Assembly (NCBI GenBank): GCA_031551825.1
Contig: JAVBNB010000068.1
Location: 7,477-71,476, forward strand
DNA length: 64,000 nucleotides
Origin: Tannerella sp.
Lineage (GTDB): Bacteria; Bacteroidota; Bacteroidia; Bacteroidales; Tannerellaceae
Reading direction: 5' to 3'
Shown: positions 1 to 64,000 of the stretch, piece by piece
How positions within the stretch are numbered: the first letter of the stretch is position 1
How the letters are laid out: every line of letters begins with the position of its first letter
Program-made: the position numbers and the translations under genes
The notes under the pieces: model-generated
Database searches by the model: none
What the model saw: only the letters and a program-made list of their open reading frames with translations
What the model was told of the DNA's origin: nothing

Positions 1-1953
1 GGTAATGATGGCGATATGGCAAAAATACTTGGTGGAAATTATGCATTGTACGGAAATCATTTATTTACTTCCGATACAACGATTGCACTTGTTTTTGTAT
101 CGCCGAATTTCATCTCTTTTGATTCAAAAGCCGGAACCCGATTAGTGAAAAAATTAGAACGTTCTATTGCGAAAATCGAAACGATGTATCCGGATATTGA
201 AGTTCTGTTTCACGGACCTCCTGTTCAGAGTGTATTCAATTCAAGGCAGATAAAGCAGGATTTAGTAATGACAATGGGATTATCATTACTGTTTGCCTGT
301 TTGTTGATAATGATTTGTTATCGTAACAAATCAACTTTGCCGATGTTACTGTTGCCGGTCGTTTACGGTGCATTTTTTGCACTTGCATGTATGTTCTGGT
401 TGCAGGGAATGATGTCGCTTATGGCGCTTGGTATCGGTGCGATTGTACTTGGAGTGGCGTTAAGTTATTGTTTGCATGTGATTACTCATTTTAAATACCT
501 GACAGATCCCGTACTTGTGTTGCGCGATCAGGTGAGACCTGTAATACTTGGCAGCTTGACTACAATCGGCGCCTTTATGGGATTGATGTTTACACAGTCC
601 GCATTATTGCGTGATTTTGGTTTGTTTGCATCATTCGCAATGGTGGGTACGACGATAGCCTGCCTGTTGTTTCTTCCACATATATTTCCGTTGATACGTA
701 ATCGTCGTTCGGAAAAAGCATTTGTGGTTTTAGAGAAAATTAATTCTTATCCGCTCGATCGTCATAAGTGGCTTTTGGTCGTGATATTGGTTGTTTTTGT
801 GATCAGTTTATTTAAGCAATCAGATGTTAAGTTTGACGCAAATCTTAGAAATATAGGGTATTATGAGCCCGCGGTGACACGTTCGATGGAGTTGTATGCC
901 GAAAAAACATCCAAAGGATTGGCTGTCAGTAATTATGCTGCTACATCGGAAAATCTTGATTCTGCGTTTATTTGCAATATGGAAATCAGTCGGATTTGTG
1001 ACTCGCTTCAGGCCGTGGGTAAAATAAAAAGTTACACAAAATCATCCACAATTTTACTTCCGGAAGCAGAACAAAGAAAGCGTATTGCCGCATGGAAGAA
1101 TTATTGGAATGAGGAGCGTGTGGAGAAACTGAGGCGTGACATTATTGCTGCAGGTGAAGCAAATAAATTTAAGCCTGCGATGTTCGACCCGTTTTTTGAA
1201 ATGATAATAAAAGACTATGAGCCCACGTCTGTTTATGAGTCTTCTGTTTTGCCGGAAGGGCTTATGGCAAATATGATTGAACATTCTCAGGGAATGTACC
1301 TTGTTTATACTTCGGTGCAATTGGAAGCTGAGAATCAGCGGGAAGTCAATGATATTCTCGCTGTGCAGCACAATGTGATAGTGGCGGATCCCTTTTATTA
1401 TACCACTAATATGGTTGAGCTGATGAATGAAGACTTTAATACTATTTTAGGCGTATCGTCTTTGTTTGTTTTATTTGTATTGCTGATTTTTCTGCGAAGC
1501 ATACCTTTGGCTCTTATTGCATTTTTGCCGATGAGCATGAGTTGGTATATTGTGCTTGGTATTATGGCTATATTCGGATTGCAGTTTAATCTGATAAACA
1601 TTGTAATATCTTCATTTATATTTGGTATTGGGGTTGATTACAGCATCTTTGTCATGGAGGGCTTGCTTGTCGATCTAAAAGGGGGTGATAAAAAACTGCT
1701 GATGTATCATAAAACGGCCATATTCCTGTCGGCGGTAGTGCTTATCATCAGTATTTCATCGCTGATGTTTGCTAAACATCCGGCGCTTTCATCCATCGGT
1801 GTAGCAACGCTTATCGGAATGACTTCTACCATATTAATCACCTATACTTTGCAGCCGTTCCTGTTTAGGCTTCTGATGAAAACAAAATATGCAAATGTTT
1901 TAAGAAAGCGGTATAAAACGGCGAACAATCCTATAGCCAATGAAGAAGTATGA
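1..1953 (+). CDS. MMPL/RND-superfamily membrane transporter, C-terminal part (gene starts upstream of window)
   Basis: 645-aa ORF whose frame stays open back to nt 1. Two blocks of hydrophobic TM helices are separated by a ~200-aa soluble loop, the MMPL/RND layout. It overlaps the next gene by 14 nt. Confidence 0.6.
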   Translation, partial: GNDGDMAKILGGNYALYGNHLFTSDTTIALVFVSPNFISFDSKAGTRLVKKLERSIAKIETMYPDIEVLFHGPPVQSVFNSRQIKQDLVMTMGLSLLFACLLIMICYRNKSTLPMLLLPVVYGAFFALACMFWLQGMMSLMALGIGAIVLGVALSYCLHVITHFKYLTDPVLVLRDQVRPVILGSLTTIGAFMGLMFTQSALLRDFGLFASFAMVGTTIACLLFLPHIFPLIRNRRSEKAFVVLEKINSYPLDRHKWLLVVILVVFVISLFKQSDVKFDANLRNIGYYEPAVTRSMELYAEKTSKGLAVSNYAATSENLDSAFICNMEISRICDSLQAVGKIKSYTKSSTILLPEAEQRKRIAAWKNYWNEERVEKLRRDIIAAGEANKFKPAMFDPFFEMIIKDYEPTSVYESSVLPEGLMANMIEHSQGMYLVYTSVQLEAENQREVNDILAVQHNVIVADPFYYTTNMVELMNEDFNTILGVSSLFVLFVLLIFLRSIPLALIAFLPMSMSWYIVLGIMAIFGLQFNLINIVISSFIFGIGVDYSIFVMEGLLVDLKGGDKKLLMYHKTAIFLSAVVLIISISSLMFAKHPALSSIGVATLIGMTSTILITYTLQPFLFRLLMKTKYANVLRKRYKTANNPIANEEV

Positions 1954-3532
1954 TGTTGTAATTATTGGTGGCGGACTTGGAGGCTTACAATGTGGATACA
2001 TCCTGTCGAAACGTGGCATGAATGTCTGTGTACTGGAAAAAAATAGTCAGCCGGGAGGTTGCATGCAGACTTTTCGTCGTGGAAAACATACTTTTGATAC
2101 GGGTTTTCATTATATAGGAGGTCTTGATGAGGGGCAACCGTTGCATCGGCTTTTCAATTATTTTGGACTGATGGATTTACCATGGGTCCGAATGGACGAA
2201 AATGGTTTTGACGAAGTAATTATCAATGATAAGTCTTATTTCTTTGCAAACGGATACGAACGTTTTGCTGAAACGTTATCCGAACAATTTCCTCACCAAC
2301 GTGAAAACCTGAAAAAATACACCACTTTTTTACGCAATGTATCGGATAATATCTTTGGTAGTTTTAAGAGGAGAGAAGAGGAGGATCTTTATGGCGCTTC
2401 CCTTTTTGCGAAATCCGCATGCGACTATCTGACTTCAACAATAGATGACCCTTTATTACGAAATGTGCTTTCGGGAACATCTCTGAAAATGGAATTGAAT
2501 CCGCAGACTTTACCGTTGTATATTTTTGCACAGATAAACAGCTCTTTTATTCAGAGTGCGTGGCGTTTGCGTGGAGGCGGTTCTCAAATTGCTGATTCTC
2601 TGATTAAAAGTATTGAGGCAAATGGTGGAACCGTAAGGATGAAAGCCGAGGTAACGAGCCTTATCGAAGAGGATGGTAAAATTGTCGCGGCGGAAGTGAA
2701 TGGTGTGAAGGAGGTTGTTGACGTTCCGGGTTATACCGGTGGGAGGCAGGATGCGTTTGATGATTTTCGTAGACAAGCAAGTGAAAAAGAGCGTATTGAG
2801 GCTGATTGTTTTATTGCGAATGCACATCCGGCGCACGCCCTTTTGTTGATTGCCGAGAGTAAGCTTGTACGGAATATATACCGTAAGCGCATTTCTAACC
2901 TGGAAAATACATTTGGTTTGTTTACTGTGAATATCGCACTGAAAGAGAACGCTGTACCTTATCAAAACCGGAATATTTATATATATAAAACGGGCGATGT
3001 CTGGCAGTATTCCGACTACAAGCCGGAGCATGTAAACACATGTGCGCTGGTATCGTTTCAGATGCCGGAAGACGGTTCTTTGTTTACACGTAATATTGAT
3101 ATTCTGACTCCGATGTATTGGCCGGAAGTTCAGCAATGGGAGGGTACGACAATAGGGCGCCGTGGTGACGATTATCTGTCATATAAAAATCAGAAAGCAA
3201 AATCCTGTATTGATCTGGTATCCGGATATATTTCCGGCTTAAAGGATTTGGCACATCCGGAAGATGCGATAGAAAAGATATATACCAGCACCTCGTTATC
3301 CTATCGCGATTATACCGGAACGCCTTATGGTTCAGCTTACGGTATACGAAAAAAGTATGACCAATTGATGGCTACCTTATTATCTCCTCGCACACCTGTG
3401 CCTAATCTATTCCTGACCGGTCAGAATCTTAATTTGCACGGCGTTCTGGGAGTATCCATGACCTCATTCTTCACTTGTGCCGAAATTGTTGGTATAGATT
3501 CGGCAATTGAAGGATTATTCATTACCCCATAG
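1940..3532 (+). CDS. NAD(P)/FAD-dependent oxidoreductase, phytoene-desaturase (CrtI)-like
   Basis: 530 aa. N-terminal dinucleotide-binding motif DVVIIGGGLGGL...VLEKN. Length and layout fit the CrtI/amine-oxidase family. Confidence 0.65.
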   Translation: MKKYDVVIIGGGLGGLQCGYILSKRGMNVCVLEKNSQPGGCMQTFRRGKHTFDTGFHYIGGLDEGQPLHRLFNYFGLMDLPWVRMDENGFDEVIINDKSYFFANGYERFAETLSEQFPHQRENLKKYTTFLRNVSDNIFGSFKRREEEDLYGASLFAKSACDYLTSTIDDPLLRNVLSGTSLKMELNPQTLPLYIFAQINSSFIQSAWRLRGGGSQIADSLIKSIEANGGTVRMKAEVTSLIEEDGKIVAAEVNGVKEVVDVPGYTGGRQDAFDDFRRQASEKERIEADCFIANAHPAHALLLIAESKLVRNIYRKRISNLENTFGLFTVNIALKENAVPYQNRNIYIYKTGDVWQYSDYKPEHVNTCALVSFQMPEDGSLFTRNIDILTPMYWPEVQQWEGTTIGRRGDDYLSYKNQKAKSCIDLVSGYISGLKDLAHPEDAIEKIYTSTSLSYRDYTGTPYGSAYGIRKKYDQLMATLLSPRTPVPNLFLTGQNLNLHGVLGVSMTSFFTCAEIVGIDSAIEGLFITP

Positions 3533-4699
3533 TTTGGAGCCGTTTCCTTTGTTTTTTCGCCATTCGTGACGCCAGAGATGTATGTCTTCGGGGCCGATAA
3601 ATGGTTTTAGTTTCCGTTCTTCTTTGGATGGAGCCGGCGGTAATTGTCCGGGCTCGTTCTGATACCAGTAAGCGACGGTAGCTATGTCCAGTGTGAGGTT
3701 GTTGTTGTGTCCATGTTCGATGGAGCCTTTTAGGTTTGTTTCGAAAAAGATGGGATCGTTGATGAAAAAGCGGTAAACATGGGTGCGTCCGAGCCACCCG
3801 ATGTCGTCATTTACACGAGGATAGCCGAAATAGGGATGTGAGAATTTTTCCTTCGGGCACCATGATGTGTTGAAGAAGTCTTCGGTTCCTGTTCCTATCA
3901 TGGATGGTATGGTTTCATCATCGATGTACCACATGTCGTCTCCTTCGCCATACCACATGGGCGTTGGACAATGTACGTAATAATTGATACCGATGAAATG
4001 TCCTTTTCCTTTGATATCAGCAAAAATATAGTTATCGGCTCCGTCTTTGTTTTCTCCTTGCGGCCCTAATTTACTCCATTCGTTTTCCCCGTCAGGGAGT
4101 GCATCTGTCAGTTCGTGGTTATACCAGGCATGGAAACGTCCCAGATCAGCGGGTAGTTTTTTCATTTCTACATAATCTACATAGAAATAAAAGGCGTTGA
4201 TGTCTTTATCCGACTGGTTTTCAATCTCAATCTTAGCTCCTGTAGCAAAAGGCATACTGAAATAAGAACTAAGGCCTGTCCCATTTCCAGGGCCGGATGA
4301 GAGAGGCAGGGATGCATAATTGTATTGTTCGTTCCAACCCTGACCGAAAAATGGACCGATGGGCGATTCTACAGAGGGGTAGGATTTGTTATCCCAGTAC
4401 ATACGCAGGATGATATCGTTCCGGTTTAGGTCATGGGGGCCAGGTGACATGGTTATCCAGATATGATTGATAATGCCGGCGCTTTTGATTTCCGCAATAG
4501 TGCGTGTTTCACCCGGTTTGATTTCGCTGAAATGGTCGCGATAGTTTCCCGTTACGTCGTAACTACTGATGCGGCGGTTCCGCATTCCGTTCTGAATTTT
4601 GGCCAGCCCGGATAATTCTCCCGGGAGGTTTCCTTGTGCAAGTCCGTCGGAGAAAAAAACGAACAGACTACAGGCTAATGTTAGGATTGCTTTTTTCAT
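3515..4699 (-). CDS. DUF2961 / GH172-like secreted protein
   Basis: 394 aa with signal peptide MKKAILTLACSLFVFF. The conserved block IGTGTEDFFNTSW is recalled from the DUF2961 family. Confidence 0.55.
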   Translation of the reverse strand: MKKAILTLACSLFVFFSDGLAQGNLPGELSGLAKIQNGMRNRRISSYDVTGNYRDHFSEIKPGETRTIAEIKSAGIINHIWITMSPGPHDLNRNDIILRMYWDNKSYPSVESPIGPFFGQGWNEQYNYASLPLSSGPGNGTGLSSYFSMPFATGAKIEIENQSDKDINAFYFYVDYVEMKKLPADLGRFHAWYNHELTDALPDGENEWSKLGPQGENKDGADNYIFADIKGKGHFIGINYYVHCPTPMWYGEGDDMWYIDDETIPSMIGTGTEDFFNTSWCPKEKFSHPYFGYPRVNDDIGWLGRTHVYRFFINDPIFFETNLKGSIEHGHNNNLTLDIATVAYWYQNEPGQLPPAPSKEERKLKPFIGPEDIHLWRHEWRKNKGNGSKLWGNE

Positions 4700-4864
4700 G
4701 GTTATATAGAGTTAAGTTAAGGGGGTTGTACTATGCAGCAAATATATATGTTTTTATGGAATTAAAGCAACATTAAAAAGGATATTTTTGCAGCATCTGT
4801 ACAGGCGTTTGTTATTAACATAGAAACAGGATATATCATGATTTGAAAATAAGGTTATGCTTAT

Positions 4865-4895
4865 TTTGTATTGCGCTTAACTTGCATTATCTTTG
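4865..4895 (+). promoter_or_regulatory. Bacteroidota-type promoter (-33 TTTG, -7 TATCTTTG) for lysS
   Basis: TTTG at 4865-4868 and TATCTTTG at 4888-4895, spaced 19 nt, lying 17 nt upstream of the lysS ORF. Confidence 0.5.
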
Positions 4896-4911
4896 CATCC
4901 ATATTAGATAG

Positions 4912-6654
4912 ATGATAAGGATGAATATATTAGATCTGAACGAACAGGAAATAATCCGGCGTAACAGCTTGGAACAAATGCGAAATATGGGTATTGAACC
5001 CTATCCGGCAGCGGAATATCCGGTAGATGCATATTCTGAAGAAATCAAGGAAAACTTTAAAGATGAAGACGAAAAACGTTATGTGACGATAGCAGGACGA
5101 ATTATGAGCCGTCGCATCATGGGGAAAGCTTCTTTTGTGGAACTGCAGGATTCTGAAGGTCGTATTCAGGTTTATATCACACGTGACTATATCTGTCCTT
5201 CGGAAAATAATCTTGATTTGTATAATGTAGTTTTTAAGAAACTTCTAGATATTGGTGATTTTATCGGAATCAAAGGTTTTGTTTTCCGTACACAGATGGG
5301 CGAGATTTCCATTCACGCGGAAGAATTTACCGTATTGTCGAAGTCGCTTCGTCCGCTTCCGATTGTGAAGGAAAAGGATGGCGTTGTTTATGATGGCTTT
5401 ACCGATCCTGAACAACGTTATCGCCAGCGTTACGTGGACCTTGTTGTAAATAGCGAAATAAAAGACATATTTATCAAACGCACGAAAGCGTATACCTCCA
5501 TGCGTGAATATTTCAATTCCAAAGGTTATTTGGAAGTTGAAACCCCGATATTGCAATCCATACCGGGAGGTGCGTCCGCGCGTCCTTTTATTACGCATCA
5601 TAACGCATTGGATATTCCTTTGTTTCTGCGTATTGCGGATGAATTGTATCTGAAGCGCCTGATAGTAGGTGGTTTTGAGGGAGTTTATGAATTTTCCAAA
5701 AACTTCCGTAATGAAGGAATGGACCGTACTCATAATCCGGAATTTACCTGTATGGAAATTTATGTAGCTTATAAGGACTACAACTGGATGATGGATTTTA
5801 CGGAGAAGATGATTGAAAAAGTAAGCGTGGACGTGAACGGAGTTGACCAAGTGATGGTCGACGGAAAGACAATCAGTTTCAAGGCGCCGTTCAAACGTAT
5901 CACCATGATAGACTCTATAAAAGAACATACGGGTATTGATATCACCGGAATGGATGAAACACAGCTTCGCGAAGTTTGTAAAAAGCTGGATATAGAGGTA
6001 GATGAAACAATGGGAAAAGGAAAGCTTATCGACGAAATTTTCGGCGAAAAATGTGAAGCGAATTATATACAACCTACCTTTATTACCGACTATCCGATTG
6101 AAATGTCGCCGTTATGCAAGCGTCACCGCTCAAATCCGGAACTGACGGAGCGTTTTGAACTGATTGTGAACGGAAAGGAATTGTGTAATGCCTATTCCGA
6201 GTTGAATGATCCGATCGATCAGCTGGAACGTTTTCAGGAGCAACTGAAACTGAGTGAAAAAGGCGATGATGAAGCGATGTTCATTGACATGGATTTTGTT
6301 CGCGCACTTGAATACGGTATGCCTCCGACAAGTGGTATGGGCATTGGAATTGACCGTTTTGTTATGCTTCTGACAGGACAGACAACGATTCAGGAGGTCT
6401 TGTTTTTCCCGCAGATGCGTCCGGAAAAGACTGCGCATAAAGATAAAGCGGAAATGTATATTTCATTAGGTGTACCTGAAGAATGGGTGCCCGCGCTACA
6501 GAAATCCGGATATGTCACTGTAGATATGCTTGCCGGTGCAAATGCACAGTTGGTGCGTCAGTCATTGTTTGAGCTTAACAAAAAATATAATCTTGGGTTA
6601 GAATTACCTTCATTACAGGATGTAGAAGTCTGGACGAAGGACAGTACAAACTAA
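4912..6654 (+). CDS. lysS: lysine--tRNA ligase (class II)
   Basis: 580 aa. Class II motifs [20 protein letters not shown] and [13 protein letters not shown], plus an N-terminal OB-fold region. The start may instead be the Met at 4921. Confidence 0.92.
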
Positions 6655-6667
6655 AATCGCTGACGAT

Positions 6668-7669
6668 ATGAAGATCTTTCCCGGAAAGATAGCAGTTATG
6701 GGTGGGGGAAGCTGGGCTACCTCTTTGGCGAAGATTGTGATGTATTCACAATCGGAGATAAACTGGTATATGCGGCGTCCTGACCGTATCGAAGATTTTA
6801 AACGGATGAAGCATAATCCGGCCTATATGTCGAGTATTTCGTTTGATACATCACGGATCAATTTCTATGATGATATAAATCAGGCGATAGAAGATTCCGA
6901 TACGCTTATTTTTGCTACTCCTTCTCCTTATATAAAAGAGCATTTGGCGAAAGTAACGACATCTCTTGAGAACAAATATATTATCTCGGCAATCAAGGGC
7001 ATTGTGCCGGATGAAAATATGCTTGTAAATGACTATTTCTCTAAATATTATGGGGTTGATCCGAATAATATTATCGTTATAGCAGGAGCTTGCCATGCCG
7101 AAGAAATCGCGATGGAGCATCTTTCGTATCTTACGCTTGTCTGCCGTGATATAGAGAAAGCCCGCAAACTGTCTGAAAGTGTGTTTAATACGCCTTACCT
7201 GAATAGTTCCTGCAGCCGTGATATGGTAGGATTGGAATATGTTTCTGTCCTTAAAAATATATATGCTATTGTTGCAGGTATCTGTAATGGACTGAAATAC
7301 GGAGACAATCTTCAGGCGGTATATATACCGAACGCTTTTGCGGAGATGATACGCTTTCTGAATGTGGTGCAACCGATGGCGCGTGATATTACAAGTGCTG
7401 CTTATCTGAGTGATCTGCTCGTTACATCATATTCTACGTTCAGCCGTAATCGTATGTTTGGTAAGATGATCGGAGAGGGGAACAGCGTCAGTGTCGCGAA
7501 AATAGAATTGGGCATGGTGGCAGAAGGTTACTATGCTGCAAAGTGCATGCATGAAATAAATGAAAAATATAAGGTTGATATGCCGATTCTAAATGTGTTG
7601 TATTCGGTTCTTTATGAGCGTAAGTCGCCTTCGGAACAAATAAAAGAAATTACGAAAACATTTAAATGA
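6668..7669 (+). CDS. gpsA: NAD(P)H-dependent glycerol-3-phosphate dehydrogenase
   Basis: 333 aa. N-terminal Rossmann motif IAVMGGGSWATSLA. Overall GpsA-like length and C-terminal helical domain. Confidence 0.8.
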   Translation: MKIFPGKIAVMGGGSWATSLAKIVMYSQSEINWYMRRPDRIEDFKRMKHNPAYMSSISFDTSRINFYDDINQAIEDSDTLIFATPSPYIKEHLAKVTTSLENKYIISAIKGIVPDENMLVNDYFSKYYGVDPNNIIVIAGACHAEEIAMEHLSYLTLVCRDIEKARKLSESVFNTPYLNSSCSRDMVGLEYVSVLKNIYAIVAGICNGLKYGDNLQAVYIPNAFAEMIRFLNVVQPMARDITSAAYLSDLLVTSYSTFSRNRMFGKMIGEGNSVSVAKIELGMVAEGYYAAKCMHEINEKYKVDMPILNVLYSVLYERKSPSEQIKEITKTFK

Positions 7670-7714
7670 CAGATTGTTTTAATAGATAAGTTTTAATCAT
7701 AAATATTCATACGT

Positions 7715-9055
7715 ATGAAAACTATTAGCTTGAACATTGATAAGGCGCTGGGTGTTATTACAAAAAAACAAGTGGATGCATTAGAGCCTAAAGTAAAGAA
7801 TGGGCTGGAAATGTTGCATAAAGGAACAGGTCAGGGCAGTGATTTCCTGGGATGGTTACATCTTCCTTCTTCTATAAAGGAAGCCGAACTTAAGGATATT
7901 GAAAAAACAGCTGCGCAGCTTCGTAAATGTAAGGCTGTTGTTGTTATTGGCATTGGCGGAAGCTATCTTGGAACAAAAGCTGTTGTTGAAGCAATGAATA
8001 ATAGTTTTGACTGGTTACAGAAAAAGCGTAAAAACCCGGTAGTTCTTTATGCGGGGCATAATATCGGCGAAGATTATTTGTCGGAACTGTGTGAAGCGCT
8101 TAAAGATACGAAGTTCGGTATTATCAATATCTCCAAATCGGGGACGACTACTGAGCCTGCCATCGCTTTCCGTGTCCTGAAAAAACTGTTGGAAAAGAAT
8201 ATCGGAAAGAAAGAATCCAAAGAATGCATCGTTGCAATTACGGATAAGGCCCGTGGCGCATTGCGGACATTGGCTGATAAGGAAGGATATAAAACGTTTA
8301 TTATTCCGGATGATGTAGGCGGACGTTTCTCGGTACTTACCCCTGTCGGCCTCTTACCGATTGCTGTAGCCGGTATCAGTATCCGTGATCTGGTGAAAGG
8401 CGCTGTGGATATGGAAAAAGCGACGGATGAAAAAGTTCCGTTTGCCCAAAACATTGCTTCTATTTATGCGGCGACCCGTAATGCGCTTTATGCGAAAGGA
8501 AAGAAAGTGGAAATATTGGCAAACTTTCATCCTAAAATGCATTATATCGGCGAATGGTGGAAACAGCTTTATGGAGAAAGTGAAGGTAAAGATGGTAAGG
8601 GCATATTCCCTGCTTCCGTTGACTTTACAACCGATCTGCACTCTATGGGACAATGGATACAGGAAGGCGAACGTATTATCTTTGAAACAGTTATATCAGT
8701 AGAAAAACCGGATACCCGAATGACTGTGCCAACGGATAAGGCAGACCTTGACGGGCTGAATTATCTTGCCGGAAAGCGTATTGATGAGGTGAATAAAATG
8801 GCAGAACTTGGTACGCAACTTGCACATATAGACGGAGGTGTTCCGAATATCAAGATCACAATGCCGGAGCTGAATGCCTACTATATCGGGCAATTGTTCT
8901 ATTTCTTTGAAAAAGCTTGTGGTATAAGTGGTTATGTGCTTGGTGTGAATCCGTTTGACCAACCGGGAGTGGAGGCGTATAAGAAGAATATGTTTGCCCT
9001 TCTGAACAAGCCGGGTTACGAAAAAGAAAGTAAAGCAATAAAAGCAAAACTATAA
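7715..9055 (+). CDS. pgi: glucose-6-phosphate isomerase (short type)
   Basis: 446 aa. SIS-domain blocks [18 protein letters not shown] and GGRFSVLT, plus the C-terminal catalytic block [11 protein letters not shown]. Confidence 0.9.
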
Positions 9056-9114
9056 TTTTTATCTTCTTTTTCGCTGCAGATAAAATAATTTACTAAGTTT
9101 CGTTGAGAAACAGC

Positions 9115-9180
9115 ATGTAGCTTCGCTCGGATATAAAAATAAGCCGACTTATTTTGTATATCGCCCGACTTTCGCTACAT
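9115..9180. repeat. Long imperfect palindrome (REP-like) downstream of pgi
   Basis: ATGTAGCTTCGCTCGG-ATATAAAAATAAG...CTTATTTTGTATAT-CGCCCGACTTTCGCTACAT folds back on itself. It carries the CTTCGCTC motif also present in the repeats at 11589 and 13375. Confidence 0.5.
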
Positions 9181-9183
9181 TTG
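9176..9183 (+). promoter_or_regulatory. -7 box TACATTTG of the thi operon promoter
   Basis: Matches the TAnnTTTG consensus and lies 7 nt upstream of the TPP aptamer. Confidence 0.45.
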
Positions 9184-9189
9184 CATTAT

Positions 9190-9272
9190 CGTTAGGGGTG
9201 TCCTTCCTTGAGGAAGGGCTGAGATTAAACCCTCGAACCTGATATGTTGTAATTGACATCGTAGGGAAACGG
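9190..9272 (+). promoter_or_regulatory. TPP (THI-box) riboswitch aptamer
   Basis: GGGGTG...GGCTGAGA...AACCCTCGAACCTGATATG...CGTAGGGAA matches the THI element core (CUGAGA, ACCUGAU, GGGAA). P1 pairs CGTT (9190-9193) with AACG (9268-9271). Confidence 0.9.
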
Positions 9273-9311
9273 TTGAGTTTAAAGCAAATATATTAAATAA
9301 TAAATTGTTAT

Positions 9312-9347
9312 AAGCCGTTTCGTTTTTGCGAAACGGCTTTTTTTATT
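9312..9347 (+). terminator. Riboswitch expression-platform intrinsic terminator
   Basis: AAGCCGTTTCG-TTTTTG-CGAAACGGCTT followed by a T-run. GAAACGG (9266-9272) can alternatively pair with CCGTTTC (9315-9321) as an antiterminator. Confidence 0.85.
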
Positions 9348-9354
9348 TTAAAGG

Positions 9355-10062
9355 ATGGAAAAATACAGCTTTGACAGTTATGCGGAGAAATATGACGCAT
9401 GGTTTTTAGAAAACAGGAATGTTTTGTATTCCGAAGTGAAATTGGTCGCTTACTTTCTGAAAGATGCCGGACGCATCCTTTCTGTTGGTTGCGGTAGTGG
9501 GCTTTTCGAAATGATTCTTGAGAAAGAATTTGGTATAATCATTAAAGATGGGGTAGAACCGTCTGCCGATATGGCTGAAATAGCAAGGAAACGGGGGCTT
9601 TCTGTTGAGATTGGAACGGCGGAAGATCTGCAAGTCGAAACCGGTCTGTATGATACTATTTTATATAATGGTTGTCCGAGTTATATTTCTGATCTGGAAA
9701 AGTCTATTAAAAAGAGTTATGATGCATTGAAAGAAGGAGGACGAATTATCCTGATCGATATTCCGAAAGAAAGTTCGTACGGATTGCTTTATAATCTGGC
9801 AAAAGCAACGGGAACCTGGAGTCATGAGTTGTTGAAAGGCGTATATCCGCGCAATCCGTATCCGATAGAATTGGTTTGCCAATCAAACTGGAGGACGACC
9901 GCAGAAAAGATCAAGCTTATGGAAAACGCCGGTTTTTCTAATCTGGAATTTGCGCAGACATTGACAAAGCATCCGATTTATTCGAATGAAACGATAGAGG
10001 AACCTGTTGTGGGTTTTTATAGTGGCGATTATGTTGCGATATGTGGATATAAAAGGTCGTAA
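9355..10062 (+). CDS. class I SAM-dependent methyltransferase (unknown substrate)
   Basis: 235 aa. Motif I ILSVGCGSGLFE and post-I acidic residue. It is the first gene downstream of the TPP riboswitch. Confidence 0.7.
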   Translation: MEKYSFDSYAEKYDAWFLENRNVLYSEVKLVAYFLKDAGRILSVGCGSGLFEMILEKEFGIIIKDGVEPSADMAEIARKRGLSVEIGTAEDLQVETGLYDTILYNGCPSYISDLEKSIKKSYDALKEGGRIILIDIPKESSYGLLYNLAKATGTWSHELLKGVYPRNPYPIELVCQSNWRTTAEKIKLMENAGFSNLEFAQTLTKHPIYSNETIEEPVVGFYSGDYVAICGYKRS

Positions 10063-10078
10063 TTTTAAATTAAAAAAC

Positions 10079-10729
10079 ATGAAATGGAGTGAGAAAGCAT
10101 GGGAGGCTATAGGGCCTATTTATAAAGAGACACTGAATTTACCGTTTATACGGGAATTGATGAATGGAACACTGGATAAAGAAAAGTTTACTTTTTATAT
10201 TCAACAGGATGCTTTGTATTTGTCTGATTATGGCAGGATATTGACTGCTATTGCGACAAGGTTGACGAAACCCGGACATATTGAGGCGTTTATCAGTTTT
10301 GCAGGCGAGAGTATAGCTGTGGAAAATGCTCTTCATCAAACGTTTTGTGCGGAGTTAGGAGTGAAAGGAAAACAAACGCCATCGCCTTCGTGCCTCCTGT
10401 ACACATCATTTCTGCTTCGTCAATTGAATGCGCCGCTTGAAGTAATGGCTGCTGCGGTTTTACCTTGTTTCTGGATTTATAAGGAGGTCGGTGATTATAT
10501 TCTGGCAAATCAAACAAAGGATTATAATCCGTATCAGGCATGGATAAATACGTATGGAGGTGAGGAGTTTGCACAATCAGTAGAAATAGCGATAAATGTC
10601 TGTGATGAACTGGCTGAAAAATGTACGGCGGAACAACAGGATGCGATGACCGAAGCATTTGTTACATGCTCCAGGTTGGAGTGGATGTTTTGGGACAGTG
10701 CGTACAATCTCGAACAATGGAAAATTTGA
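10079..10729 (+). CDS. tenA: TenA-family thiaminase II / aminopyrimidine aminohydrolase
   Basis: 216 aa counted from the ATG at 10079 (the longer ORF from 10007 overlaps the previous gene). TenA-like helical protein with FYIQQDALYL. Sits in thi operon context. Confidence 0.8.
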   Translation: MKWSEKAWEAIGPIYKETLNLPFIRELMNGTLDKEKFTFYIQQDALYLSDYGRILTAIATRLTKPGHIEAFISFAGESIAVENALHQTFCAELGVKGKQTPSPSCLLYTSFLLRQLNAPLEVMAAAVLPCFWIYKEVGDYILANQTKDYNPYQAWINTYGGEEFAQSVEIAINVCDELAEKCTAEQQDAMTEAFVTCSRLEWMFWDSAYNLEQWKI

Positions 10730-10763
10730 GACGATACACAATTGATAATGGATCAAATAATTT

Positions 10764-11582
10764 ATGTATATGAAGAAGCATTATAAAAGAGCGTTAACCA
10801 TTGCCGGTAGTGATCCGAGCGGAGGCGCCGGTATCCAAGCGGATCTAAAAACTTTTTCGGCATGCGGATGTTTTGGTACATCTGCAATCGTGGCTGTGGT
10901 TGATGAAAATACGGTTGGAGTGACGGGGGTACATCCTGTTCCGGTCGATTTTGTGACCGGACAAATTAAATCCGTATTGGATGATATCGGCGCCGATGCT
11001 GTAAAAATAGGAATGCTCCATTCTTCGGAATTAATAAAAGCGATTAAGAAAACATTGTCCGGGTATAGTATTAAAAATATTGTGCTGGATCCGGTGATGG
11101 TTGCCACTTCTGGTGATAAGTTATTACAGGATGAAGCAATCGAAACTTTGAAAAAGGAGTTGGTGCCTTTCGCGCGTGTAATTACGCCGAATATTCCCGA
11201 GGCGGAAGTTCTGCTTGGACGGAAAATAAACGGGCAGGGCGATTTGCCCTTAGTGATACGTGAGCTGTCCGTAAACGGTAAAGTCTCTGTTCTGCTGAAG
11301 GCTGGGCATCTGAAGGATGAACTATTGACGGATGTGTTTTATAATGCGGAAACGGATGAGATTATAGAGCTTACTTCCGAGCGTATTCATACGAAAAATA
11401 CACATGGTACCGGATGCACGTTTTCTTCGGCAGTAGCTGCGTATTTGGCTTACAACTTGCCGCTTAATGATGCGGTGCGTAAAGCGAAAGAGTATATGAA
11501 ACTGGCCATTGCTGCCGGCGCGGAATATGAAATTGGTAAAGGGCACGGGCCGGTACATCATTTTTTTGGGTTTTGGCAGTAA
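10764..11582 (+). CDS. thiD: hydroxymethylpyrimidine/phosphomethylpyrimidine kinase
   Basis: 272 aa with [19 protein letters not shown] and the C-terminal [11 protein letters not shown] anion hole. Confidence 0.9.
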
Positions 11583-11588
11583 GGGAAT

Positions 11589-11761
11589 GTTCTTTTTTCT
11601 TGATAAAAAAGAACCAAAAAATCAAGACTTCGTGTGTCTCGCATCGTTAAGCTTAACGTTCCGGTCGGCTAAAATCTATGTAACTCGCTTCGCTCAAACA
11701 GCATAGATTTCTTTACGCCTCTCTCCACTACTTAACGGTTCACCACACGAGGTCGGTCTAT
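11589..11761 (+). repeat. ~170-bp palindromic intergenic repeat, copy A (MITE/REP-like)
   Basis: About 80% identical by hand alignment to the reverse complement of 13375-13545. Internal hairpins are GTTCTTTT..AAAAGAAC, AATCTATG..CATAGATT and CGTTAAG..CTTAACG. The 65-aa ORF 11509-11706 runs through it and is probably spurious. Confidence 0.85.
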
Positions 11762-11817
11762 TTTGAACCAATGGACCTTTATTAAGTGAGGTATTTTTAA
11801 CTCTTGAATATGATTAT

Positions 11818-12018
11818 ATGGTCATAAAATTAAATGATAAATCTTATGAAGTGATGGAAGGTATGACGCTTGACCGGTTTATTGAGGATTTGAATATTCC
11901 GATTCAGGGGCTTGCGATTGCAATTAACTATGAAGTTGTACCGAAAAATAGGTGGAATGAAACGGTGCTTAAAGATGGGGTGGCGCTGTTGATGATACAT
12001 GCGGTATCGGGAGGATGA
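11818..12018 (+). CDS. thiS: sulfur-carrier protein ThiS
   Basis: 66 aa, ubiquitin-like size, C-terminal ...HAVSGG diglycine. Confidence 0.85.
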   Translation: MVIKLNDKSYEVMEGMTLDRFIEDLNIPIQGLAIAINYEVVPKNRWNETVLKDGVALLMIHAVSGG

Positions 12019-12025
12019 TGCTGAA

Positions 12026-12724
12026 ATGAAACTGATTGTAATTACTGCGGAGAACTTTTTGGAAGGAGAAGCTGAAGCCCTCAATCTGTTATTTGAAAAC
12101 GGATTGAAGGTCTTACATCTTCGGAAACCTCATGCATCGCAAAATGAAATAAAAGTTTTCATAGAACAAATTAAGACCGAATTTCATCCGCGGATAGTTC
12201 TCCATGATTATTACGATCTGACAGGATGGTTTGATTTGAAAGGCATACACCTGAATGGTCGTAATCAGGAGGCGTTTTTCCGAATGGTCGGTAGCGGTAG
12301 AGCCGTTCGTATGCAACCGGCATTGTCTGTTTCCGAAAATGGAAATGTTGTTGATAATAAACGTCCTGCAGATAGATGCCGGTTGTCGGTGAGCCGTTCC
12401 TGTCATTCGTTGGAAGAAATTATGGAGTATTGTTCTTTTGATTATCTGTTTCTGAGCCCTGTTTTTGACAGTATATCTAAAACCGGTTATAAACAGGGAT
12501 TTACACCGGAACGGTTTCGCGAGGCGAAAAGCGGGAAAATAATCGGCGAAAAAGTAATTGCTTTAGGCGGCATTACGGCGGAGAATATTCCGGTTGTACG
12601 CGACTATGGATTTGGCGGTATTGCTGTTTTAGGAGCATTGTGGAGTGACTTCGAAAGAAATAGCAATATGAATGAACTGCTGAAACGTTTTAATGAGTTG
12701 AAAATTAAATGTGAATATCAATGA
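12026..12724 (+). CDS. thiamine-phosphate synthase family protein (ThiE/TenI-like) with internal insertion
   Basis: 232 aa from the ATG at 12026 (MKLIVIT...). TMP-TENI pattern HLRKP...GIHLNG...SCHSLEE...YLFLSPVF...LGGI. An extra ~35-aa segment sits between GIHLNG and SCHS. Confidence 0.7.
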   Translation: MKLIVITAENFLEGEAEALNLLFENGLKVLHLRKPHASQNEIKVFIEQIKTEFHPRIVLHDYYDLTGWFDLKGIHLNGRNQEAFFRMVGSGRAVRMQPALSVSENGNVVDNKRPADRCRLSVSRSCHSLEEIMEYCSFDYLFLSPVFDSISKTGYKQGFTPERFREAKSGKIIGEKVIALGGITAENIPVVRDYGFGGIAVLGALWSDFERNSNMNELLKRFNELKIKCEYQ

Positions 12725-13356
12725 ACGGATTACTATTTATAACTCATCGAACAGAGAAGTATGATTATTTGCAATCGGTCGAAATTGCCTTAAAAGGAGG
12801 TTGCCGGCAGATACAACTTCGGATGAAGGATGCTTTTGTTATGGAAGTGGAAAAGGTTGCCCAGCGAGCGAAAGCCCTTTGTGATGAATATGACGCGGCC
12901 TTGTATATTGATGACCATGTGGGAATTTGCCGCAAGGTAAAAGCGGCAGGGGTTCATCTTGGAGAATTGGATATGCCGATCTCTGAAGCCCGTTCTATTC
13001 TGGGCGATGAATATATTATCGGCGGAACTGCAAATACGTTTGAGGATATCGAACGTCTCTGTAAGCGAGGTGTTAATTACATCGGTTTAGGCCCATTCCG
13101 TTTTACGACAACGAAGAGAAACCTGAGTCCGGTTTTAGGTTTGGAAGGATATCGGAACTTAATAAAACAATGTCGGGAAAATGATATGAACGTACCTGTA
13201 CTGGCAATAGGAGGTATTACTATGAATGATATTCCGGCTCTCATGCAAACAGGGGTATCAGGAATAGCACTTTCTTCAACTATCCTGAACGCCGAAAACC
13301 CAGTAGAAGAAACAAGAAAAATAGTGGAGAGGTTGAAAATGAAAAGTGAAGAGTGA
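12721..13356 (+). CDS. thiE: thiamine-phosphate synthase
   Basis: 211 aa with QLRMKD...GVHLGELD...IGGTANT...YIGLGPFRFTTTK...AIGGI. A 4-nt ATGA overlap links it to the preceding gene. Confidence 0.85.
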   Translation: MNGLLFITHRTEKYDYLQSVEIALKGGCRQIQLRMKDAFVMEVEKVAQRAKALCDEYDAALYIDDHVGICRKVKAAGVHLGELDMPISEARSILGDEYIIGGTANTFEDIERLCKRGVNYIGLGPFRFTTTKRNLSPVLGLEGYRNLIKQCRENDMNVPVLAIGGITMNDIPALMQTGVSGIALSSTILNAENPVEETRKIVERLKMKSEE

Positions 13357-13374
13357 AGAATGAGAAATTAAATT

Positions 13375-13545
13375 ATAGACTGACCTCGTGTGGTGAGCCG
13401 TTCCGTCAGTGGAGTCGGCGTCAGGAATCTATGCTGTTTGAGCGAAGCGAGTTACATAGATTTTAGCCGACAGAACGTCTGACGGAACGATGCGAAGCAC
13501 ACGAAGTCTTGCTTTTTTGGTTCTTTTGTAGCAAGACAAAAGAAC
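13375..13545 (-). repeat. ~170-bp palindromic intergenic repeat, copy B (inverted relative to copy A)
   Basis: Reverse complement aligns along its full length with 11589-11761. Stem positions differ by compensatory changes (CGTTCCGTCAG..CTGACGGAACG here versus CGTTAAG..CTTAACG in copy A). Confidence 0.85.
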
Positions 13546-13579
13546 AGGCAAACTTGTCAGGAAAAAAGAATAAGCAAAG

Positions 13580-14347
13580 ATGAAAAATTTAATAATAGCA
13601 GGAAAAGAGTTTCGTTCGAGATTATTTCTCGGTACGGGAAAGTTCAGTTCAAACGAACTGATGAGTCAGGCGATCAACGCTTCAATGACAGAAATGGTTA
13701 CGGTAGCAATGAAGCGATTGGATATTGAAAATAAGGAAGATGATATGTTTTTGCATATTAAAAAGCCTGGAATTCAATTATTACCGAATACATCGGGCGT
13801 ACGTAATGCTAAAGAAGCTGTTTTTGCGGCGAAATTAGCGCGCGAAGCATTTGGGACAAATTGGTTGAAACTGGAAATACATCCGGACCCGAAATATTTG
13901 TTGCCGGATCCGGTTGAAACCTTGAAAGCAACAGAAGAACTGGCAAAGGATGGGTTTGTTGTATTGCCTTATATTCAGGCCGATCCCGTGCTATGTAAGT
14001 TGTTGGAAAATGCCGGCGCTGCAACGGTTATGCCGCTTGGGGCGCCGATAGGTACGAATAAAGGCCTTTGTACGCGTGACTTGCTTGAGATTATTATTGA
14101 GCAGAGTAATATCCCTGTTGTGGTTGATGCCGGTATCGGAGCCCCGTCCCATGCTGCCGAGGCAATGGAGATGGGAGCAGATGCCGTTCTTGTCAATACG
14201 GCGATTGCTGTGGCGGGAGATCCTGTCGCAATGGCTGAGGCTTTCAGGTTAGGTGTGGAAGGCGGACGAAAAGCTTTTGAGGCTCAGTTGGCCGGTAAAC
14301 TCAATATTGCGGAGGCAAGTAGTCCGTTGACTTCATTTTTAATGTAA
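13580..14347 (+). CDS. thiG: thiazole synthase
   Basis: 255 aa with [20 protein letters not shown] and [13 protein letters not shown]. Confidence 0.92.
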
Positions 14348-14356
14348 GGAACAGGT

Positions 14357-15475
14357 ATGTTATACAAAGATTTGGTAAATGAATACGGTTGGGATGATAT
14401 TCATTCACGTATTAATAAAAAGACGGTCATAGATGTGGAGCAGGCTTTAAGCAAAAGTCGCCGGCCTACTGTTGATGACTTTATGGCTCTGATATCCCCT
14501 GCGGCGGAGCCTTATCTGGAACAGATGGCTGTGCTGAGCCGTCAGTATACGCAACAGCGTTTCGGTAAAACAATACAGTTTTATGTACCTCTTTACCTGA
14601 CGAGTTCATGTATGAACCATTGTGTTTACTGTGGATTTAACCATAACAACAATATCAAACGTATCATTCTGACGGACGAACAGATTTTACAGGAAGTAGA
14701 GGCGATTAAAAGTATCGGTGATTTTCAGCATATCCTCCTGGTGACAGGCGAAAATCCGCGTGATGCCGGAGTGGATTATATTGAAAATGCGATACGTTTG
14801 GTGAAGCCTTATTTTTCTTCTATTTCAATCGAAGTACAACCCTTGAAAGAGGAAGAATATAAGCGACTGACGAACGCCGGATTGAATGCGGTTTATTGCT
14901 ATCAGGAAACGTATAATAAGCAGAATTATAAGACTTATCATCCGAAAGGGATGAAGTCGAAGTTTGACTGGCGGTTGGATGCCTTCGACCGTATGGGAAA
15001 AGCCGGTGTACACAAAGTCGGTTTAGGCGTACTTATCGGATTGGAGGATTGGCGAACGGATGTTTCGATGATGGCGTTTCACTTGCGTTATTTACAGAAA
15101 ACATACTGGCAGACGAAATACTCCATTTCATTTCCGCGTATGCGTCCGCACGAAGGCGAGGCTTTTCAGCCCAATATTGTGATGTCTGATAAGGAACTGG
15201 CGCAGCTTATTTTTGCCTTTCGCATATTTGATCATGATGTGGAACTTGCTTTGTCTACACGTGAGGATAAGAGTTTCAGGGATCACATGACGACTTTGGG
15301 TATAACCTCCCTGAGTGCAGGTTCAAAAACAGACCCGGGCGGGTATGCGGTTTATAAAAAAGAATTGGAGCAGTTTGCCGTAAACGATGACCGCAGCCCG
15401 GATGATGTTTTAAGTGCGGTAAAAAAACAGGGTTATGAGGTGGTGTGGAAAGATTGGGATTTGAGCCTGCAATAA
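14357..15475 (+). CDS. thiH: 2-iminoacetate synthase (radical SAM)
   Basis: 372 aa. Radical-SAM cluster CMNHCVYCGF. Located between thiG and thiF. Confidence 0.85.
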   Translation: MLYKDLVNEYGWDDIHSRINKKTVIDVEQALSKSRRPTVDDFMALISPAAEPYLEQMAVLSRQYTQQRFGKTIQFYVPLYLTSSCMNHCVYCGFNHNNNIKRIILTDEQILQEVEAIKSIGDFQHILLVTGENPRDAGVDYIENAIRLVKPYFSSISIEVQPLKEEEYKRLTNAGLNAVYCYQETYNKQNYKTYHPKGMKSKFDWRLDAFDRMGKAGVHKVGLGVLIGLEDWRTDVSMMAFHLRYLQKTYWQTKYSISFPRMRPHEGEAFQPNIVMSDKELAQLIFAFRIFDHDVELALSTREDKSFRDHMTTLGITSLSAGSKTDPGGYAVYKKELEQFAVNDDRSPDDVLSAVKKQGYEVVWKDWDLSLQ

Positions 15476-15498
15476 ATTGGGACAAATAAAAAAGCAAA

Positions 15499-16293
15499 AT
15501 GGAAGACAGGTATAATCGTAATATTCTTATCGAAAATGTTGGAGAGAAAGGGCAATTGAAGTTAAGAGCTTCAAGAGTGCTTGTGGTAGGAGCGGGTGGA
15601 TTAGGCTCTCCCGTGCTTTTTTATCTGGCCGCCGCCGGGGTTGGTACAATTGGGATTGTTGATGATGATGTGGTAAACATCACCAATCTTCAACGTCAGA
15701 TCCTCCATTTTACGAGCGATCTTGGACGACGGAAAACTGAATCCGCACAGGAAAAACTTACCGCCTTGAATCCGGATGTGAAAATCGTTATTTATAATTG
15801 CAGGTTTTCGAATGAAAACGCGGAAAAAATAATTAACGGTAATATGGAAGGTGATACAGTCGGGCTGGCTTCGGATATGTCTTGTTTGAGATCCGGTGGC
15901 GAATATGACTTTGTGGTTGACTGTTGTGATAATTATGCGACAAAATTACTGATCAATGATGTTTGTGTAAGGATGAAAAAGCCTTATTCGCATGGCGCGG
16001 TGGTGGCTTTGCGTGGAGAAGTCATGACGTATATTCCCGGCTCCGCATGTTACCGGTGCGTCTTTGACACCCCGCCGGAAGACGGTGCGTTGCCTACTGC
16101 TTCGCAAATCGGAATTTTAGGCTCGGTCGCTGGGATCGTCGGAAGTCTACAAGCGACCGAAACGATTAAATATTTGGCCGGAATAAATGATTTAATAACA
16201 AATCGTATACTGATAGCAGAAGCAAATGTTATGAATTTTATTTCCTTAAAAGTGAAAAAAAGAGATTCGTGTATGTGTGGGGTTATTGAATAA
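15499..16293 (+). CDS. thiF: ThiF/MoeB-family adenylyltransferase
   Basis: 264 aa with VVGAGGLGSP Rossmann motif, DCCDNYATK, and cysteine pairs CYRC / CMC. Confidence 0.75.
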   Translation: MEDRYNRNILIENVGEKGQLKLRASRVLVVGAGGLGSPVLFYLAAAGVGTIGIVDDDVVNITNLQRQILHFTSDLGRRKTESAQEKLTALNPDVKIVIYNCRFSNENAEKIINGNMEGDTVGLASDMSCLRSGGEYDFVVDCCDNYATKLLINDVCVRMKKPYSHGAVVALRGEVMTYIPGSACYRCVFDTPPEDGALPTASQIGILGSVAGIVGSLQATETIKYLAGINDLITNRILIAEANVMNFISLKVKKRDSCMCGVIE

Positions 16294-16436
16294 AAGAACT
16301 GTACATCCTGTTTCCTAACATTAATATTACGGCAGCCTGATGTTCCCTTGATCTCTCTTTCAGTATTTTGCAAAATTGTTCTTTCGGCATGACTTCTAAC
16401 TAAGTATATCGGAGTTTAAAATATGAATGCTCGTTT

Positions 16437-16955
16437 TTATACATCAACAATAGCAGTCTCAATCAATTTGAAATTCAATTTTTCAATTGGTTGAAAGCCA
16501 TGCACAATAGGTTCAGGCAAATAACTTCTAATTATATCAAAAGCCCCCGCAATATCTTCTGGCGTCTCAATCGTTTTAGTTTTATTTGAAAAGACACACA
16601 ATCTTTCAGTAAAACTATCTATGAAAGATTTAATTGAAATTGTGTTGGAAAGATGTAACAACGCATTATGCAACTGTTTCCTCGCATCGTTTATTTTATT
16701 TTTAGACGAACTGCTTAATGACAATTCATTTAAGATAAAAAATGTATCACCTTCTAAATGATAGACAATAAAATCACATTTCTTTAATTCCAGTGCTTTA
16801 ATAACGTCATCGGGTTGCTGATTAAGAAAGTGCTCATAATCAATAACCGCAATAATCTTATTATTAGGATTATTATAGGTTGCACTTCCTGTTCCAAGTG
16901 ATTGTTTTATTGCAGGTTTTTTATCTTGAATATCGAAATTGGTATCATCTATCAC
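16437..16955 (-). CDS. hypothetical protein (possible PD-(D/E)xK-like motif, weak)
   Basis: 172-codon ORF in ~30% GC DNA, unlikely by chance. It has no ATG; the only start is GTG at 16955 and there is no internal Met. IAVID...ALELKK could be a D..ExK nuclease motif, but this is very tentative. Confidence 0.45.
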   Translation of the reverse strand: MIDDTNFDIQDKKPAIKQSLGTGSATYNNPNNKIIAVIDYEHFLNQQPDDVIKALELKKCDFIVYHLEGDTFFILNELSLSSSSKNKINDARKQLHNALLHLSNTISIKSFIDSFTERLCVFSNKTKTIETPEDIAGAFDIIRSYLPEPIVHGFQPIEKLNFKLIETAIVDV

Positions 16956-17051
16956 ATCGGATTTGAGACTAAGCTATGGATATAAAAAACAGTTTCTGTA
17001 GTAGAGCTTCTATCTTTTAATTTTTACTTTTGATAGAAAAATCTAAAAAAT

Positions 17052-17459
17052 ATGGCAGAAATATTTTATGATATGTCCCATCTGACAACGGATGAACTTC
17101 GGGAACTGTTTACGTCCTACCGAAAACTCGGATGGATAGATTACGAGTATGAAGTACTGGATGAGAGCCACCCTCCTATACAGACTCTTTCGGATGCGGA
17201 GGTTATTCTGAATATTCAAGCGGGAGATGAACGAAATTATTTTGTATTCATGCTCAACCATGAAGACGAGGAAGACGGCGTAATGATTGGCTTTGGGCTA
17301 AATTACCAAGAATATTTTTCAGCGTACCTGCACCTTTCGCCTAAGTATCTGAAAGAACTAATCGAAAAGTATGCGCTGGTAAGTAAAGCAACCAATGCAG
17401 AGAACCTAACGGTCGAACAGTTCTTAATAAAGCAGGCAAATGACCTTCCGATGAATTAA
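17052..17459 (+). CDS. hypothetical acidic 135-aa protein
   Basis: ATG-initiated ORF, divergent from 16437-16955 (96-nt spacer) and convergent with the HEPN gene. No motif recognised. Confidence 0.5.
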   Translation: MAEIFYDMSHLTTDELRELFTSYRKLGWIDYEYEVLDESHPPIQTLSDAEVILNIQAGDERNYFVFMLNHEDEEDGVMIGFGLNYQEYFSAYLHLSPKYLKELIEKYALVSKATNAENLTVEQFLIKQANDLPMN

Positions 17460-17531
17460 ACAAGTCAATGATTTTAGACGGGATGTGAAATTATTATTAG
17501 CACCTACTATTCTCAATAAAAATTTGCTTTT

Positions 17532-18233
17532 TTACTGTACCGTTTCGTTTTTCTTTGCTTCTATTCTGTCAAACTTTACTTTCAATGCTTGAATTTTACT
17601 TTGCAAATTCCAAGTTTCTGTCTCTGTCACGAGTCTTTCTAACTCTGTCATATGGAAATAGAAGTCATTGAAATGTGCTTTAGTAGGGCTTTCAATTAAG
17701 TCTTCTACTGCCTGACTTAGTTTCTCATAGACGCTGAACAAAATATCTATTTGAACAAAATCAAGATTTTCTATTCGCGTGGTTGTTGCCTCGTTTGTTG
17801 CCGTATTGTCATTATTCAAAGCTACTACCCATTGTCCATGTGCAATTTTATTTCTTAACTGGCTTGGCTCGATAACAAATTTATTGATGTGTCTTGACAG
17901 TATCAATTTTTTATTTTGAACTTCGCCAGCATTTGCAATGCTATTTGTTCGACTAAATGCCAACGCCATACATTTCGTCCATTTTTGTTCTAAGTTCCTT
18001 TCGTTACTTATTTGTCGTATTTCACCCTCACTAAAACCGTATGGAGTGTGAATAACCTTAAGAAAAGAAAGCTCGGCAAATGAAGAGTATAGCAAAGCAT
18101 ACAACTTAGTCAACGCACTGAATGCAGAGTGGTCGTTTCTTTTGATAGATTGGTTGAACAATCTTTTTATATTTTTTCGTTGTTTATTCAGTTCCCTTAA
18201 ATTAACAACGCTTGCCCTGTAAATGTCAATCAT
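17532..18233 (-). CDS. HEPN-domain protein (Abi-like putative RNase)
   Basis: 233 aa. The Rx4H motif in SQLRNKIAHGQW is the HEPN catalytic signature seen in AbiD/F-type and related abortive-infection RNases. The protein is all-helical in character. Confidence 0.65.
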   Translation of the reverse strand: MIDIYRASVVNLRELNKQRKNIKRLFNQSIKRNDHSAFSALTKLYALLYSSFAELSFLKVIHTPYGFSEGEIRQISNERNLEQKWTKCMALAFSRTNSIANAGEVQNKKLILSRHINKFVIEPSQLRNKIAHGQWVVALNNDNTATNEATTTRIENLDFVQIDILFSVYEKLSQAVEDLIESPTKAHFNDFYFHMTELERLVTETETWNLQSKIQALKVKFDRIEAKKNETVQ

Positions 18234-18240
18234 ATCACAA

Positions 18241-18349
18241 AAATAAAAAAGGGCTTGTAATGAACACTTTGTTAGTCTGCATTACAAGCCCGGAGTTGAA
18301 CCGGGAACCTACCATTTCTGGTCCGCTTTGCCTTATTAAGCTACAAGTC
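18241..18349 (-). ncRNA. tRNA-like leader/small RNA ending in an intrinsic terminator, immediately upstream of the HEPN gene
   Basis: Minus-strand RNA reads GGACUUG-UA-GCUU-AAUAAGGCA-AAGC (acceptor 5' strand plus D arm), ACCA-GAAA-UGGU stub, CCCGG-UUCAACU-CCGGG (T arm), then the 12-bp hairpin GGGCUUGUAAUG/CAUUACAAGCCC and UUUUUUAUUUUU. It has no normal anticodon arm or 3' acceptor strand. Confidence 0.6.
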
Positions 18350-18353
18350 CGTT

Positions 18354-18361
18354 GCAAAGAT
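18354..18361 (-). promoter_or_regulatory. -7 box TATCTTTG driving the tRNA-like leader
   Basis: The reverse complement of CAAAGATA matches TAnnTTTG and ends ~5 nt upstream of the GGACUUG 5' end. Confidence 0.5.
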
Positions 18362-18842
18362 AATGTTTTTGTTGTATTGTATCTCACTTTACTCTTTTTT
18401 CTCATATTTTTTTGTGTAGAATATCCCCAAAGCTTATTTTCAGCACATATACTGTAACAAATTATCGCTTAGGTAATACCTTTTAGAAAAGAAAGACAAG
18501 TAGAAAGGCTACTTCTCCCTACCTGTCTATACTACATTAATCAAAATTGTTTACTAATTTCCTTTTACCCCTTCTTTCTCGTCCTTATCTGTCTGCTCAT
18601 TGTTGAAGGTAAAAGAAAGAGGAAATTCTCTCCCAAACGAATCGAAGAACACCACCTCTATATTATGGGCATCTTCCGATAGCGAACGAAAGTAGAGCCG
18701 GAAATAACTATCTGTTATCTCGTATGCATCATTAGGCAACTGTTATAACACCTACTATAAACGTTTTTGATTAATCGTTTATTATCAGGTGATTAATAAA
18801 GTGACTTTTTATAAAATAGTTATAAGACTATTAATAAGGTGA

Positions 18843-18876
18843 GAAAATAATAAAGGCTACCAAAATGATAGCCTTT
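18843..18876 (-). terminator. Intrinsic terminator after the type-II tRNA-like gene
   Basis: Minus strand reads AAAGGCTA-TCATTTTGG-TAGCCTTT followed by ATTATTTT. Confidence 0.55.
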
Positions 18877-18900
18877 GAAAATATATCGTATTATGAATAT

Positions 18901-18987
18901 TCAGAAGAGGGGATTCGAACCCCCGGAACCCTTTACAGGTTCACCTGATTATCAGTCAGGCGCCTTAAGCCTCTCAGCCACCTCTCT
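18901..18987 (-). tRNA. Type-II (long variable arm) tRNA-like gene with Ser-like body, anticodon loop CUGAUAA and imperfect acceptor stem
   Basis: AGAGAGG-TG-GCT-GAGAGGCTTAA-GGC-G-CCTGA-CTGATAA-TCAGG-TGAACCTGTAAAGGGTTCC-GGGGG-TTCGAAT-CCCCT-CTTCTGA. By hand-fold only 5 of 7 acceptor pairs form (1:72 is A/A, 2:71 is G/G), and the anticodon would be GAU. Confidence 0.5.
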
Positions 18988-18992
18988 AAGTG

Positions 18993-19000
18993 CAAAGATA
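18993..19000 (-). promoter_or_regulatory. -7 box TATCTTTG driving the tRNA-like gene
   Basis: The reverse complement of CAAAGATA ends 6 nt upstream of the tRNA-like 5' end. Confidence 0.5.
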
Positions 19001-19037
19001 ATAATATATATTGTAAATCAAATAATATCACTATAAA

Positions 19038-19616
19038 ATGGATAAAATATCACCTTTCACAACAATTGGAATCGACAGACAGACAAACAAATTAATAGAT
19101 AAGTTATGTAAACGTTATTCGCTGAAAAAGGGTGAAATAGTAAGAGTGGCTTTTGGGTAGATAGATAAGGCACAGATCAATCCCGCCGAAGCCCCCGAAT
19201 CGGTCAAAGCTGAACTTTCCAAAATCAACAAACGGCAGGATGATATTATTCGCTTCATCCGAAACTACGAAGAACAGGAACTTAACCCGATGATACGGGC
19301 GACCAATTCGATAGCCGCCCGCTTCGATGGAATAGTGAAGGCTTTGGATACGTTTGTTCTTTCGCAGTTGGAGAAGAACCAAGAGAAATACAATGCTGTG
19401 TTGCAAAGAATCAGCGACAAATTCGGCGAACATGCCGACGTGATAAATGGTCAGGGTAAACACATCGGCGCATTAAAAGAAACACAGAAAAAAGACAATG
19501 CTAAACTTTTGAAGTTAATCGGTCTTTATGCGGATTTGGCAACGTGTGGAGTAATGGACGGTAAACGCAAAGAGAATCTGAAAGCGGAAATTTACCAATT
19601 AATCAATCCCGAATAA
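19038..19616 (+). pseudogene. Relaxosome accessory/mobilization protein (MobA/BfmA-like) interrupted by an in-frame TAG
   Basis: ATG at 19038 gives MDKISPFTTIGIDRQTNKLIDKLCKRYSLKKGEIVRVAFG, then TAG at 19158-19160. The same frame continues to 19616 (193 codons in total). No ATG/GTG/TTG occurs between the TAG and 19290. Confidence 0.5.
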
Positions 19617-19619
19617 GCG

Positions 19620-20270
19620 ATGAACATAGATTTCCCGCCACCGTCAAAAGGAACGTACAATAATGCAGGCAGCAGCCGACAGTTAGCCAATTATTGCGAG
19701 CACGAAGATTTGCAACGGATGGAACAGGGAATCTATACCGAAGGTTTTTTCAATCTCAATCAGGATAATTTGTACAAATCCCAAGTTGTAAAAGACATCG
19801 ACGGGAATATTGGGCAATTACTAAAGACTGATGCCAAGTTTTATGCCGTCCATGTCAGCCCATCGGAAAAGGAACTGCAAGCGATGGGAAGCACCGAGCA
19901 GGAACAAGCCGAAGCCATGAAACGGTATATTCGTGAAATGTTCATTCCCGAATATGCCCAAAACTTCAACAAAGGACTATCAGCAGAGGACATAAAGTTT
20001 TACGGCAAAATCCATTTCAACCGTAACCGTTCCGATAATAAACTGAATATGCACTGCCATTTGATTGTGAGCCGTAAAGACCAATCGAACAAAGTCAAGA
20101 TAAGCCCGCTTACCAACCATCGAAATACCAAGAAAGGCGTTATTACAGGAGGTTTTGACCGCACAGTCCTATTTGAGAATGTAGAAAAAGGATTTGACAG
20201 GCTGTTCGGCTACCATCGGCAACTATCTGAAACGTTCGAGTATTGCAACACTATGAAAAAGGCAGCATGA
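19620..20270 (+). CDS. Relaxase-like mobilization protein (MobB/BfmB-like)
   Basis: 216 aa. RSDNKLNMHCHLIVSRKD resembles relaxase motif III (D..HxH). It sits directly after the accessory gene with a 3-nt gap. Confidence 0.5.
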   Translation: MNIDFPPPSKGTYNNAGSSRQLANYCEHEDLQRMEQGIYTEGFFNLNQDNLYKSQVVKDIDGNIGQLLKTDAKFYAVHVSPSEKELQAMGSTEQEQAEAMKRYIREMFIPEYAQNFNKGLSAEDIKFYGKIHFNRNRSDNKLNMHCHLIVSRKDQSNKVKISPLTNHRNTKKGVITGGFDRTVLFENVEKGFDRLFGYHRQLSETFEYCNTMKKAA

Positions 20271-20590
20271 CAGACAAGCTACGGATGCAGGAACGGGAAC
20301 TGAACGTCTCCAAACAAGATTTTGCTGGCGAAAAGAAAAAAGAGAAAGAAGATTTGCATGTAGACAGGTATGCGGATAAGCAAGCAGAATCGACTGGAAG
20401 CAAGTTCCCGAACAAGCAAGAAAGCAAATTTGAAAACGATATTGAAAATAAACAAGATTCCAATTCAACCAATTTAGGGTTATCTTCCGTATTTTCAATT
20501 TTACCATCGGCTACTGATATTAATCCAATTGACGAACAGCAACAGCCGAAACCCAAGAAAAAGAAGAAACAAAGACCAAGATTAAGTTAA
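20267..20590 (+). CDS. Lys/Glu/Gln-rich low-complexity protein (third mobilization gene?)
   Basis: The ATG at 20267 overlaps the relaxase stop (ATGA). 107 aa ending in KPKKKKKQRPRLS. The ORF track extends it to a TTG at 20243. Confidence 0.4.
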   Translation: MTDKLRMQERELNVSKQDFAGEKKKEKEDLHVDRYADKQAESTGSKFPNKQESKFENDIENKQDSNSTNLGLSSVFSILPSATDINPIDEQQQPKPKKKKKQRPRLS

Positions 20591-20612
20591 TAAATTTTCG
20601 ATTTATATTGTT

Positions 20613-20720
20613 CCGTAAGTTATTTCCCATGCTTTTCCGGTTATTTCCCGCTCATAGCTTCCCAGCCGTTTGGAGAGGCGGAAGCCCGCGAGAATAACCG
20701 GAGCATGAGAATAACTTCCG
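20613..20720. repeat. Imperfect inverted repeat built from four GTTATTTCCC-like units (operator / oriT candidate)
   Basis: Left arm is CCGTAAGTTATTTCCCATGCTTTTCCGGTTATTTCCCGC (20613-20651). Right arm is GCGAGAATAACCGGAGCATGAGAATAACTTCCG (20688-20720), its near reverse complement. Confidence 0.6.
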
Positions 20721-20809
20721 TCAATTTTACGGTGGCATGAAAGCCGCTTGCAAATAGCCATTATCCTTACCCTTAAACATAATCTATTGGAAACAAAGAG
20801 ATAAATTCT

Positions 20810-20840
20810 TTTGTGTAGTCATATAATTTTAATAAATTTG
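20810..20840 (+). promoter_or_regulatory. Promoter (-33 TTTG, -7 TAAATTTG) of the HTH-ATPase-ParB-Dam operon
   Basis: TTTG at 20810-20813 and TAAATTTG at 20833-20840, spaced 19 nt. The ATG lies 20 nt downstream. Confidence 0.5.
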
Positions 20841-20859
20841 CATTTTGTGCTAATTTAGA

Positions 20860-21048
20860 ATGAAAACAAAGACGATTAATAGGCTCAAAGCAGTACTTGC
20901 AGAAAAGCAAGTAGCTAACAAGTGGCTTGCAGAGAAGATTAATATAAGCACTACTACTGTTTCGCGCTGGTGTACGAACAAGACGCAACCTTCGCTCGAA
21001 ACGTTGGTTGAGATTGCTGAAATTCTTAAAGTGGATGCAAAGAATTAA
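20860..21048 (+). CDS. XRE/Cro-C1-type helix-turn-helix transcriptional regulator
   Basis: 62 aa. LKAVLAEKQVANKWLAEKINISTTTVSRWCTNKTQPSLETLVEIAEIL is a textbook HTH_3 pattern. Confidence 0.8.
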   Translation: MKTKTINRLKAVLAEKQVANKWLAEKINISTTTVSRWCTNKTQPSLETLVEIAEILKVDAKN

Positions 21049-21082
21049 TCGTTTCAACAAAGAAAAATTAACAAGTAATATT

Positions 21083-22630
21083 ATGATAATTAACGATGTC
21101 CACATCAAGCAATTTAGGGGATTTAATGATGTGCAGTTTGCTTTAGGAAAGAATCTGACCGTAATTGCAGGCCAAAACGGAACTCAAAAAACCACAGTTT
21201 TGGGAATGCTTAGTCAGCCTTTCTCTATAACGGACAAAGGAAATCCGTTGTTTGGGGAAACACCGCTTTGTGGAGGTAATTATCGTTCATCTTTTGCTGA
21301 AAAATTTAAATTATCAGAAGCGTTTGATAAAGCACAAAGTCATGAATGGACATTAAATTTAAATAATGCAACGGAGCCTGAATTTACAGTGGAAAGTATC
21401 AGGCGAGATGCATCATCCGAAGCAATTCGTTTTTGGCAAAAAGGGAAACGCTCTAAAGGGTCGGGCTATATTCAACTTCCTGTAATATACTTGAGTTTGT
21501 CACGTCTATTCCCAATAGGAGAAGATACCGGTATCAGTTCAAGTACAGACATCTCTCTTACACCTGATGAATTTAAATTCTACAAGGATTGGCATGATAA
21601 GATTCTAATTATACCTGATGGACAAATGACCAGTGTTGATTACTTGAAAAGTAAACAAAAGAATACACTTGGTGCCAATACTTCATACTATGACTGGAGA
21701 ATGAACTCGGCCGGGCAGGATAATATCGGTAAAATCTTGCTGGCTATCCTATCATTCAAACGTCTAAAAGAAAAGCATAGAGATTCTTACACAGGTGGAA
21801 TTTTAGCGATAGACGAACTGGATACAACGTTATATCCTGCTTCCCAATTAAAATTAGTAGAGGCTTTGCGAAAATTCTCATCCCAATACAACATACAAAT
21901 TGTTTTCACGACACATTCCCTTACTATTTTGGAGGAAATGTGTGTACACCAAGAGAATCCGAAAATTCCGGGACAAGTAAAGGTTATATATTTACAAAAG
22001 GAGGATAGTCATGTTAAGGCTATTGAGGGTATTTCAATTGTTGAGATTAAGAATAAACTTAATGTAACTCTGTCTCCAAAACAAAAAACGAAGAAAATAT
22101 CTGTATTTGCAGAGGATAAAGAAGGTGAAATTTTTGCTAAGGCAGTGCTAAAAAGAAGAACTTCTTCTTTACAGTTTATTGAATGCACAATGGGATGCAG
22201 TAACTATATTGAGTTAGCAAAAAAGAAAATAGATGGTTTTAAATATCTGCAAAGTATTATCATTTTAGACGGTGATGTCAAATCCGAAAGTTCCAAAATG
22301 CGCGAATTGAAAAAATATAAGAACTTTCTTGTATTACCGGGAACAGAATCCCCCGAAAGACTTATTGCGAAATTTTTGTACAACCTACCCGAAGGTTCAC
22401 CACTTTGGGATAAAATTTATAATGGATATACAAAACAACTTGTTTTTCGTGACCATTCTTTAAGAGAAATACAAGCCGATAGAGAAAAAGCAAAAGCATG
22501 GTTTAATGCTCAAAAGCAATATTGGGGCAGAGGCTGTGCAGGTGTTATAAACTTGTGGATTTCAGAGAATCAGGAGGAAGTTTGCAATTTTATCAACGAA
22601 TATGACCGACTGATACAAAAATATATTTAG
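21083..22630 (+). CDS. OLD-family-like protein: ABC-type ATPase with C-terminal TOPRIM/DUF4435-like domain
   Basis: 515 aa from the ATG at 21083. P-loop GQNGTQKTT, signature-like NSAGQ, Walker B GGILAIDELD, H-loop VFTTHS. The C-terminal part has ISVFAEDKEGE ... IIILDGD, fitting the TOPRIM Glu and DxD. Confidence 0.65.
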   Translation: MIINDVHIKQFRGFNDVQFALGKNLTVIAGQNGTQKTTVLGMLSQPFSITDKGNPLFGETPLCGGNYRSSFAEKFKLSEAFDKAQSHEWTLNLNNATEPEFTVESIRRDASSEAIRFWQKGKRSKGSGYIQLPVIYLSLSRLFPIGEDTGISSSTDISLTPDEFKFYKDWHDKILIIPDGQMTSVDYLKSKQKNTLGANTSYYDWRMNSAGQDNIGKILLAILSFKRLKEKHRDSYTGGILAIDELDTTLYPASQLKLVEALRKFSSQYNIQIVFTTHSLTILEEMCVHQENPKIPGQVKVIYLQKEDSHVKAIEGISIVEIKNKLNVTLSPKQKTKKISVFAEDKEGEIFAKAVLKRRTSSLQFIECTMGCSNYIELAKKKIDGFKYLQSIIILDGDVKSESSKMRELKKYKNFLVLPGTESPERLIAKFLYNLPEGSPLWDKIYNGYTKQLVFRDHSLREIQADREKAKAWFNAQKQYWGRGCAGVINLWISENQEEVCNFINEYDRLIQKYI

Positions 22631-22648
22631 ATTTAAAGCCTGAAAGTA

Positions 22649-23905
22649 ATGATGGAGCAAGAAATTCAAATATTGAAGTTGAAGGATTTAGTCTTGTGGA
22701 CGGAGAATCCCAGAGACCCTATTGATGAAAATGCGACAGACCAAGATATTGTCAATAAAGCAATGGAAGACAAGTATTCCAAATGGTCGTTACCGAAGTT
22801 AGCAAAAGAAATGGGGAACCATTACGATTTTAGTGAGCTTCCAACTGTTGTATATCATGGCAAAAAGCCTGTTGTTTATGACGGGAATCGACGGATAATA
22901 CTTGGGAAGGTAAAACATAATCTTGTTACTGTTGCAGGCAAAGACAATATAGACATACCTGATATTCCGGCTGAAATTCCGTGCAACGTCTGTTCTAAGC
23001 AAATCGCATTGAAAAATGTGTATAGAAAGCATAGTGATTCTGGTTCATGGCATCCGCTTGAAAGGGATATATTTCTTCATAAATTCATGGGAGAGAAAAA
23101 AAGTACTTTTTTGATTATTGAAGAAAATACGGGGTTAATTACAGCCAACCCTCATTTGAATCAACGATTTGTTAAGGATGAGATTTTGAGAGAAGATATT
23201 TTATCCGAAATGGGATTTGACATTAAAGGCAATAAGTTGCGGAGCGTTCATGACGAAAATCAGGCACTTTCCATTTTGCACAATTTGTCTCAAAAAATCC
23301 AAGATAAAGAAATAACCACCCGTCATAATAGAGGGAAAGTTATTGATGTATTGGATAAATCCATGCGGAAAATCATTGAAAAAAATAAAGGAAGTCAATC
23401 ATATAATAATGTAAATATCCAATTTACTAATCCGACAAATACAGATAAAGAAACGGAAAAGAAACAGCGTCAAACAAAGCGTACTCAAAAAAAGGAAGAT
23501 GAATTGTTTGGGAAAAAACTTTATCTGAAATCGGGTGATGTAAATAACTTATATAGGGATATTTCCGACCTATATCAGATTTATTTGAATAATAAATCTG
23601 TATTATCTCATTCGTTTCCCAGTCTTATCAGAATGTCATTACGACTATTGTGTGAATCTGCTGCAAAAGATATTAGTGTTACATTGGATAAATATCTGAA
23701 TACTCATTTTGCCAATGCAAAAAAGAATTTAGACCAAGATATTAAAACAAGTTTGTCCAATCAAAATGTAACGGAGAAAACAATCCTTCAATTATTGCAT
23801 ACAGGTGCGCATAATTATCAAGCGGCAAATAACCTGCCGCAAACCTATGCTATTTCTGTTATTCTTGGTGAAATGCTTACATTAACGCATGGAAAGGAAT
23901 ACTAA
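22649..23905 (+). CDS. ParB/Srx-like N-terminal domain protein with uncharacterised C-terminal region
   Basis: 418 aa. LKLKDLVLWTENPRDP and VVYDGNRRIILGK resemble the ParB N-domain (NPR box and the DGxxR motif, cf. DGQHR/DGQQR of DndB/GmrS). A Lys-rich linker is followed by a ~130-aa helical C-terminus ending in LLHTGAHNY. Confidence 0.6.
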   Translation: MMEQEIQILKLKDLVLWTENPRDPIDENATDQDIVNKAMEDKYSKWSLPKLAKEMGNHYDFSELPTVVYHGKKPVVYDGNRRIILGKVKHNLVTVAGKDNIDIPDIPAEIPCNVCSKQIALKNVYRKHSDSGSWHPLERDIFLHKFMGEKKSTFLIIEENTGLITANPHLNQRFVKDEILREDILSEMGFDIKGNKLRSVHDENQALSILHNLSQKIQDKEITTRHNRGKVIDVLDKSMRKIIEKNKGSQSYNNVNIQFTNPTNTDKETEKKQRQTKRTQKKEDELFGKKLYLKSGDVNNLYRDISDLYQIYLNNKSVLSHSFPSLIRMSLRLLCESAAKDISVTLDKYLNTHFANAKKNLDQDIKTSLSNQNVTEKTILQLLHTGAHNYQAANNLPQTYAISVILGEMLTLTHGKEY

Positions 23906-24766
23906 ATGAACACATTTTATTCACCTTTACGATATCCGGGAGGAAAGAATTGCATCTTTTCTTTTATGTCCAAGTTGTTTTATGAAAATAATTTGCTCGG
24001 TGTCAGTTACGCGGAACCTTATGCAGGTGGCGCAGGGCTGGCCTTACGACTTTTATTTGAAGAATATGTAAATAAAATATACATCAATGACTTTGATAGG
24101 TCTATCTATGCTTTTTGGCATACCATTATTAATGATTCCGAAGAGTTTTGCAATTGGATTGCCAATGTAGATATTTCTGTTGAAAATTGGCATATATACA
24201 AGGATATTCAAAGAATTTCGAATGAATATGATTTATTCGAATTAGCAAAATCTACTTTCTTTCTTAACAGAACAAATGTATCGGGGGTAATTAAGGGTGG
24301 TATTATTGGCGGTGTTGAACAAAGAGGAAAATATAAAATAGACGTTCGATTCAATAAGGAAGATTTAATCAATAAAATACGGAAGATAGCCAGTTTTCGG
24401 AATCGCATCTTTGTATCTAATCTTGACGGGCTTGCGTTTATTAAAAAAATGGACAAAAAGAGAGAGGATATTTTTATTTATCTCGACCCACCGTACTACA
24501 AAAAAGCATCAGATTTATACATGAACTTTTACTTGGAAAAAGACCATGAAAATTTATCAAGACATGTCCGAAATATAAATAAGCGATGGATGATTTCCTA
24601 CGATAACCAAGATTTCATTCTTAACCTATATGCTCAAGAAAGAAAAGTGTTATATAACCTTTCCCAATGCGCATCCAATAGAGTTGGGAATGAGATTTTA
24701 ATTTTTTCAGAAAGGATAAATTTTGCAGATTCGATGAATCATTTGAAAGCACCAGTCTTGATATAA
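23906..24766 (+). CDS. D12-class (Dam-like) N6-adenine DNA methyltransferase
   Basis: 286 aa with PLRYPGGKN, motif I EPYAGGAG and motif IV IYLDPPYY. Its ATG directly abuts the stop of the preceding gene. Confidence 0.85.
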   Translation: MNTFYSPLRYPGGKNCIFSFMSKLFYENNLLGVSYAEPYAGGAGLALRLLFEEYVNKIYINDFDRSIYAFWHTIINDSEEFCNWIANVDISVENWHIYKDIQRISNEYDLFELAKSTFFLNRTNVSGVIKGGIIGGVEQRGKYKIDVRFNKEDLINKIRKIASFRNRIFVSNLDGLAFIKKMDKKREDIFIYLDPPYYKKASDLYMNFYLEKDHENLSRHVRNINKRWMISYDNQDFILNLYAQERKVLYNLSQCASNRVGNEILIFSERINFADSMNHLKAPVLI

Positions 24767-25037
24767 TTTGTTTACTATACAATGAGCCAAAGCCTTTCCT
24801 TTCAGAACAACTCTGTATACGGCTTTAAATTTCCGCCAAGTAATGGAAAAATGCTTCCAACTTTAGGTAAATTGAATAAAAAAACGATATTTACAGTGAG
24901 TTATTTGAGGAAATGCAGCGTAAAACGCAGAAATCGCACGGTTGCCAAATCGTTACCTCTCCCGCCGAAAAAGCACGCTTAAAGACTTCTATTCAACAAT
25001 TTATCTCTCAAAGATAATTTTATAAAATAAAATGAGC

Positions 25038-25072
25038 GCCCCCGGCTTATTAAAGGGAAATAAGCCGGGGGC
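25038..25072 (-). terminator. Intrinsic terminator of the GH78 gene / PUL end
   Basis: 14-bp stem GCCCCCGGCTTATT / AATAAGCCGGGGGC. On the minus strand it is followed by GCTCATTTTATTTTAT. Confidence 0.8.
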
Positions 25073-25110
25073 ATTGGTTATGATGAAAAAAACAAGTAAG
25101 TAGTTATCTT

Positions 25111-27885
25111 TTAAAAATTGACTTCGAAATTATAATTACCGGAGCCCACTTCATATACGGTATGGTTACCTTCTTTTTTTAGGAATTTAACTCCTTCTGC
25201 CGCAGAGGTTTTTTTGCCGCTTTCTAAAACTTCGGCATCGTTTTTTGCAGGAATATATACGATTGCAGTTGTATTTCCAGGTATGGTAATTTTCCATGAG
25301 AATTTAGTTCCTGTTTTTTTCCATGCGCTTTTGATTGTTCCGTGAACCGAATGATAAGATGCTGTTACATAATTCAGGCCGTTTGCCGGATATGGGCGCA
25401 TGGTGATTTTCTCAAAACCGTTGCTGCCGGAAGCGTTTCTGATGCCTGCCAGGTATTCATAATACCAGACCAGCAAATCTCCCAGTAACATCACATGATT
25501 GTGCGAATTCATAGCGGGGTCGGCCGTTTTACCGTTCCATAGCTCCCAGATTGTGGTAGCTCCGTTTTCAATCATATAACCCCAACTCGGGTAGTCACGG
25601 TTTGTTGTGATTTTATAGGCAAGATCGGCACGCCCGTAGTCAGACAATCCGCGCATCAGCCATTGGATTCCGACCAGGCCTGTACTCACGTGACTGTTAA
25701 AATCCTTTTCCGTTTTGTTTGCTATATTGGCAAAAACTTTTTCTTCGTAGCCTTCTGGGACCATCCCGTAGCATAATGACAGTAAATTGGCTGTTACCGT
25801 ATTATTACTGTATTGTGCCGTCTCTTTATGGAAGAACTTCCTGTTGTAAGCGTCTTTTATAACTGCCGCTTCATTGGCAAATGCTTTGGCTTCGCCTGTT
25901 TTACCTTGAAGTGTGGCGAAACGTTCCAATAGATAAAGCATACGATAATAGAATGAGGTTGCGAGAAGTGTGCCGTCTGTTTTTCGCGCCGGGTCCATCG
26001 AGTGGATTAATTCAGGAGATTCGGGAGGCATACACCAGTCACCGTAAATATCTTTTGTCATAATGTGATCTTTCATATATGTTTTACGCATATAAGACAT
26101 CCATTTCTTCATGGATTTATAGTGTTTCTTTATGGGTTCGGGATCACCATACTGTTCATAGATCATATTTGCAATAGTCAGATAGGCGGCGGGCCATGTC
26201 ATGTTATCGCCGTAAAAAGCCCAGTATGCAGGCGCTACATCGGACAGACTTCCATTCTCCAGTTGGGTTTGCTCTATATCGTCCAGCCATTTGACATATA
26301 AGTGGTAGTTATCGAACACAAAACTTTCACCGTGTGAGCCTACGGCGCGATCTCCTAACCACCCCATCCGTTCGTCACGTTGCGGACAATCTGTCGGCAT
26401 TCCGCGATAATTGCCGCGTATGCCCCAGTATGCATTTTTGTAAATCTGATTGATGGTCGGATCGGAGGTTTCGAATTTCCCTGTGATTTCCATTTCATCA
26501 TAGACTATTTTTCCTTCAAAATCATTAACCGTAGGAACCCCCGGAAAGCCGGTAATTTCGACGTAGCGGAATCCGTGATAGACGAAAGATGGTTCCCAGT
26601 ACTCTTCCGTTGAGCTTTTTAATGTATATATATCCGTGACCAATGCGCCACGGATGTTATCCATATACAATGTGCCGTCTTCTTTTAAGACTTCTGCAAA
26701 ACGTAGCGATACTTTATCTCCTTCTTTGCCTTTTACCTTCATCCTTATCCAGCCGACCATGTTTTGTCCCATGTCAAGTATATATGTGCCTTTTTTCGGT
26801 TCACTGATATTTACCGGCGTTATTGTTTCCATTATCTTAATATTGGGATTGAGTTGCGCCTCTAATTTGCCGCCGGGAGGCAGAACGGTTTCGGCCTGCA
26901 ACCAGGACTGGTCATTAAATCCGGTTTTATCCCATCCCGGCATTTCTTTCCGGGCGTCATATTCTTCACCATCGAATTCATTGTTGGCTGTAATCGGACC
27001 TTCGGCGGTGACTTTCCATGAATTATCGCTGGTGATGACCTGTTTGCTTCCATCCGGATAATCAAGTTCGAGTTGGAGTATCATTTTGGGATATCCGAAA
27101 TGTTTGACTTCCGCTACCGGACCGTGGGGAACTCCCGGCGGACGCATGGAGAAGAAACGTCCGTTTCCTAAGACCGTACCGATAGCATTTGAACCTTCCT
27201 GTATGATATCCGTCACATCGAACGTATTGTATTTTACGGATTTCGTATAATCCGTTGGAGTAGGTGATAATTCCTGATTTCCGATTTTTTGTCCGTTTAT
27301 AAACAGTTTGTATAGGCCCAGTCCGGAAATGAAGACGGTTGCTTTTTCCGGTTTTTGGGTGGCGGAAAATTCTTTCCGGAAATAGCGTGCGGCAAGACGG
27401 CTATTGGAGCGGTCGAAAACATTCCCTTTGAACATTCGGTCTAATCCGATCCATCCGGCTTGCCAGTCGGTTTCGTTCAGTAGTCCGATTGACCATGATG
27501 CCGGTTTGCTCCACGGTGAATCTCCCTGATTGGTTTTTATCTTCACTTTCCAGAAACAAACATCGCGGCTTTTTAACGGTTTACCGTTATATTCGACAAG
27601 TATCGAGGTATCGGATTCTTTTTCCGAATTCCATAAATCACCATTATCTGCGTTTAGTTTCTCTAATGACGATGCGACGAGGATATGGTAAGATTTTTGC
27701 TTGAGTCCACGTTTGTCGCTGTTTAATTCCCAGCTCAGACGCGGATTGGTGATACCTATACCGCTGGGATTGTTCAGAAATTCACAACGAAGATTACTTA
27801 TGTTGACTTCCGTATTATTTTTACATGCAGATAAAAGTAATATAGAGCATAAGAGAGGGAATAATGAGAGGCAATTTCGTTTCAT
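25111..27885 (-). CDS. GH78 alpha-L-rhamnosidase
   Basis: 924 aa with signal peptide. Family block MPTDCPQRDERMGWLGD and the six-hairpin C-terminal region ...GATTIWELW...NSHNH. Confidence 0.88.
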   Translation of the reverse strand: MKRNCLSLFPLLCSILLLSACKNNTEVNISNLRCEFLNNPSGIGITNPRLSWELNSDKRGLKQKSYHILVASSLEKLNADNGDLWNSEKESDTSILVEYNGKPLKSRDVCFWKVKIKTNQGDSPWSKPASWSIGLLNETDWQAGWIGLDRMFKGNVFDRSNSRLAARYFRKEFSATQKPEKATVFISGLGLYKLFINGQKIGNQELSPTPTDYTKSVKYNTFDVTDIIQEGSNAIGTVLGNGRFFSMRPPGVPHGPVAEVKHFGYPKMILQLELDYPDGSKQVITSDNSWKVTAEGPITANNEFDGEEYDARKEMPGWDKTGFNDQSWLQAETVLPPGGKLEAQLNPNIKIMETITPVNISEPKKGTYILDMGQNMVGWIRMKVKGKEGDKVSLRFAEVLKEDGTLYMDNIRGALVTDIYTLKSSTEEYWEPSFVYHGFRYVEITGFPGVPTVNDFEGKIVYDEMEITGKFETSDPTINQIYKNAYWGIRGNYRGMPTDCPQRDERMGWLGDRAVGSHGESFVFDNYHLYVKWLDDIEQTQLENGSLSDVAPAYWAFYGDNMTWPAAYLTIANMIYEQYGDPEPIKKHYKSMKKWMSYMRKTYMKDHIMTKDIYGDWCMPPESPELIHSMDPARKTDGTLLATSFYYRMLYLLERFATLQGKTGEAKAFANEAAVIKDAYNRKFFHKETAQYSNNTVTANLLSLCYGMVPEGYEEKVFANIANKTEKDFNSHVSTGLVGIQWLMRGLSDYGRADLAYKITTNRDYPSWGYMIENGATTIWELWNGKTADPAMNSHNHVMLLGDLLVWYYEYLAGIRNASGSNGFEKITMRPYPANGLNYVTASYHSVHGTIKSAWKKTGTKFSWKITIPGNTTAIVYIPAKNDAEVLESGKKTSAAEGVKFLKKEGNHTVYEVGSGNYNFEVNF

Positions 27886-27914
27886 AATTTTAATATTTAT
27901 GGTTTTTATTTTTG

Positions 27915-29231
27915 CTATTGAGAAAAATCTGTTCTATCCGATTCCAGCATAAAATGGTTTACCGATGATATGGAGATTTTATGGCCTTCAACGATGATGC
28001 CGGTAAGTTCCAGTTTCATTTCTGGGAGGGTAGAAACGGGGAATGCATCATCTCCGTTTGTATCAAATGTCTGATAATCTCCGGAGGAAGGGTAGCGGGT
28101 GATGAGATGAGAGTCTTTGTATATATTGAAAAATTTGATCCCGGATTCGATGTCGGCATCAGCTTTCCATGTCAGTTCAACAGCACGGTTATGTTTTACG
28201 GATAGATTCAGATCATAAGGAGCGGGTGGAGGAGTCCGGTCGATAACGGTTCCGGTTATTATATATTCTTTCCATTTAGCGGCAACCGTTGAATCAGGTA
28301 ACCATGACATTGAATTTTTATCCCCTTTATATCCGGACGCTTTGTACGTATTTAACCGTAATGTATCGCCTAACCATACCTTAGAAGGGTCCATCTCATG
28401 GAGAATGTCGGGATTAGTTTCTGATAATCGCTGAGTAAGAACAGATTCGAAGAATGGGATCGCCATATAGCGGACATAGCTGAAATTATGATTCTGATAA
28501 GGAGTATACGCTATACTGACATATCCTCCGTTTTTTCTTAATTTATTATACGTATTCAGGGCAGATTCCCAGCAGCAGGCATCGCCGGTTATCCCGGCAT
28601 GACGGATCATGACCGGTATTTTCAACGCCTCTTTGGGATAATCCCAGGTGGGGTTAAGTCCCGGAGAATAGCTGAAGAGGGCAATCGTCCTTTCCGGATA
28701 ATCTCTCATCATGGCCTGCGCCCAATATCCACCTCCGGAATGTCCCCAGAGTAACCAGGGGGCATTCGTAAGTTCCGGGTGACCGGATATTTCTCCTGTC
28801 TCTTTCAGGGTTTTCAATAAGGCATCCCCTGATCCGGATTCGGGATTTTTCCAGTTATGGCAATTTCCGGATGCGGAGTACAAATCAGGACCGATAATTG
28901 CCAGATTCCATTTTTTAGCAAAAGCCTGATATTGGATATCATAAGCTGTGGATACGCCTCTCCCTTCCATCGTACATCCATGCTGATGAATAAATACTCC
29001 CCGGATCTTTTCTGCAGATTCCGGGATGAAAATGTGATAAACGGCCGAGTCTAATGTATAAGAATCGTCCGCCTGAATGATACGGTAAACTGTACCGTTC
29101 GGAAGCTTATGAATCGTTGTTTGTCCGGAAATGTTATTCTGTGAAGAAAAAAACAGTAGAATAATTATCCATAGTGTGCTCTTGTTTTCCATAAATATGA
29201 TTGAGTTTAAAATTATCAGATTAATAGTCAA
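27915..29231 (-). CDS. secreted alpha/beta-hydrolase esterase with C-terminal Fn3-like domain
   Basis: 438 aa. Nucleophile elbow LWGHSGGGYW (GxSxG). The C-terminal PPPAPYDLNLSV...ELTWKAD is Fn3-like. Confidence 0.6.
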   Translation of the reverse strand: MTINLIILNSIIFMENKSTLWIIILLFFSSQNNISGQTTIHKLPNGTVYRIIQADDSYTLDSAVYHIFIPESAEKIRGVFIHQHGCTMEGRGVSTAYDIQYQAFAKKWNLAIIGPDLYSASGNCHNWKNPESGSGDALLKTLKETGEISGHPELTNAPWLLWGHSGGGYWAQAMMRDYPERTIALFSYSPGLNPTWDYPKEALKIPVMIRHAGITGDACCWESALNTYNKLRKNGGYVSIAYTPYQNHNFSYVRYMAIPFFESVLTQRLSETNPDILHEMDPSKVWLGDTLRLNTYKASGYKGDKNSMSWLPDSTVAAKWKEYIITGTVIDRTPPPAPYDLNLSVKHNRAVELTWKADADIESGIKFFNIYKDSHLITRYPSSGDYQTFDTNGDDAFPVSTLPEMKLELTGIIVEGHKISISSVNHFMLESDRTDFSQ

Positions 29232-29249
29232 TCCGGATGACAGAAAACA

Positions 29250-30443
29250 TTACTCGTATATTTCAGGGATGTCGATTAATGTCCGGAGGTACATCCTACG
29301 TGAGCCTTTTACGTTCGGATGGTGGTAAATCTGCCAGCCGTAGCTTCCTGTATAATCTTCATGGTACATGGTTGTTTTATCAACCTCTTTACCATCGTGC
29401 ATCACAGAGGTGGCGAGATCAAATCTGCAGCCGTTTATATTGTATTTTCTGCGTACTTTTTCAATCATCCGGTTTATCTCAACCTGTGTTCCGCTTTCAT
29501 TACAGGGTATATTGTTCAAGATAGGTATAGAGCCTTGTCCGAGAATGTATTCTACCAGTTCACTGAGATTCTCTTCCGTATTTCCTCCGTTGGTGCCGAT
29601 TGTTACCATTACATATTTTGCTTTGATATAGGGAAGTTCATTTTTGATGCGTTCCAGGACTTCTGCAATTTGGCATCCGCCCCGGCCGCTACTGATTGCT
29701 TTTCCCTTGATATTCTTCTGGATAAGTTGTGTCCACGCTTCAGGGAAGTCTTTAGTTGGAAAGTATCCTTCCGGTTCGCTGATCGAAGCTCCATAGATTA
29801 ATAGTAACAGGTCGCATGCTCCAGCAATTACGCTTATTTGTTTGATCAGTACGGACGTTCCGCTTTGGAGTCCGAAGCAATAGTAATCATGTTGTCCGCC
29901 TGCATGGAATCCGGAATTTATGGCGCCGACGCCGCATCCTCCCGTTCCGTCTGTAACCAGTTCTATCTGGTCGGTTTCACCCGTGAACAGATCAATGATC
30001 CGGATGGTATTTTTCTGATACTGACGATAGATCTCTACAATGTATTCATTCTCCGGATCAAGAAAATCCATTTTTTTCCAGCTTTCCGGATGGGTAGCGA
30101 CAGATACGGTCTTGTTAATCATATTGACTGATACTTTAAAATCGCCTGTATTGCTTTGAAAAACGGCAACCGCGTCTTGACTGAACCTGACATGATATCT
30201 TATCATACGTTCTCCTAAAGAATAATATTTATCAAGTTGAACGAGTCCCTCTTTTCCAGTGATTTCCAATCCACCGGGAGTATATCCGGCCTTGATGTTT
30301 TTATCGATTCTTAGTTCCGGATACGTATCTTTGTCATTCAATATTTTATGATATAAGACCGTAGTCGGTACGGTCGCGGCGTGCAACCGGAATACGCCGG
30401 CTATGATCATCGCAATGGCGAGTATGTGTTTTTTGTTTTTCAT
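29250..30443 (-). CDS. SGNH/GDSL-like hydrolase with N-terminal beta-sandwich domain
   Basis: 397 aa with signal peptide. LLLIYGASISE (GDS-like block I), SGRGGC, and VTIGTNGGN (block III-like). Confidence 0.45.
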   Translation of the reverse strand: MKNKKHILAIAMIIAGVFRLHAATVPTTVLYHKILNDKDTYPELRIDKNIKAGYTPGGLEITGKEGLVQLDKYYSLGERMIRYHVRFSQDAVAVFQSNTGDFKVSVNMINKTVSVATHPESWKKMDFLDPENEYIVEIYRQYQKNTIRIIDLFTGETDQIELVTDGTGGCGVGAINSGFHAGGQHDYYCFGLQSGTSVLIKQISVIAGACDLLLLIYGASISEPEGYFPTKDFPEAWTQLIQKNIKGKAISSGRGGCQIAEVLERIKNELPYIKAKYVMVTIGTNGGNTEENLSELVEYILGQGSIPILNNIPCNESGTQVEINRMIEKVRRKYNINGCRFDLATSVMHDGKEVDKTTMYHEDYTGSYGWQIYHHPNVKGSRRMYLRTLIDIPEIYE

Positions 30444-30496
30444 ATATACAAAATTTAATTTTTAACACTAAGGTAATATAGAACTCACTTTTTTAG

Positions 30497-30545
30497 TTAA
30501 CTCGCCTTCGCTCGTTGACCTTCGGTTCATCGCCTTCGGCGATAC
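30497..30545. repeat. CCTTCG-rich short repeat relic
   Basis: TTAACTCGCCTTCGCTCGTTGACCTTCGGTTCATCGCCTTCGGCGATAC contains three CCTTCG units and the CTTCGCTCG motif shared with the repeats at 9115, 11589 and 13375. Confidence 0.4.
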
Positions 30546-30625
30546 ATTGATCATGTTCGTTTCATACGATTATCTATTATTACATTAAAGTTGTATGGAA
30601 CCAGGCATGACTCATTCAAAATGAA

Positions 30626-32353
30626 CTACGGGTTATTTCCGTAATGAAAATTTAATCGCCCTATGGGAGCGCTGTCTCCGGAAATATAATAATCCATAAT
30701 ATCCTCCTGATTCGTAACATTATCAGCGACTTTAAAGCCGAAAGAAACATTCTCTTTGTTCATTCCCAGTGTTTTCAAGGGAACGGAAACAAATAGATAC
30801 GTACTGTGCAGGCGGTATTGTGCTATGCCTCGTTTTTTCCATTTATTTCCGTTTTCCGCTTTTTCGATAGCGCTTTTTCCTCGTTTATCCGGAAAACGGT
30901 TTATTATAAAGTTATATCCGAAAGGCCTATTTTTGCTGTCAGGTGTCTGTATGAGAATATTCATCCAGTTAAGATCTTTTCCATTGTGAGGGATGATTTC
31001 TTTATCCGTTTTTATCAGGAAGTAGACATTCTGATTGTCATGGGCAACTTTTATATCGGTGATGTCGTTCCGTGCACTGTTATCAGTATAGGTGTTTTTT
31101 CCTGAAAAATCCGGATAATTACGGACGATTGCATCTCCGGCCAGATCTTCGTAATGTGCGGCTGTATTCCATTGTGACAAATTATCACTATTGAAATCTA
31201 TTGGTATATCCGCTTTTTTATAGTTATTGAAGGGAGATTCTTTAAAACGATGAATGTTGTCAACCATTTGCAGATAGAAACTATCGCCATAACCTCCTTT
31301 CATCATTTCCACATCTCTTGAAAATTCTTCATTGAAGGCATCTACAAAAGCGACTTTGTCATTTATAACGGTTTTTATGGCCACCCATTCATTCCAGCCT
31401 GTAATAAAGACATTGCATATTGAGTCTTTATTCCTGAAAACCGTATTCCACTGATCCTGAAAGTTTTTTCCTGTACGCGCCAAATCTTTATTATTCTTTT
31501 TGTTTATCGCATCAAACCCTCTTCCTTTCGCATATATCGTGTCTGAAAAAACGACATTCACCGATGAATGTTGAGCGACAGATACCGGTAAAACCTCGTT
31601 TTGTACTCTCTGCGGATATTCCCAGCTTATCCATGGAAAAGCATTGTCATTAAACAGGGCTGTCGGCCATTGGGATTCCCTGACATCAAAATATTTGATC
31701 AGGTCATCACTTATAAAATCGTAGTAACCGGGTACGTTTAGCTGGTCGGAGGCTTTGTTATTGTTACGCGTGATACCTATAATCAGCGGTTTCCCTTCCG
31801 GCATAAACCAGATCTCATCATACTTGCCGGGGCGGTAATAATGTTCATATATATTTCTGGCAGTAGTTCCCGAATGTGAATTTGTATAAAAGGCGACTTT
31901 GGGTATATGATATCCTTTTTGCTTAAAAGAGAGGAGTTTATCCAGTAATACAAACATGGTATTAGGATAGTAAAAACCGTTGGTTGCATCGATCATGATG
32001 TAATCGATACCCGCTTCGGTTAATAACTCTATGTGGCGGGTTATAACCCACGGGTCCGCACTGTTATAATATCCGTATAAAGGTTTCCCCCAGAAATGAT
32101 ACTGGTCTTTGGGGCTTTCAGGTGTTCCTTTTTTGTCAAATAAATCCTGACGGTGGTTTTCAAATAACCGGGTTATATCGTAATTTCCCTTTTGTTCGGC
32201 TTCATGTTGCCCCAGCCAGACAAAATAAAATATACCAACATATTTCTCTTTTTCGTTATCTGTAGGTTGTGAATATATATTTATATTATTTAGCATGATT
32301 ATGCAAAATACAAATGGTATACGTGCTTTTTTTATATATCCGGGAAAGATCAT
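30626..32353 (-). CDS. uncharacterised glycoside-hydrolase-like protein (TIM-barrel-like N-domain plus C-terminal beta-sandwich), paralog of 42768-44552
   Basis: 575 aa with VGIFYFVWLGQ, YHFWGKPLYGYYNSADPWVITRHIELLTEAGIDYIMIDATNG and ITGWNEW. The pattern is reminiscent of GH99/GH71-type barrels, but family assignment was not possible by eye. Confidence 0.5.
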   Translation of the reverse strand: MIFPGYIKKARIPFVFCIIMLNNINIYSQPTDNEKEKYVGIFYFVWLGQHEAEQKGNYDITRLFENHRQDLFDKKGTPESPKDQYHFWGKPLYGYYNSADPWVITRHIELLTEAGIDYIMIDATNGFYYPNTMFVLLDKLLSFKQKGYHIPKVAFYTNSHSGTTARNIYEHYYRPGKYDEIWFMPEGKPLIIGITRNNNKASDQLNVPGYYDFISDDLIKYFDVRESQWPTALFNDNAFPWISWEYPQRVQNEVLPVSVAQHSSVNVVFSDTIYAKGRGFDAINKKNNKDLARTGKNFQDQWNTVFRNKDSICNVFITGWNEWVAIKTVINDKVAFVDAFNEEFSRDVEMMKGGYGDSFYLQMVDNIHRFKESPFNNYKKADIPIDFNSDNLSQWNTAAHYEDLAGDAIVRNYPDFSGKNTYTDNSARNDITDIKVAHDNQNVYFLIKTDKEIIPHNGKDLNWMNILIQTPDSKNRPFGYNFIINRFPDKRGKSAIEKAENGNKWKKRGIAQYRLHSTYLFVSVPLKTLGMNKENVSFGFKVADNVTNQEDIMDYYISGDSAPIGRLNFHYGNNP

Positions 32354-32395
32354 AAATTCTTTTCTAATTAGTTATGACTTCTGTGCTATATCAAC

Positions 32396-33790
32396 TTATA
32401 CGTTATCAGCCTGTTTCATCTTTTTACTGCCTATCAGGCCATACCATGCGACGAACAGGTGACAGGTAAGTATTACGATGAAAGAATTCTGTATGCCGAA
32501 AGAGTCGGCAGCCATTCCCTGAATGGGAGGGATAATCGCTGCTCCGAGTATAGCCATGATCAACAGAGAAGATCCCTGACTGGTAAACTTTCCTAATCCG
32601 CGGATGGCCAGTGTAAAAATGTTAGACCACATAATGGATGCAAATAAACCTATGCCTATTACGCTCCACATGGCTATTTGTCCTTTTGTGAAAAATGCAA
32701 TGATTAACAGGATGATTATATTCAGCGAAAAGATACCTACTGTTTTTCCCGGTAGAGAACATCCGATCCGGAATGCTAACAGATTGAGCATGATAAGGAA
32801 TGTAAATATTCCGGTGATATATATTCCGTTACTCAGGAATATGATTCCTAATGCGGTTGCAACAATGATTCCGGAATAAAGTATTTTCTTCCGGGGTGAA
32901 TTATCACTGAATGATACCGCACCCAAAAGACGTCCGATCATCAGACCTCCCCAGTAAAATGCGACATATTGACTGGCTTCGGCTTCATTCATCCCTGCAA
33001 TATCTTCCATACCGAAAAAATTGATCAATAAACTTCCGGTAGCGACTTCTGCGCCAATAGACGCAAATATAGCTGCTACGCCCAACAATAACTGCGGATA
33101 GCGAAAAACGCCCAGGCCTTTTTCCGGGGATTCCGACCGGTGGAATTCAGGAAACGGAGTAATACGGATAATGATTGAAACAAGCATAAATATAACGGCG
33201 AATACCAGATAGGGTATACGTACAGAGTCTGCTTCACTGCTTACCGGATCAAAAAAATACTGGAAAATAAGATATCCCCCTAAAAGAGGACCGGCAACTG
33301 TGCCGAGTGAGTTGACTCCTTGTGCAAGGTTTAATCTGGAAGAAGCTGTTTTTTCCGGGCCTAACAAAGCTGCATAGGGATTTGCCGCTATTTGTAGAAA
33401 GGTGATTCCCAATCCAAGGCAAAATAACGCGCCAAGGAAAAAACCGTAACTGTGTAAGGACGCTGCCGGATAGAAGAGTAAACAACCGATTCCTGCCAGA
33501 AACAGGCCTCCCGCCATACCGTTGCGATAGCCGATTTTAGCGATCGGATCTCCCGTTTTTACAGACAAAATGAAATAGATCAGGGAACCGATAAAAAACG
33601 AACCGAAAAATGCAAATTGTACAAGCATCGCCTGAAAGTAGCTCAGTTCGAATATACCTTTGAAATAGGGGATTAATATGTCATTCATCGATATGATAAA
33701 TCCCCAGATAAAGAATAATCCGGTAAGAACGAGAAAGGATATTTTTTTTTGATTATTTAGTTTGGGCTGATCATTGTTTTTCTTTTCCAT
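32396..33790 (-). CDS. MFS sugar transporter, FucP (fucose/glucose/galactose:H+ symporter) family
   Basis: 464 aa, ~12 TM segments. The N-terminal FFIWGFIISMNDILIPYFK...QAMLVQFAFFGSFFIGS is typical of FucP-type permeases. Confidence 0.75.
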   Translation of the reverse strand: MEKKNNDQPKLNNQKKISFLVLTGLFFIWGFIISMNDILIPYFKGIFELSYFQAMLVQFAFFGSFFIGSLIYFILSVKTGDPIAKIGYRNGMAGGLFLAGIGCLLFYPAASLHSYGFFLGALFCLGLGITFLQIAANPYAALLGPEKTASSRLNLAQGVNSLGTVAGPLLGGYLIFQYFFDPVSSEADSVRIPYLVFAVIFMLVSIIIRITPFPEFHRSESPEKGLGVFRYPQLLLGVAAIFASIGAEVATGSLLINFFGMEDIAGMNEAEASQYVAFYWGGLMIGRLLGAVSFSDNSPRKKILYSGIIVATALGIIFLSNGIYITGIFTFLIMLNLLAFRIGCSLPGKTVGIFSLNIIILLIIAFFTKGQIAMWSVIGIGLFASIMWSNIFTLAIRGLGKFTSQGSSLLIMAILGAAIIPPIQGMAADSFGIQNSFIVILTCHLFVAWYGLIGSKKMKQADNV

Positions 33791-33894
33791 ATAGTTGAAT
33801 TCGGGGTTCTATGTTATTCCAGTTTATTTTTTATATGATTAAAAGATAAGGCTGTAAGATTTGCAGCCTTATCTTTATTTCGGTAAGAACGGAT

Positions 33895-34863
33895 TTATTT
33901 GAATAATACTTTACGCATAAAACGCGAAGTTTCCACAGCATCGTTCATTTTTACAAGAGTTTCTATTTCTGCAAAATTTTCTTCTACAATCTGTTCAAAA
34001 TTGCGGACCCACAGAATACTTTCCGCGATCGCATCTGTTGCATTTTCGCGATAGGGATACTGATCCATGGAAAGCCATCCGTCATATCCGGTTTTTTTCA
34101 GTTGGTAGAGTAGATCTATGTAAACGGTACTGTGTACGCTGCCGACAATCATATCGTCATCCCAGAGGCCGTGATTATCGTTGAAGTGCATATGGAAAAG
34201 CATATTGCCTGCACGTTTTGCTAAAATGACGGCCTCTGCTACGTTTTCTCCGGCCACAAAACTATGGCCCGTATCTATGCATACGCCTACATTGCTGCAG
34301 TTGGTTTCTTTTGCGGCCAGGATGGTATCGCTCATACGTGCATGATAAGAGTAATTCCGGGGCTCTTTAGGTTTATATTCCAGGGCGAACTTTAATGTCG
34401 GAAATTCTTTTGCAAGTGCGGTTGTTCCTTCACAAAGCCACTCCCGTTCCTGATCATAATCGGCTGTCAACAGATAGTCATAGCCATCCTGCGCCATCCA
34501 CAAATTGACGATACCACAATTCATTTCGAGAGCGATTTCACTCATCTGGCGCAGATAGTCCAATCCTTTTTTGCGAATGACCGGATCGGTGTTTGTTATC
34601 GTTCCTTTGCCATATTCCGGGCCGGTAAACGTATCCGGAATAATCGACACACAAGTTTTGCCGTAATCTTCCATCCGTTTTTTCATGTCTTTCACATTGT
34701 CGGGACGGATATCCCATGTTCCGACCAGTTCAATGCCTTCTACATATGGAATTTTTACTGCCATCGCCAGCATTTCTTCCGTCGACGGATTATCTTTATA
34801 CCCTTTGCAAAAACGATCGCAAGTGTTTCCCAAATTGCCTAAAATAACTGAATATTTTCCCAT
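33895..34863 (-). CDS. sugar phosphate isomerase/epimerase (xylose-isomerase-like TIM barrel)
   Basis: 322 aa. Pattern ...LEYKPKEPR...DTGH...HMHFNDN... fits the AP_endonuc_2/XylA-like TIM family. Confidence 0.65.
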   Translation of the reverse strand: MGKYSVILGNLGNTCDRFCKGYKDNPSTEEMLAMAVKIPYVEGIELVGTWDIRPDNVKDMKKRMEDYGKTCVSIIPDTFTGPEYGKGTITNTDPVIRKKGLDYLRQMSEIALEMNCGIVNLWMAQDGYDYLLTADYDQEREWLCEGTTALAKEFPTLKFALEYKPKEPRNYSYHARMSDTILAAKETNCSNVGVCIDTGHSFVAGENVAEAVILAKRAGNMLFHMHFNDNHGLWDDDMIVGSVHSTVYIDLLYQLKKTGYDGWLSMDQYPYRENATDAIAESILWVRNFEQIVEENFAEIETLVKMNDAVETSRFMRKVLFK

Positions 34864-34923
34864 GATTTTATATAATTTGATAGATTAAATAATGTAATGT
34901 TTTAATGAAGATGTAATTAGTTT

Positions 34924-37710
34924 TTATTTCGTACTCCGTACTTTATCCAGACCCGGGAAACACGTGAAAGTTCCCCCATGTATAGAAAAATAGGGAGTGA
35001 GCGTATAATCCGGTTCTCCTTCAATGGCAAATTCACAAGGCTTATCGGTAACCTGAATCTTTTTCAGCAATGACTCGGGCGACATCCGGAGCCGGATAGA
35101 GGGCTCATTTTCAGCTTGTAAGATATCCTGCATCAAAGGCCCTTTAACGGCCATAAGCATTGGCCCGTAAGAAAACGCATATCTTGTAGCATCTTTTATA
35201 CGGTTTATTCCGATGTATTTCTCATATTTCCACTTCATAGGCAGTTCCCAGGTAATCAAATCTCCTTCTTTCCACGTACGGTCTAACGTAACATAACTTC
35301 CGGGAACCACCTTGTTGATCTTTTTCCCGTTTACTTTCAAATCAGCATCACCGGCCAACCACTCGGGAATACGGATACGCACCTTCATGTTTATGGGAGA
35401 ACTGGTGGAAACATGCAGAGAGACTCCTTTATCATAAGGGAATTTTGTTTCCATGGCTAATTTCACGGACTGGTTCTTCATTGTAAATTCATAGTCGGAT
35501 GCGGCAAATAAATTCACATAAACGCCGTCATCAGCCAACGAATAGATATACTGGGGTAACATACCATATATTGCTGTCGCCTGAATCTCACAACAGGTAT
35601 TTTCTCTCAGCGGAGGAAATTTTGAATCATTCAGTTGATTGAAATAACGGATACATCCGTCTTCCGCCTGTGCCGCGAAAACAATATTGAATAAGGATCG
35701 TTCAATATGCGCTGCGTAAAGTTCCTTCTCCGGCCATAATTGAAGGAAACGGTGGTTGAGATCAATCCAAAACACATTCCCACAGGTTTCGAATATATTA
35801 TTGGGTCTATTGGCCAGTATATGGGTTTTGGGTTTGCATTCAAAATGTTCACACAGACTGATTGCACCACCCGGTAGCTGGAAATACTCGGAATAGATTT
35901 TCCAGGCTCCTAAACATGCGTCTAAATAACGTTGCTCACCGGTGGCTTTATAGATATCAAACAAGGCACAGATACTTGTCAGCAAATAATTATGCGGCCT
36001 GTTGAGTGTAAACCGCCAGGCGGCTTCGGGGAGTCCCTGTGCCAGCGCCTCCAGCCACCAGTCCATATCATAGTACTTCATATTTGTCTGAATATCTTCC
36101 GGTTTTCCGATAGGTGAATGATAAACCATCGGCCCGGCAATACTTCCCTGTATTCCCATACTTCCCAGAAGCATCACCGGCAAATATTCCTCCGCCCGGT
36201 TAAACCAGTCATAAAAAGGCCTTAACAATTGGTACGCTTTTTCGTGTCCTGCCATTCCTGCCGCCAGCATTCCTTTTGTAAGCATGGCGCGATCATAATT
36301 TTTTTGTTCGTCACGCATGATACCCGGCCACGTATCGGTTGAAATCCTGTAGTTCGAACTTTCGTAAGGCATGAAATAACCATTGCCGTTCGCGTATTGC
36401 CGGCGGTCTATTTCCTCTAAGATATCATCAATTGCTTTACGGAATTCAGGTATCTCCTGATAACGAAGCGAATGTCCCATACCTCCTAACATCCGCCCTT
36501 CGTTAGATGCGGTAAGGATATCAATCCATATCCGGTTCGGATCTTTGGAATTAACCCAATGCGTTTTATGTAGACAATCATTCAGGTATTGTATATTTCT
36601 TTCAAAGACCGTCCGGGACACTCCCGGACTCAAATGCACACCATATAACGCCGGAGCTGCTCCCATCGTGACCGGTTTCCAGCTATCAGGGGCAGAAGCC
36701 GTCGTTTTGTGCTCGCGCATCTTTTCGATTTCTTCATCCGTACACCGGTTCATTTCTACCATCAGGCAGGATGGATTGTCGACGGTAAAATATTCAAGGG
36801 CGATTTTCCCGCCTTGGGGTAATAGGACTCCCCTGATCAGATTGAATTTATTTGACGGTAAATCTTTCAATTCAAATAAAAGCCGATTGGATTCACGTTT
36901 TTTTGAATAGCAACGAATATCCTTATATTTGATACCATTTACATAGAGGCGCATCACACCGCCATCCGGCCCGGTTTCTCCAAAACATTTCACTGTGGGA
37001 CCTTTACAATAAAATTCCCATTCTTCGTCCGTTTCATCTGCAACCGCCATACTATGAGGTTTCCGGATCGATGAAGGGGTTATGGTGAAACCGGCCGTAT
37101 ACTGAATAAAGGAACGATTTCCACAATCGATTCTAACGGGATTTGCACGTTGTCCTTTACTTATCAGGTAATCAATTTCGACTGATCCTGATTTTGTCAC
37201 GATCGTGAATGTGTGTTCTCCATGTTCCAGCGAACCGGAGTCAAATAAAACGCCCTCCGGAGTGACCTGACTACAATCGACCTGTTTTACGAGCGTCCCA
37301 TCCAGATAAACCTCTGCCATGCCTCCGTCCTGTACGGGTTTGGCATACCAGGTAATCCCCTCGCAGTCTGTAAAACTGTACGTTGCGGTAGCTCCCTCTT
37401 CTTTGGCATAAGACCGGGTATTACAGAAGTATCCGATATGCCTCGGTAATAACCGGTTGAACTCCCAGGCGCCGGAATATGTCAATTCGGTGTCATTCAG
37501 GATCCTTTCATTGCTCTTTGCTTGATAGGATCCGAAAGAAGTAGTTCCAGCGCTTATTTGTTCCATCTTGATGCCGGAATATTCCATACCTTGTTCTTTT
37601 GATTTTGCTTTGACGGTATCATTGACAGAAGTATACCCGGCAGAAATGACAGGTACGGGCAACCAGAGGAAGGTCAACATTAAATATAAAATTTTTCTTT
37701 TCATAGTCAT
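34924..37710 (-). CDS. GH127-like (DUF1680) glycoside hydrolase with ~330-aa N-terminal extension
   Basis: 928 aa. FETCGNVFW and ENTCCEIQA match the Glu/Cys3 zinc-site arrangement described for GH127 beta-L-arabinofuranosidase. The N-terminus carries two tandem modules (...ITWYAKPVQDGGMAEVYLDG... / ...VKCFGETGPDGGVMRLYVNG...). Confidence 0.7.
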   Translation of the reverse strand: MTMKRKILYLMLTFLWLPVPVISAGYTSVNDTVKAKSKEQGMEYSGIKMEQISAGTTSFGSYQAKSNERILNDTELTYSGAWEFNRLLPRHIGYFCNTRSYAKEEGATATYSFTDCEGITWYAKPVQDGGMAEVYLDGTLVKQVDCSQVTPEGVLFDSGSLEHGEHTFTIVTKSGSVEIDYLISKGQRANPVRIDCGNRSFIQYTAGFTITPSSIRKPHSMAVADETDEEWEFYCKGPTVKCFGETGPDGGVMRLYVNGIKYKDIRCYSKKRESNRLLFELKDLPSNKFNLIRGVLLPQGGKIALEYFTVDNPSCLMVEMNRCTDEEIEKMREHKTTASAPDSWKPVTMGAAPALYGVHLSPGVSRTVFERNIQYLNDCLHKTHWVNSKDPNRIWIDILTASNEGRMLGGMGHSLRYQEIPEFRKAIDDILEEIDRRQYANGNGYFMPYESSNYRISTDTWPGIMRDEQKNYDRAMLTKGMLAAGMAGHEKAYQLLRPFYDWFNRAEEYLPVMLLGSMGIQGSIAGPMVYHSPIGKPEDIQTNMKYYDMDWWLEALAQGLPEAAWRFTLNRPHNYLLTSICALFDIYKATGEQRYLDACLGAWKIYSEYFQLPGGAISLCEHFECKPKTHILANRPNNIFETCGNVFWIDLNHRFLQLWPEKELYAAHIERSLFNIVFAAQAEDGCIRYFNQLNDSKFPPLRENTCCEIQATAIYGMLPQYIYSLADDGVYVNLFAASDYEFTMKNQSVKLAMETKFPYDKGVSLHVSTSSPINMKVRIRIPEWLAGDADLKVNGKKINKVVPGSYVTLDRTWKEGDLITWELPMKWKYEKYIGINRIKDATRYAFSYGPMLMAVKGPLMQDILQAENEPSIRLRMSPESLLKKIQVTDKPCEFAIEGEPDYTLTPYFSIHGGTFTCFPGLDKVRSTK

Positions 37711-37745
37711 TCTATTTGTTATTTAAAATTTAAAAATAGGATTAC

Positions 37746-39554
37746 TTATCTCCATGCTTCCGGTTGTGTCATGCCGGTCATTTTTTTTGCATCATCGATC
37801 GGTATCGGCATCACCAGATATTTATCCGTATAGGAGCTATAGTCTCTGATTTTGAATCTTTCATAGTTGAATGTTTCCGGTTTACCGTCTTTGTCCCTTG
37901 AAGCCACCTGGATCTTCATCCCGGTCACAAACCGGTTCGTTTTATCTAAGATTTTCCACCTGCGCTGATCATGAAATCTCCAACCCTCCATACATAGTTC
38001 GACCCGGCGTTCGTTCCGGATTCGTTCACGCAGAAAGGCCTGTGTATTTTCAAATCCGGGAACATTTTCAATTTTAGGTTGTAAGGCTCTTTCCCGGACG
38101 ACATTCAGCGCCGCTTTAGCTCCTTCCAGATCATTCACCTCACAGAGGCCCTCTGCTTTGTTCAGATAAAATTCAGCTAACCGGAAAAACACCCAGTGTA
38201 TATCCGGTCCCAGACCGGTCTGGTTAGGGCCAAACCATCTCACATCTTTGTCTTTACGACAATAATAACCGGTTAAGGTGGTGTTTGTTTGAGTTAATAT
38301 ATCTGTTCCGAGACCATGACTGCCTCCCACAAAACTTTCGACAATAACCGGTTCGGTACAATTCGTTGGTGCGCCGTAATTTGCTCCGTTAAATAAAACA
38401 TCCACATAAAATCGCGCATCCCGGTTGGCATACGGATCGTCTCCCGTCGATTCACCATATCCGGCCTCTGCTGCTGCCGGATTTATGGTAACCTGAAGAT
38501 GTGTCTCGTTATTGTATGTGACAGGTAAGGCTCCATTTTTCATTTCGAAACAATCGACAAGTTCCTGTGTAGGATTATCCATGGCACACCATGTAGAAGG
38601 TATGGACGCATACGGATAAGAGGATATATTGATTCCGGTCGTATTGTTTATATGCTTGTTACTGGAAGGTGATCTCCAGATGATTTCAGGAACATTCGTC
38701 CGGAACGGGCCGACAAACAATGATTTATATTCCTCCATACCCACCAAACGATATTCCGGTAATTTAATCACATCATCGGCTGCTGCCGCTGCCCTGCGCC
38801 ATTTCTCCGGATCATTTCCCGGATTATTCAACGGACTGGCATTATTCAGTAATACACGGGCGCGAATCGCGTAAGCAACCGTGTTTGAAACAAATTCCGT
38901 CTCTTCCATTGTACGTTTATTAGGTAGCACGCCTGATTTAATTATACTCATACACTCCTGGTCAATAATGGTAGCAATCTCATCGTATGTAGGTCTTACC
39001 AATTCATTCCAACCGTTGTAATCGGGTGCAAAAACAAAATCAATCCAGGGCATCGGGCCATAAAATTCCAGTAAGTTCATATAGTACCAGCATCGTAAGA
39101 TCCGTGCTTCCGCAATCCATGTTTCCTTTTCCTGATTTGTGATGATCGTAGATTTCGGCAGATTTTCGATCGCAATATTGGCAAATCTTATTCCCTGCCA
39201 GAAGTCAGGCCATAATCTTTCTGAAGGACTGACCCATGGCCAGTTTATCACCGGATTTGAAAGGGATAAAGCGCCGTTATGCCAATCGTATGCATTATAG
39301 GTAGCGCCGGTAAACGTATTATCGGTCATACTCTCCATGGTATTATGCACAAATGCGATCTGATCTCTGGACTGATAGACTTTTCCATATGCAACTGACA
39401 ATAACCCCTTTGTCCGGGTATAATCTTGTAAAATTTTCTCCATTGAGAGTGTACCGTCAGGTGTTTTTTCCAATGCGTCTTCACATCCTGTATTTAAAAT
39501 AAACGGGATGATAAGAAATAATATAAATAATTTTCGTTTCATGATTTCATTCAT
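37746..39554 (-). CDS. SusD/RagB-family nutrient-binding lipoprotein
   Basis: 602 aa. Lipoprotein signal ...ILNTGCED, TPR-like helical SusD pattern, and position directly downstream of SusC. Confidence 0.88.
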   Translation of the reverse strand: MNEIMKRKLFILFLIIPFILNTGCEDALEKTPDGTLSMEKILQDYTRTKGLLSVAYGKVYQSRDQIAFVHNTMESMTDNTFTGATYNAYDWHNGALSLSNPVINWPWVSPSERLWPDFWQGIRFANIAIENLPKSTIITNQEKETWIAEARILRCWYYMNLLEFYGPMPWIDFVFAPDYNGWNELVRPTYDEIATIIDQECMSIIKSGVLPNKRTMEETEFVSNTVAYAIRARVLLNNASPLNNPGNDPEKWRRAAAAADDVIKLPEYRLVGMEEYKSLFVGPFRTNVPEIIWRSPSSNKHINNTTGINISSYPYASIPSTWCAMDNPTQELVDCFEMKNGALPVTYNNETHLQVTINPAAAEAGYGESTGDDPYANRDARFYVDVLFNGANYGAPTNCTEPVIVESFVGGSHGLGTDILTQTNTTLTGYYCRKDKDVRWFGPNQTGLGPDIHWVFFRLAEFYLNKAEGLCEVNDLEGAKAALNVVRERALQPKIENVPGFENTQAFLRERIRNERRVELCMEGWRFHDQRRWKILDKTNRFVTGMKIQVASRDKDGKPETFNYERFKIRDYSSYTDKYLVMPIPIDDAKKMTGMTQPEAWR

Positions 39555-39574
39555 TTAGATTGTTTCGGCGATGT

Positions 39575-42500
39575 TTAAAAAGATACATTTAATCCGATGT
39601 TATACGCTTTGAAAAGTGGATAAATCAGATTGTTATTTTGTTCGGGGTCAAAATACTTCACAGGAGTTTTGTCAAAGGTCAACAGATTCAACCCGTTGGC
39701 ATAGATTCTAAGGCGTGACAGTCCCATCTTTTTCGTTATATTTGAAGGAAGTGAGAAACCTATTTCTGCGTTTTTCAGGCGAATATAATCTCCGCTAACG
39801 AGCCAGAAATCACTCATTTGTTTACTTGCATTACTTCCGGGATCTAACCGCGGATAAGTTATCTTTTCTCCATTTGCGTATTTTTCGGCTGTCCAGGCTT
39901 CTTTATGCCATTCATTGAAATTATCGGTTTCCCAAATACCGATACCGTTGAGATGGATACTTCTCTTTGCAGCGCCCTGGAACATGAGGCTAAGGTCAAA
40001 TAACTTATATTGCACATTGACAGATCCGCCAAAATTCCATTCCGGAACATCCGGATCTCCTATCGGAACCATGTCTTTTTCATCAATCCGGTTATCACCA
40101 TTCTGATCCAGATATTTCAAATCGCCCAATTTGGGCGCGGCTCCTAATGGCGTTTGGTCATACCATGAATCAATCTCTTCCTGTGTATTAAAAAATCCGT
40201 CTGTTTTATAACCAAATCGTTGTCCCAGGCGAAATCCGGTCATTCGTTGTCTTTCGGCGTAATCTTCAGGCAACAGCACTTCGTTCATATAGATCACTTT
40301 GTTTCTGTTATAAGCGGCATTCACATTGACACCGACATGCCAGTCCTGACCAAAATATTTATTATAACCGAGCATAATTTCAAATCCGCGATTTTCAATT
40401 TCTCCGGAATTGATAGGTGGTAGCTGCACAGTACCATTTCCACCAACTGCGCCTGAACCAAATATTCCGGTAGGGATTGTTCCTGCGTCCCGTATCAAAA
40501 TGTTATCCCTTACTTCATAAAACAAATCCAGATCCACACTGAGACCTATAGGAAAGCGTGCCTCTAACCCGACATTATATTTGTTATTTATTTCCCAGGA
40601 GATATTTTTATTGGCAATGCTATTCTCTACGGTTCCTGACGGAAGGCCACTCCATCCGGAACCTCCGATACTCCAGTTATCTATATAAAGAAAACGGGAT
40701 GCACCCATACGGTCATTTCCGACTTTCCCATAGGAAGCTCTGAGCTTCATGAAACTGAGCCATGACAGGTTTTGTTTCATAAACTCTTCCTCGGAGAGTA
40801 CCCAGCCGAGAGAAAATGACGGGAAAAAACCGAATTGTTTTCCGGGGGCAAATTGTTCGGATCCGTTATAACCGAAATTAAGTTCAGCTAAATAACGGTT
40901 GTTATACCCATATGTAGCACGTCCGACTAATCCGATGTAGTTATAAGGTAGCGCAATATTGATCACTTTCTGATAACGGTTAAACAGGAACATACCGGTC
41001 ACATCGTGCAATCCGAATTTATTTGAATAATTAACGGAAGCATCGATATTAAACAAATTATGAAAGTTTTGTATTTGCTTGTCTGTTAATGGCGAGTTTG
41101 TAGAAGAACCCAGAATTTCATAATGCAGGGAAGCCGGATCTCCTTCGTTAAAAATAGCCTCATAAACCTGAAAAGTCCGGCTTCTCATTTGTTGGTTCAG
41201 TGATGTTGCGTCATACGAAGCGACAGCTTTTATGGATAATCCTTTTGTAATAAAATCCAGTTTTTGTTCAAGGCCAAGTGTTGTATTAACCTGCGAAGTC
41301 ATCGTATTTTTGAATCCCGTGCGATTCAACATTCCGTAAGGTGCGTTTGTTGCATTCCCACCTCTGATACGATTACTCATCACTTCTCCATCCGGCGTTA
41401 AATCATTAAACAGGAGATTGGGCGTTGTCAACAAATTTGCAAGTAATACCCCATAGGCATTCGCATCATCATAATAGGATGGATTATTAGGCACAAGTAC
41501 GGGATCATTCTTTTTCTGCATATATCCGCTGATATTCAACCACATTTTCAGGGATGAATTGATATCAATATCAAAATTGGAACGGAAATTGATTCGGTTC
41601 GCTTTTGTTGACGGATCATAGTCATACTCGTCGAATCGCTCTGTTTTAAACAAGCCTTCCTGATACATATATCCTACAGTAGTGAAATAGCGCATTTTAT
41701 CAGAACCACCACTTACATTCGCATTGATCCTGTTCATCGGAAAATTATTCTTTGTAAATTCTTCCACAAAGTTTCTCACGGGATATAACTCTTTCATATC
41801 TCCTAAGCGATATCGCTCCAATTCATAGTCCGAATATTCTAACGGAAGATTATTCTGCCTGTTAACCTGGTTTCTCAACTGCGCATAATCATAAGCGGAG
41901 ACCATATCCGGAAGACGGGTGGGAGATTGCCATGAATGTTCCATCGTTACGTCTATAACCGGTTTACCTACTTCACCTCGCCGGGTCGTAACCATAATCA
42001 CCCCGTTTGCTCCCCGCACACCGTAAACGGCTGTAGCCGAAGCGTCTTTTAAGATCGATATGGTTTCTATTTCATGCGGATCCAGAGCCGAAAACTCCCG
42101 TTCAACACCATCCACCATCAACAAAGGCCTTTGTTCATTCGTCGTACTTCTTCCCCTGATGTAGAAATCCATGTTTTCCGCACCCGGAGCGCCTGATCGT
42201 TGTAAAACCGTCAAACCGGGCAACCGTCCTGCCAATGCGATACCGATATTGGATGCCGGGGTCTGTCGTAATCCGGTTGCTTTGATGGATGAAATGGCTG
42301 CGACCACACTTTCTTTTTTCTGAGTTCCGTAAGCAACTACGACAACCTCATCCAAAATGGAGGTAGATTCCACTAAAATAACATCGATGGTTCGTTTATT
42401 TCCGACGGCGACTTCCTGGGATTGATATCCGAGATAAGAAAAAATCAGAATATCATTTGCAACAATATTGGAAATTGAATAATGACCGTCAACGTCCGTC

Positions 42501-42667
42501 GCTACTCCTTGAGATTTTCCTTTGATCTGTACTGTTGCACCGGGAACCTCAATTCCGGCTTCGTCTTTTACACTTCCGGTTACAGTAAATCCGGAATTTT
42601 TATTTTGCGCATGTAACTGAAATATGAATCCGCAAAACACAATTAGTAATACAATTTTTGCTCGCAT
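39575..42667 (-). CDS. SusC/RagA-family TonB-dependent outer-membrane transporter
   Basis: 1030 aa. N-terminal carboxypeptidase-regulatory-like domain (VTGSVKDEAGIEVPGATVQIKG), plug motif VVVVAYGTQKK, C-terminal aromatic residue (terminal F). Confidence 0.92.
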   Translation of the reverse strand: MRAKIVLLIVFCGFIFQLHAQNKNSGFTVTGSVKDEAGIEVPGATVQIKGKSQGVATDVDGHYSISNIVANDILIFSYLGYQSQEVAVGNKRTIDVILVESTSILDEVVVVAYGTQKKESVVAAISSIKATGLRQTPASNIGIALAGRLPGLTVLQRSGAPGAENMDFYIRGRSTTNEQRPLLMVDGVEREFSALDPHEIETISILKDASATAVYGVRGANGVIMVTTRRGEVGKPVIDVTMEHSWQSPTRLPDMVSAYDYAQLRNQVNRQNNLPLEYSDYELERYRLGDMKELYPVRNFVEEFTKNNFPMNRINANVSGGSDKMRYFTTVGYMYQEGLFKTERFDEYDYDPSTKANRINFRSNFDIDINSSLKMWLNISGYMQKKNDPVLVPNNPSYYDDANAYGVLLANLLTTPNLLFNDLTPDGEVMSNRIRGGNATNAPYGMLNRTGFKNTMTSQVNTTLGLEQKLDFITKGLSIKAVASYDATSLNQQMRSRTFQVYEAIFNEGDPASLHYEILGSSTNSPLTDKQIQNFHNLFNIDASVNYSNKFGLHDVTGMFLFNRYQKVINIALPYNYIGLVGRATYGYNNRYLAELNFGYNGSEQFAPGKQFGFFPSFSLGWVLSEEEFMKQNLSWLSFMKLRASYGKVGNDRMGASRFLYIDNWSIGGSGWSGLPSGTVENSIANKNISWEINNKYNVGLEARFPIGLSVDLDLFYEVRDNILIRDAGTIPTGIFGSGAVGGNGTVQLPPINSGEIENRGFEIMLGYNKYFGQDWHVGVNVNAAYNRNKVIYMNEVLLPEDYAERQRMTGFRLGQRFGYKTDGFFNTQEEIDSWYDQTPLGAAPKLGDLKYLDQNGDNRIDEKDMVPIGDPDVPEWNFGGSVNVQYKLFDLSLMFQGAAKRSIHLNGIGIWETDNFNEWHKEAWTAEKYANGEKITYPRLDPGSNASKQMSDFWLVSGDYIRLKNAEIGFSLPSNITKKMGLSRLRIYANGLNLLTFDKTPVKYFDPEQNNNLIYPLFKAYNIGLNVSF

Positions 42668-42767
42668 AAAGTTTGAATTTTTTTAATTAAAAGATTAACA
42701 ATTCCGCATAACATCTAAAGTTTCTATTTAAAGTTCATTTTGCTATAATATCTTGTATTGTCCGGTA

Positions 42768-44552
42768 TTAATTTATTTCATACATATAACTTAATCTTCC
42801 CATAGGCATTACACTTCCGGAAGTATAGTAAGACATGATATCAGAGGGATTCTCGACTCCGGAAGCGATTTTAAAATAGAATTTTTCTTTTTTGTCAAGT
42901 CCTATGGCGCTACGTGGTATTTGTATTTGTATGACATCATTATGCGAAGCGAAGTTCGCATTTCCGGTTGTTTCAACAGAAAAATCTTTGGCTATCCTGC
43001 TGATATCCGTCATGTTGTTATTATAGTCACGTCCGACGATATAGTCATAACATTCCCACTCGCGTAATCCCGGTTCGCCCGTTCCTATCAGTATGTTTAA
43101 ACTATTATTTCCCGGTTTTACCGTAAAAGGCTTATTTCCGCGTATATAGAAATAAATATTTTCATCATCATTGGATACTTTTACTTCCTGCAGAACATTT
43201 TCGGGAGCAGCCTGTTCGTAATGAACGGTTGGGGCAGCCCCCGCGCTATTTCTTCCAATGTCGTTACAGCCTATATTTTCCAGACAGTAACTGATCTTAT
43301 CCCATTGTGAAATATTGCCGTGAATATCAATTGTTTTTTTATCTCCTGTTTTTGCCTGCTTGCCGATACCTTTATATTTACGTATGTTTTGAATCATTTG
43401 TATATAAAAGGCATCCTGATATCCCCCGTTCATCGGTTCTATATCTCTTGAATATTCCTTATCCACAGCATCACACATCATGTATTCCCCATCCCAGAGC
43501 TGCTTGTAAGCGATCCATTCATTCCAACCTCCGATCGATATCATATCGGGGTTTGTTTTTATTGCATGATCCCATTGGCGTTGAAAAAAAGTTCCTTTAT
43601 CGACATCTTCACTTCTATTTTCCGATAATTCCGGATTCCAGCCTCTTCCCCAGTTTACGAGACCTCGTGTCAATGAAAATGACATAGGGACGGAAGGGTG
43701 GCTTGCCACTGTTACATTCATTACATTTGTGTGTAAGGGTTGGGGATAAATCCATTCTACCCAGGGGAAACCATTTTCAAATACGGGATCGCCGGGCCAT
43801 TGCGGTTTTACGATATGGAAAAAGTTTATAATTTTGTCCGATAATGGTTCCGTAGAATAGCTATTATCGCCCCTTGATTTAGCTTCGGCAAGATCGTCTT
43901 CAACGTTCGTATAAGAAATAATCATGGGTTTTCCGTTTACCCTGTACCAGGTGCTGGGGAAATGTCCCGGTTCATAGAGTTCCCGGTAGATCTGTTCTGT
44001 TGTCCGAATAGATCTTGAATGTGTGTAAAATACGACTTTAGGCGGATTCCAGCCTTGTTCCTGATATTCGTTAATGACAGCCAATATTTTCATGAAGACA
44101 TTTTTATATATCAGCGCATTTGTCGTATCAAAATAGATGAAATCAATGCCTGCTAACGTAAGCATCTGTATTTGTTTGCGTATCACCCATTCGTCTTCCG
44201 AGTTGTAATATTGCCATATCGGTTCTCCCCAGAAATGAGCCTGTCCGTTCGGACTAACGGGTGTATCTTTTCCGGTCAGAAGAGTTAGTCCGTCGGACAT
44301 GGCAAGTATTTTGGTCGCATCATAAATATCGGTTGCATAAGGTTGACCGATCCATAGCCAGAAAAATAAACCGACCTGTTTTTTTTCATTAAGAGAGGAT
44401 AGGGTGCTAAAACTTCTGCCGAATTGATCGACGCCCACAATGCAATTTGCGTGGTTGACTTTCACTGCTTCTTGTTTGATGCCTTTTTTATTTTCGGTAT
44501 TGCAACCGGAGACAAGAAAGATCATTAAAATTAATAAGTAAATGGTTTTCAT
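42768..44552 (-). CDS. uncharacterised glycoside-hydrolase-like protein, paralog of 30626-32353
   Basis: 594 aa, lipoprotein-type signal (LVSGCN). VGLFFWLWIGQ, AHFWGEPIWQYYNSEDEWVIRKQIQMLTLAGIDFIYFDTTN and IGGWNEW align with the paralog. Confidence 0.5.
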   Translation of the reverse strand: MKTIYLLILMIFLVSGCNTENKKGIKQEAVKVNHANCIVGVDQFGRSFSTLSSLNEKKQVGLFFWLWIGQPYATDIYDATKILAMSDGLTLLTGKDTPVSPNGQAHFWGEPIWQYYNSEDEWVIRKQIQMLTLAGIDFIYFDTTNALIYKNVFMKILAVINEYQEQGWNPPKVVFYTHSRSIRTTEQIYRELYEPGHFPSTWYRVNGKPMIISYTNVEDDLAEAKSRGDNSYSTEPLSDKIINFFHIVKPQWPGDPVFENGFPWVEWIYPQPLHTNVMNVTVASHPSVPMSFSLTRGLVNWGRGWNPELSENRSEDVDKGTFFQRQWDHAIKTNPDMISIGGWNEWIAYKQLWDGEYMMCDAVDKEYSRDIEPMNGGYQDAFYIQMIQNIRKYKGIGKQAKTGDKKTIDIHGNISQWDKISYCLENIGCNDIGRNSAGAAPTVHYEQAAPENVLQEVKVSNDDENIYFYIRGNKPFTVKPGNNSLNILIGTGEPGLREWECYDYIVGRDYNNNMTDISRIAKDFSVETTGNANFASHNDVIQIQIPRSAIGLDKKEKFYFKIASGVENPSDIMSYYTSGSVMPMGRLSYMYEIN

Positions 44553-44573
44553 ATGTTTATAAGTTATCTGGTA

Positions 44574-47261
44574 TTATTTCCAATCGGATTTGAATTTATA
44601 GGTGCCGGAACCTATTTGATAAATCACGTAATCAGGTTCTTCTTTTATAAATTTCAATTCTTTTATTTTTCCTGCAGCCTTTCCGTTTTCGGTTACAGAG
44701 TTTTTGTTCGTGGTCGGAATAAAGACCGTTGCTGTTGTGTTTGCCGGGATAGTCAGGTCTAGCAAGATTGATTTTCCTTGCTTTTTCCATGCACTCTTAA
44801 TCGTACCTTTTTCAGTGATCAGTTCTCCTTCCACGAACGTCAGATCGTTAAAAATATATGGGTGAATTGTATATTTGCAGAATGCAGGGCTATTGATATC
44901 CGGATTTATGCCGATAACATATTTATAAAACCAGGAACCAACCGAGCCCATCATCGGATGATTGTGTGAGTTCATTGCGTCACCTGTGAGAAATTCCCAT
45001 CTTTCCCAGAGAGTAGTCGCTCCGTTTGCCAGCATAAAACCCCAGCTCGGATAGGTGGTCTGTGTTGCAATTTTATATGCTACTTCATGGTAACCATATT
45101 CTGTCAGTGTTTCCAGTAAATACTTCGTACACAGATTTCCTGTCGTAAGATGGTAGTTCTGTTTTTTTACATCTTCGACAAGGTTATTGATGACGCGAGG
45201 TGCTTTTTTTTCATCGGCAAGCCCGAGATACAGGGCGAATGAATTGCAGGCCTGGTTGTTGGAGGCATAACCTCCTGTCTGTTCATTCCAATATTCACGA
45301 TTAAATGCTACCGCAATCTCCTGTGCCAGGTTTTTATATCTGGTGACTTCGGAATTCTTACCAATGATTTTCGCCATTTCTGCTAATAGATCAGCGCAGT
45401 AGTATAAATATCCGGTAGATATTAAATTCCCGGGAGTGTCTCTTGAAACACCTGAACCATTCGGATCCTGCAGAAAATCTCTTGGAGGGCACCAGTCACC
45501 ATAATAGCTGTAATCAACGATACCATTCAGTGTTCTTGAATACAGGTAGTCTACCCAGGCTTTCATGTTGTCAAAGTGATCCGTTATAATATTTTTGTTT
45601 CCGTAAAACTCATAGCATTTATAAGCAAGTAGCAGGTAGCTGGCGGAAACCGGGTCGGCCGGTCTCATTCCGAATCTGTATGGAGCCACACATGTTATTG
45701 TTCCGGCCTTATCCTGAGTATCGGTGATATCAATCATATATTTAGGGTAAAAACGGGATAGGTTAAAGTTATAAATAGCTTGTTCTATACGAACGGTCAG
45801 GTCATTGAGCCATCCCATCCTTTCATCACGCTGGGGGCAGTCGGTTGGTACGCTATGCAGGTTGGCAGCTTCTGTGTCGACAACCATTTGGTGAATATCA
45901 TTTAGAAGCTGATTACTACACTTGAATGATCCGGATTGTGCAACTGCCGAGCGGACAAACTTTACCTGGATATCGCCTGCAACCGGTGGTTTAGGCAGGC
46001 CTTCTATCTGGATATATCTGAAACCATGGTATGTAAATTTAGGTTCCCATGTTTCTATGCCATTACCATTTAGCGTATAACTGTCTTCTGCTTTAGCATA
46101 ACGTAGATTGTCCTGATTTACCAGACCATTATCATACAATGTCTCAGCAAACTTAAGAGTCACTTTTCGACCGGATTCACCTTGTACTTTTATAGAAGCC
46201 CAACCGGCCAGGTTACGCCCTGCATCAACGACAAAGACGCCGGGCTTAGGTTCTTTTATCACAGAGGGAGTGAGAGTTTCGACAATTTTAATAGGTTCAA
46301 TCCTTTGGGAAACCATTTTTCCCACCGGTTCGTCTGCATTGTATGCAAAACCCCATTCTTTGTTCATTAATCCGGGTGGCATGAACGGTTTGTAAAGATC
46401 CGGATTTAATTCTCTCGCATCATAATGTTCGCCATCAAAAACAGTCGTATATACAGTTGGCCCGGTTGTAATCGCTCTCATTTCATTTGAGGTAATGATT
46501 CCTTTGCTTCCATCCTCATAGGTTACTTCCATTTGAAAACGCAATTTTGGCGTGCCGTTCCAGCCGGGTGCAACTGCTACAACGATCGTATTCGCCTGCT
46601 CCGTAAAATATTCTTTTAGATCATAAGTTACATAATAAACACGTTTACTGTATGTGCTCTGTGCCGGGTCCAGTACATGATCGCCAACTTTTTTGCGGTT
46701 GATCTCCATTTCATAGAAACCTAATCCTGAAATATAGACACGGGCATCTTTGATCGCTTTTTGTGGAGCAAATGTACCCTTAAAGTAGATGACTCTCCCC
46801 GGTATTCCGGCTGCATATCCGATCCAGCCTCCTTTCCAGTCTTCTTCATTCAGTAATCCCATTTCAAAAAATGCGGGAAGGGACCATTCGCTGACTTCTT
46901 GGTCATTTTTCCAGATCCTCACTTTCCAGTAATATCTCTGGCGACTGGTCGGTTTTTGCCCTTCATAATTAACGCCGGTTGATAGGGATGAATTGATTTT
47001 ACCACTGTCCCAGATATCGGGATTGTCATTCTTTAGCTGTTCGACGGTGCTTGCTACCATTATCTGATATGCAGACTGGACAGTATTCCTTGTGTCTGAT
47101 TCGATACGCCAGCTTAATTGCGGAGATAACGCATCTATCCCGATAGGATTTGTTTCGTATTCACATTTAAGATCAACAACAGATATACCGGCTTTACTTT
47201 TACCATATATATATGGCATATTAAAACAGATCAACAATAGAAGTAAGATAACTTTTTGCAT
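44574..47261 (-). CDS. GH78 alpha-L-rhamnosidase (second copy)
   Basis: 895 aa with VPTDCPQRDERMGWLND and ...GATTLWERW...NSHNH. Confidence 0.88.
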   Translation of the reverse strand: MQKVILLLLLICFNMPYIYGKSKAGISVVDLKCEYETNPIGIDALSPQLSWRIESDTRNTVQSAYQIMVASTVEQLKNDNPDIWDSGKINSSLSTGVNYEGQKPTSRQRYYWKVRIWKNDQEVSEWSLPAFFEMGLLNEEDWKGGWIGYAAGIPGRVIYFKGTFAPQKAIKDARVYISGLGFYEMEINRKKVGDHVLDPAQSTYSKRVYYVTYDLKEYFTEQANTIVVAVAPGWNGTPKLRFQMEVTYEDGSKGIITSNEMRAITTGPTVYTTVFDGEHYDARELNPDLYKPFMPPGLMNKEWGFAYNADEPVGKMVSQRIEPIKIVETLTPSVIKEPKPGVFVVDAGRNLAGWASIKVQGESGRKVTLKFAETLYDNGLVNQDNLRYAKAEDSYTLNGNGIETWEPKFTYHGFRYIQIEGLPKPPVAGDIQVKFVRSAVAQSGSFKCSNQLLNDIHQMVVDTEAANLHSVPTDCPQRDERMGWLNDLTVRIEQAIYNFNLSRFYPKYMIDITDTQDKAGTITCVAPYRFGMRPADPVSASYLLLAYKCYEFYGNKNIITDHFDNMKAWVDYLYSRTLNGIVDYSYYGDWCPPRDFLQDPNGSGVSRDTPGNLISTGYLYYCADLLAEMAKIIGKNSEVTRYKNLAQEIAVAFNREYWNEQTGGYASNNQACNSFALYLGLADEKKAPRVINNLVEDVKKQNYHLTTGNLCTKYLLETLTEYGYHEVAYKIATQTTYPSWGFMLANGATTLWERWEFLTGDAMNSHNHPMMGSVGSWFYKYVIGINPDINSPAFCKYTIHPYIFNDLTFVEGELITEKGTIKSAWKKQGKSILLDLTIPANTTATVFIPTTNKNSVTENGKAAGKIKELKFIKEEPDYVIYQIGSGTYKFKSDWK

Positions 47262-47519
47262 AGGATATTTATTTAAGATTATTTAGTTTGTATTGGAAAG
47301 AGCTTCATATTGTATTTGGAATGCTCTGTGCAAAATAAATAGGAAAGAAATCCGGAATACAAAAATATCTGTCCGTTTATTTGTATTTTTCGGTAAAAGT
47401 GAAGTTTCTCAGGTTGTAATTTTTGTTCGAAAATTGTAAAAATAAATCTTATTTTGATCTAATTCGTTGATAATTAATAGTTTTTATGAGGAGGTGATTT
47501 GCCTCCTATAGAAGATGCT

Positions 47520-50500
47520 TTAATTTGATCTGGTCGGTGAATTGATGTAATCTTTCGGTGAAACTCCAAAATGTTTTTTGAAGGATTTCGAAAAATATGA
47601 ATATGAACTGAAACCTGTTAGTTCCGCAACGTCCTGGAATGAGGTATTTTCTTTTATCATTATTTCCGCTGCACGGCGTAGACGGTAATTTATTAGAAAA
47701 TCAATGGGAGACATGTCTGTTAAACCCTTTATCTTTTTGTAGAATCCGGTCCTGCTGAATCCTAATTCCCGGGCTATATAATCTATATTTATATCAGGAT
47801 TGGGTAATTCTTTTTCCAATAAGATGATCAGCTTATCCATGAATTTCTGGTCCAGCTGGTTTATTATAGCAGGAGCTGGCCCATCTTCAGACGTTTGTGG
47901 TGTGGAAAAATAATGTCTTAACCTGTCTTTTGACAAAAACAAATTTTTTATTGTCAATAAAAGATAGTCAATATTAAATGGTTTACATATATAAGCATCC
48001 GCTCCTTGTTCAAGTCCTTCGATCTGATCAGACATTGTCGTTCTGGCAGTGAGCAGTATAAACGGTATATGACAGTATTCAGGGTTTTGTTTGACTTGTG
48101 CACATAGCTGATAGCCTGATAACCCGGGCATAATAACATCGCTCAGTATTAAGTCAGGAGATTCTCTTTGTATAAATTCCCATGCCATTTCACCATCTGA
48201 TACTTCAATCAGCTTATATTGTTTGCAAAGCAGGTTCCGGATAAAATCCATGAGCTCAGCATTGTCTTCGGCAATCAAAATCGTATATGCCTGTTCCTGT
48301 ATTACAGGATTTTCATATTGAACCGTAGGATAAGTTTCATCGGTAGAGATGGTATTTGTATTAATCGCGTCCTTTTCTGTTTCCGGATAAATATCATTGA
48401 TAGGCAAGATGAACGAAAAAATCATCCCTCCTTCCGGTCTTCGTTCGGCAGATATTTGTCCATTATGTTTTTCAACCAGACATTTCGTATAATGCAGCCC
48501 GATTCCGCTACCGCTATAATCCGGTTTTATTCCTGAAGGACCGCTTATTTGGCGATAACGTACAAACAGTTCTCCGAATTTATTTTCAGGGATGCCTTCT
48601 CCTGTATCTGATACGGATATTTCGAGATAAGGTGTGTTATATGCATTGCTAAGATCCGGATATCTTTTACCAGCCTCAATAATTGTTAATTCTTTTGTTG
48701 TTATTTCAACCATGCCGTTTTCCGGCGTATACTTTAAAGCATTGGAGAGTAGATTATGCAGGATTTTTTCGATTTTATCGGTATCCGTCCACATATACAA
48801 GCAAGAAACATGATTATTGTAATGTAAATTGATATGTTTTTTATCAGCATGATACATAAAAGCCTTGTAAATATGCTTTATTTGTACGATAATGTCTGTA
48901 TTCTGTACTTGTAATGACAACATCCCATTTTCTACTTTTCTGAAGTCAAGAAGTTGGTTGATAAGCCTCAGCATACTTTGGACATTCCGGGAAATGGTGT
49001 TCAGTAAGAGTAAATTTGTTTCACCGGAAGGGGGATTGGATAATAGCTGTTCCAATGGAGCTGAAATAAGGGTTAGCGGAGTGCGTAATTCATGTGAGAT
49101 ATTGGTAAAGAAATTTATTTTCATTTCGGAAATTTCTTTTTCTCTTTGTCTTTCATTATGTTCTACTTCCAGCATCTGGCGGTTTATTTTTATATTGAAC
49201 CATGTCCGGAATATAAAATATACAACAGAAAAAAGAAGGAAGAAATAAAGGAGCCATGCCTGCCATGAAAGCCATGGTGCCGGTTTGACTATTATTTCTA
49301 TGTTTGCAGGCTGTGTGCTTTCAATGCCATCACTGTTTATTGCGCTTACCAAAAAGGTATATTTTCCTGCCGGAATATTCGAATAGGAAGCTCTCCGGAA
49401 ATTATCTACATAGTTCCATTCGGGATCAATGCCTTCCATTTTATATTTGTAGGTTAGTTTTTCAGGATATAAAAAATCTATCCCGGCATAATCAATGGAA
49501 ATAGTCGTTTGTTTGTGGTTAAGAATGATTTTGTCCGTAACAGCGATATCTTTTGATAGAACGGAACCGTATGGGCTTGGACGTACACTATGGTTTGAAA
49601 TTTTCAGGTCTTCAATATGTATTACGGGGGGAGTGCTATTAGGCAGAAATGTTGCGGGATTAAAAAAAGTGAGCCCGTGATTGCCTGCAAAAAAGATTCT
49701 TCCATCGGATTTTCTGCAACCGGCTTTCTCGTGAAACTGATTCCCTTGTGTCCCGTCATTATAGGAATAATTGCTGAATATCGCTTTTGAACCGGACAGT
49801 TTTAATTTTGAAATACCGTAAGATGTACTCATCCATATATCTCCGTATGTATCTTCCTGAATACATAATACATTGTTACTGGGTAAACCGTCATCCCATG
49901 TATATTCTTTACATGTTCCGTTTGCGTAGTGTAACATTCCTCTGCCATAACTACCCATCCATATCCTGTTTTGTGAATCTTCAAAAATAGTTATACATCT
50001 GACTGATACACCATTTAGATCTTCACGCAAATCTAATTTTTCCGGAATTGTGTCTCCCTTCCGTATTCTGAAAATACCTTCTCCGTAAGATGAAAAGATT
50101 AAATCCCCAGAATTAAGTATACATATATCGGGGACATTTGCATGATAAAATTCATGTAACTTTGTAGACGCAGGATCTTCTCCGGACAATTTGAATAATC
50201 CTTCCCATGTACCTAACCATATATTCCCCTCCTGGTCTTCTTTGATAGATCTTACATGTTCCAGATTGATACGATCCAATAACTGAATCCGGCCGTCAGA
50301 CAGGATATTTCCTGTTACTAATTGATTATCAAAACCAATCCAGATCCTGTTCTTTGAATCGATGAAAAGTGATTCAAGGAAATCATTTCCGTCCGGGAAC
50401 AGATCGGAGTTTTTAACGGTATATCTCATGAACTTGCCGTCCGGAGTATAACGATACAGCCCGTCATATCTTGTGCTTATCCAAAGATTCATTTCTCTGT

Positions 50501-51623
50501 CTTCTATGACTCTTGTGACAAATTTATGTTTGATAATATCATTCAGGGTATGATCTGCGTTAAAATAATCCGGATATTTACTGGTTACGGTGATTCCTTT
50601 ATCATAAGAACCAATCCATATATTCTCCTGTCTGTCAATATAACAGGACATTAATTGGGCAGACTGGAAAGGATTAAATCTCACGGGTTCATTGTATAAT
50701 AATGTTTGTGATATGAAATCATATTGGAACAAACCTTGAGTTGCAGTTCCGATTAATATTTTTAACGGTTCGACTTCTTGTATGAAGTTTATTCGGGTTT
50801 TACTTAATCTGGGGTCATTTAAACAAGGGGCCGGAATGTCTTTGAATGTTTGCGTTACCGGATCGAACAGCATTAAACCGGCATTTGTACCTAACCACCA
50901 CATCCCCTGAGGATCAGAATATTTACATACGACTTCCCTGTTTTCGGGTAAAGAGAAATATTCCCAAGATTCGTTGTTTCTAAGCACAGCAAGACCATAT
51001 GAACCACTCAGTCCCATCCATAATCGATTAAAGTTATCTTCCCAATAAAGATTAACATTCTGATGAGACCAGGGAGTGTGAATACTTTTATTTGTAGTAT
51101 CTATCCAGCCGGGGCCGGAAGTGGAAGCAACCCATATCTTATGGTTATGATCTTCAAAAAAAGAATAGACCGGAGCGGCCGGTGCCTGATAATGTTCAAA
51201 TCCTTTACCCTGAAAATCATATCGGTTTACCCCCATTGTGGTTCCGGCCCATAATCTGTTAGAGGAATCCAGAAATACAGAAAAAACAAAATCATGGTCA
51301 ATCGATGTCGAATCCGTTTCGTTATGTACATAATGAATATACTCATACCCGTTGTACCGGTTTAGTCCGCCTAAAGTTGCTATCCACATATATCCTAATG
51401 AATCCTGACAAAACGAATTGATATTGAGAAATGATATCTGGGATGAATTTCGTGGTGTATGAATTGCATATATTGTGCTTTGATTATTCCTGAATTCATT
51501 ATTTTTTCCTGTGCAGGTAAGTAAAAAAAAGAATATGATTAATATCGGCGGAATTCTATGGTTCATGTTATTAAGGTATAATTTATAAAATATGCTTGTG
51601 TTAGATATAATTCTGGCCTGCAA
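47520..51623 (-). CDS. hybrid two-component system (HTCS) sensor kinase / response regulator with AraC-type output
   Basis: Periplasmic beta-propeller repeats plus a Y_Y_Y-like region, one TM segment, H-box SHELRTPLT, HATPase (GSGIGL), receiver (LILSDVIMPGLSG) and a C-terminal AraC HTH. The likely true start is the ATG at 51566 (MNHRIPPIL...). Confidence 0.9.
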   Translation of the reverse strand: MQARIISNTSIFYKLYLNNMNHRIPPILIIFFFLLTCTGKNNEFRNNQSTIYAIHTPRNSSQISFLNINSFCQDSLGYMWIATLGGLNRYNGYEYIHYVHNETDSTSIDHDFVFSVFLDSSNRLWAGTTMGVNRYDFQGKGFEHYQAPAAPVYSFFEDHNHKIWVASTSGPGWIDTTNKSIHTPWSHQNVNLYWEDNFNRLWMGLSGSYGLAVLRNNESWEYFSLPENREVVCKYSDPQGMWWLGTNAGLMLFDPVTQTFKDIPAPCLNDPRLSKTRINFIQEVEPLKILIGTATQGLFQYDFISQTLLYNEPVRFNPFQSAQLMSCYIDRQENIWIGSYDKGITVTSKYPDYFNADHTLNDIIKHKFVTRVIEDREMNLWISTRYDGLYRYTPDGKFMRYTVKNSDLFPDGNDFLESLFIDSKNRIWIGFDNQLVTGNILSDGRIQLLDRINLEHVRSIKEDQEGNIWLGTWEGLFKLSGEDPASTKLHEFYHANVPDICILNSGDLIFSSYGEGIFRIRKGDTIPEKLDLREDLNGVSVRCITIFEDSQNRIWMGSYGRGMLHYANGTCKEYTWDDGLPSNNVLCIQEDTYGDIWMSTSYGISKLKLSGSKAIFSNYSYNDGTQGNQFHEKAGCRKSDGRIFFAGNHGLTFFNPATFLPNSTPPVIHIEDLKISNHSVRPSPYGSVLSKDIAVTDKIILNHKQTTISIDYAGIDFLYPEKLTYKYKMEGIDPEWNYVDNFRRASYSNIPAGKYTFLVSAINSDGIESTQPANIEIIVKPAPWLSWQAWLLYFFLLFSVVYFIFRTWFNIKINRQMLEVEHNERQREKEISEMKINFFTNISHELRTPLTLISAPLEQLLSNPPSGETNLLLLNTISRNVQSMLRLINQLLDFRKVENGMLSLQVQNTDIIVQIKHIYKAFMYHADKKHINLHYNNHVSCLYMWTDTDKIEKILHNLLSNALKYTPENGMVEITTKELTIIEAGKRYPDLSNAYNTPYLEISVSDTGEGIPENKFGELFVRYRQISGPSGIKPDYSGSGIGLHYTKCLVEKHNGQISAERRPEGGMIFSFILPINDIYPETEKDAINTNTISTDETYPTVQYENPVIQEQAYTILIAEDNAELMDFIRNLLCKQYKLIEVSDGEMAWEFIQRESPDLILSDVIMPGLSGYQLCAQVKQNPEYCHIPFILLTARTTMSDQIEGLEQGADAYICKPFNIDYLLLTIKNLFLSKDRLRHYFSTPQTSEDGPAPAIINQLDQKFMDKLIILLEKELPNPDINIDYIARELGFSRTGFYKKIKGLTDMSPIDFLINYRLRRAAEIMIKENTSFQDVAELTGFSSYSYFSKSFKKHFGVSPKDYINSPTRSN

Positions 51624-51796
51624 AATAAATTGCGGATGTTATGGCTTTTTGTTATTGATCATGTTTAATTTCCGGTGTTCTTTTGTTGTATTCGTTGATA
51701 CAAATTTATAGTTTTTTTCTTGTTCCCAACCTTCTTTTATAAGAAATAAGTAATGATTGAGATTTTTTATGTTAACGAAGTTTCGTGTGTAAATAA

Positions 51797-53374
51797 CTAT
51801 TCTTCTGTGATTAGGACTTCGTGGAGATTATGGATGATAGAGTTTTCCAAGTCATTTTCGGGGAGAATGATATTAAAGTTTTTCCAGAAATTTTTGTCGT
51901 AGGAATGTTTGGTTTCCGCGAAGATTCGCGTGGTCGACAGCCGTTCGTTTGACGGGAAGGGCTTTGCCTCTTTTTTATTGATGTCACATGTTGCCATTTC
52001 AAACCAGAAATGCAATGGTGAACTGAAAAGGTGTTTTCTGCGTCGTACTTTAAACCGGAGATCTCCGCGAACGTGATTGATGTAATATCGTCCGTCTTCG
52101 GAGGGTTTATATGAAACAATATATTGGGCCTGTTGAAGGCTTATCTTTAATCTCGCTGTTTTTTTATCAATAAAAGTATGTGTTGCCCTGTCGACAAGAT
52201 TGGGATTTATTTCAAAGCGTACTTCAATCAAAGCTTTATTTTCGGATTCAATATAGATATCTCCGGTATATAAAGGTTCTTGAATGTGTTCTTTTTGTCG
52301 AAAAGAGATGATATTCACCGGTCTGTTATCGACAAAACTTTTTCCTTTGTACGAATATGTATAAGGCGTATTCTTGTCAGGAATAGTGAATTCGGGAAGT
52401 TCTTTTATGATATCAAGTATCAGGCAGGAATTTATGCCTGAACGCATTTTTGGAAAAATAGTGTCGGTCTCAAGCCGGTTGATTATGCGACGTTTTTTGA
52501 TTAATTTTACCTGATCGTATGCCGCGTTTCTATTATATCCGGTTTTGTAGACCTGGAGGACGGACTCGGTCAGGTCTATATTTCGAAGGTTATGATCAAT
52601 GCCTTCTCGATAGAACGTTGTTAGGTAAACGGATTCAGAAGCGTAGTTTACGACACGATTATACATCATATCTTTCAGTGCCTGTTCCGGATTTACCGCG
52701 TTGACAACCACTTCTCGTAGAGCAATGGCCTGAGGTTTCAACCCGATGTCGAGAGTCTTATCTTTTAATAAGGCAAGATCTATATCCTGACTTTCGTATC
52801 CGATATGAGAAAACCTTACTTTGTGATTTTGCAGTGAATCAGGAACTGTTAACTGAAATCCGCCATCCTGGTTTGTGATTGTCCCAATGGACGTATTCAA
52901 GATGCTTACTGAAGCGAATATAATTGACTCTTTGCTGTCCTGATCAAATAAGATACCCTTTATGGTAAAGTATATTTCCTGAACAATCTCCTGAGCTTCC
53001 TGAATTGGAATACTATCGTTGGGTATTGCCTGAGTCTGTATTTCTGTTAAACGTAGCAGGATGTAGGTGCCGGATAAATCAATTTGTAGCCGGTTGTTTC
53101 CCGTAATCAGATAAATCGCATCGCGCAGTGAGTATTCTCCTTTTGTGATTTTGACCTTTTTGTCATTGTCGATGATCTGACTGTCGTAGATAAACAGGTA
53201 ACCGGACTGTTCGGATAAATCCTTCAGCAATTCATAAATGGTTCCTTTGTTTTTAGATATCTGTACAATACTGTCAAGCACATTATGTTCGCTTGCCTGT
53301 ATGTTTGCGATAAAGGAAGAAAACATACAGACGAAAAGAAGACGGCAGAAACATGTTTTTATCGCTTGAGGCAT
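51797..53374 (-). CDS. STN-domain plus carboxypeptidase-regulatory-like domain protein lacking a TonB-dependent plug/barrel
   Basis: 525 aa. The N-terminal GTIYELLKDLSEQSGYLFIYDS...SLRDAIYLI is STN-like, followed by IKGILFDQDSKESIIFASVSILNTSIGTITNQDGGFQL. The ~300-aa C-domain is homologous to 54922-56196. Confidence 0.55.
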   Translation of the reverse strand: MPQAIKTCFCRLLFVCMFSSFIANIQASEHNVLDSIVQISKNKGTIYELLKDLSEQSGYLFIYDSQIIDNDKKVKITKGEYSLRDAIYLITGNNRLQIDLSGTYILLRLTEIQTQAIPNDSIPIQEAQEIVQEIYFTIKGILFDQDSKESIIFASVSILNTSIGTITNQDGGFQLTVPDSLQNHKVRFSHIGYESQDIDLALLKDKTLDIGLKPQAIALREVVVNAVNPEQALKDMMYNRVVNYASESVYLTTFYREGIDHNLRNIDLTESVLQVYKTGYNRNAAYDQVKLIKKRRIINRLETDTIFPKMRSGINSCLILDIIKELPEFTIPDKNTPYTYSYKGKSFVDNRPVNIISFRQKEHIQEPLYTGDIYIESENKALIEVRFEINPNLVDRATHTFIDKKTARLKISLQQAQYIVSYKPSEDGRYYINHVRGDLRFKVRRRKHLFSSPLHFWFEMATCDINKKEAKPFPSNERLSTTRIFAETKHSYDKNFWKNFNIILPENDLENSIIHNLHEVLITEE

Positions 53375-53386
53375 GGATTGTTCTTT

Positions 53387-54265
53387 CTATTTTGAAATGT
53401 AGATTGTATTTTCTTGTTGTGAATGTTCTAATTTCAGCGCCAGACAGATTTTCTCCGCTATTTCAGAGATGCTGCTTTTCTCCAAAAAGGTAAATGTTAT
53501 AGCGCGTTGTTCTATCTCCGGATCAATTTTCAATTGAATAGAATCCGAATGCATATTAATGATAGCCGCTACATTTTTAAGATGCTCATCTTTAAATAAA
53601 ATGCGTTCAAAGTATTCGTCAAAATTAGTCGTGTTCTTAATCAGTTGCGGTTGTTCGGAGTCGAATAATACAGTTTCTCCTGTTTTGACAAAGAGAACCT
53701 GTTTAGTGCTTTTTTGTGTCACCCGCACTTCCCCTTTCCGTACTGATAATAAGAAGGAAGATCGGTTATCACTTTTTATTTTAAAGGATGTTCCGACAAC
53801 TTCTATTTTGGCTAAATCCGTATCGATAAAGAACGGGCGTTCGGATTGTTTTTTTATTTCGAAAAAGGCTTCTCCCTGTAAACTGACTTCTCTTTTATCT
53901 TCTGCAAAACGATCCGGATATTTCAATGAAGCCTGCTCCGACAGATAGACAACGGAACCGTCTTCCAGCATAGTGGCTAACGTCGGTGCATCGACCTCAT
54001 TATATAGTATCAATAATTCTTTATCGGGGAGATTGGTTTTACGTGTAAAATACCAGCCGGAGAAAATGCAGGCAATCAGGACAGCGGCGACATAGAGCTT
54101 TTTGAACGTGCCGGACTGCAGAAAGTTGTGTCGGACTACATTTTCTTCCGGAAGCAACCCATCCTTTTCAAGCCTTTGATACAAATTATCCCAGGCCTGG
54201 TCAATGATCGTATCCTCTTGTTTTTTTTCTTTAAATGCCATGATTAAGTGTATAATATTTTTCAA
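53387..54265 (-). CDS. FecR-family anti-sigma factor
   Basis: 292 aa with one TM segment (LYVAAVLIACIFSGWYF) and the FecR core GEAFFEIKK...VVGTSFKI. The start may be the Met at 54241. Confidence 0.8.
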   Translation of the reverse strand: MKNIIHLIMAFKEKKQEDTIIDQAWDNLYQRLEKDGLLPEENVVRHNFLQSGTFKKLYVAAVLIACIFSGWYFTRKTNLPDKELLILYNEVDAPTLATMLEDGSVVYLSEQASLKYPDRFAEDKREVSLQGEAFFEIKKQSERPFFIDTDLAKIEVVGTSFKIKSDNRSSFLLSVRKGEVRVTQKSTKQVLFVKTGETVLFDSEQPQLIKNTTNFDEYFERILFKDEHLKNVAAIINMHSDSIQLKIDPEIEQRAITFTFLEKSSISEIAEKICLALKLEHSQQENTIYISK

Positions 54266-54788
54266 TTCCTTGCCGCAATGCGTGATATGTTTTTGTCATT
54301 TCCGCTTCGACTGTTTTTACAGAAATAGAGTAAAAGTCGGCAATTTCTTTATATTTTTTTCCATCCATCCGGTGCATCCTGAAAATCTGCATTCTTCGCT
54401 CCGGTAGCTTATTCAGTATATTTGTGATCACATTTTCCAATTCCTTGTATTCCAATAGCTCCAAAGGAGAAAGATCCGTTTCCTGACTGTCGTTCAAGAC
54501 CTGTTCCTGGTGACGCTCCTGTACCATGAGATGTTCCTGATGACGTAAAGAATGGTTTCTCACGGCTCCGTACAGATAGTTCTTTACGGAGCGGAGAATC
54601 TGTATATTTTCTTTTTCTTTCCATATATTGTAGAATACATCCTGTACTATTTCTTCTGCAATGTCTTTACGGCCTGTTATGCTGAATGCGTACATGCAAA
54701 GCGGAGTGTAATATTGACGAAAGACTTTTTCAAACGTCCTGACATCTCCTTCTTTAATTTTTTTAAATATGGCAAGGTCATTCAGCAT
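54231..54788 (-). CDS. ECF-type RNA polymerase sigma-70 factor
   Basis: 185 aa. Region 2 (IAEEIVQDVFYNIWKEKE) and region 4 (KYKEIADFYSISVKTVEAEM). It overlaps the anti-sigma gene. Confidence 0.88.
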   Translation of the reverse strand: MLNDLAIFKKIKEGDVRTFEKVFRQYYTPLCMYAFSITGRKDIAEEIVQDVFYNIWKEKENIQILRSVKNYLYGAVRNHSLRHQEHLMVQERHQEQVLNDSQETDLSPLELLEYKELENVITNILNKLPERRMQIFRMHRMDGKKYKEIADFYSISVKTVEAEMTKTYHALRQGIEKYYTLNHGI

Positions 54789-54921
54789 ATACGGGCCTTA
54801 TATTAGTGAAGAAACAAATATAAGGCAAGCCGGGAGAAGTACAAAATAAGTATGCTTATTTTTTTGGTTCAGGGACATGGCTTACATTTATTTTTGTGTA
54901 CGAACTAATAGAATTACAGAA

Positions 54922-56196
54922 TTATTGTGATTTTAAATGTTGTTTTTTTAATCTGTTGACCGCGCTTTCCAACGATTCGGTCGGTTCGATGATGTTGTAG
55001 CTACTCCAAAAGTTTTCATCCTGATAGAGCGAAACTTCCTGGCTTAATGACTGGCGTATCGAAAATGTTTCTTTGTTGGGTATGCGGGATACATTTTGAT
55101 CGTTTCTGTCGGTAATGATCGTTTCCCCGGTTACGGCATAGTTGGTTGCAAATAACTTGCGCTTCCAGTCGCATTTGAATTTTATTTCGTTTCGCATGTA
55201 GTTCAGGTATGTTTTACCACCCTGTTGCTTATAGGTGACAACATACGAAACTTCTTCAGGTGTGAACCGTAATCCTTTGGGCTTCTCTTTCAGGATTGCT
55301 TCTGTGACCTTCTGTTTGTCTTGCATTTCCATTCTGAATTCCGCGCGTGTGAATGATAATGTTTCCCTGTCGATATATAACGTTCCGATATAAAGCGGAT
55401 ATTCTGTGAGCATTTGGGGTGTAAAATGGACCACATATTGTAAACGGTCATCTATTGAGGTCGCTTCACCCATTTTGAAAGAATAAAGTGTAAGTGTTTC
55501 TTTATCTAACAGGATGTCCGGATTTTTTACCATATCTAAAAATACCGGCATATTCGGGCCTCCAAGGAATTTAACACTCAATGTGTCGGACAATTTAGGG
55601 CTTATTAATTTGCGTCCCTTCAGTACTTTTACCTGATCCCTGTCGGCCGGCAGGTCATATCCACCCTTGTATATTTCGATCACAGCTTCGGATATATTGA
55701 TATATTTCCGGCGTTTCTGGACCGTTTCCCTATAGAATCCGGTCAGCATATTAGGACTCATTGCGTAATTGTTTCCTATTTTATCGACGGCCGCTTTTAC
55801 CAGATCTCGCGGATTACGCCAGCTGAATACCTGAACTTCGCTTAGCAGAAATGATTCCAGAGTAAGAAAGAATGTTTGTCCCTCCTTGTTATTTTTAGAA
55901 ACGGTAATTAGCGCATTATAGTAACCAATGCGGGAGAGCTGAATCTCTTTAACATTGAGCGCGTTGCTTATTTTAAGAGAAAACTCCCCATCTTCGTTTG
56001 TGATTGTCCCGATGTTGGTGCCGACTGCTGATATGTTCACATGTTCGATCGCCTTTTTCGTGTTTTTGTCCTTTACAACACCACTGATCGTATAAAAATC
56101 TGTGGTTTCATTTTCCTGTGCGTTCATAGCCATCCCGCCGCTTAATAAAGCGATTGCCAACATCAGGAATACCGATAATAAACGTTTTGTTTTCAT
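54922..56196 (-). CDS. carboxypeptidase-regulatory-like domain protein (paralog of the C-terminal two-thirds of 51797-53374)
   Basis: 424 aa with signal peptide and ISGVVKDKNTKKAIEHVNISAVGTNIGTITNEDGEFSL. FYRETVQKRRKYINISEAVIEIYKGGY aligns with FYREGIDHNLRNIDLTESVLQVYKTGY. Confidence 0.6.
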   Translation of the reverse strand: MKTKRLLSVFLMLAIALLSGGMAMNAQENETTDFYTISGVVKDKNTKKAIEHVNISAVGTNIGTITNEDGEFSLKISNALNVKEIQLSRIGYYNALITVSKNNKEGQTFFLTLESFLLSEVQVFSWRNPRDLVKAAVDKIGNNYAMSPNMLTGFYRETVQKRRKYINISEAVIEIYKGGYDLPADRDQVKVLKGRKLISPKLSDTLSVKFLGGPNMPVFLDMVKNPDILLDKETLTLYSFKMGEATSIDDRLQYVVHFTPQMLTEYPLYIGTLYIDRETLSFTRAEFRMEMQDKQKVTEAILKEKPKGLRFTPEEVSYVVTYKQQGGKTYLNYMRNEIKFKCDWKRKLFATNYAVTGETIITDRNDQNVSRIPNKETFSIRQSLSQEVSLYQDENFWSSYNIIEPTESLESAVNRLKKQHLKSQ

Positions 56197-56300
56197 ATAA
56201 ATGATCTTTTAAGATTAATAATAAACATCCCTTTGCTTATATGATCGGTAAGAAACCAAAAACCCTACGAAAAAAATGAAAAAATGATTTAGTTAGTATG

Positions 56301-56346
56301 GAAAACAAAAAAACAGAGGGTATGTCAAATCTGGCATACCCTCTGT
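56301..56346 (-). terminator. groESL intrinsic terminator
   Basis: Minus strand has 11-bp stem CAGAGGGTATG / CATACCCTCTG followed by TTTTTTTGTTTTC. Confidence 0.85.
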
Positions 56347-56369
56347 TAACTATTATATTTTAGTTGGAA

Positions 56370-58013
<1,644 letters not shown>

Positions 58014-58048
58014 TTATGATTGTTTTATAGTTTTTTGAATATTGAATT

Positions 58049-58318
58049 TTAGATAATAGCCAGTACATCGGACTGGCGCATGATCAAAAATTTGCTCTCG
58101 TTTAGCTCAATCTCGGTACCTGCATATTTGCCATACAAAACCTGGTCTCCTTCTTTAAGTACCAGTTCTTCGTCTTTTGGTCCTTTGCCTACTGCAATTA
58201 CTTCACCTTTCAATGGCTTTTCTTTTGCTGAATCGGGAATGATAATACCACTTGCCGTTTTTTCTTCTGCATCTGCCGGCTTGATAAGCACTCTGTCTGC
58301 TAATGGTTTAATACTCAT
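58049..58318 (-). CDS. groES: co-chaperonin GroES
   Basis: 89 aa with [11 protein letters not shown]...[12 protein letters not shown]...GKV. Confidence 0.97.
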
Positions 58319-58483
58319 GATTTTAAAAAGTTTAAAGTTTATAATTAATATAAATATATCTTTTAGTTAGTACACATTCTTATACGAATATCGTGCCAAA
58401 TATTAAATGGCTGTCATTTTTGCAGTATGCCGATAGGGGTAATAAATAAAAAATGACAATATGGCGGGTGTAGTGCCACGCCT

Positions 58484-59848
58484 TTAATGTGATAAAATTT
58501 CTATCAATTCTTCAGAAGAAACTAATGTTTGTTCTCCGGAAAGCATATTTTTTAGATTGATCTTATTCTCAGAGATTTCACTTTCACCAACGAGTGCAAC
58601 ATACGGGATTTTCTTTGAATCGGCATACCCCATTTGTTTTTTCATCTTGCCTGCTTCCGGATAGATTTCCGTGCGTATACCTGCCGCTCGTATTTTGGCT
58701 ATAATGGGTAGCAGGTGGGATACTTCGGTTTCTCCGAAATTGACAAATAAAACCTGTGTCGTTTTTAATGAATCTTCCGGATATAAATTGAGCTGGTTCA
58801 GGACATCATAGATACGGTCGGCCCCAAATGATATGCCGACACCGGAAACACCTTCCATGCCAAACACGCCGGTAAGATTGTCGTATCGTCCGCCACCGGT
58901 GATACTGCCGATTTCCACATCAATCGCTTTTACTTCGAAAATAGTGCCTGTATAGTAGTTTAATCCTCTTGCAAGGGTCAGATCTGTTTCAACTTCGGCT
59001 GTGAGTGGTAATTTTTCGATATGTCCGAGTATATATTCCATTTCTTCAATGCCTTTGAGTCCGGTTTCGGAATCTTTCAGCGTTTCTTTGAGTATGGCAA
59101 GCTTTTCACGGTTGCTTCCTTTCATGATGATGACAGGTTGCAGTAATGTTAAAGCCTGTTCGGAAATACCTTTGCTCCGAAGCTCTTCATTCACATTGTC
59201 GAGGCCGATTTTATCAAGTTTGTCAATGGCTACCGTGATATCTGTTATTTTATCCGCTTCTCCGATCATCTCAGCGATACCTGAAAGAATCTTGCGGTTA
59301 TTTACTTTGATGCATACACGGATGTTGAGCCGACGGAATACTTCATCCATAATCTCTATGAATTCGACTTCATTCAGAAGTGAATCGGAGCCGACAACAT
59401 CTCCGTCGCACTGGTAAAATTCCCGGTAGCGTCCTTTCTGCGGACGATCGGCTCGCCAGACAGGTTGTATCTGATAACGCTTGAATGGGAACGAGATATC
59501 GTTCCGGTGTTGAACGACAAAGCGCGCGAAGGGAACCGTTAAATCATAACGGAGACCTTTTTCGCACGCCTTTGTTGCAAACCGGACCGAGTTTTTTTCA
59601 AGTAATTCCTGTTCCGTAAATTTTTCTAAACAATCGCCGGAATTCAATATTTTAAAAAGTAACTTATCACCTTCTTCTCCATACTTACCCATCAACGTGG
59701 ATAGGTTTTCCATCGCAGGAGTTTCTATCTGCTGAAAACCGTAGAGGTTATAAACTTCACGAATCGTATCGAAAATATAGTTGCGTTTCGCCATCTCTAT
59801 GGGCGAAAAATCACGTGTTCCTTTCGGAATGGAAGGTTTCTGTGCCAT
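58484..59848 (-). CDS. hisS: histidine--tRNA ligase
   Basis: 454 aa. GTRDF near the N-terminus, class II motif 2 [24 protein letters not shown], and motif 3 GGGRYDNL. Confidence 0.93.
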
Positions 59849-59877
59849 TAGTTAAAAATCATCTTTATTCGAAAAAA

Positions 59878-60558
59878 TCATCTTCTGCGCATAAATATGG
59901 CAACATAGTAAAGTAATGTTGCAAGTGAGCCGAGTGCTGCTACTACATACGTATATGCTGCCGAACGAAGAGCGCCTTTGGCCATTCCGGCCGTTTCTAC
60001 GTTTGTTATCCCAGCGTTGCTCAGCCATGCGATAGCCCTTCTGCTGGCATCAATCTCTACCGGTAAAGTAATAAAACTGAATATCGTAGTTAATGAGAAA
60101 AGAATGATTCCAAGCAGTAACAATTGCGGAAAAACATTTAGAAGTAGCATTCCGCCTAATAATACCCACTGAAGGATGTTTGACGAAAAACTGACTACGG
60201 GAACAAGCGCGGAGCGCATTTTCAATGGCGCGTATGCTGTTGCGTGTTGTATGGCATGTCCACATTCGTGCGCGGCAACAGCTACGGCTGCCACGTTATA
60301 CTGATTGTATACCGCTTCACTGAGGTTTACAGTTTTTGTCGCGGGATTAAAGTGGTCTGTCAGATGTCCGGAAGTTGAAGTAACCTGTACATCATAAATT
60401 CCATTGTCATGCAGCATTTTTTCTGCAACTTCCTTTCCGCTCATCCGAAGCGGAGTTTCGGAGTATTTTTTGAATTTATGTTGCAGATTAGCTGAAACGA
60501 GCCAACTGAGTAAAGCAATTGCTCCAAATATAACCCAATACAACGTGTACATTGACAT
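59878..60558 (-). CDS. membrane zinc metallopeptidase (YugP / Zn_peptidase_2-like)
   Basis: 226 aa. HExxH in VAAHECGHAIQH, flanked by TM helices. Confidence 0.7.
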   Translation of the reverse strand: MSMYTLYWVIFGAIALLSWLVSANLQHKFKKYSETPLRMSGKEVAEKMLHDNGIYDVQVTSTSGHLTDHFNPATKTVNLSEAVYNQYNVAAVAVAAHECGHAIQHATAYAPLKMRSALVPVVSFSSNILQWVLLGGMLLLNVFPQLLLLGIILFSLTTIFSFITLPVEIDASRRAIAWLSNAGITNVETAGMAKGALRSAAYTYVVAALGSLATLLYYVAIFMRRR

Positions 60559-60603
60559 AATTTTTAATTTTTAATTAGTAATACATTTAACAAGGAAACA
60601 AAA

Positions 60604-60726
60604 ACCTTGCCAAAGACAAAGGTTCAATTGCATTAGTCGTTTCGCATGACTCGGCATAATCCGAACATAAGTTCGGATTATGCTCTCGCTACTTAAAACG
60701 TTGCTTTTATGGCAACCTTTGTCTAA
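60604..60726. repeat. Nested-hairpin structured element downstream of purA
   Basis: Inner 13-bp stem GCATAATCCGAAC-ATAA-GTTCGGATTATGC (60654-60683). Outer pairing is AGACAAAGGTT (60615-60625) with AACCTTTGTCT (60715-60725). The minus-strand local hairpin AACCTT..AAGGTT followed by a T-run may terminate purA. Confidence 0.55.
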
Positions 60727-60743
60727 AATAAATGTGAATTATG

Positions 60744-62018
60744 TTATACTTCTTCTCTTACGATCGTCTGTTCACGGTCAGGACCTACCGATACAATTAC
60801 GATAGGTACGCCGAGTTCTTCTTCAAGGAATGATAGATAAGCGTTGAATTCTTCCGGAAATTCGTTTTCGCTTTTCATCTTTGTCATATCGGTGTTCCAG
60901 CCGTCTATTTCGGTGTAGATAGGCTCAACGTCGACTTCTGCGACCTCAAACGGAAATTTTGTCACTTCCTCTCCATTAATACGATAAGCGACACAGGCTT
61001 TTATTTTGTCGAATGTATCTAAAACATCGCTTTTCATCATGATCAGTTTGGTTACGCCGTTTATCATGATCGCATAACGTAAAGCAACAAGGTCAATCCA
61101 TCCGCAACGGCGTTTACGTCCGGTTACGGAACCATATTCGTGGCCGCGTTCGCACATTTCCTCACCGATTTCGTCATGCAGTTCTGTTGGGAATGGGCCG
61201 CCACCTACGCGCGTGCAGTAAGCTTTGAATATACCATATACATCACCGATGTTACGCGGAGCAATGCCCAAACCGGAGCAGCATCCGGCGCAAATCGTGC
61301 TGGATGATGTCACATACGGGTATGAACCGAAATCAATATCTAACATCGTACCTTGTGCTCCCTCCGCCAATACGGACTTGTCGTCCTGCAGAAATTCATT
61401 TACTACATGCTCGCTATCGATGAAGTTGAATTTTTTCAGATATTCCAGCGCTTTGAACCATTCTCTTTCTAACTCGGCTATGTTATAACCATAATTCATC
61501 GCCCTCAACATATTTTCATGGCGTAACTTAGCTGCCGCATATTTTTTGTCGAAATCGTGAAGTAAATCCCCCACGCGAAGTCCGTTACGGCTGATTTTAT
61601 CGGTATACGCAGGCCCTATGCCTTTTCCCGTAGTGCCGATTTTTCCTGTCCCTTTCGCCGATTCATTCGCCGCGTCAAGTATGCGGTGCGTGGGCATGAT
61701 AAGATGCGCTTTTTTCGATATATGAAGTTGATCCACAATATTGTATCCGGCTTCGGCAAGGCTAACAGCTTCTTCTTTGAAGAGTATAGGGTCAAGAACA
61801 ACCCCATTACCGATCACATTGACTTTCCCTCCCTGGAATATCCCTGAAGGAATAGAACGGAGAATATATTTTTTGCCTTCGAACTCAAGTGTATGTCCGG
61901 CATTTGGCCCTCCCTGAAAACGCGTTACAACATCATATCTGGGTGTTAGAACGTCAACGACCTTGCCTTTGCCTTCATCACCCCATTGTAATCCTAATAA
62001 AACATCGACTTTCTTCAT
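60744..62018 (-). CDS. purA: adenylosuccinate synthase
   Basis: 424 aa with P-loop GLQWGDEGKGK, GPNAGHT and GTTGKGIGPAY. Confidence 0.97.
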   Translation of the reverse strand: MKKVDVLLGLQWGDEGKGKVVDVLTPRYDVVTRFQGGPNAGHTLEFEGKKYILRSIPSGIFQGGKVNVIGNGVVLDPILFKEEAVSLAEAGYNIVDQLHISKKAHLIMPTHRILDAANESAKGTGKIGTTGKGIGPAYTDKISRNGLRVGDLLHDFDKKYAAAKLRHENMLRAMNYGYNIAELEREWFKALEYLKKFNFIDSEHVVNEFLQDDKSVLAEGAQGTMLDIDFGSYPYVTSSSTICAGCCSGLGIAPRNIGDVYGIFKAYCTRVGGGPFPTELHDEIGEEMCERGHEYGSVTGRKRRCGWIDLVALRYAIMINGVTKLIMMKSDVLDTFDKIKACVAYRINGEEVTKFPFEVAEVDVEPIYTEIDGWNTDMTKMKSENEFPEEFNAYLSFLEEELGVPIVIVSVGPDREQTIVREEV

Positions 62019-62022
62019 TATT

Positions 62023-62520
62023 TTAATCTTTTGTTTTTGTTTTTTTATTTGTTTGTACCTCTTCTTGTGTTATCCGGAACTTACATTTTGAGCAAATACC
62101 ATAAAAATAGAGCGAATAATACTCCGGTGTAAATTTAGGTATTTTATAGTCTGCAAAAAGAACATTCACCTTATCAATTTTTATCTTACGTACTGTGCCG
62201 CAATGTGTGCATATCACATGATTATGTTGTTCGGCAATGTACTTAAGTTCGTATTGCACAATAGCGCTGGTAAATTGATGACGCACGACAATTTTGGCGT
62301 CAAGTAACAATTCCATTGTATTATAAACAGAAGCGCGGCTTACATGAAAATTCGTATTTTCCAATTGTAGCCAGATCATTTCAAGCGTAAACGGATCTTT
62401 TGTCTGGCATACAGTTGTGAATATAGCGTCACGCTCAGCCGTATTTCTGAGCTTTTTGTTTTTCAGGTAATCGGAAAACGACTTTAGCAATGTATCAGCA
62501 TTATTATATGTTGAGTCCAT
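62023..62520 (-). CDS. Fur-family metalloregulator
   Basis: 165 aa. Winged-helix N-domain, HHNHVICTHCG and C-terminal CSKC metal sites. Confidence 0.75.
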   Translation of the reverse strand: MDSTYNNADTLLKSFSDYLKNKKLRNTAERDAIFTTVCQTKDPFTLEMIWLQLENTNFHVSRASVYNTMELLLDAKIVVRHQFTSAIVQYELKYIAEQHNHVICTHCGTVRKIKIDKVNVLFADYKIPKFTPEYYSLYFYGICSKCKFRITQEEVQTNKKTKTKD

Positions 62521-62577
62521 TTTTGTTAATAAGTAGATTAATAAGCGCCGAACAAAGATACTCTTTTTTTTGAGATA

Positions 62578-64000
62578 TCAATTGTATGTCGGTAAAAAAG
62601 AGTAATTTTTGCTGTACCGAAGCATTTGGTCCGTAAACCCTTCCGTGTAGTCGAGAGTTATATCCATAACTTCTCCGTTTTCATTTTTAACAGTTTTCAT
62701 TACAGGGTTTATAAAGCCTTTGTAAGGGGCAAGATTTAAACGCGCGTAACGCGTCAGAACTTCGTCATGTAAAGTCCGGTCTACTTTAACACCATAATCT
62801 TCCACAAGCAACTTGCAGGCCTCGAAATCGCCTTCGCTTTTGATACGTTGGACTTCGGCCAACAGTTCTCCGAATAGTTTGTGAAGCTTTTCATAGTCAT
62901 TAATGATGATATATGTTTTATCATCACGTTTTTCGAAGGAAATGACATTTTCCGGCTTTCCTTTTTCATAAACCCATCCGGCAATAAGTTGACGGTTGCG
63001 CATGTGTGCCTCTTCTATATTTTTGCCCGGCTGTATGCGTACCAACTGCGTCATAAGGCCGTTCATCATAAATTTATAATATTCGGATTTATACGCGTCC
63101 GCATCATTCAGTAATCCTAATTCAATCAGTTTTTTATCAGCTAAGTAATATAAAGCGAAAAGGTCGGCGCGCGCTTCTTCGAGTGTGGAGCTATACGCTC
63201 CGAGTCCGTCAGGATCGACACCGGGCAGTATGATGCCGGAGCCATGTCCCAGACATTCGTGAAGATCCGTATGGAGATTATCGGTCGTAAATCCGTATTT
63301 TTTCATGAGTTCCCGTTCGGTATCGCTCCAGGCAAATTCTTCACTAAACCCATTTCCCTGCGATGCTTTATCGTAGGCTTCCGTTATATTTTCGATGGTT
63401 ACGGATTTTGAGCCGTATTGCTCCCGGATCCAGTTTGAGTTGGGAAGATTGATGCCGATCGGGGTGGCAGGGTAGCAGTCGCCTCCAAGCATTGTGACGG
63501 TGATAACTTTTGCACTGACACCCTTCACCTCTTTCTTTTTGAAGCGTGGATCGGTTGGGGAGTTTTCCTCAAACCACTGAGCATTATCGCTGATTATTTT
63601 GGTCCGTTTGGTCGCTTCCTTATTGACGAAGTTGACGGTTGATTCCCAACTGGCTTTCATACCGAGCGGATCGCCGTATGTTTCCGTAAAACCATTGACG
63701 AAGTCAACATCGGAATGAATATCCTGTACCCATAATATGGCATAAGCGTCGAAAGCTTTCAGGTCACCGGTATTGTAGTATTCGATTAGTTTTTCAATAA
63801 CGGCTTTCTGGGCTTCGTTTTCTGCAAAACCGGTAGCTTTTTTGAGTTCACTGACAATTTGTTCGATCGCTTCTGTATAAAGCCCCCCGACTTTCCATAC
63901 TTTTTCTATTAATTGTCCGTTTTCTTTTGAAAGCCGGCTGTTAAGTCCGAAAGATACCGGTGTTTTGTCTTCCGGTTTTTTCATTTTTGCATAAAAATCA
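62578..64000 (-). CDS. dipeptidyl-peptidase III (M49) family metallopeptidase, C-terminal part (frame open to window end)
   Basis: HECLGHGSG (HExxGH) plus EEARADL (second zinc motif). The listed Met at 63984 is probably internal, since the frame stays open to nt 64000 and M49 enzymes are usually longer. Confidence 0.75.
   Translation of the reverse strand, partial: DFYAKMKKPEDKTPVSFGLNSRLSKENGQLIEKVWKVGGLYTEAIEQIVSELKKATGFAENEAQKAVIEKLIEYYNTGDLKAFDAYAILWVQDIHSDVDFVNGFTETYGDPLGMKASWESTVNFVNKEATKRTKIISDNAQWFEENSPTDPRFKKKEVKGVSAKVITVTMLGGDCYPATPIGINLPNSNWIREQYGSKSVTIENITEAYDKASQGNGFSEEFAWSDTERELMKKYGFTTDNLHTDLHECLGHGSGIILPGVDPDGLGAYSSTLEEARADLFALYYLADKKLIELGLLNDADAYKSEYYKFMMNGLMTQLVRIQPGKNIEEAHMRNRQLIAGWVYEKGKPENVISFEKRDDKTYIIINDYEKLHKLFGELLAEVQRIKSEGDFEACKLLVEDYGVKVDRTLHDEVLTRYARLNLAPYKGFINPVMKTVKNENGEVMDITLDYTEGFTDQMLRYSKNYSFLPTYN

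What the first reader, a model, noticed from the sequence alone, without database searches (positions are those of the whole stretch)
17532..18361. tRNA-like leader RNA with competing terminator/antiterminator folds fused to a HEPN toxin-type gene (type III TA-like architecture)
On the minus strand a -7 box TATCTTTG (18361-18354) is followed by a ~100-nt RNA. That RNA ends in a perfect 12-bp hairpin GGGCUUGUAAUG/CAUUACAAGCCC (18290-18279 with 18261-18250) and a U-tract (18249-18241). Only 7 nt later comes the ATG (18233) of a 233-aa protein with the HEPN Rx4H motif (LRNKIAHGQW). There is no room for a separate promoter, so the HEPN gene must be expressed by terminator read-through. The RNA body looks like a tRNA with a 5' acceptor strand, D arm (GCUU/AAGC) and T arm (CCCGG-UUCAACU-CCGGG), but with only a 4-bp/4-nt stub in place of the anticodon arm. 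Its 5' end GGACUUGUA is a near copy of the terminator's 5' strand, so it can pair with the same 3' strand UACAAGCCC (8 of 9 pairs). That gives mutually exclusive folds: a closed tRNA-like form and a terminator form. The order promoter, structured RNA, terminator, toxin is the established layout of type III toxin-antitoxin systems such as ToxIN, but here the RNA is a single tRNA mimic rather than tandem repeats. Some HEPN-type defence nucleases (PrrC, RloC) target tRNAs, so the RNA could be a decoy antitoxin or a sensor leader.
Basis: partly seen in the sequence, partly recalled or inferred. Interest (0 to 1): 0.78.

Follow-up and report, generated by a model that had tools for sequence, protein, structure and literature searches.

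The report
tRNA-mimic RNA paired with HEPN gene
A small RNA shaped like a tRNA, able to flip into a hairpin, sits directly in front of an unannotated HEPN-type RNase-like gene, and this RNA-protein pair recurs in bacteria of at least ten phyla, which makes it a likely new kind of RNA-controlled toxin or defence module.

Summary
A covariance model built only from other clades finds the RNA at 18350-18280(-) with 45 bits, E=2e-10.

- **Association:** All 77 assessable genome loci (80 fetched) that encode a homolog of the 233-aa protein carry the tRNA-like RNA just upstream. Conversely, 63 of 80 metagenome hits to an RNA-only pattern have the protein gene 38-74 nt downstream.
- **RNA:** It is a cloverleaf with a 5-bp acceptor stem, D arm, short capped "anticodon" arm, canonical T arm and conserved tRNA elbow nucleotides.
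- **Two folds:** In 56 of 77 loci the acceptor 3' strand plus 3 nt of the T stem also form the 5' strand of a 16-22-bp hairpin. Both mutually exclusive helices covary strongly.
The proposed pairing of the 5' end with the hairpin's 3' strand is not conserved (46% paired against 45% shuffled).
- **Terminator:** The U-tract is confined to the window's small subclade (5 of 56).
- **Protein:** It has an invariant RN..AHGQ motif but only sub-threshold HEPN profile matches, and no Pfam, PADLOC, PDB or literature record.

Best reading: a type III-like toxin-antitoxin or abortive-infection module with a bistable tRNA-mimic leader. Function is untested.

The parts
18355..18362 (-). Bacteroidota-type -7 promoter box TATCTTTG, ending 5 nt before the RNA's first G
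   Evidence: Sequence. The motif alone is not enriched in the window. However, a TAnnTTTG box sits at the same offset (-12) in 8 Bacteroidota loci. A TAnnnT hexamer, or TTGACA with a -10 box, sits at the matching offset in most other hairpin-class loci.
18280..18350 (-). tRNA-like RNA core: GG, 5' acceptor strand, D arm, capped short arm, variable region, T arm, 3' acceptor strand and AATG
   Evidence: Family covariance model R1, built without this clade, scores 45.4 bits, E=2e-10, over model positions 1-75. The Rfam tRNA model gives only 23.2 bits. The region folds as a cloverleaf when the acceptor and T stems are constrained.
18344..18348 (-). 5' acceptor strand X (ACTTG)
   Evidence: The homologous position pairs with the 5 nt after the T arm in the family: 92.9-94.3% paired, all 5 pairs covary. 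In the window only 3 of 5 positions pair, with two U.U mismatches.
18325..18341 (-). D arm GCTT-AATAAGGCA-AAGC with the GG of the D loop
   Evidence: U8, G10, A14 and the D-loop GG are invariant or conserved in at least 90% of 73 relatives.
18311..18322 (-). Stub in place of the anticodon arm: ACCA-GAAA-TGGT
   Evidence: In relatives this arm has a 4-9-bp stem and a 3-7-nt loop, with no conserved anticodon.
18289..18305 (-). T arm CCCGG-TTCAACT-CCGGG
   Evidence: The T stem is 100% paired and 4 of 5 pairs covary. G53, T54, T55, C56, A58 and C61 are invariant.
18284..18288 (-). 3' acceptor strand P (CTTGT), shared by the acceptor stem and the hairpin
   Evidence: P pairs either with X or with the distal hairpin strand, and both pairings covary.
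18251..18291 (-). Hairpin with a perfect 12-bp stem (GGGCTTGTAATG / CATTACAAGCCC) and a 17-nt loop. Its 5' strand includes 3 nt of the T stem and all of P.
   Evidence: The homologous 16-22-bp hairpin is present in 56 of 77 loci. Its lower 12 bp are 98.1% paired and all 12 pairs covary.
18239..18250 (-). T tract TTTTTTATTTTT, which together with the hairpin forms an intrinsic-terminator-like site. It contains a second TAnnTTTG match at 18238-18245.
   Evidence: A U tract after the hairpin is found only in the window, L001, L002, L003 and L006.
17532..18233 (-). ORF of 233 aa, an unannotated all-alpha protein with a HEPN-type motif (RNKIAHGQW, residues 127-135, nt 17829-17855)
- There are 272 homologs, none with a Pfam domain or an informative name.
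- R127, N128 and Q134 are invariant, and A131, H132 and G133 are at least 90% conserved, across 52 members down to 21% identity.
- The AlphaFold2 model has pLDDT 90.
- Weak HEPN_Swt1, HEPN_RiboL-PSP and HEPN_MAE_28990 hits were found.

Best explanation
The window holds one member of a conserved, horizontally mobile two-part module.

**RNA.** A promoter fires at the first nucleotide of a ~70-nt RNA that folds into a tRNA-like L shape. It has a 5-bp acceptor stem, a D arm, a short capped arm instead of an anticodon arm, a canonical T arm and conserved elbow nucleotides. This RNA is the 5' leader of the gene for a 233-aa HEPN-like, metal-independent RNase-type protein.

**Switch.** The acceptor 3' strand plus 3 nt of the T stem are also the 5' strand of a long hairpin. 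The RNA can therefore exist either as a cloverleaf or as a hairpin form in which the acceptor and T arms are undone.

**Most likely role.** I think the module works like a type III toxin-antitoxin or abortive-infection system of the AbiF kind. The protein would recognise the upper half of tRNAs. Its own leader would be a mimic of that target that binds and holds the protein inactive and also sets how much protein is made. In the window's subclade the hairpin plus U tract would terminate most transcripts, giving an excess of small RNA over full-length mRNA. If RNA supply falls, for example through phage-induced transcription shut-off, free protein would cut cellular tRNA or other RNA and stop growth.

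**Shown:** the RNA structure, the two competing helices, the strict RNA-gene linkage and the invariant Rx4H motif.
**Inferred:** RNase activity, RNA-protein binding, toxicity, the neutralising role of the RNA and the trigger.
For: **Linkage**
- 77 of 77 assessable genome loci with a protein homolog have the RNA immediately upstream on the same strand.
- 63 of 80 metagenome hits to an 18-base RNA-only pattern have the gene 38-74 nt downstream.
- The pair also occurs on viral contigs and on a conjugative IncFII plasmid.
- RNA architecture follows protein clade, while the clades cut across phyla.

**RNA shape**
- The acceptor and T stems covary, and 74 of 77 sequences fold as cloverleaves.
- U8, A14, the D-loop GG and the T-loop TTCRA are conserved.
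- The Rfam tRNA model passes its threshold in 6 of 14 relatives, often over model positions 3-68 only.

**Switch**
- The hairpin's lower 12 bp, including 3 T-stem nucleotides and P, are 98% paired and all 12 pairs covary.
- X:P is 94% paired. X and the distal strand differ where G.U pairs allow it (L004, L032), so the constraint acts on RNA pairing, not on a DNA repeat.

**Protein**
- The RN..AHGQ motif is invariant, and there are repeated weak hits to three HEPN families.
- The gene is solitary among unrelated neighbours. In the window and on the plasmid it lies beside defence genes.

**Precedent**
- AbiF is a HEPN toxin neutralised by a cis-encoded upstream ncRNA (PMC12373285, PMC12737573).
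- ToxIN has a terminator between its RNA and toxin genes (my own knowledge of ToxIN; the ToxIN papers listed were not read).
Against: - There is no experimental or computational evidence here for toxicity, RNase activity or RNA-protein binding.
- HEPN membership is not established. No Pfam, NCBIfam or PADLOC hit reaches threshold, and Foldseek finds nothing significant in PDB or BFVD. AbiV HEPN scores E=0.88, and the AbiF structure 8VZ6 is not among the 50 top hits shown.
- By nearest-neighbour energies the hairpin form is about 10 kcal/mol more stable than the cloverleaf in 55 of 56 RNAs. The free RNA may therefore not be tRNA-shaped at equilibrium.
- A terminator that would give RNA excess exists in only 5 of 56 hairpin loci. 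Elsewhere RNA and mRNA are made 1:1.
- In the window's subclade, protein binding to the cloverleaf would favour read-through. That is positive feedback, which is odd for a toxin.
- The module is absent from 50,697 isolated phage genomes and rare on plasmids (3 of 72,556).
Confidence: 0.45

Rival explanations
1. The RNA is purely a cis-regulatory leader, acting as an autoregulatory operator or attenuator. The protein is a tRNA-binding or tRNA-cutting enzyme, and its leader mimics the substrate. Excess protein binds or cuts its own mRNA leader and adjusts its own synthesis, as E. coli ThrRS does at the tRNA-like thrS operator. The RNA has no neutralising (antitoxin) role in trans.
For: - In 51 of 56 hairpin loci and in all 21 hairpin-less loci there is no terminator, so the RNA is simply the 5' UTR. 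The start codon lies a median 18 nt after the hairpin, or 13.5 nt after the acceptor in the hairpin-less class.
- The conserved two-state design is typical of riboregulators.
- In some clades the released distal strand is complementary to the start-codon region, with one covarying example: L019 CUGGCA/UGCCAG against L028 CCGGCA/UGCCGG.
Against: - Complementarity between the distal strand and the start region is not general (mean z = -0.25 over 54 loci).
- The window's subclade adds a terminator that would release a free small RNA.
- Orphan RNA copies without the gene exist (L115, L117).
- Strict retention of the full tRNA elbow goes beyond what a simple operator hairpin needs.
Confidence: 0.25
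2. The RNA is a required cofactor, scaffold or sensor of an active ribonucleoprotein rather than an inhibitor. For example, the tRNA mimic could be a bait that is modified, cut or displaced by a phage factor that targets host tRNAs or by phage tRNAs, and that event would switch the HEPN on. Alternatively, host tRNA-processing enzymes normally cleave the leader, and their failure during infection would de-repress the gene.
For: - The conserved L-shape elbow is what RNase P, RNase Z, the CCA-adding enzyme and many phage factors read (established tRNA biology).
- No locus has the protein gene without the RNA (77 of 77), as expected for an obligatory partner.
- Some clades keep a real 7-nt anticodon loop: GUA in L064, L068, L072 and L075, GUU in L059 and L077, GUC in L076.
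- The window copy lies next to PD-Lambda-5 and an AriA/PtuA-like ATPase.
Against: - The anticodon arm is not conserved in length, loop size or sequence, so anticodon-directed factors cannot be the general trigger.
- The 5-bp acceptor with unpaired positions 1-2 and 71-72 is a poor substrate mimic for RNase P or Z and for aaRS.
- No data on triggers exist.
Confidence: 0.15
3. The element is a decayed tRNA gene or a tRNA-derived attachment-site remnant next to a cargo gene of a mobile element, with no RNA-level function.
For: - The window copy sits in a mobile or defence island, with a TraQ fragment, DUF5712 and an odd tRNA 550 nt upstream.
- tRNA genes are common integration sites (established knowledge).
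- ARAGORN labels many copies as odd tRNAs.
Against: - Compensatory changes maintain four stems and a competing hairpin across at least ten phyla.
- Position, strand and spacing relative to the gene are fixed.
- A promoter is placed exactly at the 5' end.
- No integrase is consistently adjacent.
- The family model separates these RNAs (38-75 bits for genome and plasmid loci; 31-54 bits for the viral contigs) from true tRNAs in the same loci (22-35 bits).
Confidence: 0.02

Closest known systems
AbiF / AbiFr (RCd22) HEPN toxin with cis-encoded ncRNA antitoxin (type III TA, proposed ancestor of Cas13)
   Same: - A single HEPN-motif protein of modest size is preceded on the same strand by a structured ncRNA that is co-transcribed with it.
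- The module is solitary and mobile.
- In AbiF the RNA binds and neutralises the RNase and also down-regulates its expression (PMC12373285, PMC12737573). This is the role proposed here.
   Different: - The protein has no Abi_2 (Pfam) match, and the 50 top Foldseek PDB hits shown do not include the AbiF structure 8VZ6.
- The RNA does not match the Rfam abiF motif or any family other than tRNA.
- Here the RNA is an L-shaped tRNA mimic with a built-in competing hairpin.
ToxIN / CptIN / TenpIN type III toxin-antitoxin systems
   Same: - The order is promoter, RNA gene, (terminator), endoribonuclease-like gene.
- In the window's subclade an intrinsic-terminator-like hairpin lies between the RNA and the ORF, as in toxIN.
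   Different: - There are no tandem repeats; the RNA is a single unit.
- The protein is all-alpha with an Rx4H motif, unlike what I know of the ToxN/AbiQ fold.
- The terminator is absent in 51 of 56 hairpin loci.
tRNA-mimic operators and tRNA-sensing leaders (E. coli thrS operator; T-box riboswitches)
   Same: - A 5' leader uses tRNA shape or recognition and mutually exclusive helices to set expression of the downstream gene.
- A terminator/antiterminator-type competition over one shared strand occurs in the window's subclade.
   Different: - The thrS operator mimics only the anticodon arm. T-boxes bind a tRNA rather than imitate one.
- Here the whole upper half, including the elbow, is imitated and the anticodon is dispensable.
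- The downstream gene is not a translation or amino-acid gene.
Bacterial Y RNA-like YrlA and other tRNA-like domains (tmRNA TLD, viral TLS, mascRNA)
   Same: An RNA domain with acceptor-like, D and T arms and a conserved elbow but no decoding function.
   Different: - There is no Rfam match to YrlA, tmRNA or TLS families.
- The partner is not Rsr/Ro60.
- The acceptor is only 5 bp and is embedded in an mRNA leader.
tRNA-directed HEPN nucleases (PrrC, RloC, HepT of HEPN-MNT, Cas13 collateral cleavage)
   Same: An Rx4-6H motif. Cited from established knowledge, these enzymes cut tRNA anticodon loops or acceptor ends, which is why a tRNA mimic is a plausible inhibitor or operator.
   Different: - Those enzymes are restrained by proteins (EcoprrI, MntA) or by a crRNA, not by a tRNA mimic.
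- No sequence or fold match to them was found.

Membership tests
Bona fide tRNA | Recognised by tRNA detectors above threshold | tested here: not met
   ARAGORN makes no call at 18280-18350. The Rfam RF00005 model gives 23.2 bits against a gathering score of 29. Some relatives do pass (35.9-58.3 bits).
Bona fide tRNA | 7-bp acceptor stem, 7-nt anticodon loop, discriminator and CCA end | tested here: not met
   The acceptor is 5 bp in the family, with positions 1-2 and 71-72 unpaired, and only 3 of 5 pair in the window. The window's loop is GAAA (4 nt). Loop size and 'anticodon' vary freely. The 3' side continues into a hairpin and the mRNA.
Bona fide tRNA | Tertiary-interaction nucleotides of the L shape (U8, A14, G18/G19, T54-Psi55-C56, A58) | tested here: met
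   These positions are invariant or at least 90% conserved in 73 sequences.
Type III toxin-antitoxin (ToxIN-like) | RNA gene directly upstream of the toxin gene, same strand, one promoter | tested here: met
Type III toxin-antitoxin (ToxIN-like) | Antitoxin made of tandem direct repeats processed by the toxin | tested here: not met
   Tandem Repeats Finder finds nothing in 17400-19100. Each locus has a single RNA unit.
Type III toxin-antitoxin (ToxIN-like) | Intrinsic terminator between RNA and toxin gene | tested here: inconclusive
   Present in the window and in 4 close relatives, and absent in 51 of 56 hairpin loci and in all hairpin-less loci.
Type III toxin-antitoxin (ToxIN-like) | Protein is toxic and the RNA neutralises it by direct binding | not testable with these tools
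   Needs expression, co-purification and binding assays.
AbiF/AbiFr | Abi_2 (AbiD/F) protein domain | tested here: not met
   No Pfam hit for the window protein at E<=0.01. Abi_2 is not among the families listed in the relaxed scans of 23 and 10 family members.
AbiF/AbiFr | abiF RNA motif upstream | tested here: not met
   An Rfam 15 scan at E<=10 over 17400-19400, and at gathering score over 14 relatives, returns only tRNA.
HEPN superfamily | Conserved Rx4-6H catalytic motif | tested here: met
   R127 is invariant and H132 is at least 90% conserved in 52 sequences down to 21% identity. The motif reads RNKIAHGQ.
HEPN superfamily | Match to a curated HEPN family profile | tested here: inconclusive
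   Only sub-threshold hits were found: HEPN_Swt1 in 6 of 23 members (best E 0.01), HEPN_RiboL-PSP in 3 of 10 (best E 0.0022) and HEPN_MAE_28990 in 1 of 10. None reaches its gathering score.
HEPN superfamily | All-alpha helical-bundle fold similar to solved HEPN domains | tested here: inconclusive
   The AlphaFold2 model is confident and all-alpha (pLDDT 90). Foldseek finds no match with E<=0.001 in PDB or BFVD; AbiV HEPN 9bj6 scores E=0.88.
Terminator/antiterminator riboregulator | Two mutually exclusive helices sharing one strand, both under selection | tested here: met
   X:P is 94.3% paired with 5 of 5 pairs covarying. P:distal is 98.1% paired with 12 of 12 covarying. Both were counted on the same gapless alignment.
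Terminator/antiterminator riboregulator | U tract after the terminator helix | tested here: inconclusive
   Met in the window (18250-18239) and in 4 relatives only.
Known anti-phage defence systems (PADLOC v2) | Protein matches a defence-system model | tested here: not met
   No PADLOC hit for the 233-aa protein.

The most novel reading that the evidence does not exclude
This would be a previously undescribed class of RNA-protein module. A complete L-shaped tRNA mimic with a built-in cloverleaf/hairpin switch would be the dedicated partner (antitoxin, operator or sensor) of a new family of HEPN RNases that act on tRNAs. The RNA appears to derive from a real tRNA gene, since some clades still carry a Tyr/Asn/Asp-type GUN anticodon loop. 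The pair spreads as a unit across bacterial phyla, prophages and plasmids.
Probability: 0.4. Interest if true: 0.88.

Novelty: new variant of a known kind. Interest (0 to 1): 0.84.

Why it matters
If the module works as proposed, it adds a second, independent example after AbiF of a HEPN RNase governed by its own cis-encoded RNA. It would also be the first, as far as the searched literature shows, in which that RNA is a whole-tRNA mimic.

- **Toxin control.** It would show that substrate mimicry by RNA can restrain a toxin.
- **A model switch.** The RNA is a compact natural two-state switch whose two folds are both documented by covariation.
- **Annotation.** It gives a handle on a protein family of at least ~450 clusters at 50% identity that is annotated everywhere as 'hypothetical'.
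- **Pseudo-tRNA calls.** It would explain a class of 'pseudo-tRNA' or odd-anticodon tRNA calls in genome annotations.
- **Testability.** The system is only ~900 bp and can be tested directly in E. coli, because close relatives occur in Enterobacterales, Shewanella and Psychrobacter.

Tried and rejected
It is possible in the window (8 of 9 pairs, -25.7 kcal/mol against -18.2 for X:P and -34.8 for the hairpin form). Family-wide it is 46.1% paired against 44.8% in shuffles. It fails in L004 and L005, where P and the distal strand changed.
2. **Translational occlusion.** I tested whether the freed distal strand pairs with the ribosome-binding or start region. RNAduplex against shuffles gives mean z = -0.25 over 54 loci, so this is not general. 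Strong cases are limited to L008, L012, L013, L019, L023, L025, L028 and L046.
3. **Known RNA families.** Only tRNA matched.
4. **Known protein families and structures.** Pfam, NCBIfam, PADLOC, PDB sequences, Foldseek against PDB and Foldseek against BFVD gave nothing above threshold.
5. **Tandem repeats in the RNA region.** None found.
6. **Conserved partner genes.** Neighbours differ between loci.
7. **Isolated phage genomes.** No homolog.
8. **Odd tRNA at 18899-18989.** It is not found in any other fetched locus, so it is not part of the module.
9. **Literature.** Searches combining tRNA-like or tRNA mimic with HEPN, antitoxin, type III TA or abortive infection found no description of such a system.
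10. **MAFFT alignment of the D and 'anticodon' arms.** It was not structurally consistent. Those arms were therefore assessed by constrained folding of each sequence, not by column counts.
Full report
**What is in the window.** All features lie on the minus strand.
- A TATCTTTG box (18362-18355) is followed 5 nt later by GG (18350).
- The RNA then reads: ACTTG (X, 18348-18344), TA, a D arm GCTT-AATAAGGCA-AAGC (18341-18325), a stub ACCA-GAAA-TGGT (18322-18311), AGGTT, a T arm CCCGG-TTCAACT-CCGGG (18305-18289), and CTTGT (P, 18288-18284) followed by AATG.
- GGGCTTGTAATG (18291-18280) pairs perfectly with CATTACAAGCCC (18262-18251) across a 17-nt loop.
- Next come TTTTTTATTTTT (18250-18239), GTGAT, and the ATG (18233) of a 233-aa ORF that ends at 17532. 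The ORF carries RNKIAHGQW at residues 127-135.

Everything else is as described. RNAfold puts the 12-bp hairpin in the minimum-energy structure (-35.7 kcal/mol, z = -2.8).

**Standard detectors.** ARAGORN does not call the element. Rfam's tRNA model gives 23.2 bits, below its 29-bit threshold, and no other Rfam family matches even at E<=10. Taken alone, the element would be a doubtful tRNA look-alike.

**The protein.**
- It has no Pfam, NCBIfam or PADLOC match.
- It has 272 homologs of about 230 aa (337 with a broader profile). None has a precomputed Pfam domain, and every name given by a source is 'hypothetical protein'.
- An exhaustive profile search finds 459 clusters at 50% identity with E<=1e-3, of which 312 have E<=1e-10, among 1.84 billion representatives.
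- Across 52 members down to 21% identity, N11, R127, N128 and Q134 are invariant. E54, K59, W85, A131, H132, G133 and S182 are at least 90% conserved. RNxxAH is a textbook HEPN Rx4-6H motif.
- The AlphaFold2 model is confident (pLDDT 90, pTM 0.85) and all-alpha.
- Foldseek finds nothing significant in PDB or BFVD. AbiV HEPN scores E=0.88. No PDB sequence is related.
- Relaxed Pfam scans give repeated but sub-threshold hits to HEPN families: HEPN_Swt1 in 6 of 23 members, HEPN_RiboL-PSP in 3 of 10 distant members (best E 0.0022), and HEPN_MAE_28990 in 1 of 10.

I treat the protein as a probable, very divergent HEPN. This is not established.

**The RNA travels with the gene.**
- A scan of one genome per species returned 80 loci encoding relatives. 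They come from Bacteroidota, Bacillota, Alpha-, Beta- and Gammaproteobacteria, Myxococcota, Nitrospirota, Cyanobacteria, Planctomycetota, Chloroflexota, Fibrobacterota and Desulfobacterota.
- nhmmer with the window's RNA hits the 150 nt just upstream of the gene in 38 of them. Direct inspection shows a T arm and cloverleaf there in 77.
- The three exceptions (L078-L080) are N-terminally truncated protein matches. Two of them are cut by the contig end.
- In the reverse direction, the 18-base RNA-only pattern GGTTCGATTCCGGGNNNNNAAAG was scanned in metagenome contigs. It gave 84 matching stretches, of which the 80 listed loci were read. Of these, 63 have a protein homolog starting 38-74 nt downstream on the same strand. 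Most of the remainder are chance matches inside coding DNA. L115, L117 and L170 are orphan copies, and L153 is cut by the contig end.
- Seven viral contigs and a conjugative IncFII plasmid of Raoultella also carry the pair. The viral set includes proteins only 25-28% identical. No isolated phage genome has it.
- A covariance model built from 58 sequences, excluding the window and its close relatives, finds the window RNA with 45.4 bits (E=2e-10, full length). It finds the RNAs of the excluded clade, the viral contigs and the plasmid with 31-60 bits. True tRNAs in the same loci score 22-35 bits.

**Structure of the RNA.** In a 73-sequence alignment:
- The 5 nt after positions 1-2 pair with the 5 nt that directly follow the T arm: 92.9% paired, all five pairs with double-sided changes.
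- The T stem is 100% paired.
- The covariation score is 0.79 against 0.21 in shuffles, and it collapses when the partner columns are slid.
- RNAalifold finds the same helices unaided.
- With those two stems fixed, 74 of 77 sequences fold as cloverleaves. Each has a 4-bp D stem whose sequence varies in a compensatory way (GCTT/AAGC, GTCT/AGAC, GCAT/ATGC and others) and a second arm with a 4-9-bp stem and a 3-7-nt loop.
- U8, G10, A14, the D-loop GG and G53-T54-T55-C56, A58 and C61 are invariant or nearly so. These are the nucleotides that build the tRNA elbow.
- ARAGORN calls about 30 of the copies as tRNAs with meaningless or two-base 'anticodons'.
- Rfam's tRNA model passes threshold in 6 of 14 relatives, often over model positions 3-68 only.

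The family is therefore a true three-dimensional tRNA mimic with a shortened acceptor stem and a dispensable anticodon. A few clades keep a real 7-nt loop (GUA, GUU, GUC), which suggests descent from a genuine tRNA gene.

**The second fold.**
- In 56 of 77 loci a 16-22-bp hairpin (-16 to -40 kcal/mol) starts 3 nt inside the T stem's 3' strand and uses P as part of its 5' strand.
- I built a gapless alignment of the three strands from 49 distinct sequences. On it, the lower 12 bp of the hairpin are 98.1% paired and all 12 pairs covary, including the 3 T-stem nucleotides. X:P is 94.3% paired and 5 of 5 pairs covary.
- The two helices cannot coexist, so both folds are under selection.
- X and the distal strand are not simple copies. 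Where P has G, one can carry U and the other C (L004, L032). The constraint is therefore on RNA pairing.
- By nearest-neighbour energies the hairpin form wins by a median 10.5 kcal/mol, and 55 of 56 minimum-energy structures contain it.
- The cloverleaf must then be kinetic (it is transcribed first) or be held by tertiary contacts or a bound partner.
- The 21 loci without the hairpin are 19 G5/C5-type loci (acceptor GGGGG/CCCCC or a close variant), which fall in one protein clade of 17 plus L029, together with L062 and L074 of cluster 4. RNA architecture thus co-diversifies with the protein, while each clade spans several phyla.

- In the window, X:P is weak (3 of 5 pairs, two U.U mismatches), while GGACUUGUA pairs with UACAAGCCC in 8 of 9 positions.
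- The fold closed that way has -25.7 kcal/mol, against -18.2 for X:P and -34.8 for the hairpin form.
- Seven loci share this state, but with identical sequences, so there is no covariation.
- In L004, L005 and L081, which have the same X but a changed P and distal strand, X:P is 5 of 5, 4 of 5 and 5 of 5, and X:distal fails.
- Family-wide, X:distal is at chance level (46.1% against 44.8%).

The idea of competing folds is right.

**Terminator and promoter.**
- Only the window, L001, L002, L003 and L006 have a U tract after the hairpin. Elsewhere the hairpin is followed by sequences such as CCUGAAAU or CCUUGGAG and, a median 18 nt later, the start codon.
- Read-through of a terminator is therefore special to this Bacteroidota subclade. 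In general the RNA is the mRNA's 5' leader.
- Promoter-like boxes sit at a fixed offset just upstream of the RNA's first nucleotide. TAnnTTTG lies at -12 in 8 Bacteroidota loci. TTGACA-17-GAAAAT occurs in Gammaproteobacteria and TATAAT-like boxes in Bacillota. The 5' end of the mimic is thus probably the transcription start.
- TAnnTTTG by itself is not enriched in the window (79 found, 69 +/- 9 expected). A second copy lies inside the T tract at 18245-18238.

**Context.**
- The gene is solitary, and its neighbours differ from locus to locus: P-type ATPase and SecA in Ruminococcus, group II introns and transposases in Tenacibaculum.
- In the window it lies between the thi operon and a rhamnosidase gene. 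The same island holds a TraQ fragment, DUF5712, an AriA/PtuA/GajA-like ATPase and PD-Lambda-5 A/B.
- On the Raoultella plasmid it lies next to RelA/SpoT-domain and P-loop NTPase genes.

**How it most likely works.** The shown facts are:
- an obligatory RNA-gene pair that moves horizontally;
- an RNA that imitates the upper half of tRNA and can switch to a hairpin;
- a protein with an invariant HEPN-type catalytic motif.

The closest documented system is AbiF. It is a HEPN RNase toxin that is bound, neutralised and down-regulated by a structured ncRNA encoded just upstream (PMC12373285, PMC12737573). By analogy, and because several HEPN nucleases act on tRNAs (established knowledge: PrrC, RloC, HepT, Cas13 collateral activity), I propose the following. 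The protein recognises the tRNA elbow and acceptor region, and its leader is a mimic that sequesters it and tunes its synthesis. In the window's subclade the terminator gives an excess of free RNA. I put this at about 0.45.

A purely autoregulatory leader (0.25) and a cofactor, bait or sensor role (0.15) fit the same anatomy. An att-site or pseudogene origin without function is excluded by the covariation.

The weak points are the unproven HEPN assignment, the lack of any activity data, the thermodynamic dominance of the hairpin, and the 1:1 RNA:mRNA stoichiometry in most loci.

**Novelty.** No curated RNA family, protein family, defence model or solved structure covers either part. Full-text searches found no paper that describes a tRNA-like RNA partnered with a HEPN protein or acting as an antitoxin. 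The literature library is incomplete, so prior description elsewhere cannot be excluded. I class the module as a new variant of a known kind: an RNA-governed HEPN toxin module. It has a substantial chance of being more than that.

Noticed in passing
window 18899-18989 (-): An odd class-II (long variable arm, Ser-like) tRNA with anticodon GAU (Ile). Only 5 acceptor base pairs form, because G2.G71 and A1.A72 are mismatched. It has its own TATCTTTG box at 19000-18993 and a terminator-like hairpin at 18876-18852. Rfam tRNA gives 39 bits and the family model R1 gives 19 bits. It is not found in any other fetched locus. It could be a pseudo-tRNA, a mistranslating tRNA or an integration-site hybrid.
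   Followed up: partly
window 18557-18739 (-) and 19620-20270 (+): A 61-aa ORF matches only the C-terminal end of TraQ (PF12988, E=1.2e-11, profile positions 86-133 of 133), and a DUF5712 gene lies nearby. These look like remnants of a Bacteroidota conjugative or mobilisable element around the module.
   Followed up: partly
window 21008-24766 (+): A defence cluster next to the module. It holds an ABC-type ATPase (AAA_15/AAA_21; PADLOC ATPase-Toprim, AriA, PtuA and GajA models, E to 1e-20) followed by PD-Lambda-5 A (weak) and PD-Lambda-5 B, a D12 N6-adenine methyltransferase (E=1e-111).
   Followed up: partly
window 9184-9284 (+) and 13580-16293 (+): A TPP riboswitch (Rfam 54.6 bits, just above threshold) lies ahead of a thiamine operon (ThiG, a radical-SAM ThiH-like protein, ThiF). 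This is ordinary. The operon marks the chromosomal edge of the island.
   Followed up: no
window 18238-18245 (-): A second TAnnTTTG match (TATTTTTG) lies inside the terminator's T tract, 4 nt before the ATG. It could in principle drive a leaderless mRNA for the HEPN-like gene. It is not conserved in the four relatives that also have a T tract.
   Followed up: partly
window 17532-18233 (-): The public gene call for this ORF appears to be only 145 aa (P0030, 100% identical over 62% of the query). This misses the N-terminal 88 residues, which are conserved in all homologs.
   Followed up: no
L064, L068, L072, L075 (about 3797-3894); L059, L076, L077: In some clades the mimic keeps a canonical 7-nt anticodon loop with GUA (Tyr-like; L064 scores 58 bits with the Rfam tRNA model), GUU or GUC. 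All are GUN anticodons of the queuosine family. This hints that the RNA descends from a real tRNA and possibly at the original target class.
   Followed up: partly
L019, L023, L025, L028 (about 3960-4010); L008, L012, L013, L046: In these loci the distal hairpin strand is strongly complementary to the start-codon region. Examples are CUGGCA:UGCCAG in L019 and L023 and CCGGCA:UGCCGG in L028, with z down to -4.5. A translational switch may operate in some clades although it is not general.
   Followed up: partly
L115, L117, L170 (metagenome); L006 1829-2065: Some tRNA-like elements, with or without the hairpin, have no recognisable protein gene downstream. In L006 the RNA is intact but the ORF stops after 40 codons. 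The RNA can therefore outlive the gene. The reverse was not seen in 77 loci.
   Followed up: partly
L008, L012, L014, L046 (20 nt before the start codons): The Bacillota copies lack a recognisable Shine-Dalgarno sequence upstream of the ORF, which is unusual for these organisms. This is consistent with deliberately weak translation of the protein.
   Followed up: no
hairpin upper stems, e.g. L031 3938-3975, L012 3941-3980: Beyond base pairing, the hairpin shows sequence conservation in the Proteobacteria and Bacillota clades: AAAG-NN-YAUU ... AGUG-NN-YUUU. AAAG follows P in 25 of 56 hairpin loci. This may be a protein-binding or cleavage site.
   Followed up: no
window 16437-16955 (-): A 172-aa ORF lies downstream of the module. 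It has only weak PADLOC hits (PD-T4-4_B, E=0.002) and no Pfam match. It is not a conserved neighbour in other loci.
   Followed up: no

Follow-up and report, generated by a model that had tools for sequence, protein, structure and literature searches.

Described systems with related components

PD-λ-5 (listed in PADLOC and DefenseFinder as 'PD-Lambda-5' and described as 'ParB/HEPN, methyltransferase') gives broad protection against phages, and its cloning needed a Δmrr host (Vassallo et al. 2022, Nat Microbiol). Its A and B components are sufficient for defence in E. coli, so the pair does not require the additional ATPase-TOPRIM protein (g2) described below. Proteins of the OLD family fall into four context classes: the solitary P2 Old and TsOLD (Class 1), GajA (Class 2), retron-Eco8 (Class 3) and AriA/AriB of PARIS (Class 4). 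MADS (mad1−8) includes a methylase (mad2), an ABC ATPase (mad3), a TOPRIM protein (mad4) and a small protein, mad1, which its authors class with widespread regulators; discrimination of self by methylation has been demonstrated for this system, and phages escape it epigenetically (Maestri et al.). Menshen comprises a ParB-DUF262 sensor (NsnA), an ABC ATPase (NsnB) and a nuclease (NsnC), sometimes with TOPRIM; methylases occur next to some Menshen loci, and it has been suggested by the authors that unmodified DNA may be what the ParB domains target.

A four-gene cassette that moves as a unit

The window, the whole 64 000-nucleotide stretch of a Tannerella sp. contig analysed here, carries four ORFs, g1−g4, packed on the plus strand with gaps of 34, 18 and 0 nt. 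The operon structure and every motif string quoted in the initial annotation were recovered from the sequence and its translations, and its domain calls (XRE HTH, ABC ATPase with TOPRIM, ParB-like N-domain and D12 methylase) all hold. The features are as follows:

20782–24770, plus strand: entire mobile cassette, starting at the promoter and ending 4 nt beyond the g4 stop (blastn against L001)
20809–20841, plus strand: candidate Bacteroidetes-type promoter, TTTG (−33) and TAAATTTG (−7, 20834–20841); consensus match only, kept in L001
20833–20857, no strand assigned: inverted repeat TAAATTTGCA/TGCTAATTTA with 10-nt arms and a 5-nt spacer, overlapping the −7 box and retained in L001
20860–21048, plus strand: g1, 62-aa XRE-family HTH protein (Pfam HTH_3 7.8e-11, HTH_26 5.5e-10)
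21083–22630, plus strand: g2, predicted OLD-like ABC ATPase with C-terminal TOPRIM, 515 aa (Pfam, PADLOC, AF2/Foldseek)
22649–23905, plus strand: g3, diverged PD-λ-5A-like protein, 418 aa (PADLOC, hhalign, AF2)
23906–24766, plus strand: g4, D12-class (Dam-like, α-group) N6-adenine DNA methylase of the PD-λ-5B clade, 286 aa (PADLOC, Pfam)
25038–25072, no strand assigned: strong GC-rich hairpin, possible shared terminator (14–15 pairs, 9 GC; terminator-like on both strands)

The GC content across 21–25 kb is 0.32–0.37, against about 0.42–0.45 in the flanks, and the neighbouring ORF at 19620–20270 encodes a MobB-family relaxase (DUF5712), in agreement with an earlier description of an AT-rich island carrying mobilization genes. 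Comparison with L001, a Bacteroidia MAG, delimited the cassette: blastn gave 89% identity exactly over 20782–22949 and 23588–24770, while the flanks are unrelated (an aminotransferase gene in L001; the MobB relaxase and a rhamnosidase gene in the window) and the L001 copy lacks mobilization genes. This set of genes was found again in dozens of unrelated genomes, and that recurrence, together with the exact segment shared with L001, makes the arrangement more than chance. The four genes are real and travel together as a single mobile cassette. The hairpin lies approximately 270 nt 3′ of g4, in the interval that separates the cassette from the convergent rhamnosidase gene, and outside the segment common to the window and L001; from its sequence, it is a possible terminator for both.

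Upstream of g1, a TTTG element near 20810 is followed about 20 nt on by TAAATTTG, which ends 19 nt before the g1 ATG. This consensus match corresponds to the promoter that the initial annotation had proposed, and a scan for sigma-70 sites gave no excess. The inverted repeat is a candidate operator for the g1 protein, although it lies in AT-rich sequence, where such a repeat may arise by chance. Orthologues of g1 lie upstream of g2 in L003 and L007, with a decayed copy in L001; a Pfam-confirmed, same-strand XRE gene was found directly upstream in three surveyed loci with g1 orthologues and in three with other XRE types (L008, L013 and L023), and no HTH gene was seen upstream in most other surveyed loci. 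We conclude that g1 is a facultative regulator, not a conserved component of the cassette. The locus does resemble Type II and III restriction-modification (R-M) systems with a C protein in placing a methylase and a candidate nuclease behind a small XRE HTH gene, in the palindrome over that gene's own candidate promoter and in pairing that is specific to a methylase clade. Unlike in such systems, the HTH gene is missing from most loci, the candidate nucleases are a TOPRIM protein and a ParB-like protein, and neither g2 nor g3 showed a PD-(D/E)xK, HNH or other classical restriction fold, or an SF2 helicase.

g3 and g4 resemble PD-λ-5

By its profile matches, the g3−g4 pair is a diverged version of PD-λ-5, an anti-phage system that has already been described. 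The g4 protein matches the PADLOC PD-Lambda-5_B model over its full length (1.3e-111) as well as Pfam MethyltransfD12 (4.1e-14), with a match to the NCBIfam dam subfamily (1.6e-16) that falls under the family cutoff. PLRYPGGK, EPYAGGAG and DPPY are invariant throughout its clade.

The g3 protein, most of whose homologues begin one residue later, consists of a ParB/Srx-like N-domain and middle domain (residues 1 to about 250), a disordered K/E/Q-rich linker (about 261–320) and a C-terminal helical bundle (about 320–414). The 25 A-models in PADLOC cover it just partially: PD-Lambda-5_A matches residues 9–84 (3.2e-11, the best score, over 76 residues) and 171–308 (3.7e-5). Using hhalign, residues 2–226 aligned with canonical PD-λ-5A, including the E. 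coli prophage copies (98.1% probability, E 1e-13); the alignment stops at residue 226. The best PDB matches of the AF2 model (pLDDT 73) were ParB CTPase dimers (ParB-CDP/CTPγS; probability 0.97) and Noc, and NPR, (E/D)GNRR, K87, H128 and W134 are invariant. The initial annotation had likened this protein to the DGQHR domains of DndB and GmrS, a likeness confined to the level of the fold; no Pfam family matched g3. A C-terminal HEPN domain was not reproduced, with neither an Rx4-6H motif nor a HEPN fold match.

In common with PD-λ-5, a ParB-like gene precedes a D12-class N6-adenine methylase gene on a mobile element. However, g3 belongs to a diverged subfamily whose C-terminal domain is unaligned, and the operon here also includes genes for an OLD-like ATPase-TOPRIM protein and an XRE protein, both outside the published definition; the PD-λ-5-type pairs inspected in E. 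coli lack g2.

The two proteins also co-vary closely (Spearman ρ 0.90 for A against B, where A is PD-λ-5A and B the methylase), in a manner resembling a cognate specificity or R-M pair. The corresponding values for g2 are 0.53 with A and 0.47 with B, and g2 is far more conserved than either: L002 and the window share 80% identity in g2, 24% in A and 41% in B. Weak phylogenetic tracking between g2 and the methylase would also fit a loosely associated neighbour. The tight A−B relationship bears on an alternative raised in the initial annotation, that the ParB-like and Dam-like genes serve establishment or anti-restriction of the mobile element and the OLD-like gene is independent of them. In this reading, the methylase would pre-methylate the element against R-M systems of the recipient, the ParB-like protein would aid maintenance, and g2 would be cargo with no connection to either. 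Plasmids and phages often carry orphan methylases and ParB-like proteins, and the cassette does sit in an AT-rich island adjoining a relaxase gene. We nevertheless regard this explanation as very improbable: the homologous A+B pair has been validated by experiment as a defence against phages, A and B co-vary as cognate partners would, the ParB-like protein has no partner ParA, and the cassette occurs without mobilization genes in L001 and in prophage moron positions elsewhere. The linkage data presented below also speak against it.

g2 is an OLD-like ABC ATPase/TOPRIM protein

The ATG at 21083 is backed by g2 homologues, all of which begin MIIK or MLIK; the extended ORF that opens with a TTG at 21008 is a purely mechanical call. 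Residues 1 to about 330 form the ATPase, with a large conserved insertion at about 46–200, and residues 335–515 (approximately) form a TOPRIM plus a helical domain. Matches were obtained to Pfam AAA_15 (2.3e-17) and AAA_21 (2e-10), to PHROG phrog_3940 over the full length (1.9e-112) and to ATPase-Toprim_I-B of retron I-B (1.2e-20, residues 225–425), the best of the PADLOC models. No curated OLD or TOPRIM sequence model in Pfam or NCBIfam matched, so the TOPRIM assignment comes from the PADLOC retron I-B profile together with the fold and motifs. The AF2 model (pLDDT 87.9) has the β1-E344 … β3-D396xD398 topology, and Foldseek placed it closest to Thermus OLD (TsOLD, 6p74), with the retron-Eco8 entry 9lpa_B and GajA also among the top hits; sequence identity to solved OLDs is 12–16%. 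E344 and D396xD398 are invariant, and these residues together with the Walker A lysine, signature motif, Walker B and H-loop are kept down to homologues with 27% identity. These features point firmly to an OLD-like ABC-ATPase/TOPRIM with intact active sites. No recognizable methyl-reading or sequence-recognition domain was found in g2.

By context, g2 matches none of the four published OLD classes. In place of the UvrD-like helicase of Class 2 or the retron RT/ncRNA of Class 3, it is accompanied by a methylase, with or without a ParB-like protein; it is neither solitary as in Class 1 nor split into AriA and AriB as in Class 4. The initial annotation listed no OLD-type context with a methylase, which overlooks MADS. 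That system shares the combination of methylase, ABC ATPase and TOPRIM and provides a precedent for methylation-based discrimination; unlike the window, however, it has eight genes, an R-M-like methylase with a specificity subunit and mandatory mad6−8, including a HerA-like ATPase, and its ATPase and TOPRIM are not fused in one protein. The match of g2 to MADS3 models is marginal (NCBIfam 3.7e-4) and confined to the N-terminus. [quoted passage not shown] The match of g2 to the NsnB model is weak and partial (3.7e-15), and g2 has its own TOPRIM, not DUF3696; g3 is unassigned to DUF262, having no Pfam match; NsnC is absent from the window; and the methylase is constant here but an occasional neighbour in Menshen.

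Linkage of g2 to one methylase clade

Partner classes were assigned with home-made HMMs on stop-to-stop ORFs, and many metagenome contigs are cut, so the survey proportions given here are approximate. Of 31 genome loci anchored on g2, five were cut by contig ends; a g4-clade methylase lay within 4.5 kb in all of the 26 informative loci, a PD-λ-5A gene was also present in 20, and six had the linked methylase with no ParB-like gene. These loci span Bacteroidota, Alphaproteobacteria, Planctomycetota, Leptospiria, Vibrio and the archaeon Methanococcoides, with gene orders g2-A-B, A-B-g2 and A-g2-B. Phage homologues of g2 down to 27% identity (Streptococcus prophages, Citrobacter phiNP and Vibrio ValB1MD-2) still adjoin a PD-λ-5B-type methylase.

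Anchoring on the methylase gave the reciprocal view. Among 137 loci, the ParB-like gene was the sole partner in 77 and the ATPase-TOPRIM in 28, whereas 14 loci had both partners and 18 had neither. The viral subset (58 loci) had A alone in 31 cases, g2 alone in 20, both in two and neither in five, four of these last at contig edges; for the metagenome subset (79 loci), the corresponding numbers were 46, 8, 12 and 13 (the last mostly cut). None of 22 out-clade Dam-like methylases had a ParB-like or g2 partner. In complete E. coli genomes, 85 of 5426 carry the ATPase and methylase pair, annotated generically as 'AAA family ATPase | DNA adenine methylase'; the copy in JJ1886 lies beside an integrase. 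The linkage of g2 to this methylase clade is therefore obligate in the informative loci, and partners are swapped in modular fashion around it. The predicted co-occurrence of genes 2−4 in other genomes is strongly borne out. The claim of an undescribed system holds only in part: g3 and g4 correspond to the named and validated PD-λ-5, while the link between g2 and the methylase does appear to be unnamed.

Could the locus simply be a PD-λ-5 pair next to a stand-alone, Class-1-like OLD nuclease, two independent neighbours in a defence island? PD-λ-5 functions with two genes, solitary genes define Class 1 OLD, defence genes cluster, and g2 co-varies weakly with both A and B. We consider this quite unlikely, given that methylases of one clade adjoin g2 in all 26 informative loci, across distant phyla and phages, and that g2 accompanies none of the 22 out-clade methylases. 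In addition, the genes are separated by 18 and 0 nt behind a single candidate promoter, the cassette moves as a unit, as the comparison with L001 shows, and some g2+methylase pairs are flanked by an integrase on one side and core genes on the other, with no further defence gene.

A proposed role for the cassette

A somewhat stronger alternative, though still an unlikely one, combines R-M with abortive infection: g3 and g4 would form a restriction-like first line, and g2 a sentinel in the style of PARIS, PrrC or P2 OLD, an ABC ATPase sensor with a TOPRIM tRNase that would respond to inhibition of the first line, or to aberrant phage DNA, by killing or arresting the cell. For P2 OLD, a tRNase activity that DNA substrates trigger has now been reported, OLD-ABC/TOPRIM modules of the PARIS kind repeatedly serve as back-up effectors next to BREX and R-M systems, and g2 is conserved beyond A and B and not swapped with them, as expected of a generic sentinel. 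However, the link between g2 and the methylase is equally tight where the ParB-like 'R' component is missing (six genome loci, 28 methylase-anchored loci and 85 E. coli genomes), so that in those loci there is no first line for g2 to guard, and a sentinel would not need a methylase of its own.

We favour, as the probable reading, a compact, horizontally mobile, methylation-dependent anti-invader cassette built around g4, in which one methylase serves two effector modules; the methylation-linked defence logic of the initial annotation holds to this extent, with its mechanism inferred. The g4 clade would act as a hub with interchangeable partners, yielding the two-gene PD-λ-5 with a ParB-like protein, a two-gene module with an OLD-like ABC-ATPase/TOPRIM, and a three-component form with both, which is the one carried by the window, with the facultative g1 added. 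The partnership of an OLD-like ATPase-TOPRIM with a PD-λ-5B-clade methylase does not seem to have been named. In such a scheme, g4 would methylate a specific motif on resident DNA, and g3, given its tight co-variation with g4, may be the cognate sensor or effector for unmethylated DNA. The g2 protein, which shows no sign of adaptation to particular sequences, would be a TOPRIM nuclease driven by ATP; it would lean on the methylase or on methylation state to tell self from non-self and would execute the response, with either DNA, in the manner of restriction enzymes, or tRNA, the target now reported for both P2 OLD and PARIS, as its substrate.

Operon structure and the boundaries of the cassette

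The initial annotation described four genes packed with gaps of 34, 18 and 0 nt, and both the coordinates and the spacing match the ORFs found on the + strand. Every motif string quoted with them is also present in the window translations. The four genes are:

20860-21048, + strand: g1, ORF of 62 aa, XRE-type HTH
21083-22630, + strand: g2, ORF of 515 aa, putative OLD-like ABC-ATPase/TOPRIM protein
22649-23905, + strand: g3, ORF of 418 aa, ParB-like protein
23906-24766, + strand: g4, ORF of 286 aa, D12-class methylase

The true start of g2 is the ATG at 21083 and not an upstream TTG, because 16 of 16 aligned homologues begin with MIIK, MLIK or similar. The stop codon of g3 abuts the ATG of g4, and the ParB-like (A) and methylase (B) genes are likewise adjacent in other loci examined. 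A TTTG element and TAAATTTG, with approximately 20 nt between them, lie 5' of g1, 19 nt before its ATG; by consensus match alone, this pair is a candidate promoter of the Bacteroidetes type. A sigma-70 promoter scan is uninformative for organisms of this kind. The inverted repeat TAAATTTGCA/TGCTAATTTA (10 nt, 20833-20857) overlaps the -7 element and is kept in L001, a Bacteroidia MAG contig that carries the closest relative of the operon.

The DNA common to L001 and the window (89% identity) runs exactly from 20782 to 24770; it starts 78 nt before g1 and extends 4 nt beyond the stop codon of g4. As the flanks are unrelated, the four genes and their promoter move together. A search of 15800-25300 gave no direct repeats, and approximately 16-25 kb showed no integrase ORF, so the larger island is undefined; the 4-kb cassette is the sole unit with a firm boundary. 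In L001, g2 and g4 are intact, while two segments are altered. At 3318-3932, g3 has lost residues 101-313 in frame (junction GKDN/NK), which joins the ParB core to the C-terminal bundle (93-96% identity); at 1495-1700, g1 is interrupted by stop codons. This is either a mini-variant of natural origin or a cassette that has begun to decay.

The product of g1 is an XRE-type HTH protein (HTH_3, 7.8e-11). An XRE gene stands directly upstream in a minority of related loci, where at least two unrelated types occur, and is absent from most, so we treat g1 as a facultative regulator rather than a core component. In C-protein-controlled R-M systems a small HTH regulator, conserved along with the other components, acts on a palindrome at its own promoter; the HTH of g1 and the inverted repeat over the -7 box, a candidate operator, would fit such control, and the absence of the gene from most of the related loci would speak against it.

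The surrounding island

The region is AT-rich as first described, with a GC content of 0.32-0.37 against approximately 0.42-0.45 in the flanks. The remark that it carries mobilization genes also holds, since a neighbouring ORF (19620-20270) encodes a MobB-family relaxase/DUF5712 protein. Its match covers profile positions 3-223 of 289 and falls below the NCBIfam cutoff, and a K/E-rich ORF (20243-20590) overlaps it in a different frame. A frameshift may affect the relaxase gene, in which case this would be a decayed mobilizable element. The island also contains:

18899-18989, - strand: tRNA-like gene of 91 nt, called tRNA-Ile(GAT) by ARAGORN (Rfam tRNA, 39 bits, model positions 3-68 of 71)

For an Ile anticodon, the long variable arm and Ser/Leu-like body of this gene are unusual; it may be a tRNA that serves as an attachment site, a pseudo-tRNA or an element-borne tRNA. 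Three further ORFs (16437-16955, 17052-17459 and 17532-18233) gave no significant Pfam, NCBIfam or PADLOC match. The last of these (- strand, 233 aa) contains LRNKIAHGQW, an Rx4H motif; motifs of this type are a hallmark of HEPN RNases, and the ORF may encode a further defence protein or toxin of the island.

g3 and g4 belong to PD-λ-5

The methylase g4 (Pfam MethyltransfD12) matches the PADLOC model PD-Lambda-5_B (PDLC04018) at 1.3e-111, with residues 1-279 aligned to profile positions 1-281 of 291. PD-λ-5 came from a functional selection in E. coli ECOR7 (Vassallo et al. 2022). Its authors labelled it ‘ParB/HEPN, methyltransferase’, its protection range was among the broadest in that study and its cloning needed an mrr-deleted host, from which an m6A motif other than GATC would be expected; anti-phage defence by the gene pair has been shown for the ECOR7 copy alone.

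The relationship of g3 to the A component is more distant. Pfam yielded no match for g3, DUF262 included, and PADLOC PD-Lambda-5_A gave partial matches only (3.2e-11 for residues 9-84 and 3.7e-5 for 171-308). When a profile of 35 g3 homologues was compared by hhalign with a canonical PD-λ-5A profile that took in two E. coli prophage proteins, residues 2-226 only were aligned (98.1% probability, E 1e-13). Searches of g3 against phages by tblastn returned no match. In the AF2 model (pLDDT 73), an α/β domain at the N-terminus is followed by a disordered K/E/Q-rich linker at approximately 261-320 and a C-terminal helical bundle. The best PDB matches of the α/β domain, with probability 0.97 and E 6e-3, are ParB-CDP/CTPγS dimers and Noc, and the model thus shows a predicted ParB-like NTPase or nuclease fold. 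NPR, (E/D)GNRR, K87, H128 and W134 do not vary in any of the subfamilies.

We do not endorse the ‘HEPN’ label for g3: its C-terminus has no Rx4-6H motif and no HEPN fold match, and the hhalign alignment stops short of the bundle. For PD-λ-5 itself, the HEPN call of the authors was itself weak, with HHpred probabilities of 35% for DUF4145 and 8% for RiboL-PSP. A 2013 HEPN survey had already recorded operons in which ParB+HEPN proteins stand beside DNA methylases.

Because g4 is a PD-Lambda-5_B match and g3 a PD-λ-5A homologue, we conclude that the two genes belong to a named and validated system, with a diverged A subfamily. The initial annotation had itself counted a match to a named system against its claim of an undescribed operon, and with g3 and g4 identified as PD-λ-5 that is half of what was found: the claim falls for these two genes on the PADLOC and hhalign results, while g2 and its linkage are absent from the published descriptions consulted. 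NCBIfam (June 2026) and PADLOC v2.0 both lack a model specific to g2 or to the subfamily of g3. The PADLOC v2.0 models used here would therefore under-call such loci, g3 being partly covered and g2 lacking a model of its own.

g2 is predicted to be an OLD-like ATPase-TOPRIM protein

The ATPase signatures of g2 are AAA_15 and AAA_21 (Pfam). Among PADLOC models, that of the retron type I-B ATPase-Toprim matches best (1.2e-20, residues 225-425), followed by the AriA, PtuA and GajA ATPase models, of which AriA covers the ATPase part only. A phage family of unknown function, phrog_3940, spans the full length (1.9e-112). Curated OLD/TOPRIM models gave no match in Pfam (E ≤ 1) or NCBIfam. Searches of the PDB by sequence and profile returned ATPase-motif matches only for g2 and nothing useful for g3, so the fold assignments of both proteins draw on AF2 and Foldseek.

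The AF2 model of g2, built from 46 homologues, has a mean pLDDT of 87.9. Its C-terminal part follows the order β1(339-343)-E344, α, β2, α, β3(391-395)-D396-G-D398, α, β4. Foldseek ranked the full-length Class 1 OLD protein of Thermus scotoductus first in the PDB (6p74, E 2.6e-12, 537 columns), with the retron-Eco8 entry 9lpa_B, PtuA and GajA among the further matches. The global TM-score with 6p74 is 0.32, a low value that probably reflects a different relative placement of the domains. The motifs GQNGTQK36T, NSAGQ, IDE (244-245) and TTH278S, together with E344 and D396xD398, are invariant in the 46 sequences of the family; the Walker A Lys, NSAGQ, IDE, TTHS, E344 and DxD persist in phage homologues of 27-32% identity. 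The original TOPRIM/OLD call for g2 is therefore supported by the Pfam and PADLOC ATPase matches, the AF2 topology, the Foldseek ranking and the invariant residues, and we regard the predicted fold as OLD-family-like. ABC ATPases usually have a Gly before the Walker A Lys; in the Walker A motif of g2 (GQNGTQKT, residues 30-38) an invariant Gln stands there, and distant homologues have Ser or Gly.

The family is coherent. A word-indexed search yielded 1,564 database clusters at E ≤ 1e-10, the top 120 of which have 58-93% identity, and an exhaustive search gave 440 clusters (50% identity) at E ≤ 1e-30, mostly aligned end to end. Source names for these proteins are ‘AAA family ATPase’ or ‘ATP-dependent nuclease’ only.

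g2 is consistently linked to one methylase clade

A g2-anchored scan of a one-genome-per-species collection recovered 31 loci, spread over Bacteroidota, Alphaproteobacteria, the planctomycete Loosdrechtia, Leptospiria, Vibrio owensii and the archaeon Methanococcoides. By ORF maps, tblastn, PADLOC and home-made HMMs, all 26 loci with enough flank had a g4-clade methylase within 4.5 kb of g2; the other five end at contig edges, one of them with a truncated methylase fragment at its end. A PD-λ-5A gene was also present in 20 of the 26, in the orders g2-A-B, A-B-g2 and A-g2-B, and six had g2 and the methylase only. Genes 2-4 of the operon do, then, co-occur elsewhere, the methylase with the greatest regularity.

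Anchoring a viral scan on the ParB-like component, with a broad PD-λ-5A alignment, recovered two loci only, because confirmation ran against the diverged window sequence; methylase-anchored scans were therefore used instead. The Dam-like methylases from outside the clade were drawn from the same viral scan as those within it.

Partners found beside methylases in the methylase-anchored scans
IMG/VR viral contigs, clade methylase (n = 58): A only 31; g2 only 20; both 2; neither 5 (4 at contig edges)
Metagenome contigs, clade methylase (n = 79): A only 46; g2 only 8; both 12; neither 13 (mostly cut)
Metagenome subset with at least 3.6 kb on each side (n = 20): A only 14; g2 only 1; both 4; neither 1
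Viral contigs, out-of-clade Dam-like methylase (n = 22): A only 0; g2 only 0; both 0; neither 22

Mere co-localisation in a defence island fits these linkage data poorly, as does the alternative first raised for the ParB-like and Dam-like genes, that they are establishment genes.

Phages and prophages carry the same combinations. In the P2-like Vibrio phage ValB1MD-2 (L032), a g2 homologue of 47% identity is convergent with a split A gene and a methylase. The A component there is two adjacent ORFs (7467-9019; 252 and 265 aa) that correspond to the N- and C-halves of PDLC03995, which reflects either a frameshift or a ParB-like component naturally made of two proteins. In Citrobacter phiNP an unannotated methylase follows a g2 homologue of 32% identity, and in Streptococcus prophages the homologue (‘Lp2 protein 4’, 27%) precedes a methylase and an integrase. 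An ‘AAA family ATPase / DNA adenine methylase’ pair is present in 85 of 5,426 complete E. coli genomes; in E. coli JJ1886 (ST131) it sits between a prophage integrase and glaH. PD-λ-5-type pairs in E. coli lambdoid and P2-like prophages occur without g2. The inspected records annotate the ATPase-methylase pair by that name or something similarly generic, and it appears to be widespread and unnamed. An earlier comparative-genomics description is possible.

In Vibrio owensii (L030, 9596-14258) and Vibrio phage 10N.286.54.E5_PE002 (L035, 3986-8428), the clade methylase occurs with a HerA-like ATPase, identified through weak mad8/HerA PADLOC matches, and a protein of 459-491 aa of unknown function. 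The set in L030 is convergent to a g2 homologue. The HerA-like ATPase is a further partner type of the methylase, and would suit an architecture in which plug-in effectors attach to a methylase hub.

The A-B pair is exchanged beside a conserved g2

Across the 17 loci with all three genes, the pairwise identities of A and B are strongly correlated (Spearman ρ 0.90), while g2 co-varies moderately with A (0.53) and B (0.47). The locus L002, from another genome, illustrates the difference: compared with the window, g2 has 80% identity, A 24% and B 41%, and its A gene is of a different PD-λ-5A subfamily. A and B behave like a cognate pair that is exchanged while g2 stays conserved. In 69 of 82 cases a methylase and its nearest relative share the partner type, with 13 switches.

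Comparison with named systems

The OLD classes differ from g2 in their partners. Class 1 proteins are solitary, without a conserved partner, whereas g2 has its methylase in every informative locus. In Class 2 (Gabija), the UvrD/PcrA/Rep-like helicase GajB adjoins the nuclease; the cassette has no helicase, and its neighbours are ParB-like and methylase genes. Class 3 (retron I-B) requires a reverse transcriptase (RT) and an msr/msd ncRNA. No RT ORF is present at the cassette, and an Rfam scan of 16000-25200 returned no retron RNA, only the match to the tRNA and a single weak cis-regulatory one that fell below threshold. The AriA ATPase and DUF4435 AriB of Class 4 (PARIS) are separate proteins; in g2 the two parts are fused. 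Membership of g2 in retrons, Gabija and PARIS was rejected on this gene context, and its type is absent from the OLD-containing systems of a 2024 survey.

The closest functional precedent is MADS, an eight-gene system in which methylation-based discrimination has been proven and which likewise combines a methylase, an ABC ATPase and a TOPRIM protein. However, MADS needs mad6, mad7 and mad8, and the four genes of the cassette match none of these. Menshen, which consists of NsnA (ParB-DUF262 + ParBDB), NsnB (ABC ATPase + DUF3696) and NsnC (inPIN + nuclease), shares three domain types with the cassette, but the families differ and the constant methylase is absent there. The PADLOC model of NsnB matches g2 partially (3.7e-15), and the cassette has no third effector gene.

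A methylase that may serve two effectors

The comparison shows one clade of methylases whose partners alternate or combine, intact ATPase and TOPRIM catalytic residues in g2, a ParB-like fold in g3, co-variation of A with B and a mobile cassette. The locus is PD-λ-5 with the addition of an OLD-like nuclease coupled to the methylase. We suggest that the methylase would mark resident DNA and that both g2 and g3 would act on DNA lacking the mark. On the simplest reading, self/non-self discrimination by g2 would depend on the methylase or its mark, since g2 is often found with the methylase alone and never without it in informative loci. It probably does not read the target sequence itself, being highly conserved across swapped A-B pairs; a Type I/III-like arrangement, with the methylase providing recognition, would fit. 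The ATPase-TOPRIM and methylase pair may be an R-M-like module by itself, and the window operon its merger with PD-λ-5.

The main rival gives g2 the role of a sentinel for abortive infection. In its favour, the TOPRIMs of P2 OLD and PARIS are now reported to act as tRNases, modules of the OLD-ABC/TOPRIM type are repeatedly found as back-ups next to BREX and R-M systems, and the authors of PD-λ-5 spoke of RM+Abi; yet a sentinel role leaves unexplained why g2 has a methylase of its own where the ParB-like component is absent. Under either model, the substrate of g2 could be DNA or tRNA.

We tentatively propose, as an idea that may well prove wrong, that OLD-like ATPase-TOPRIM proteins and methylases of the PD-λ-5B clade form an autonomous, unnamed, R-M-like defence class, in which the methylase would recognise and self-mark DNA and the ATPase-TOPRIM protein would replace the restriction subunit. 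In the window, merged with PD-λ-5, one methylase would license two effectors. If true, this would add a methylase-linked class to the known contexts of OLD-type proteins. Of the initial interpretation, the methylation-linked logic and the OLD/TOPRIM assignment survive, and the wholly undescribed system does not, as g3 and g4 are PD-λ-5.

Implications

The result extends the catalogue of defence systems and the OLD classification, with no new principle. The methylase-hub pattern and the widespread ATPase-TOPRIM and methylase pair are the more interesting by-product. The triggers and targets of OLD-type nucleases are debated (DNase or tRNase), and self/non-self discrimination set by methylation would ease their dissection. 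The two-gene ATPase and methylase form, present in E. coli genomes and in Streptococcus prophages, offers a tractable model, directly testable in E. coli. If linkage reflects function, PD-λ-5 would be one face of a larger family built around a single methylase clade.
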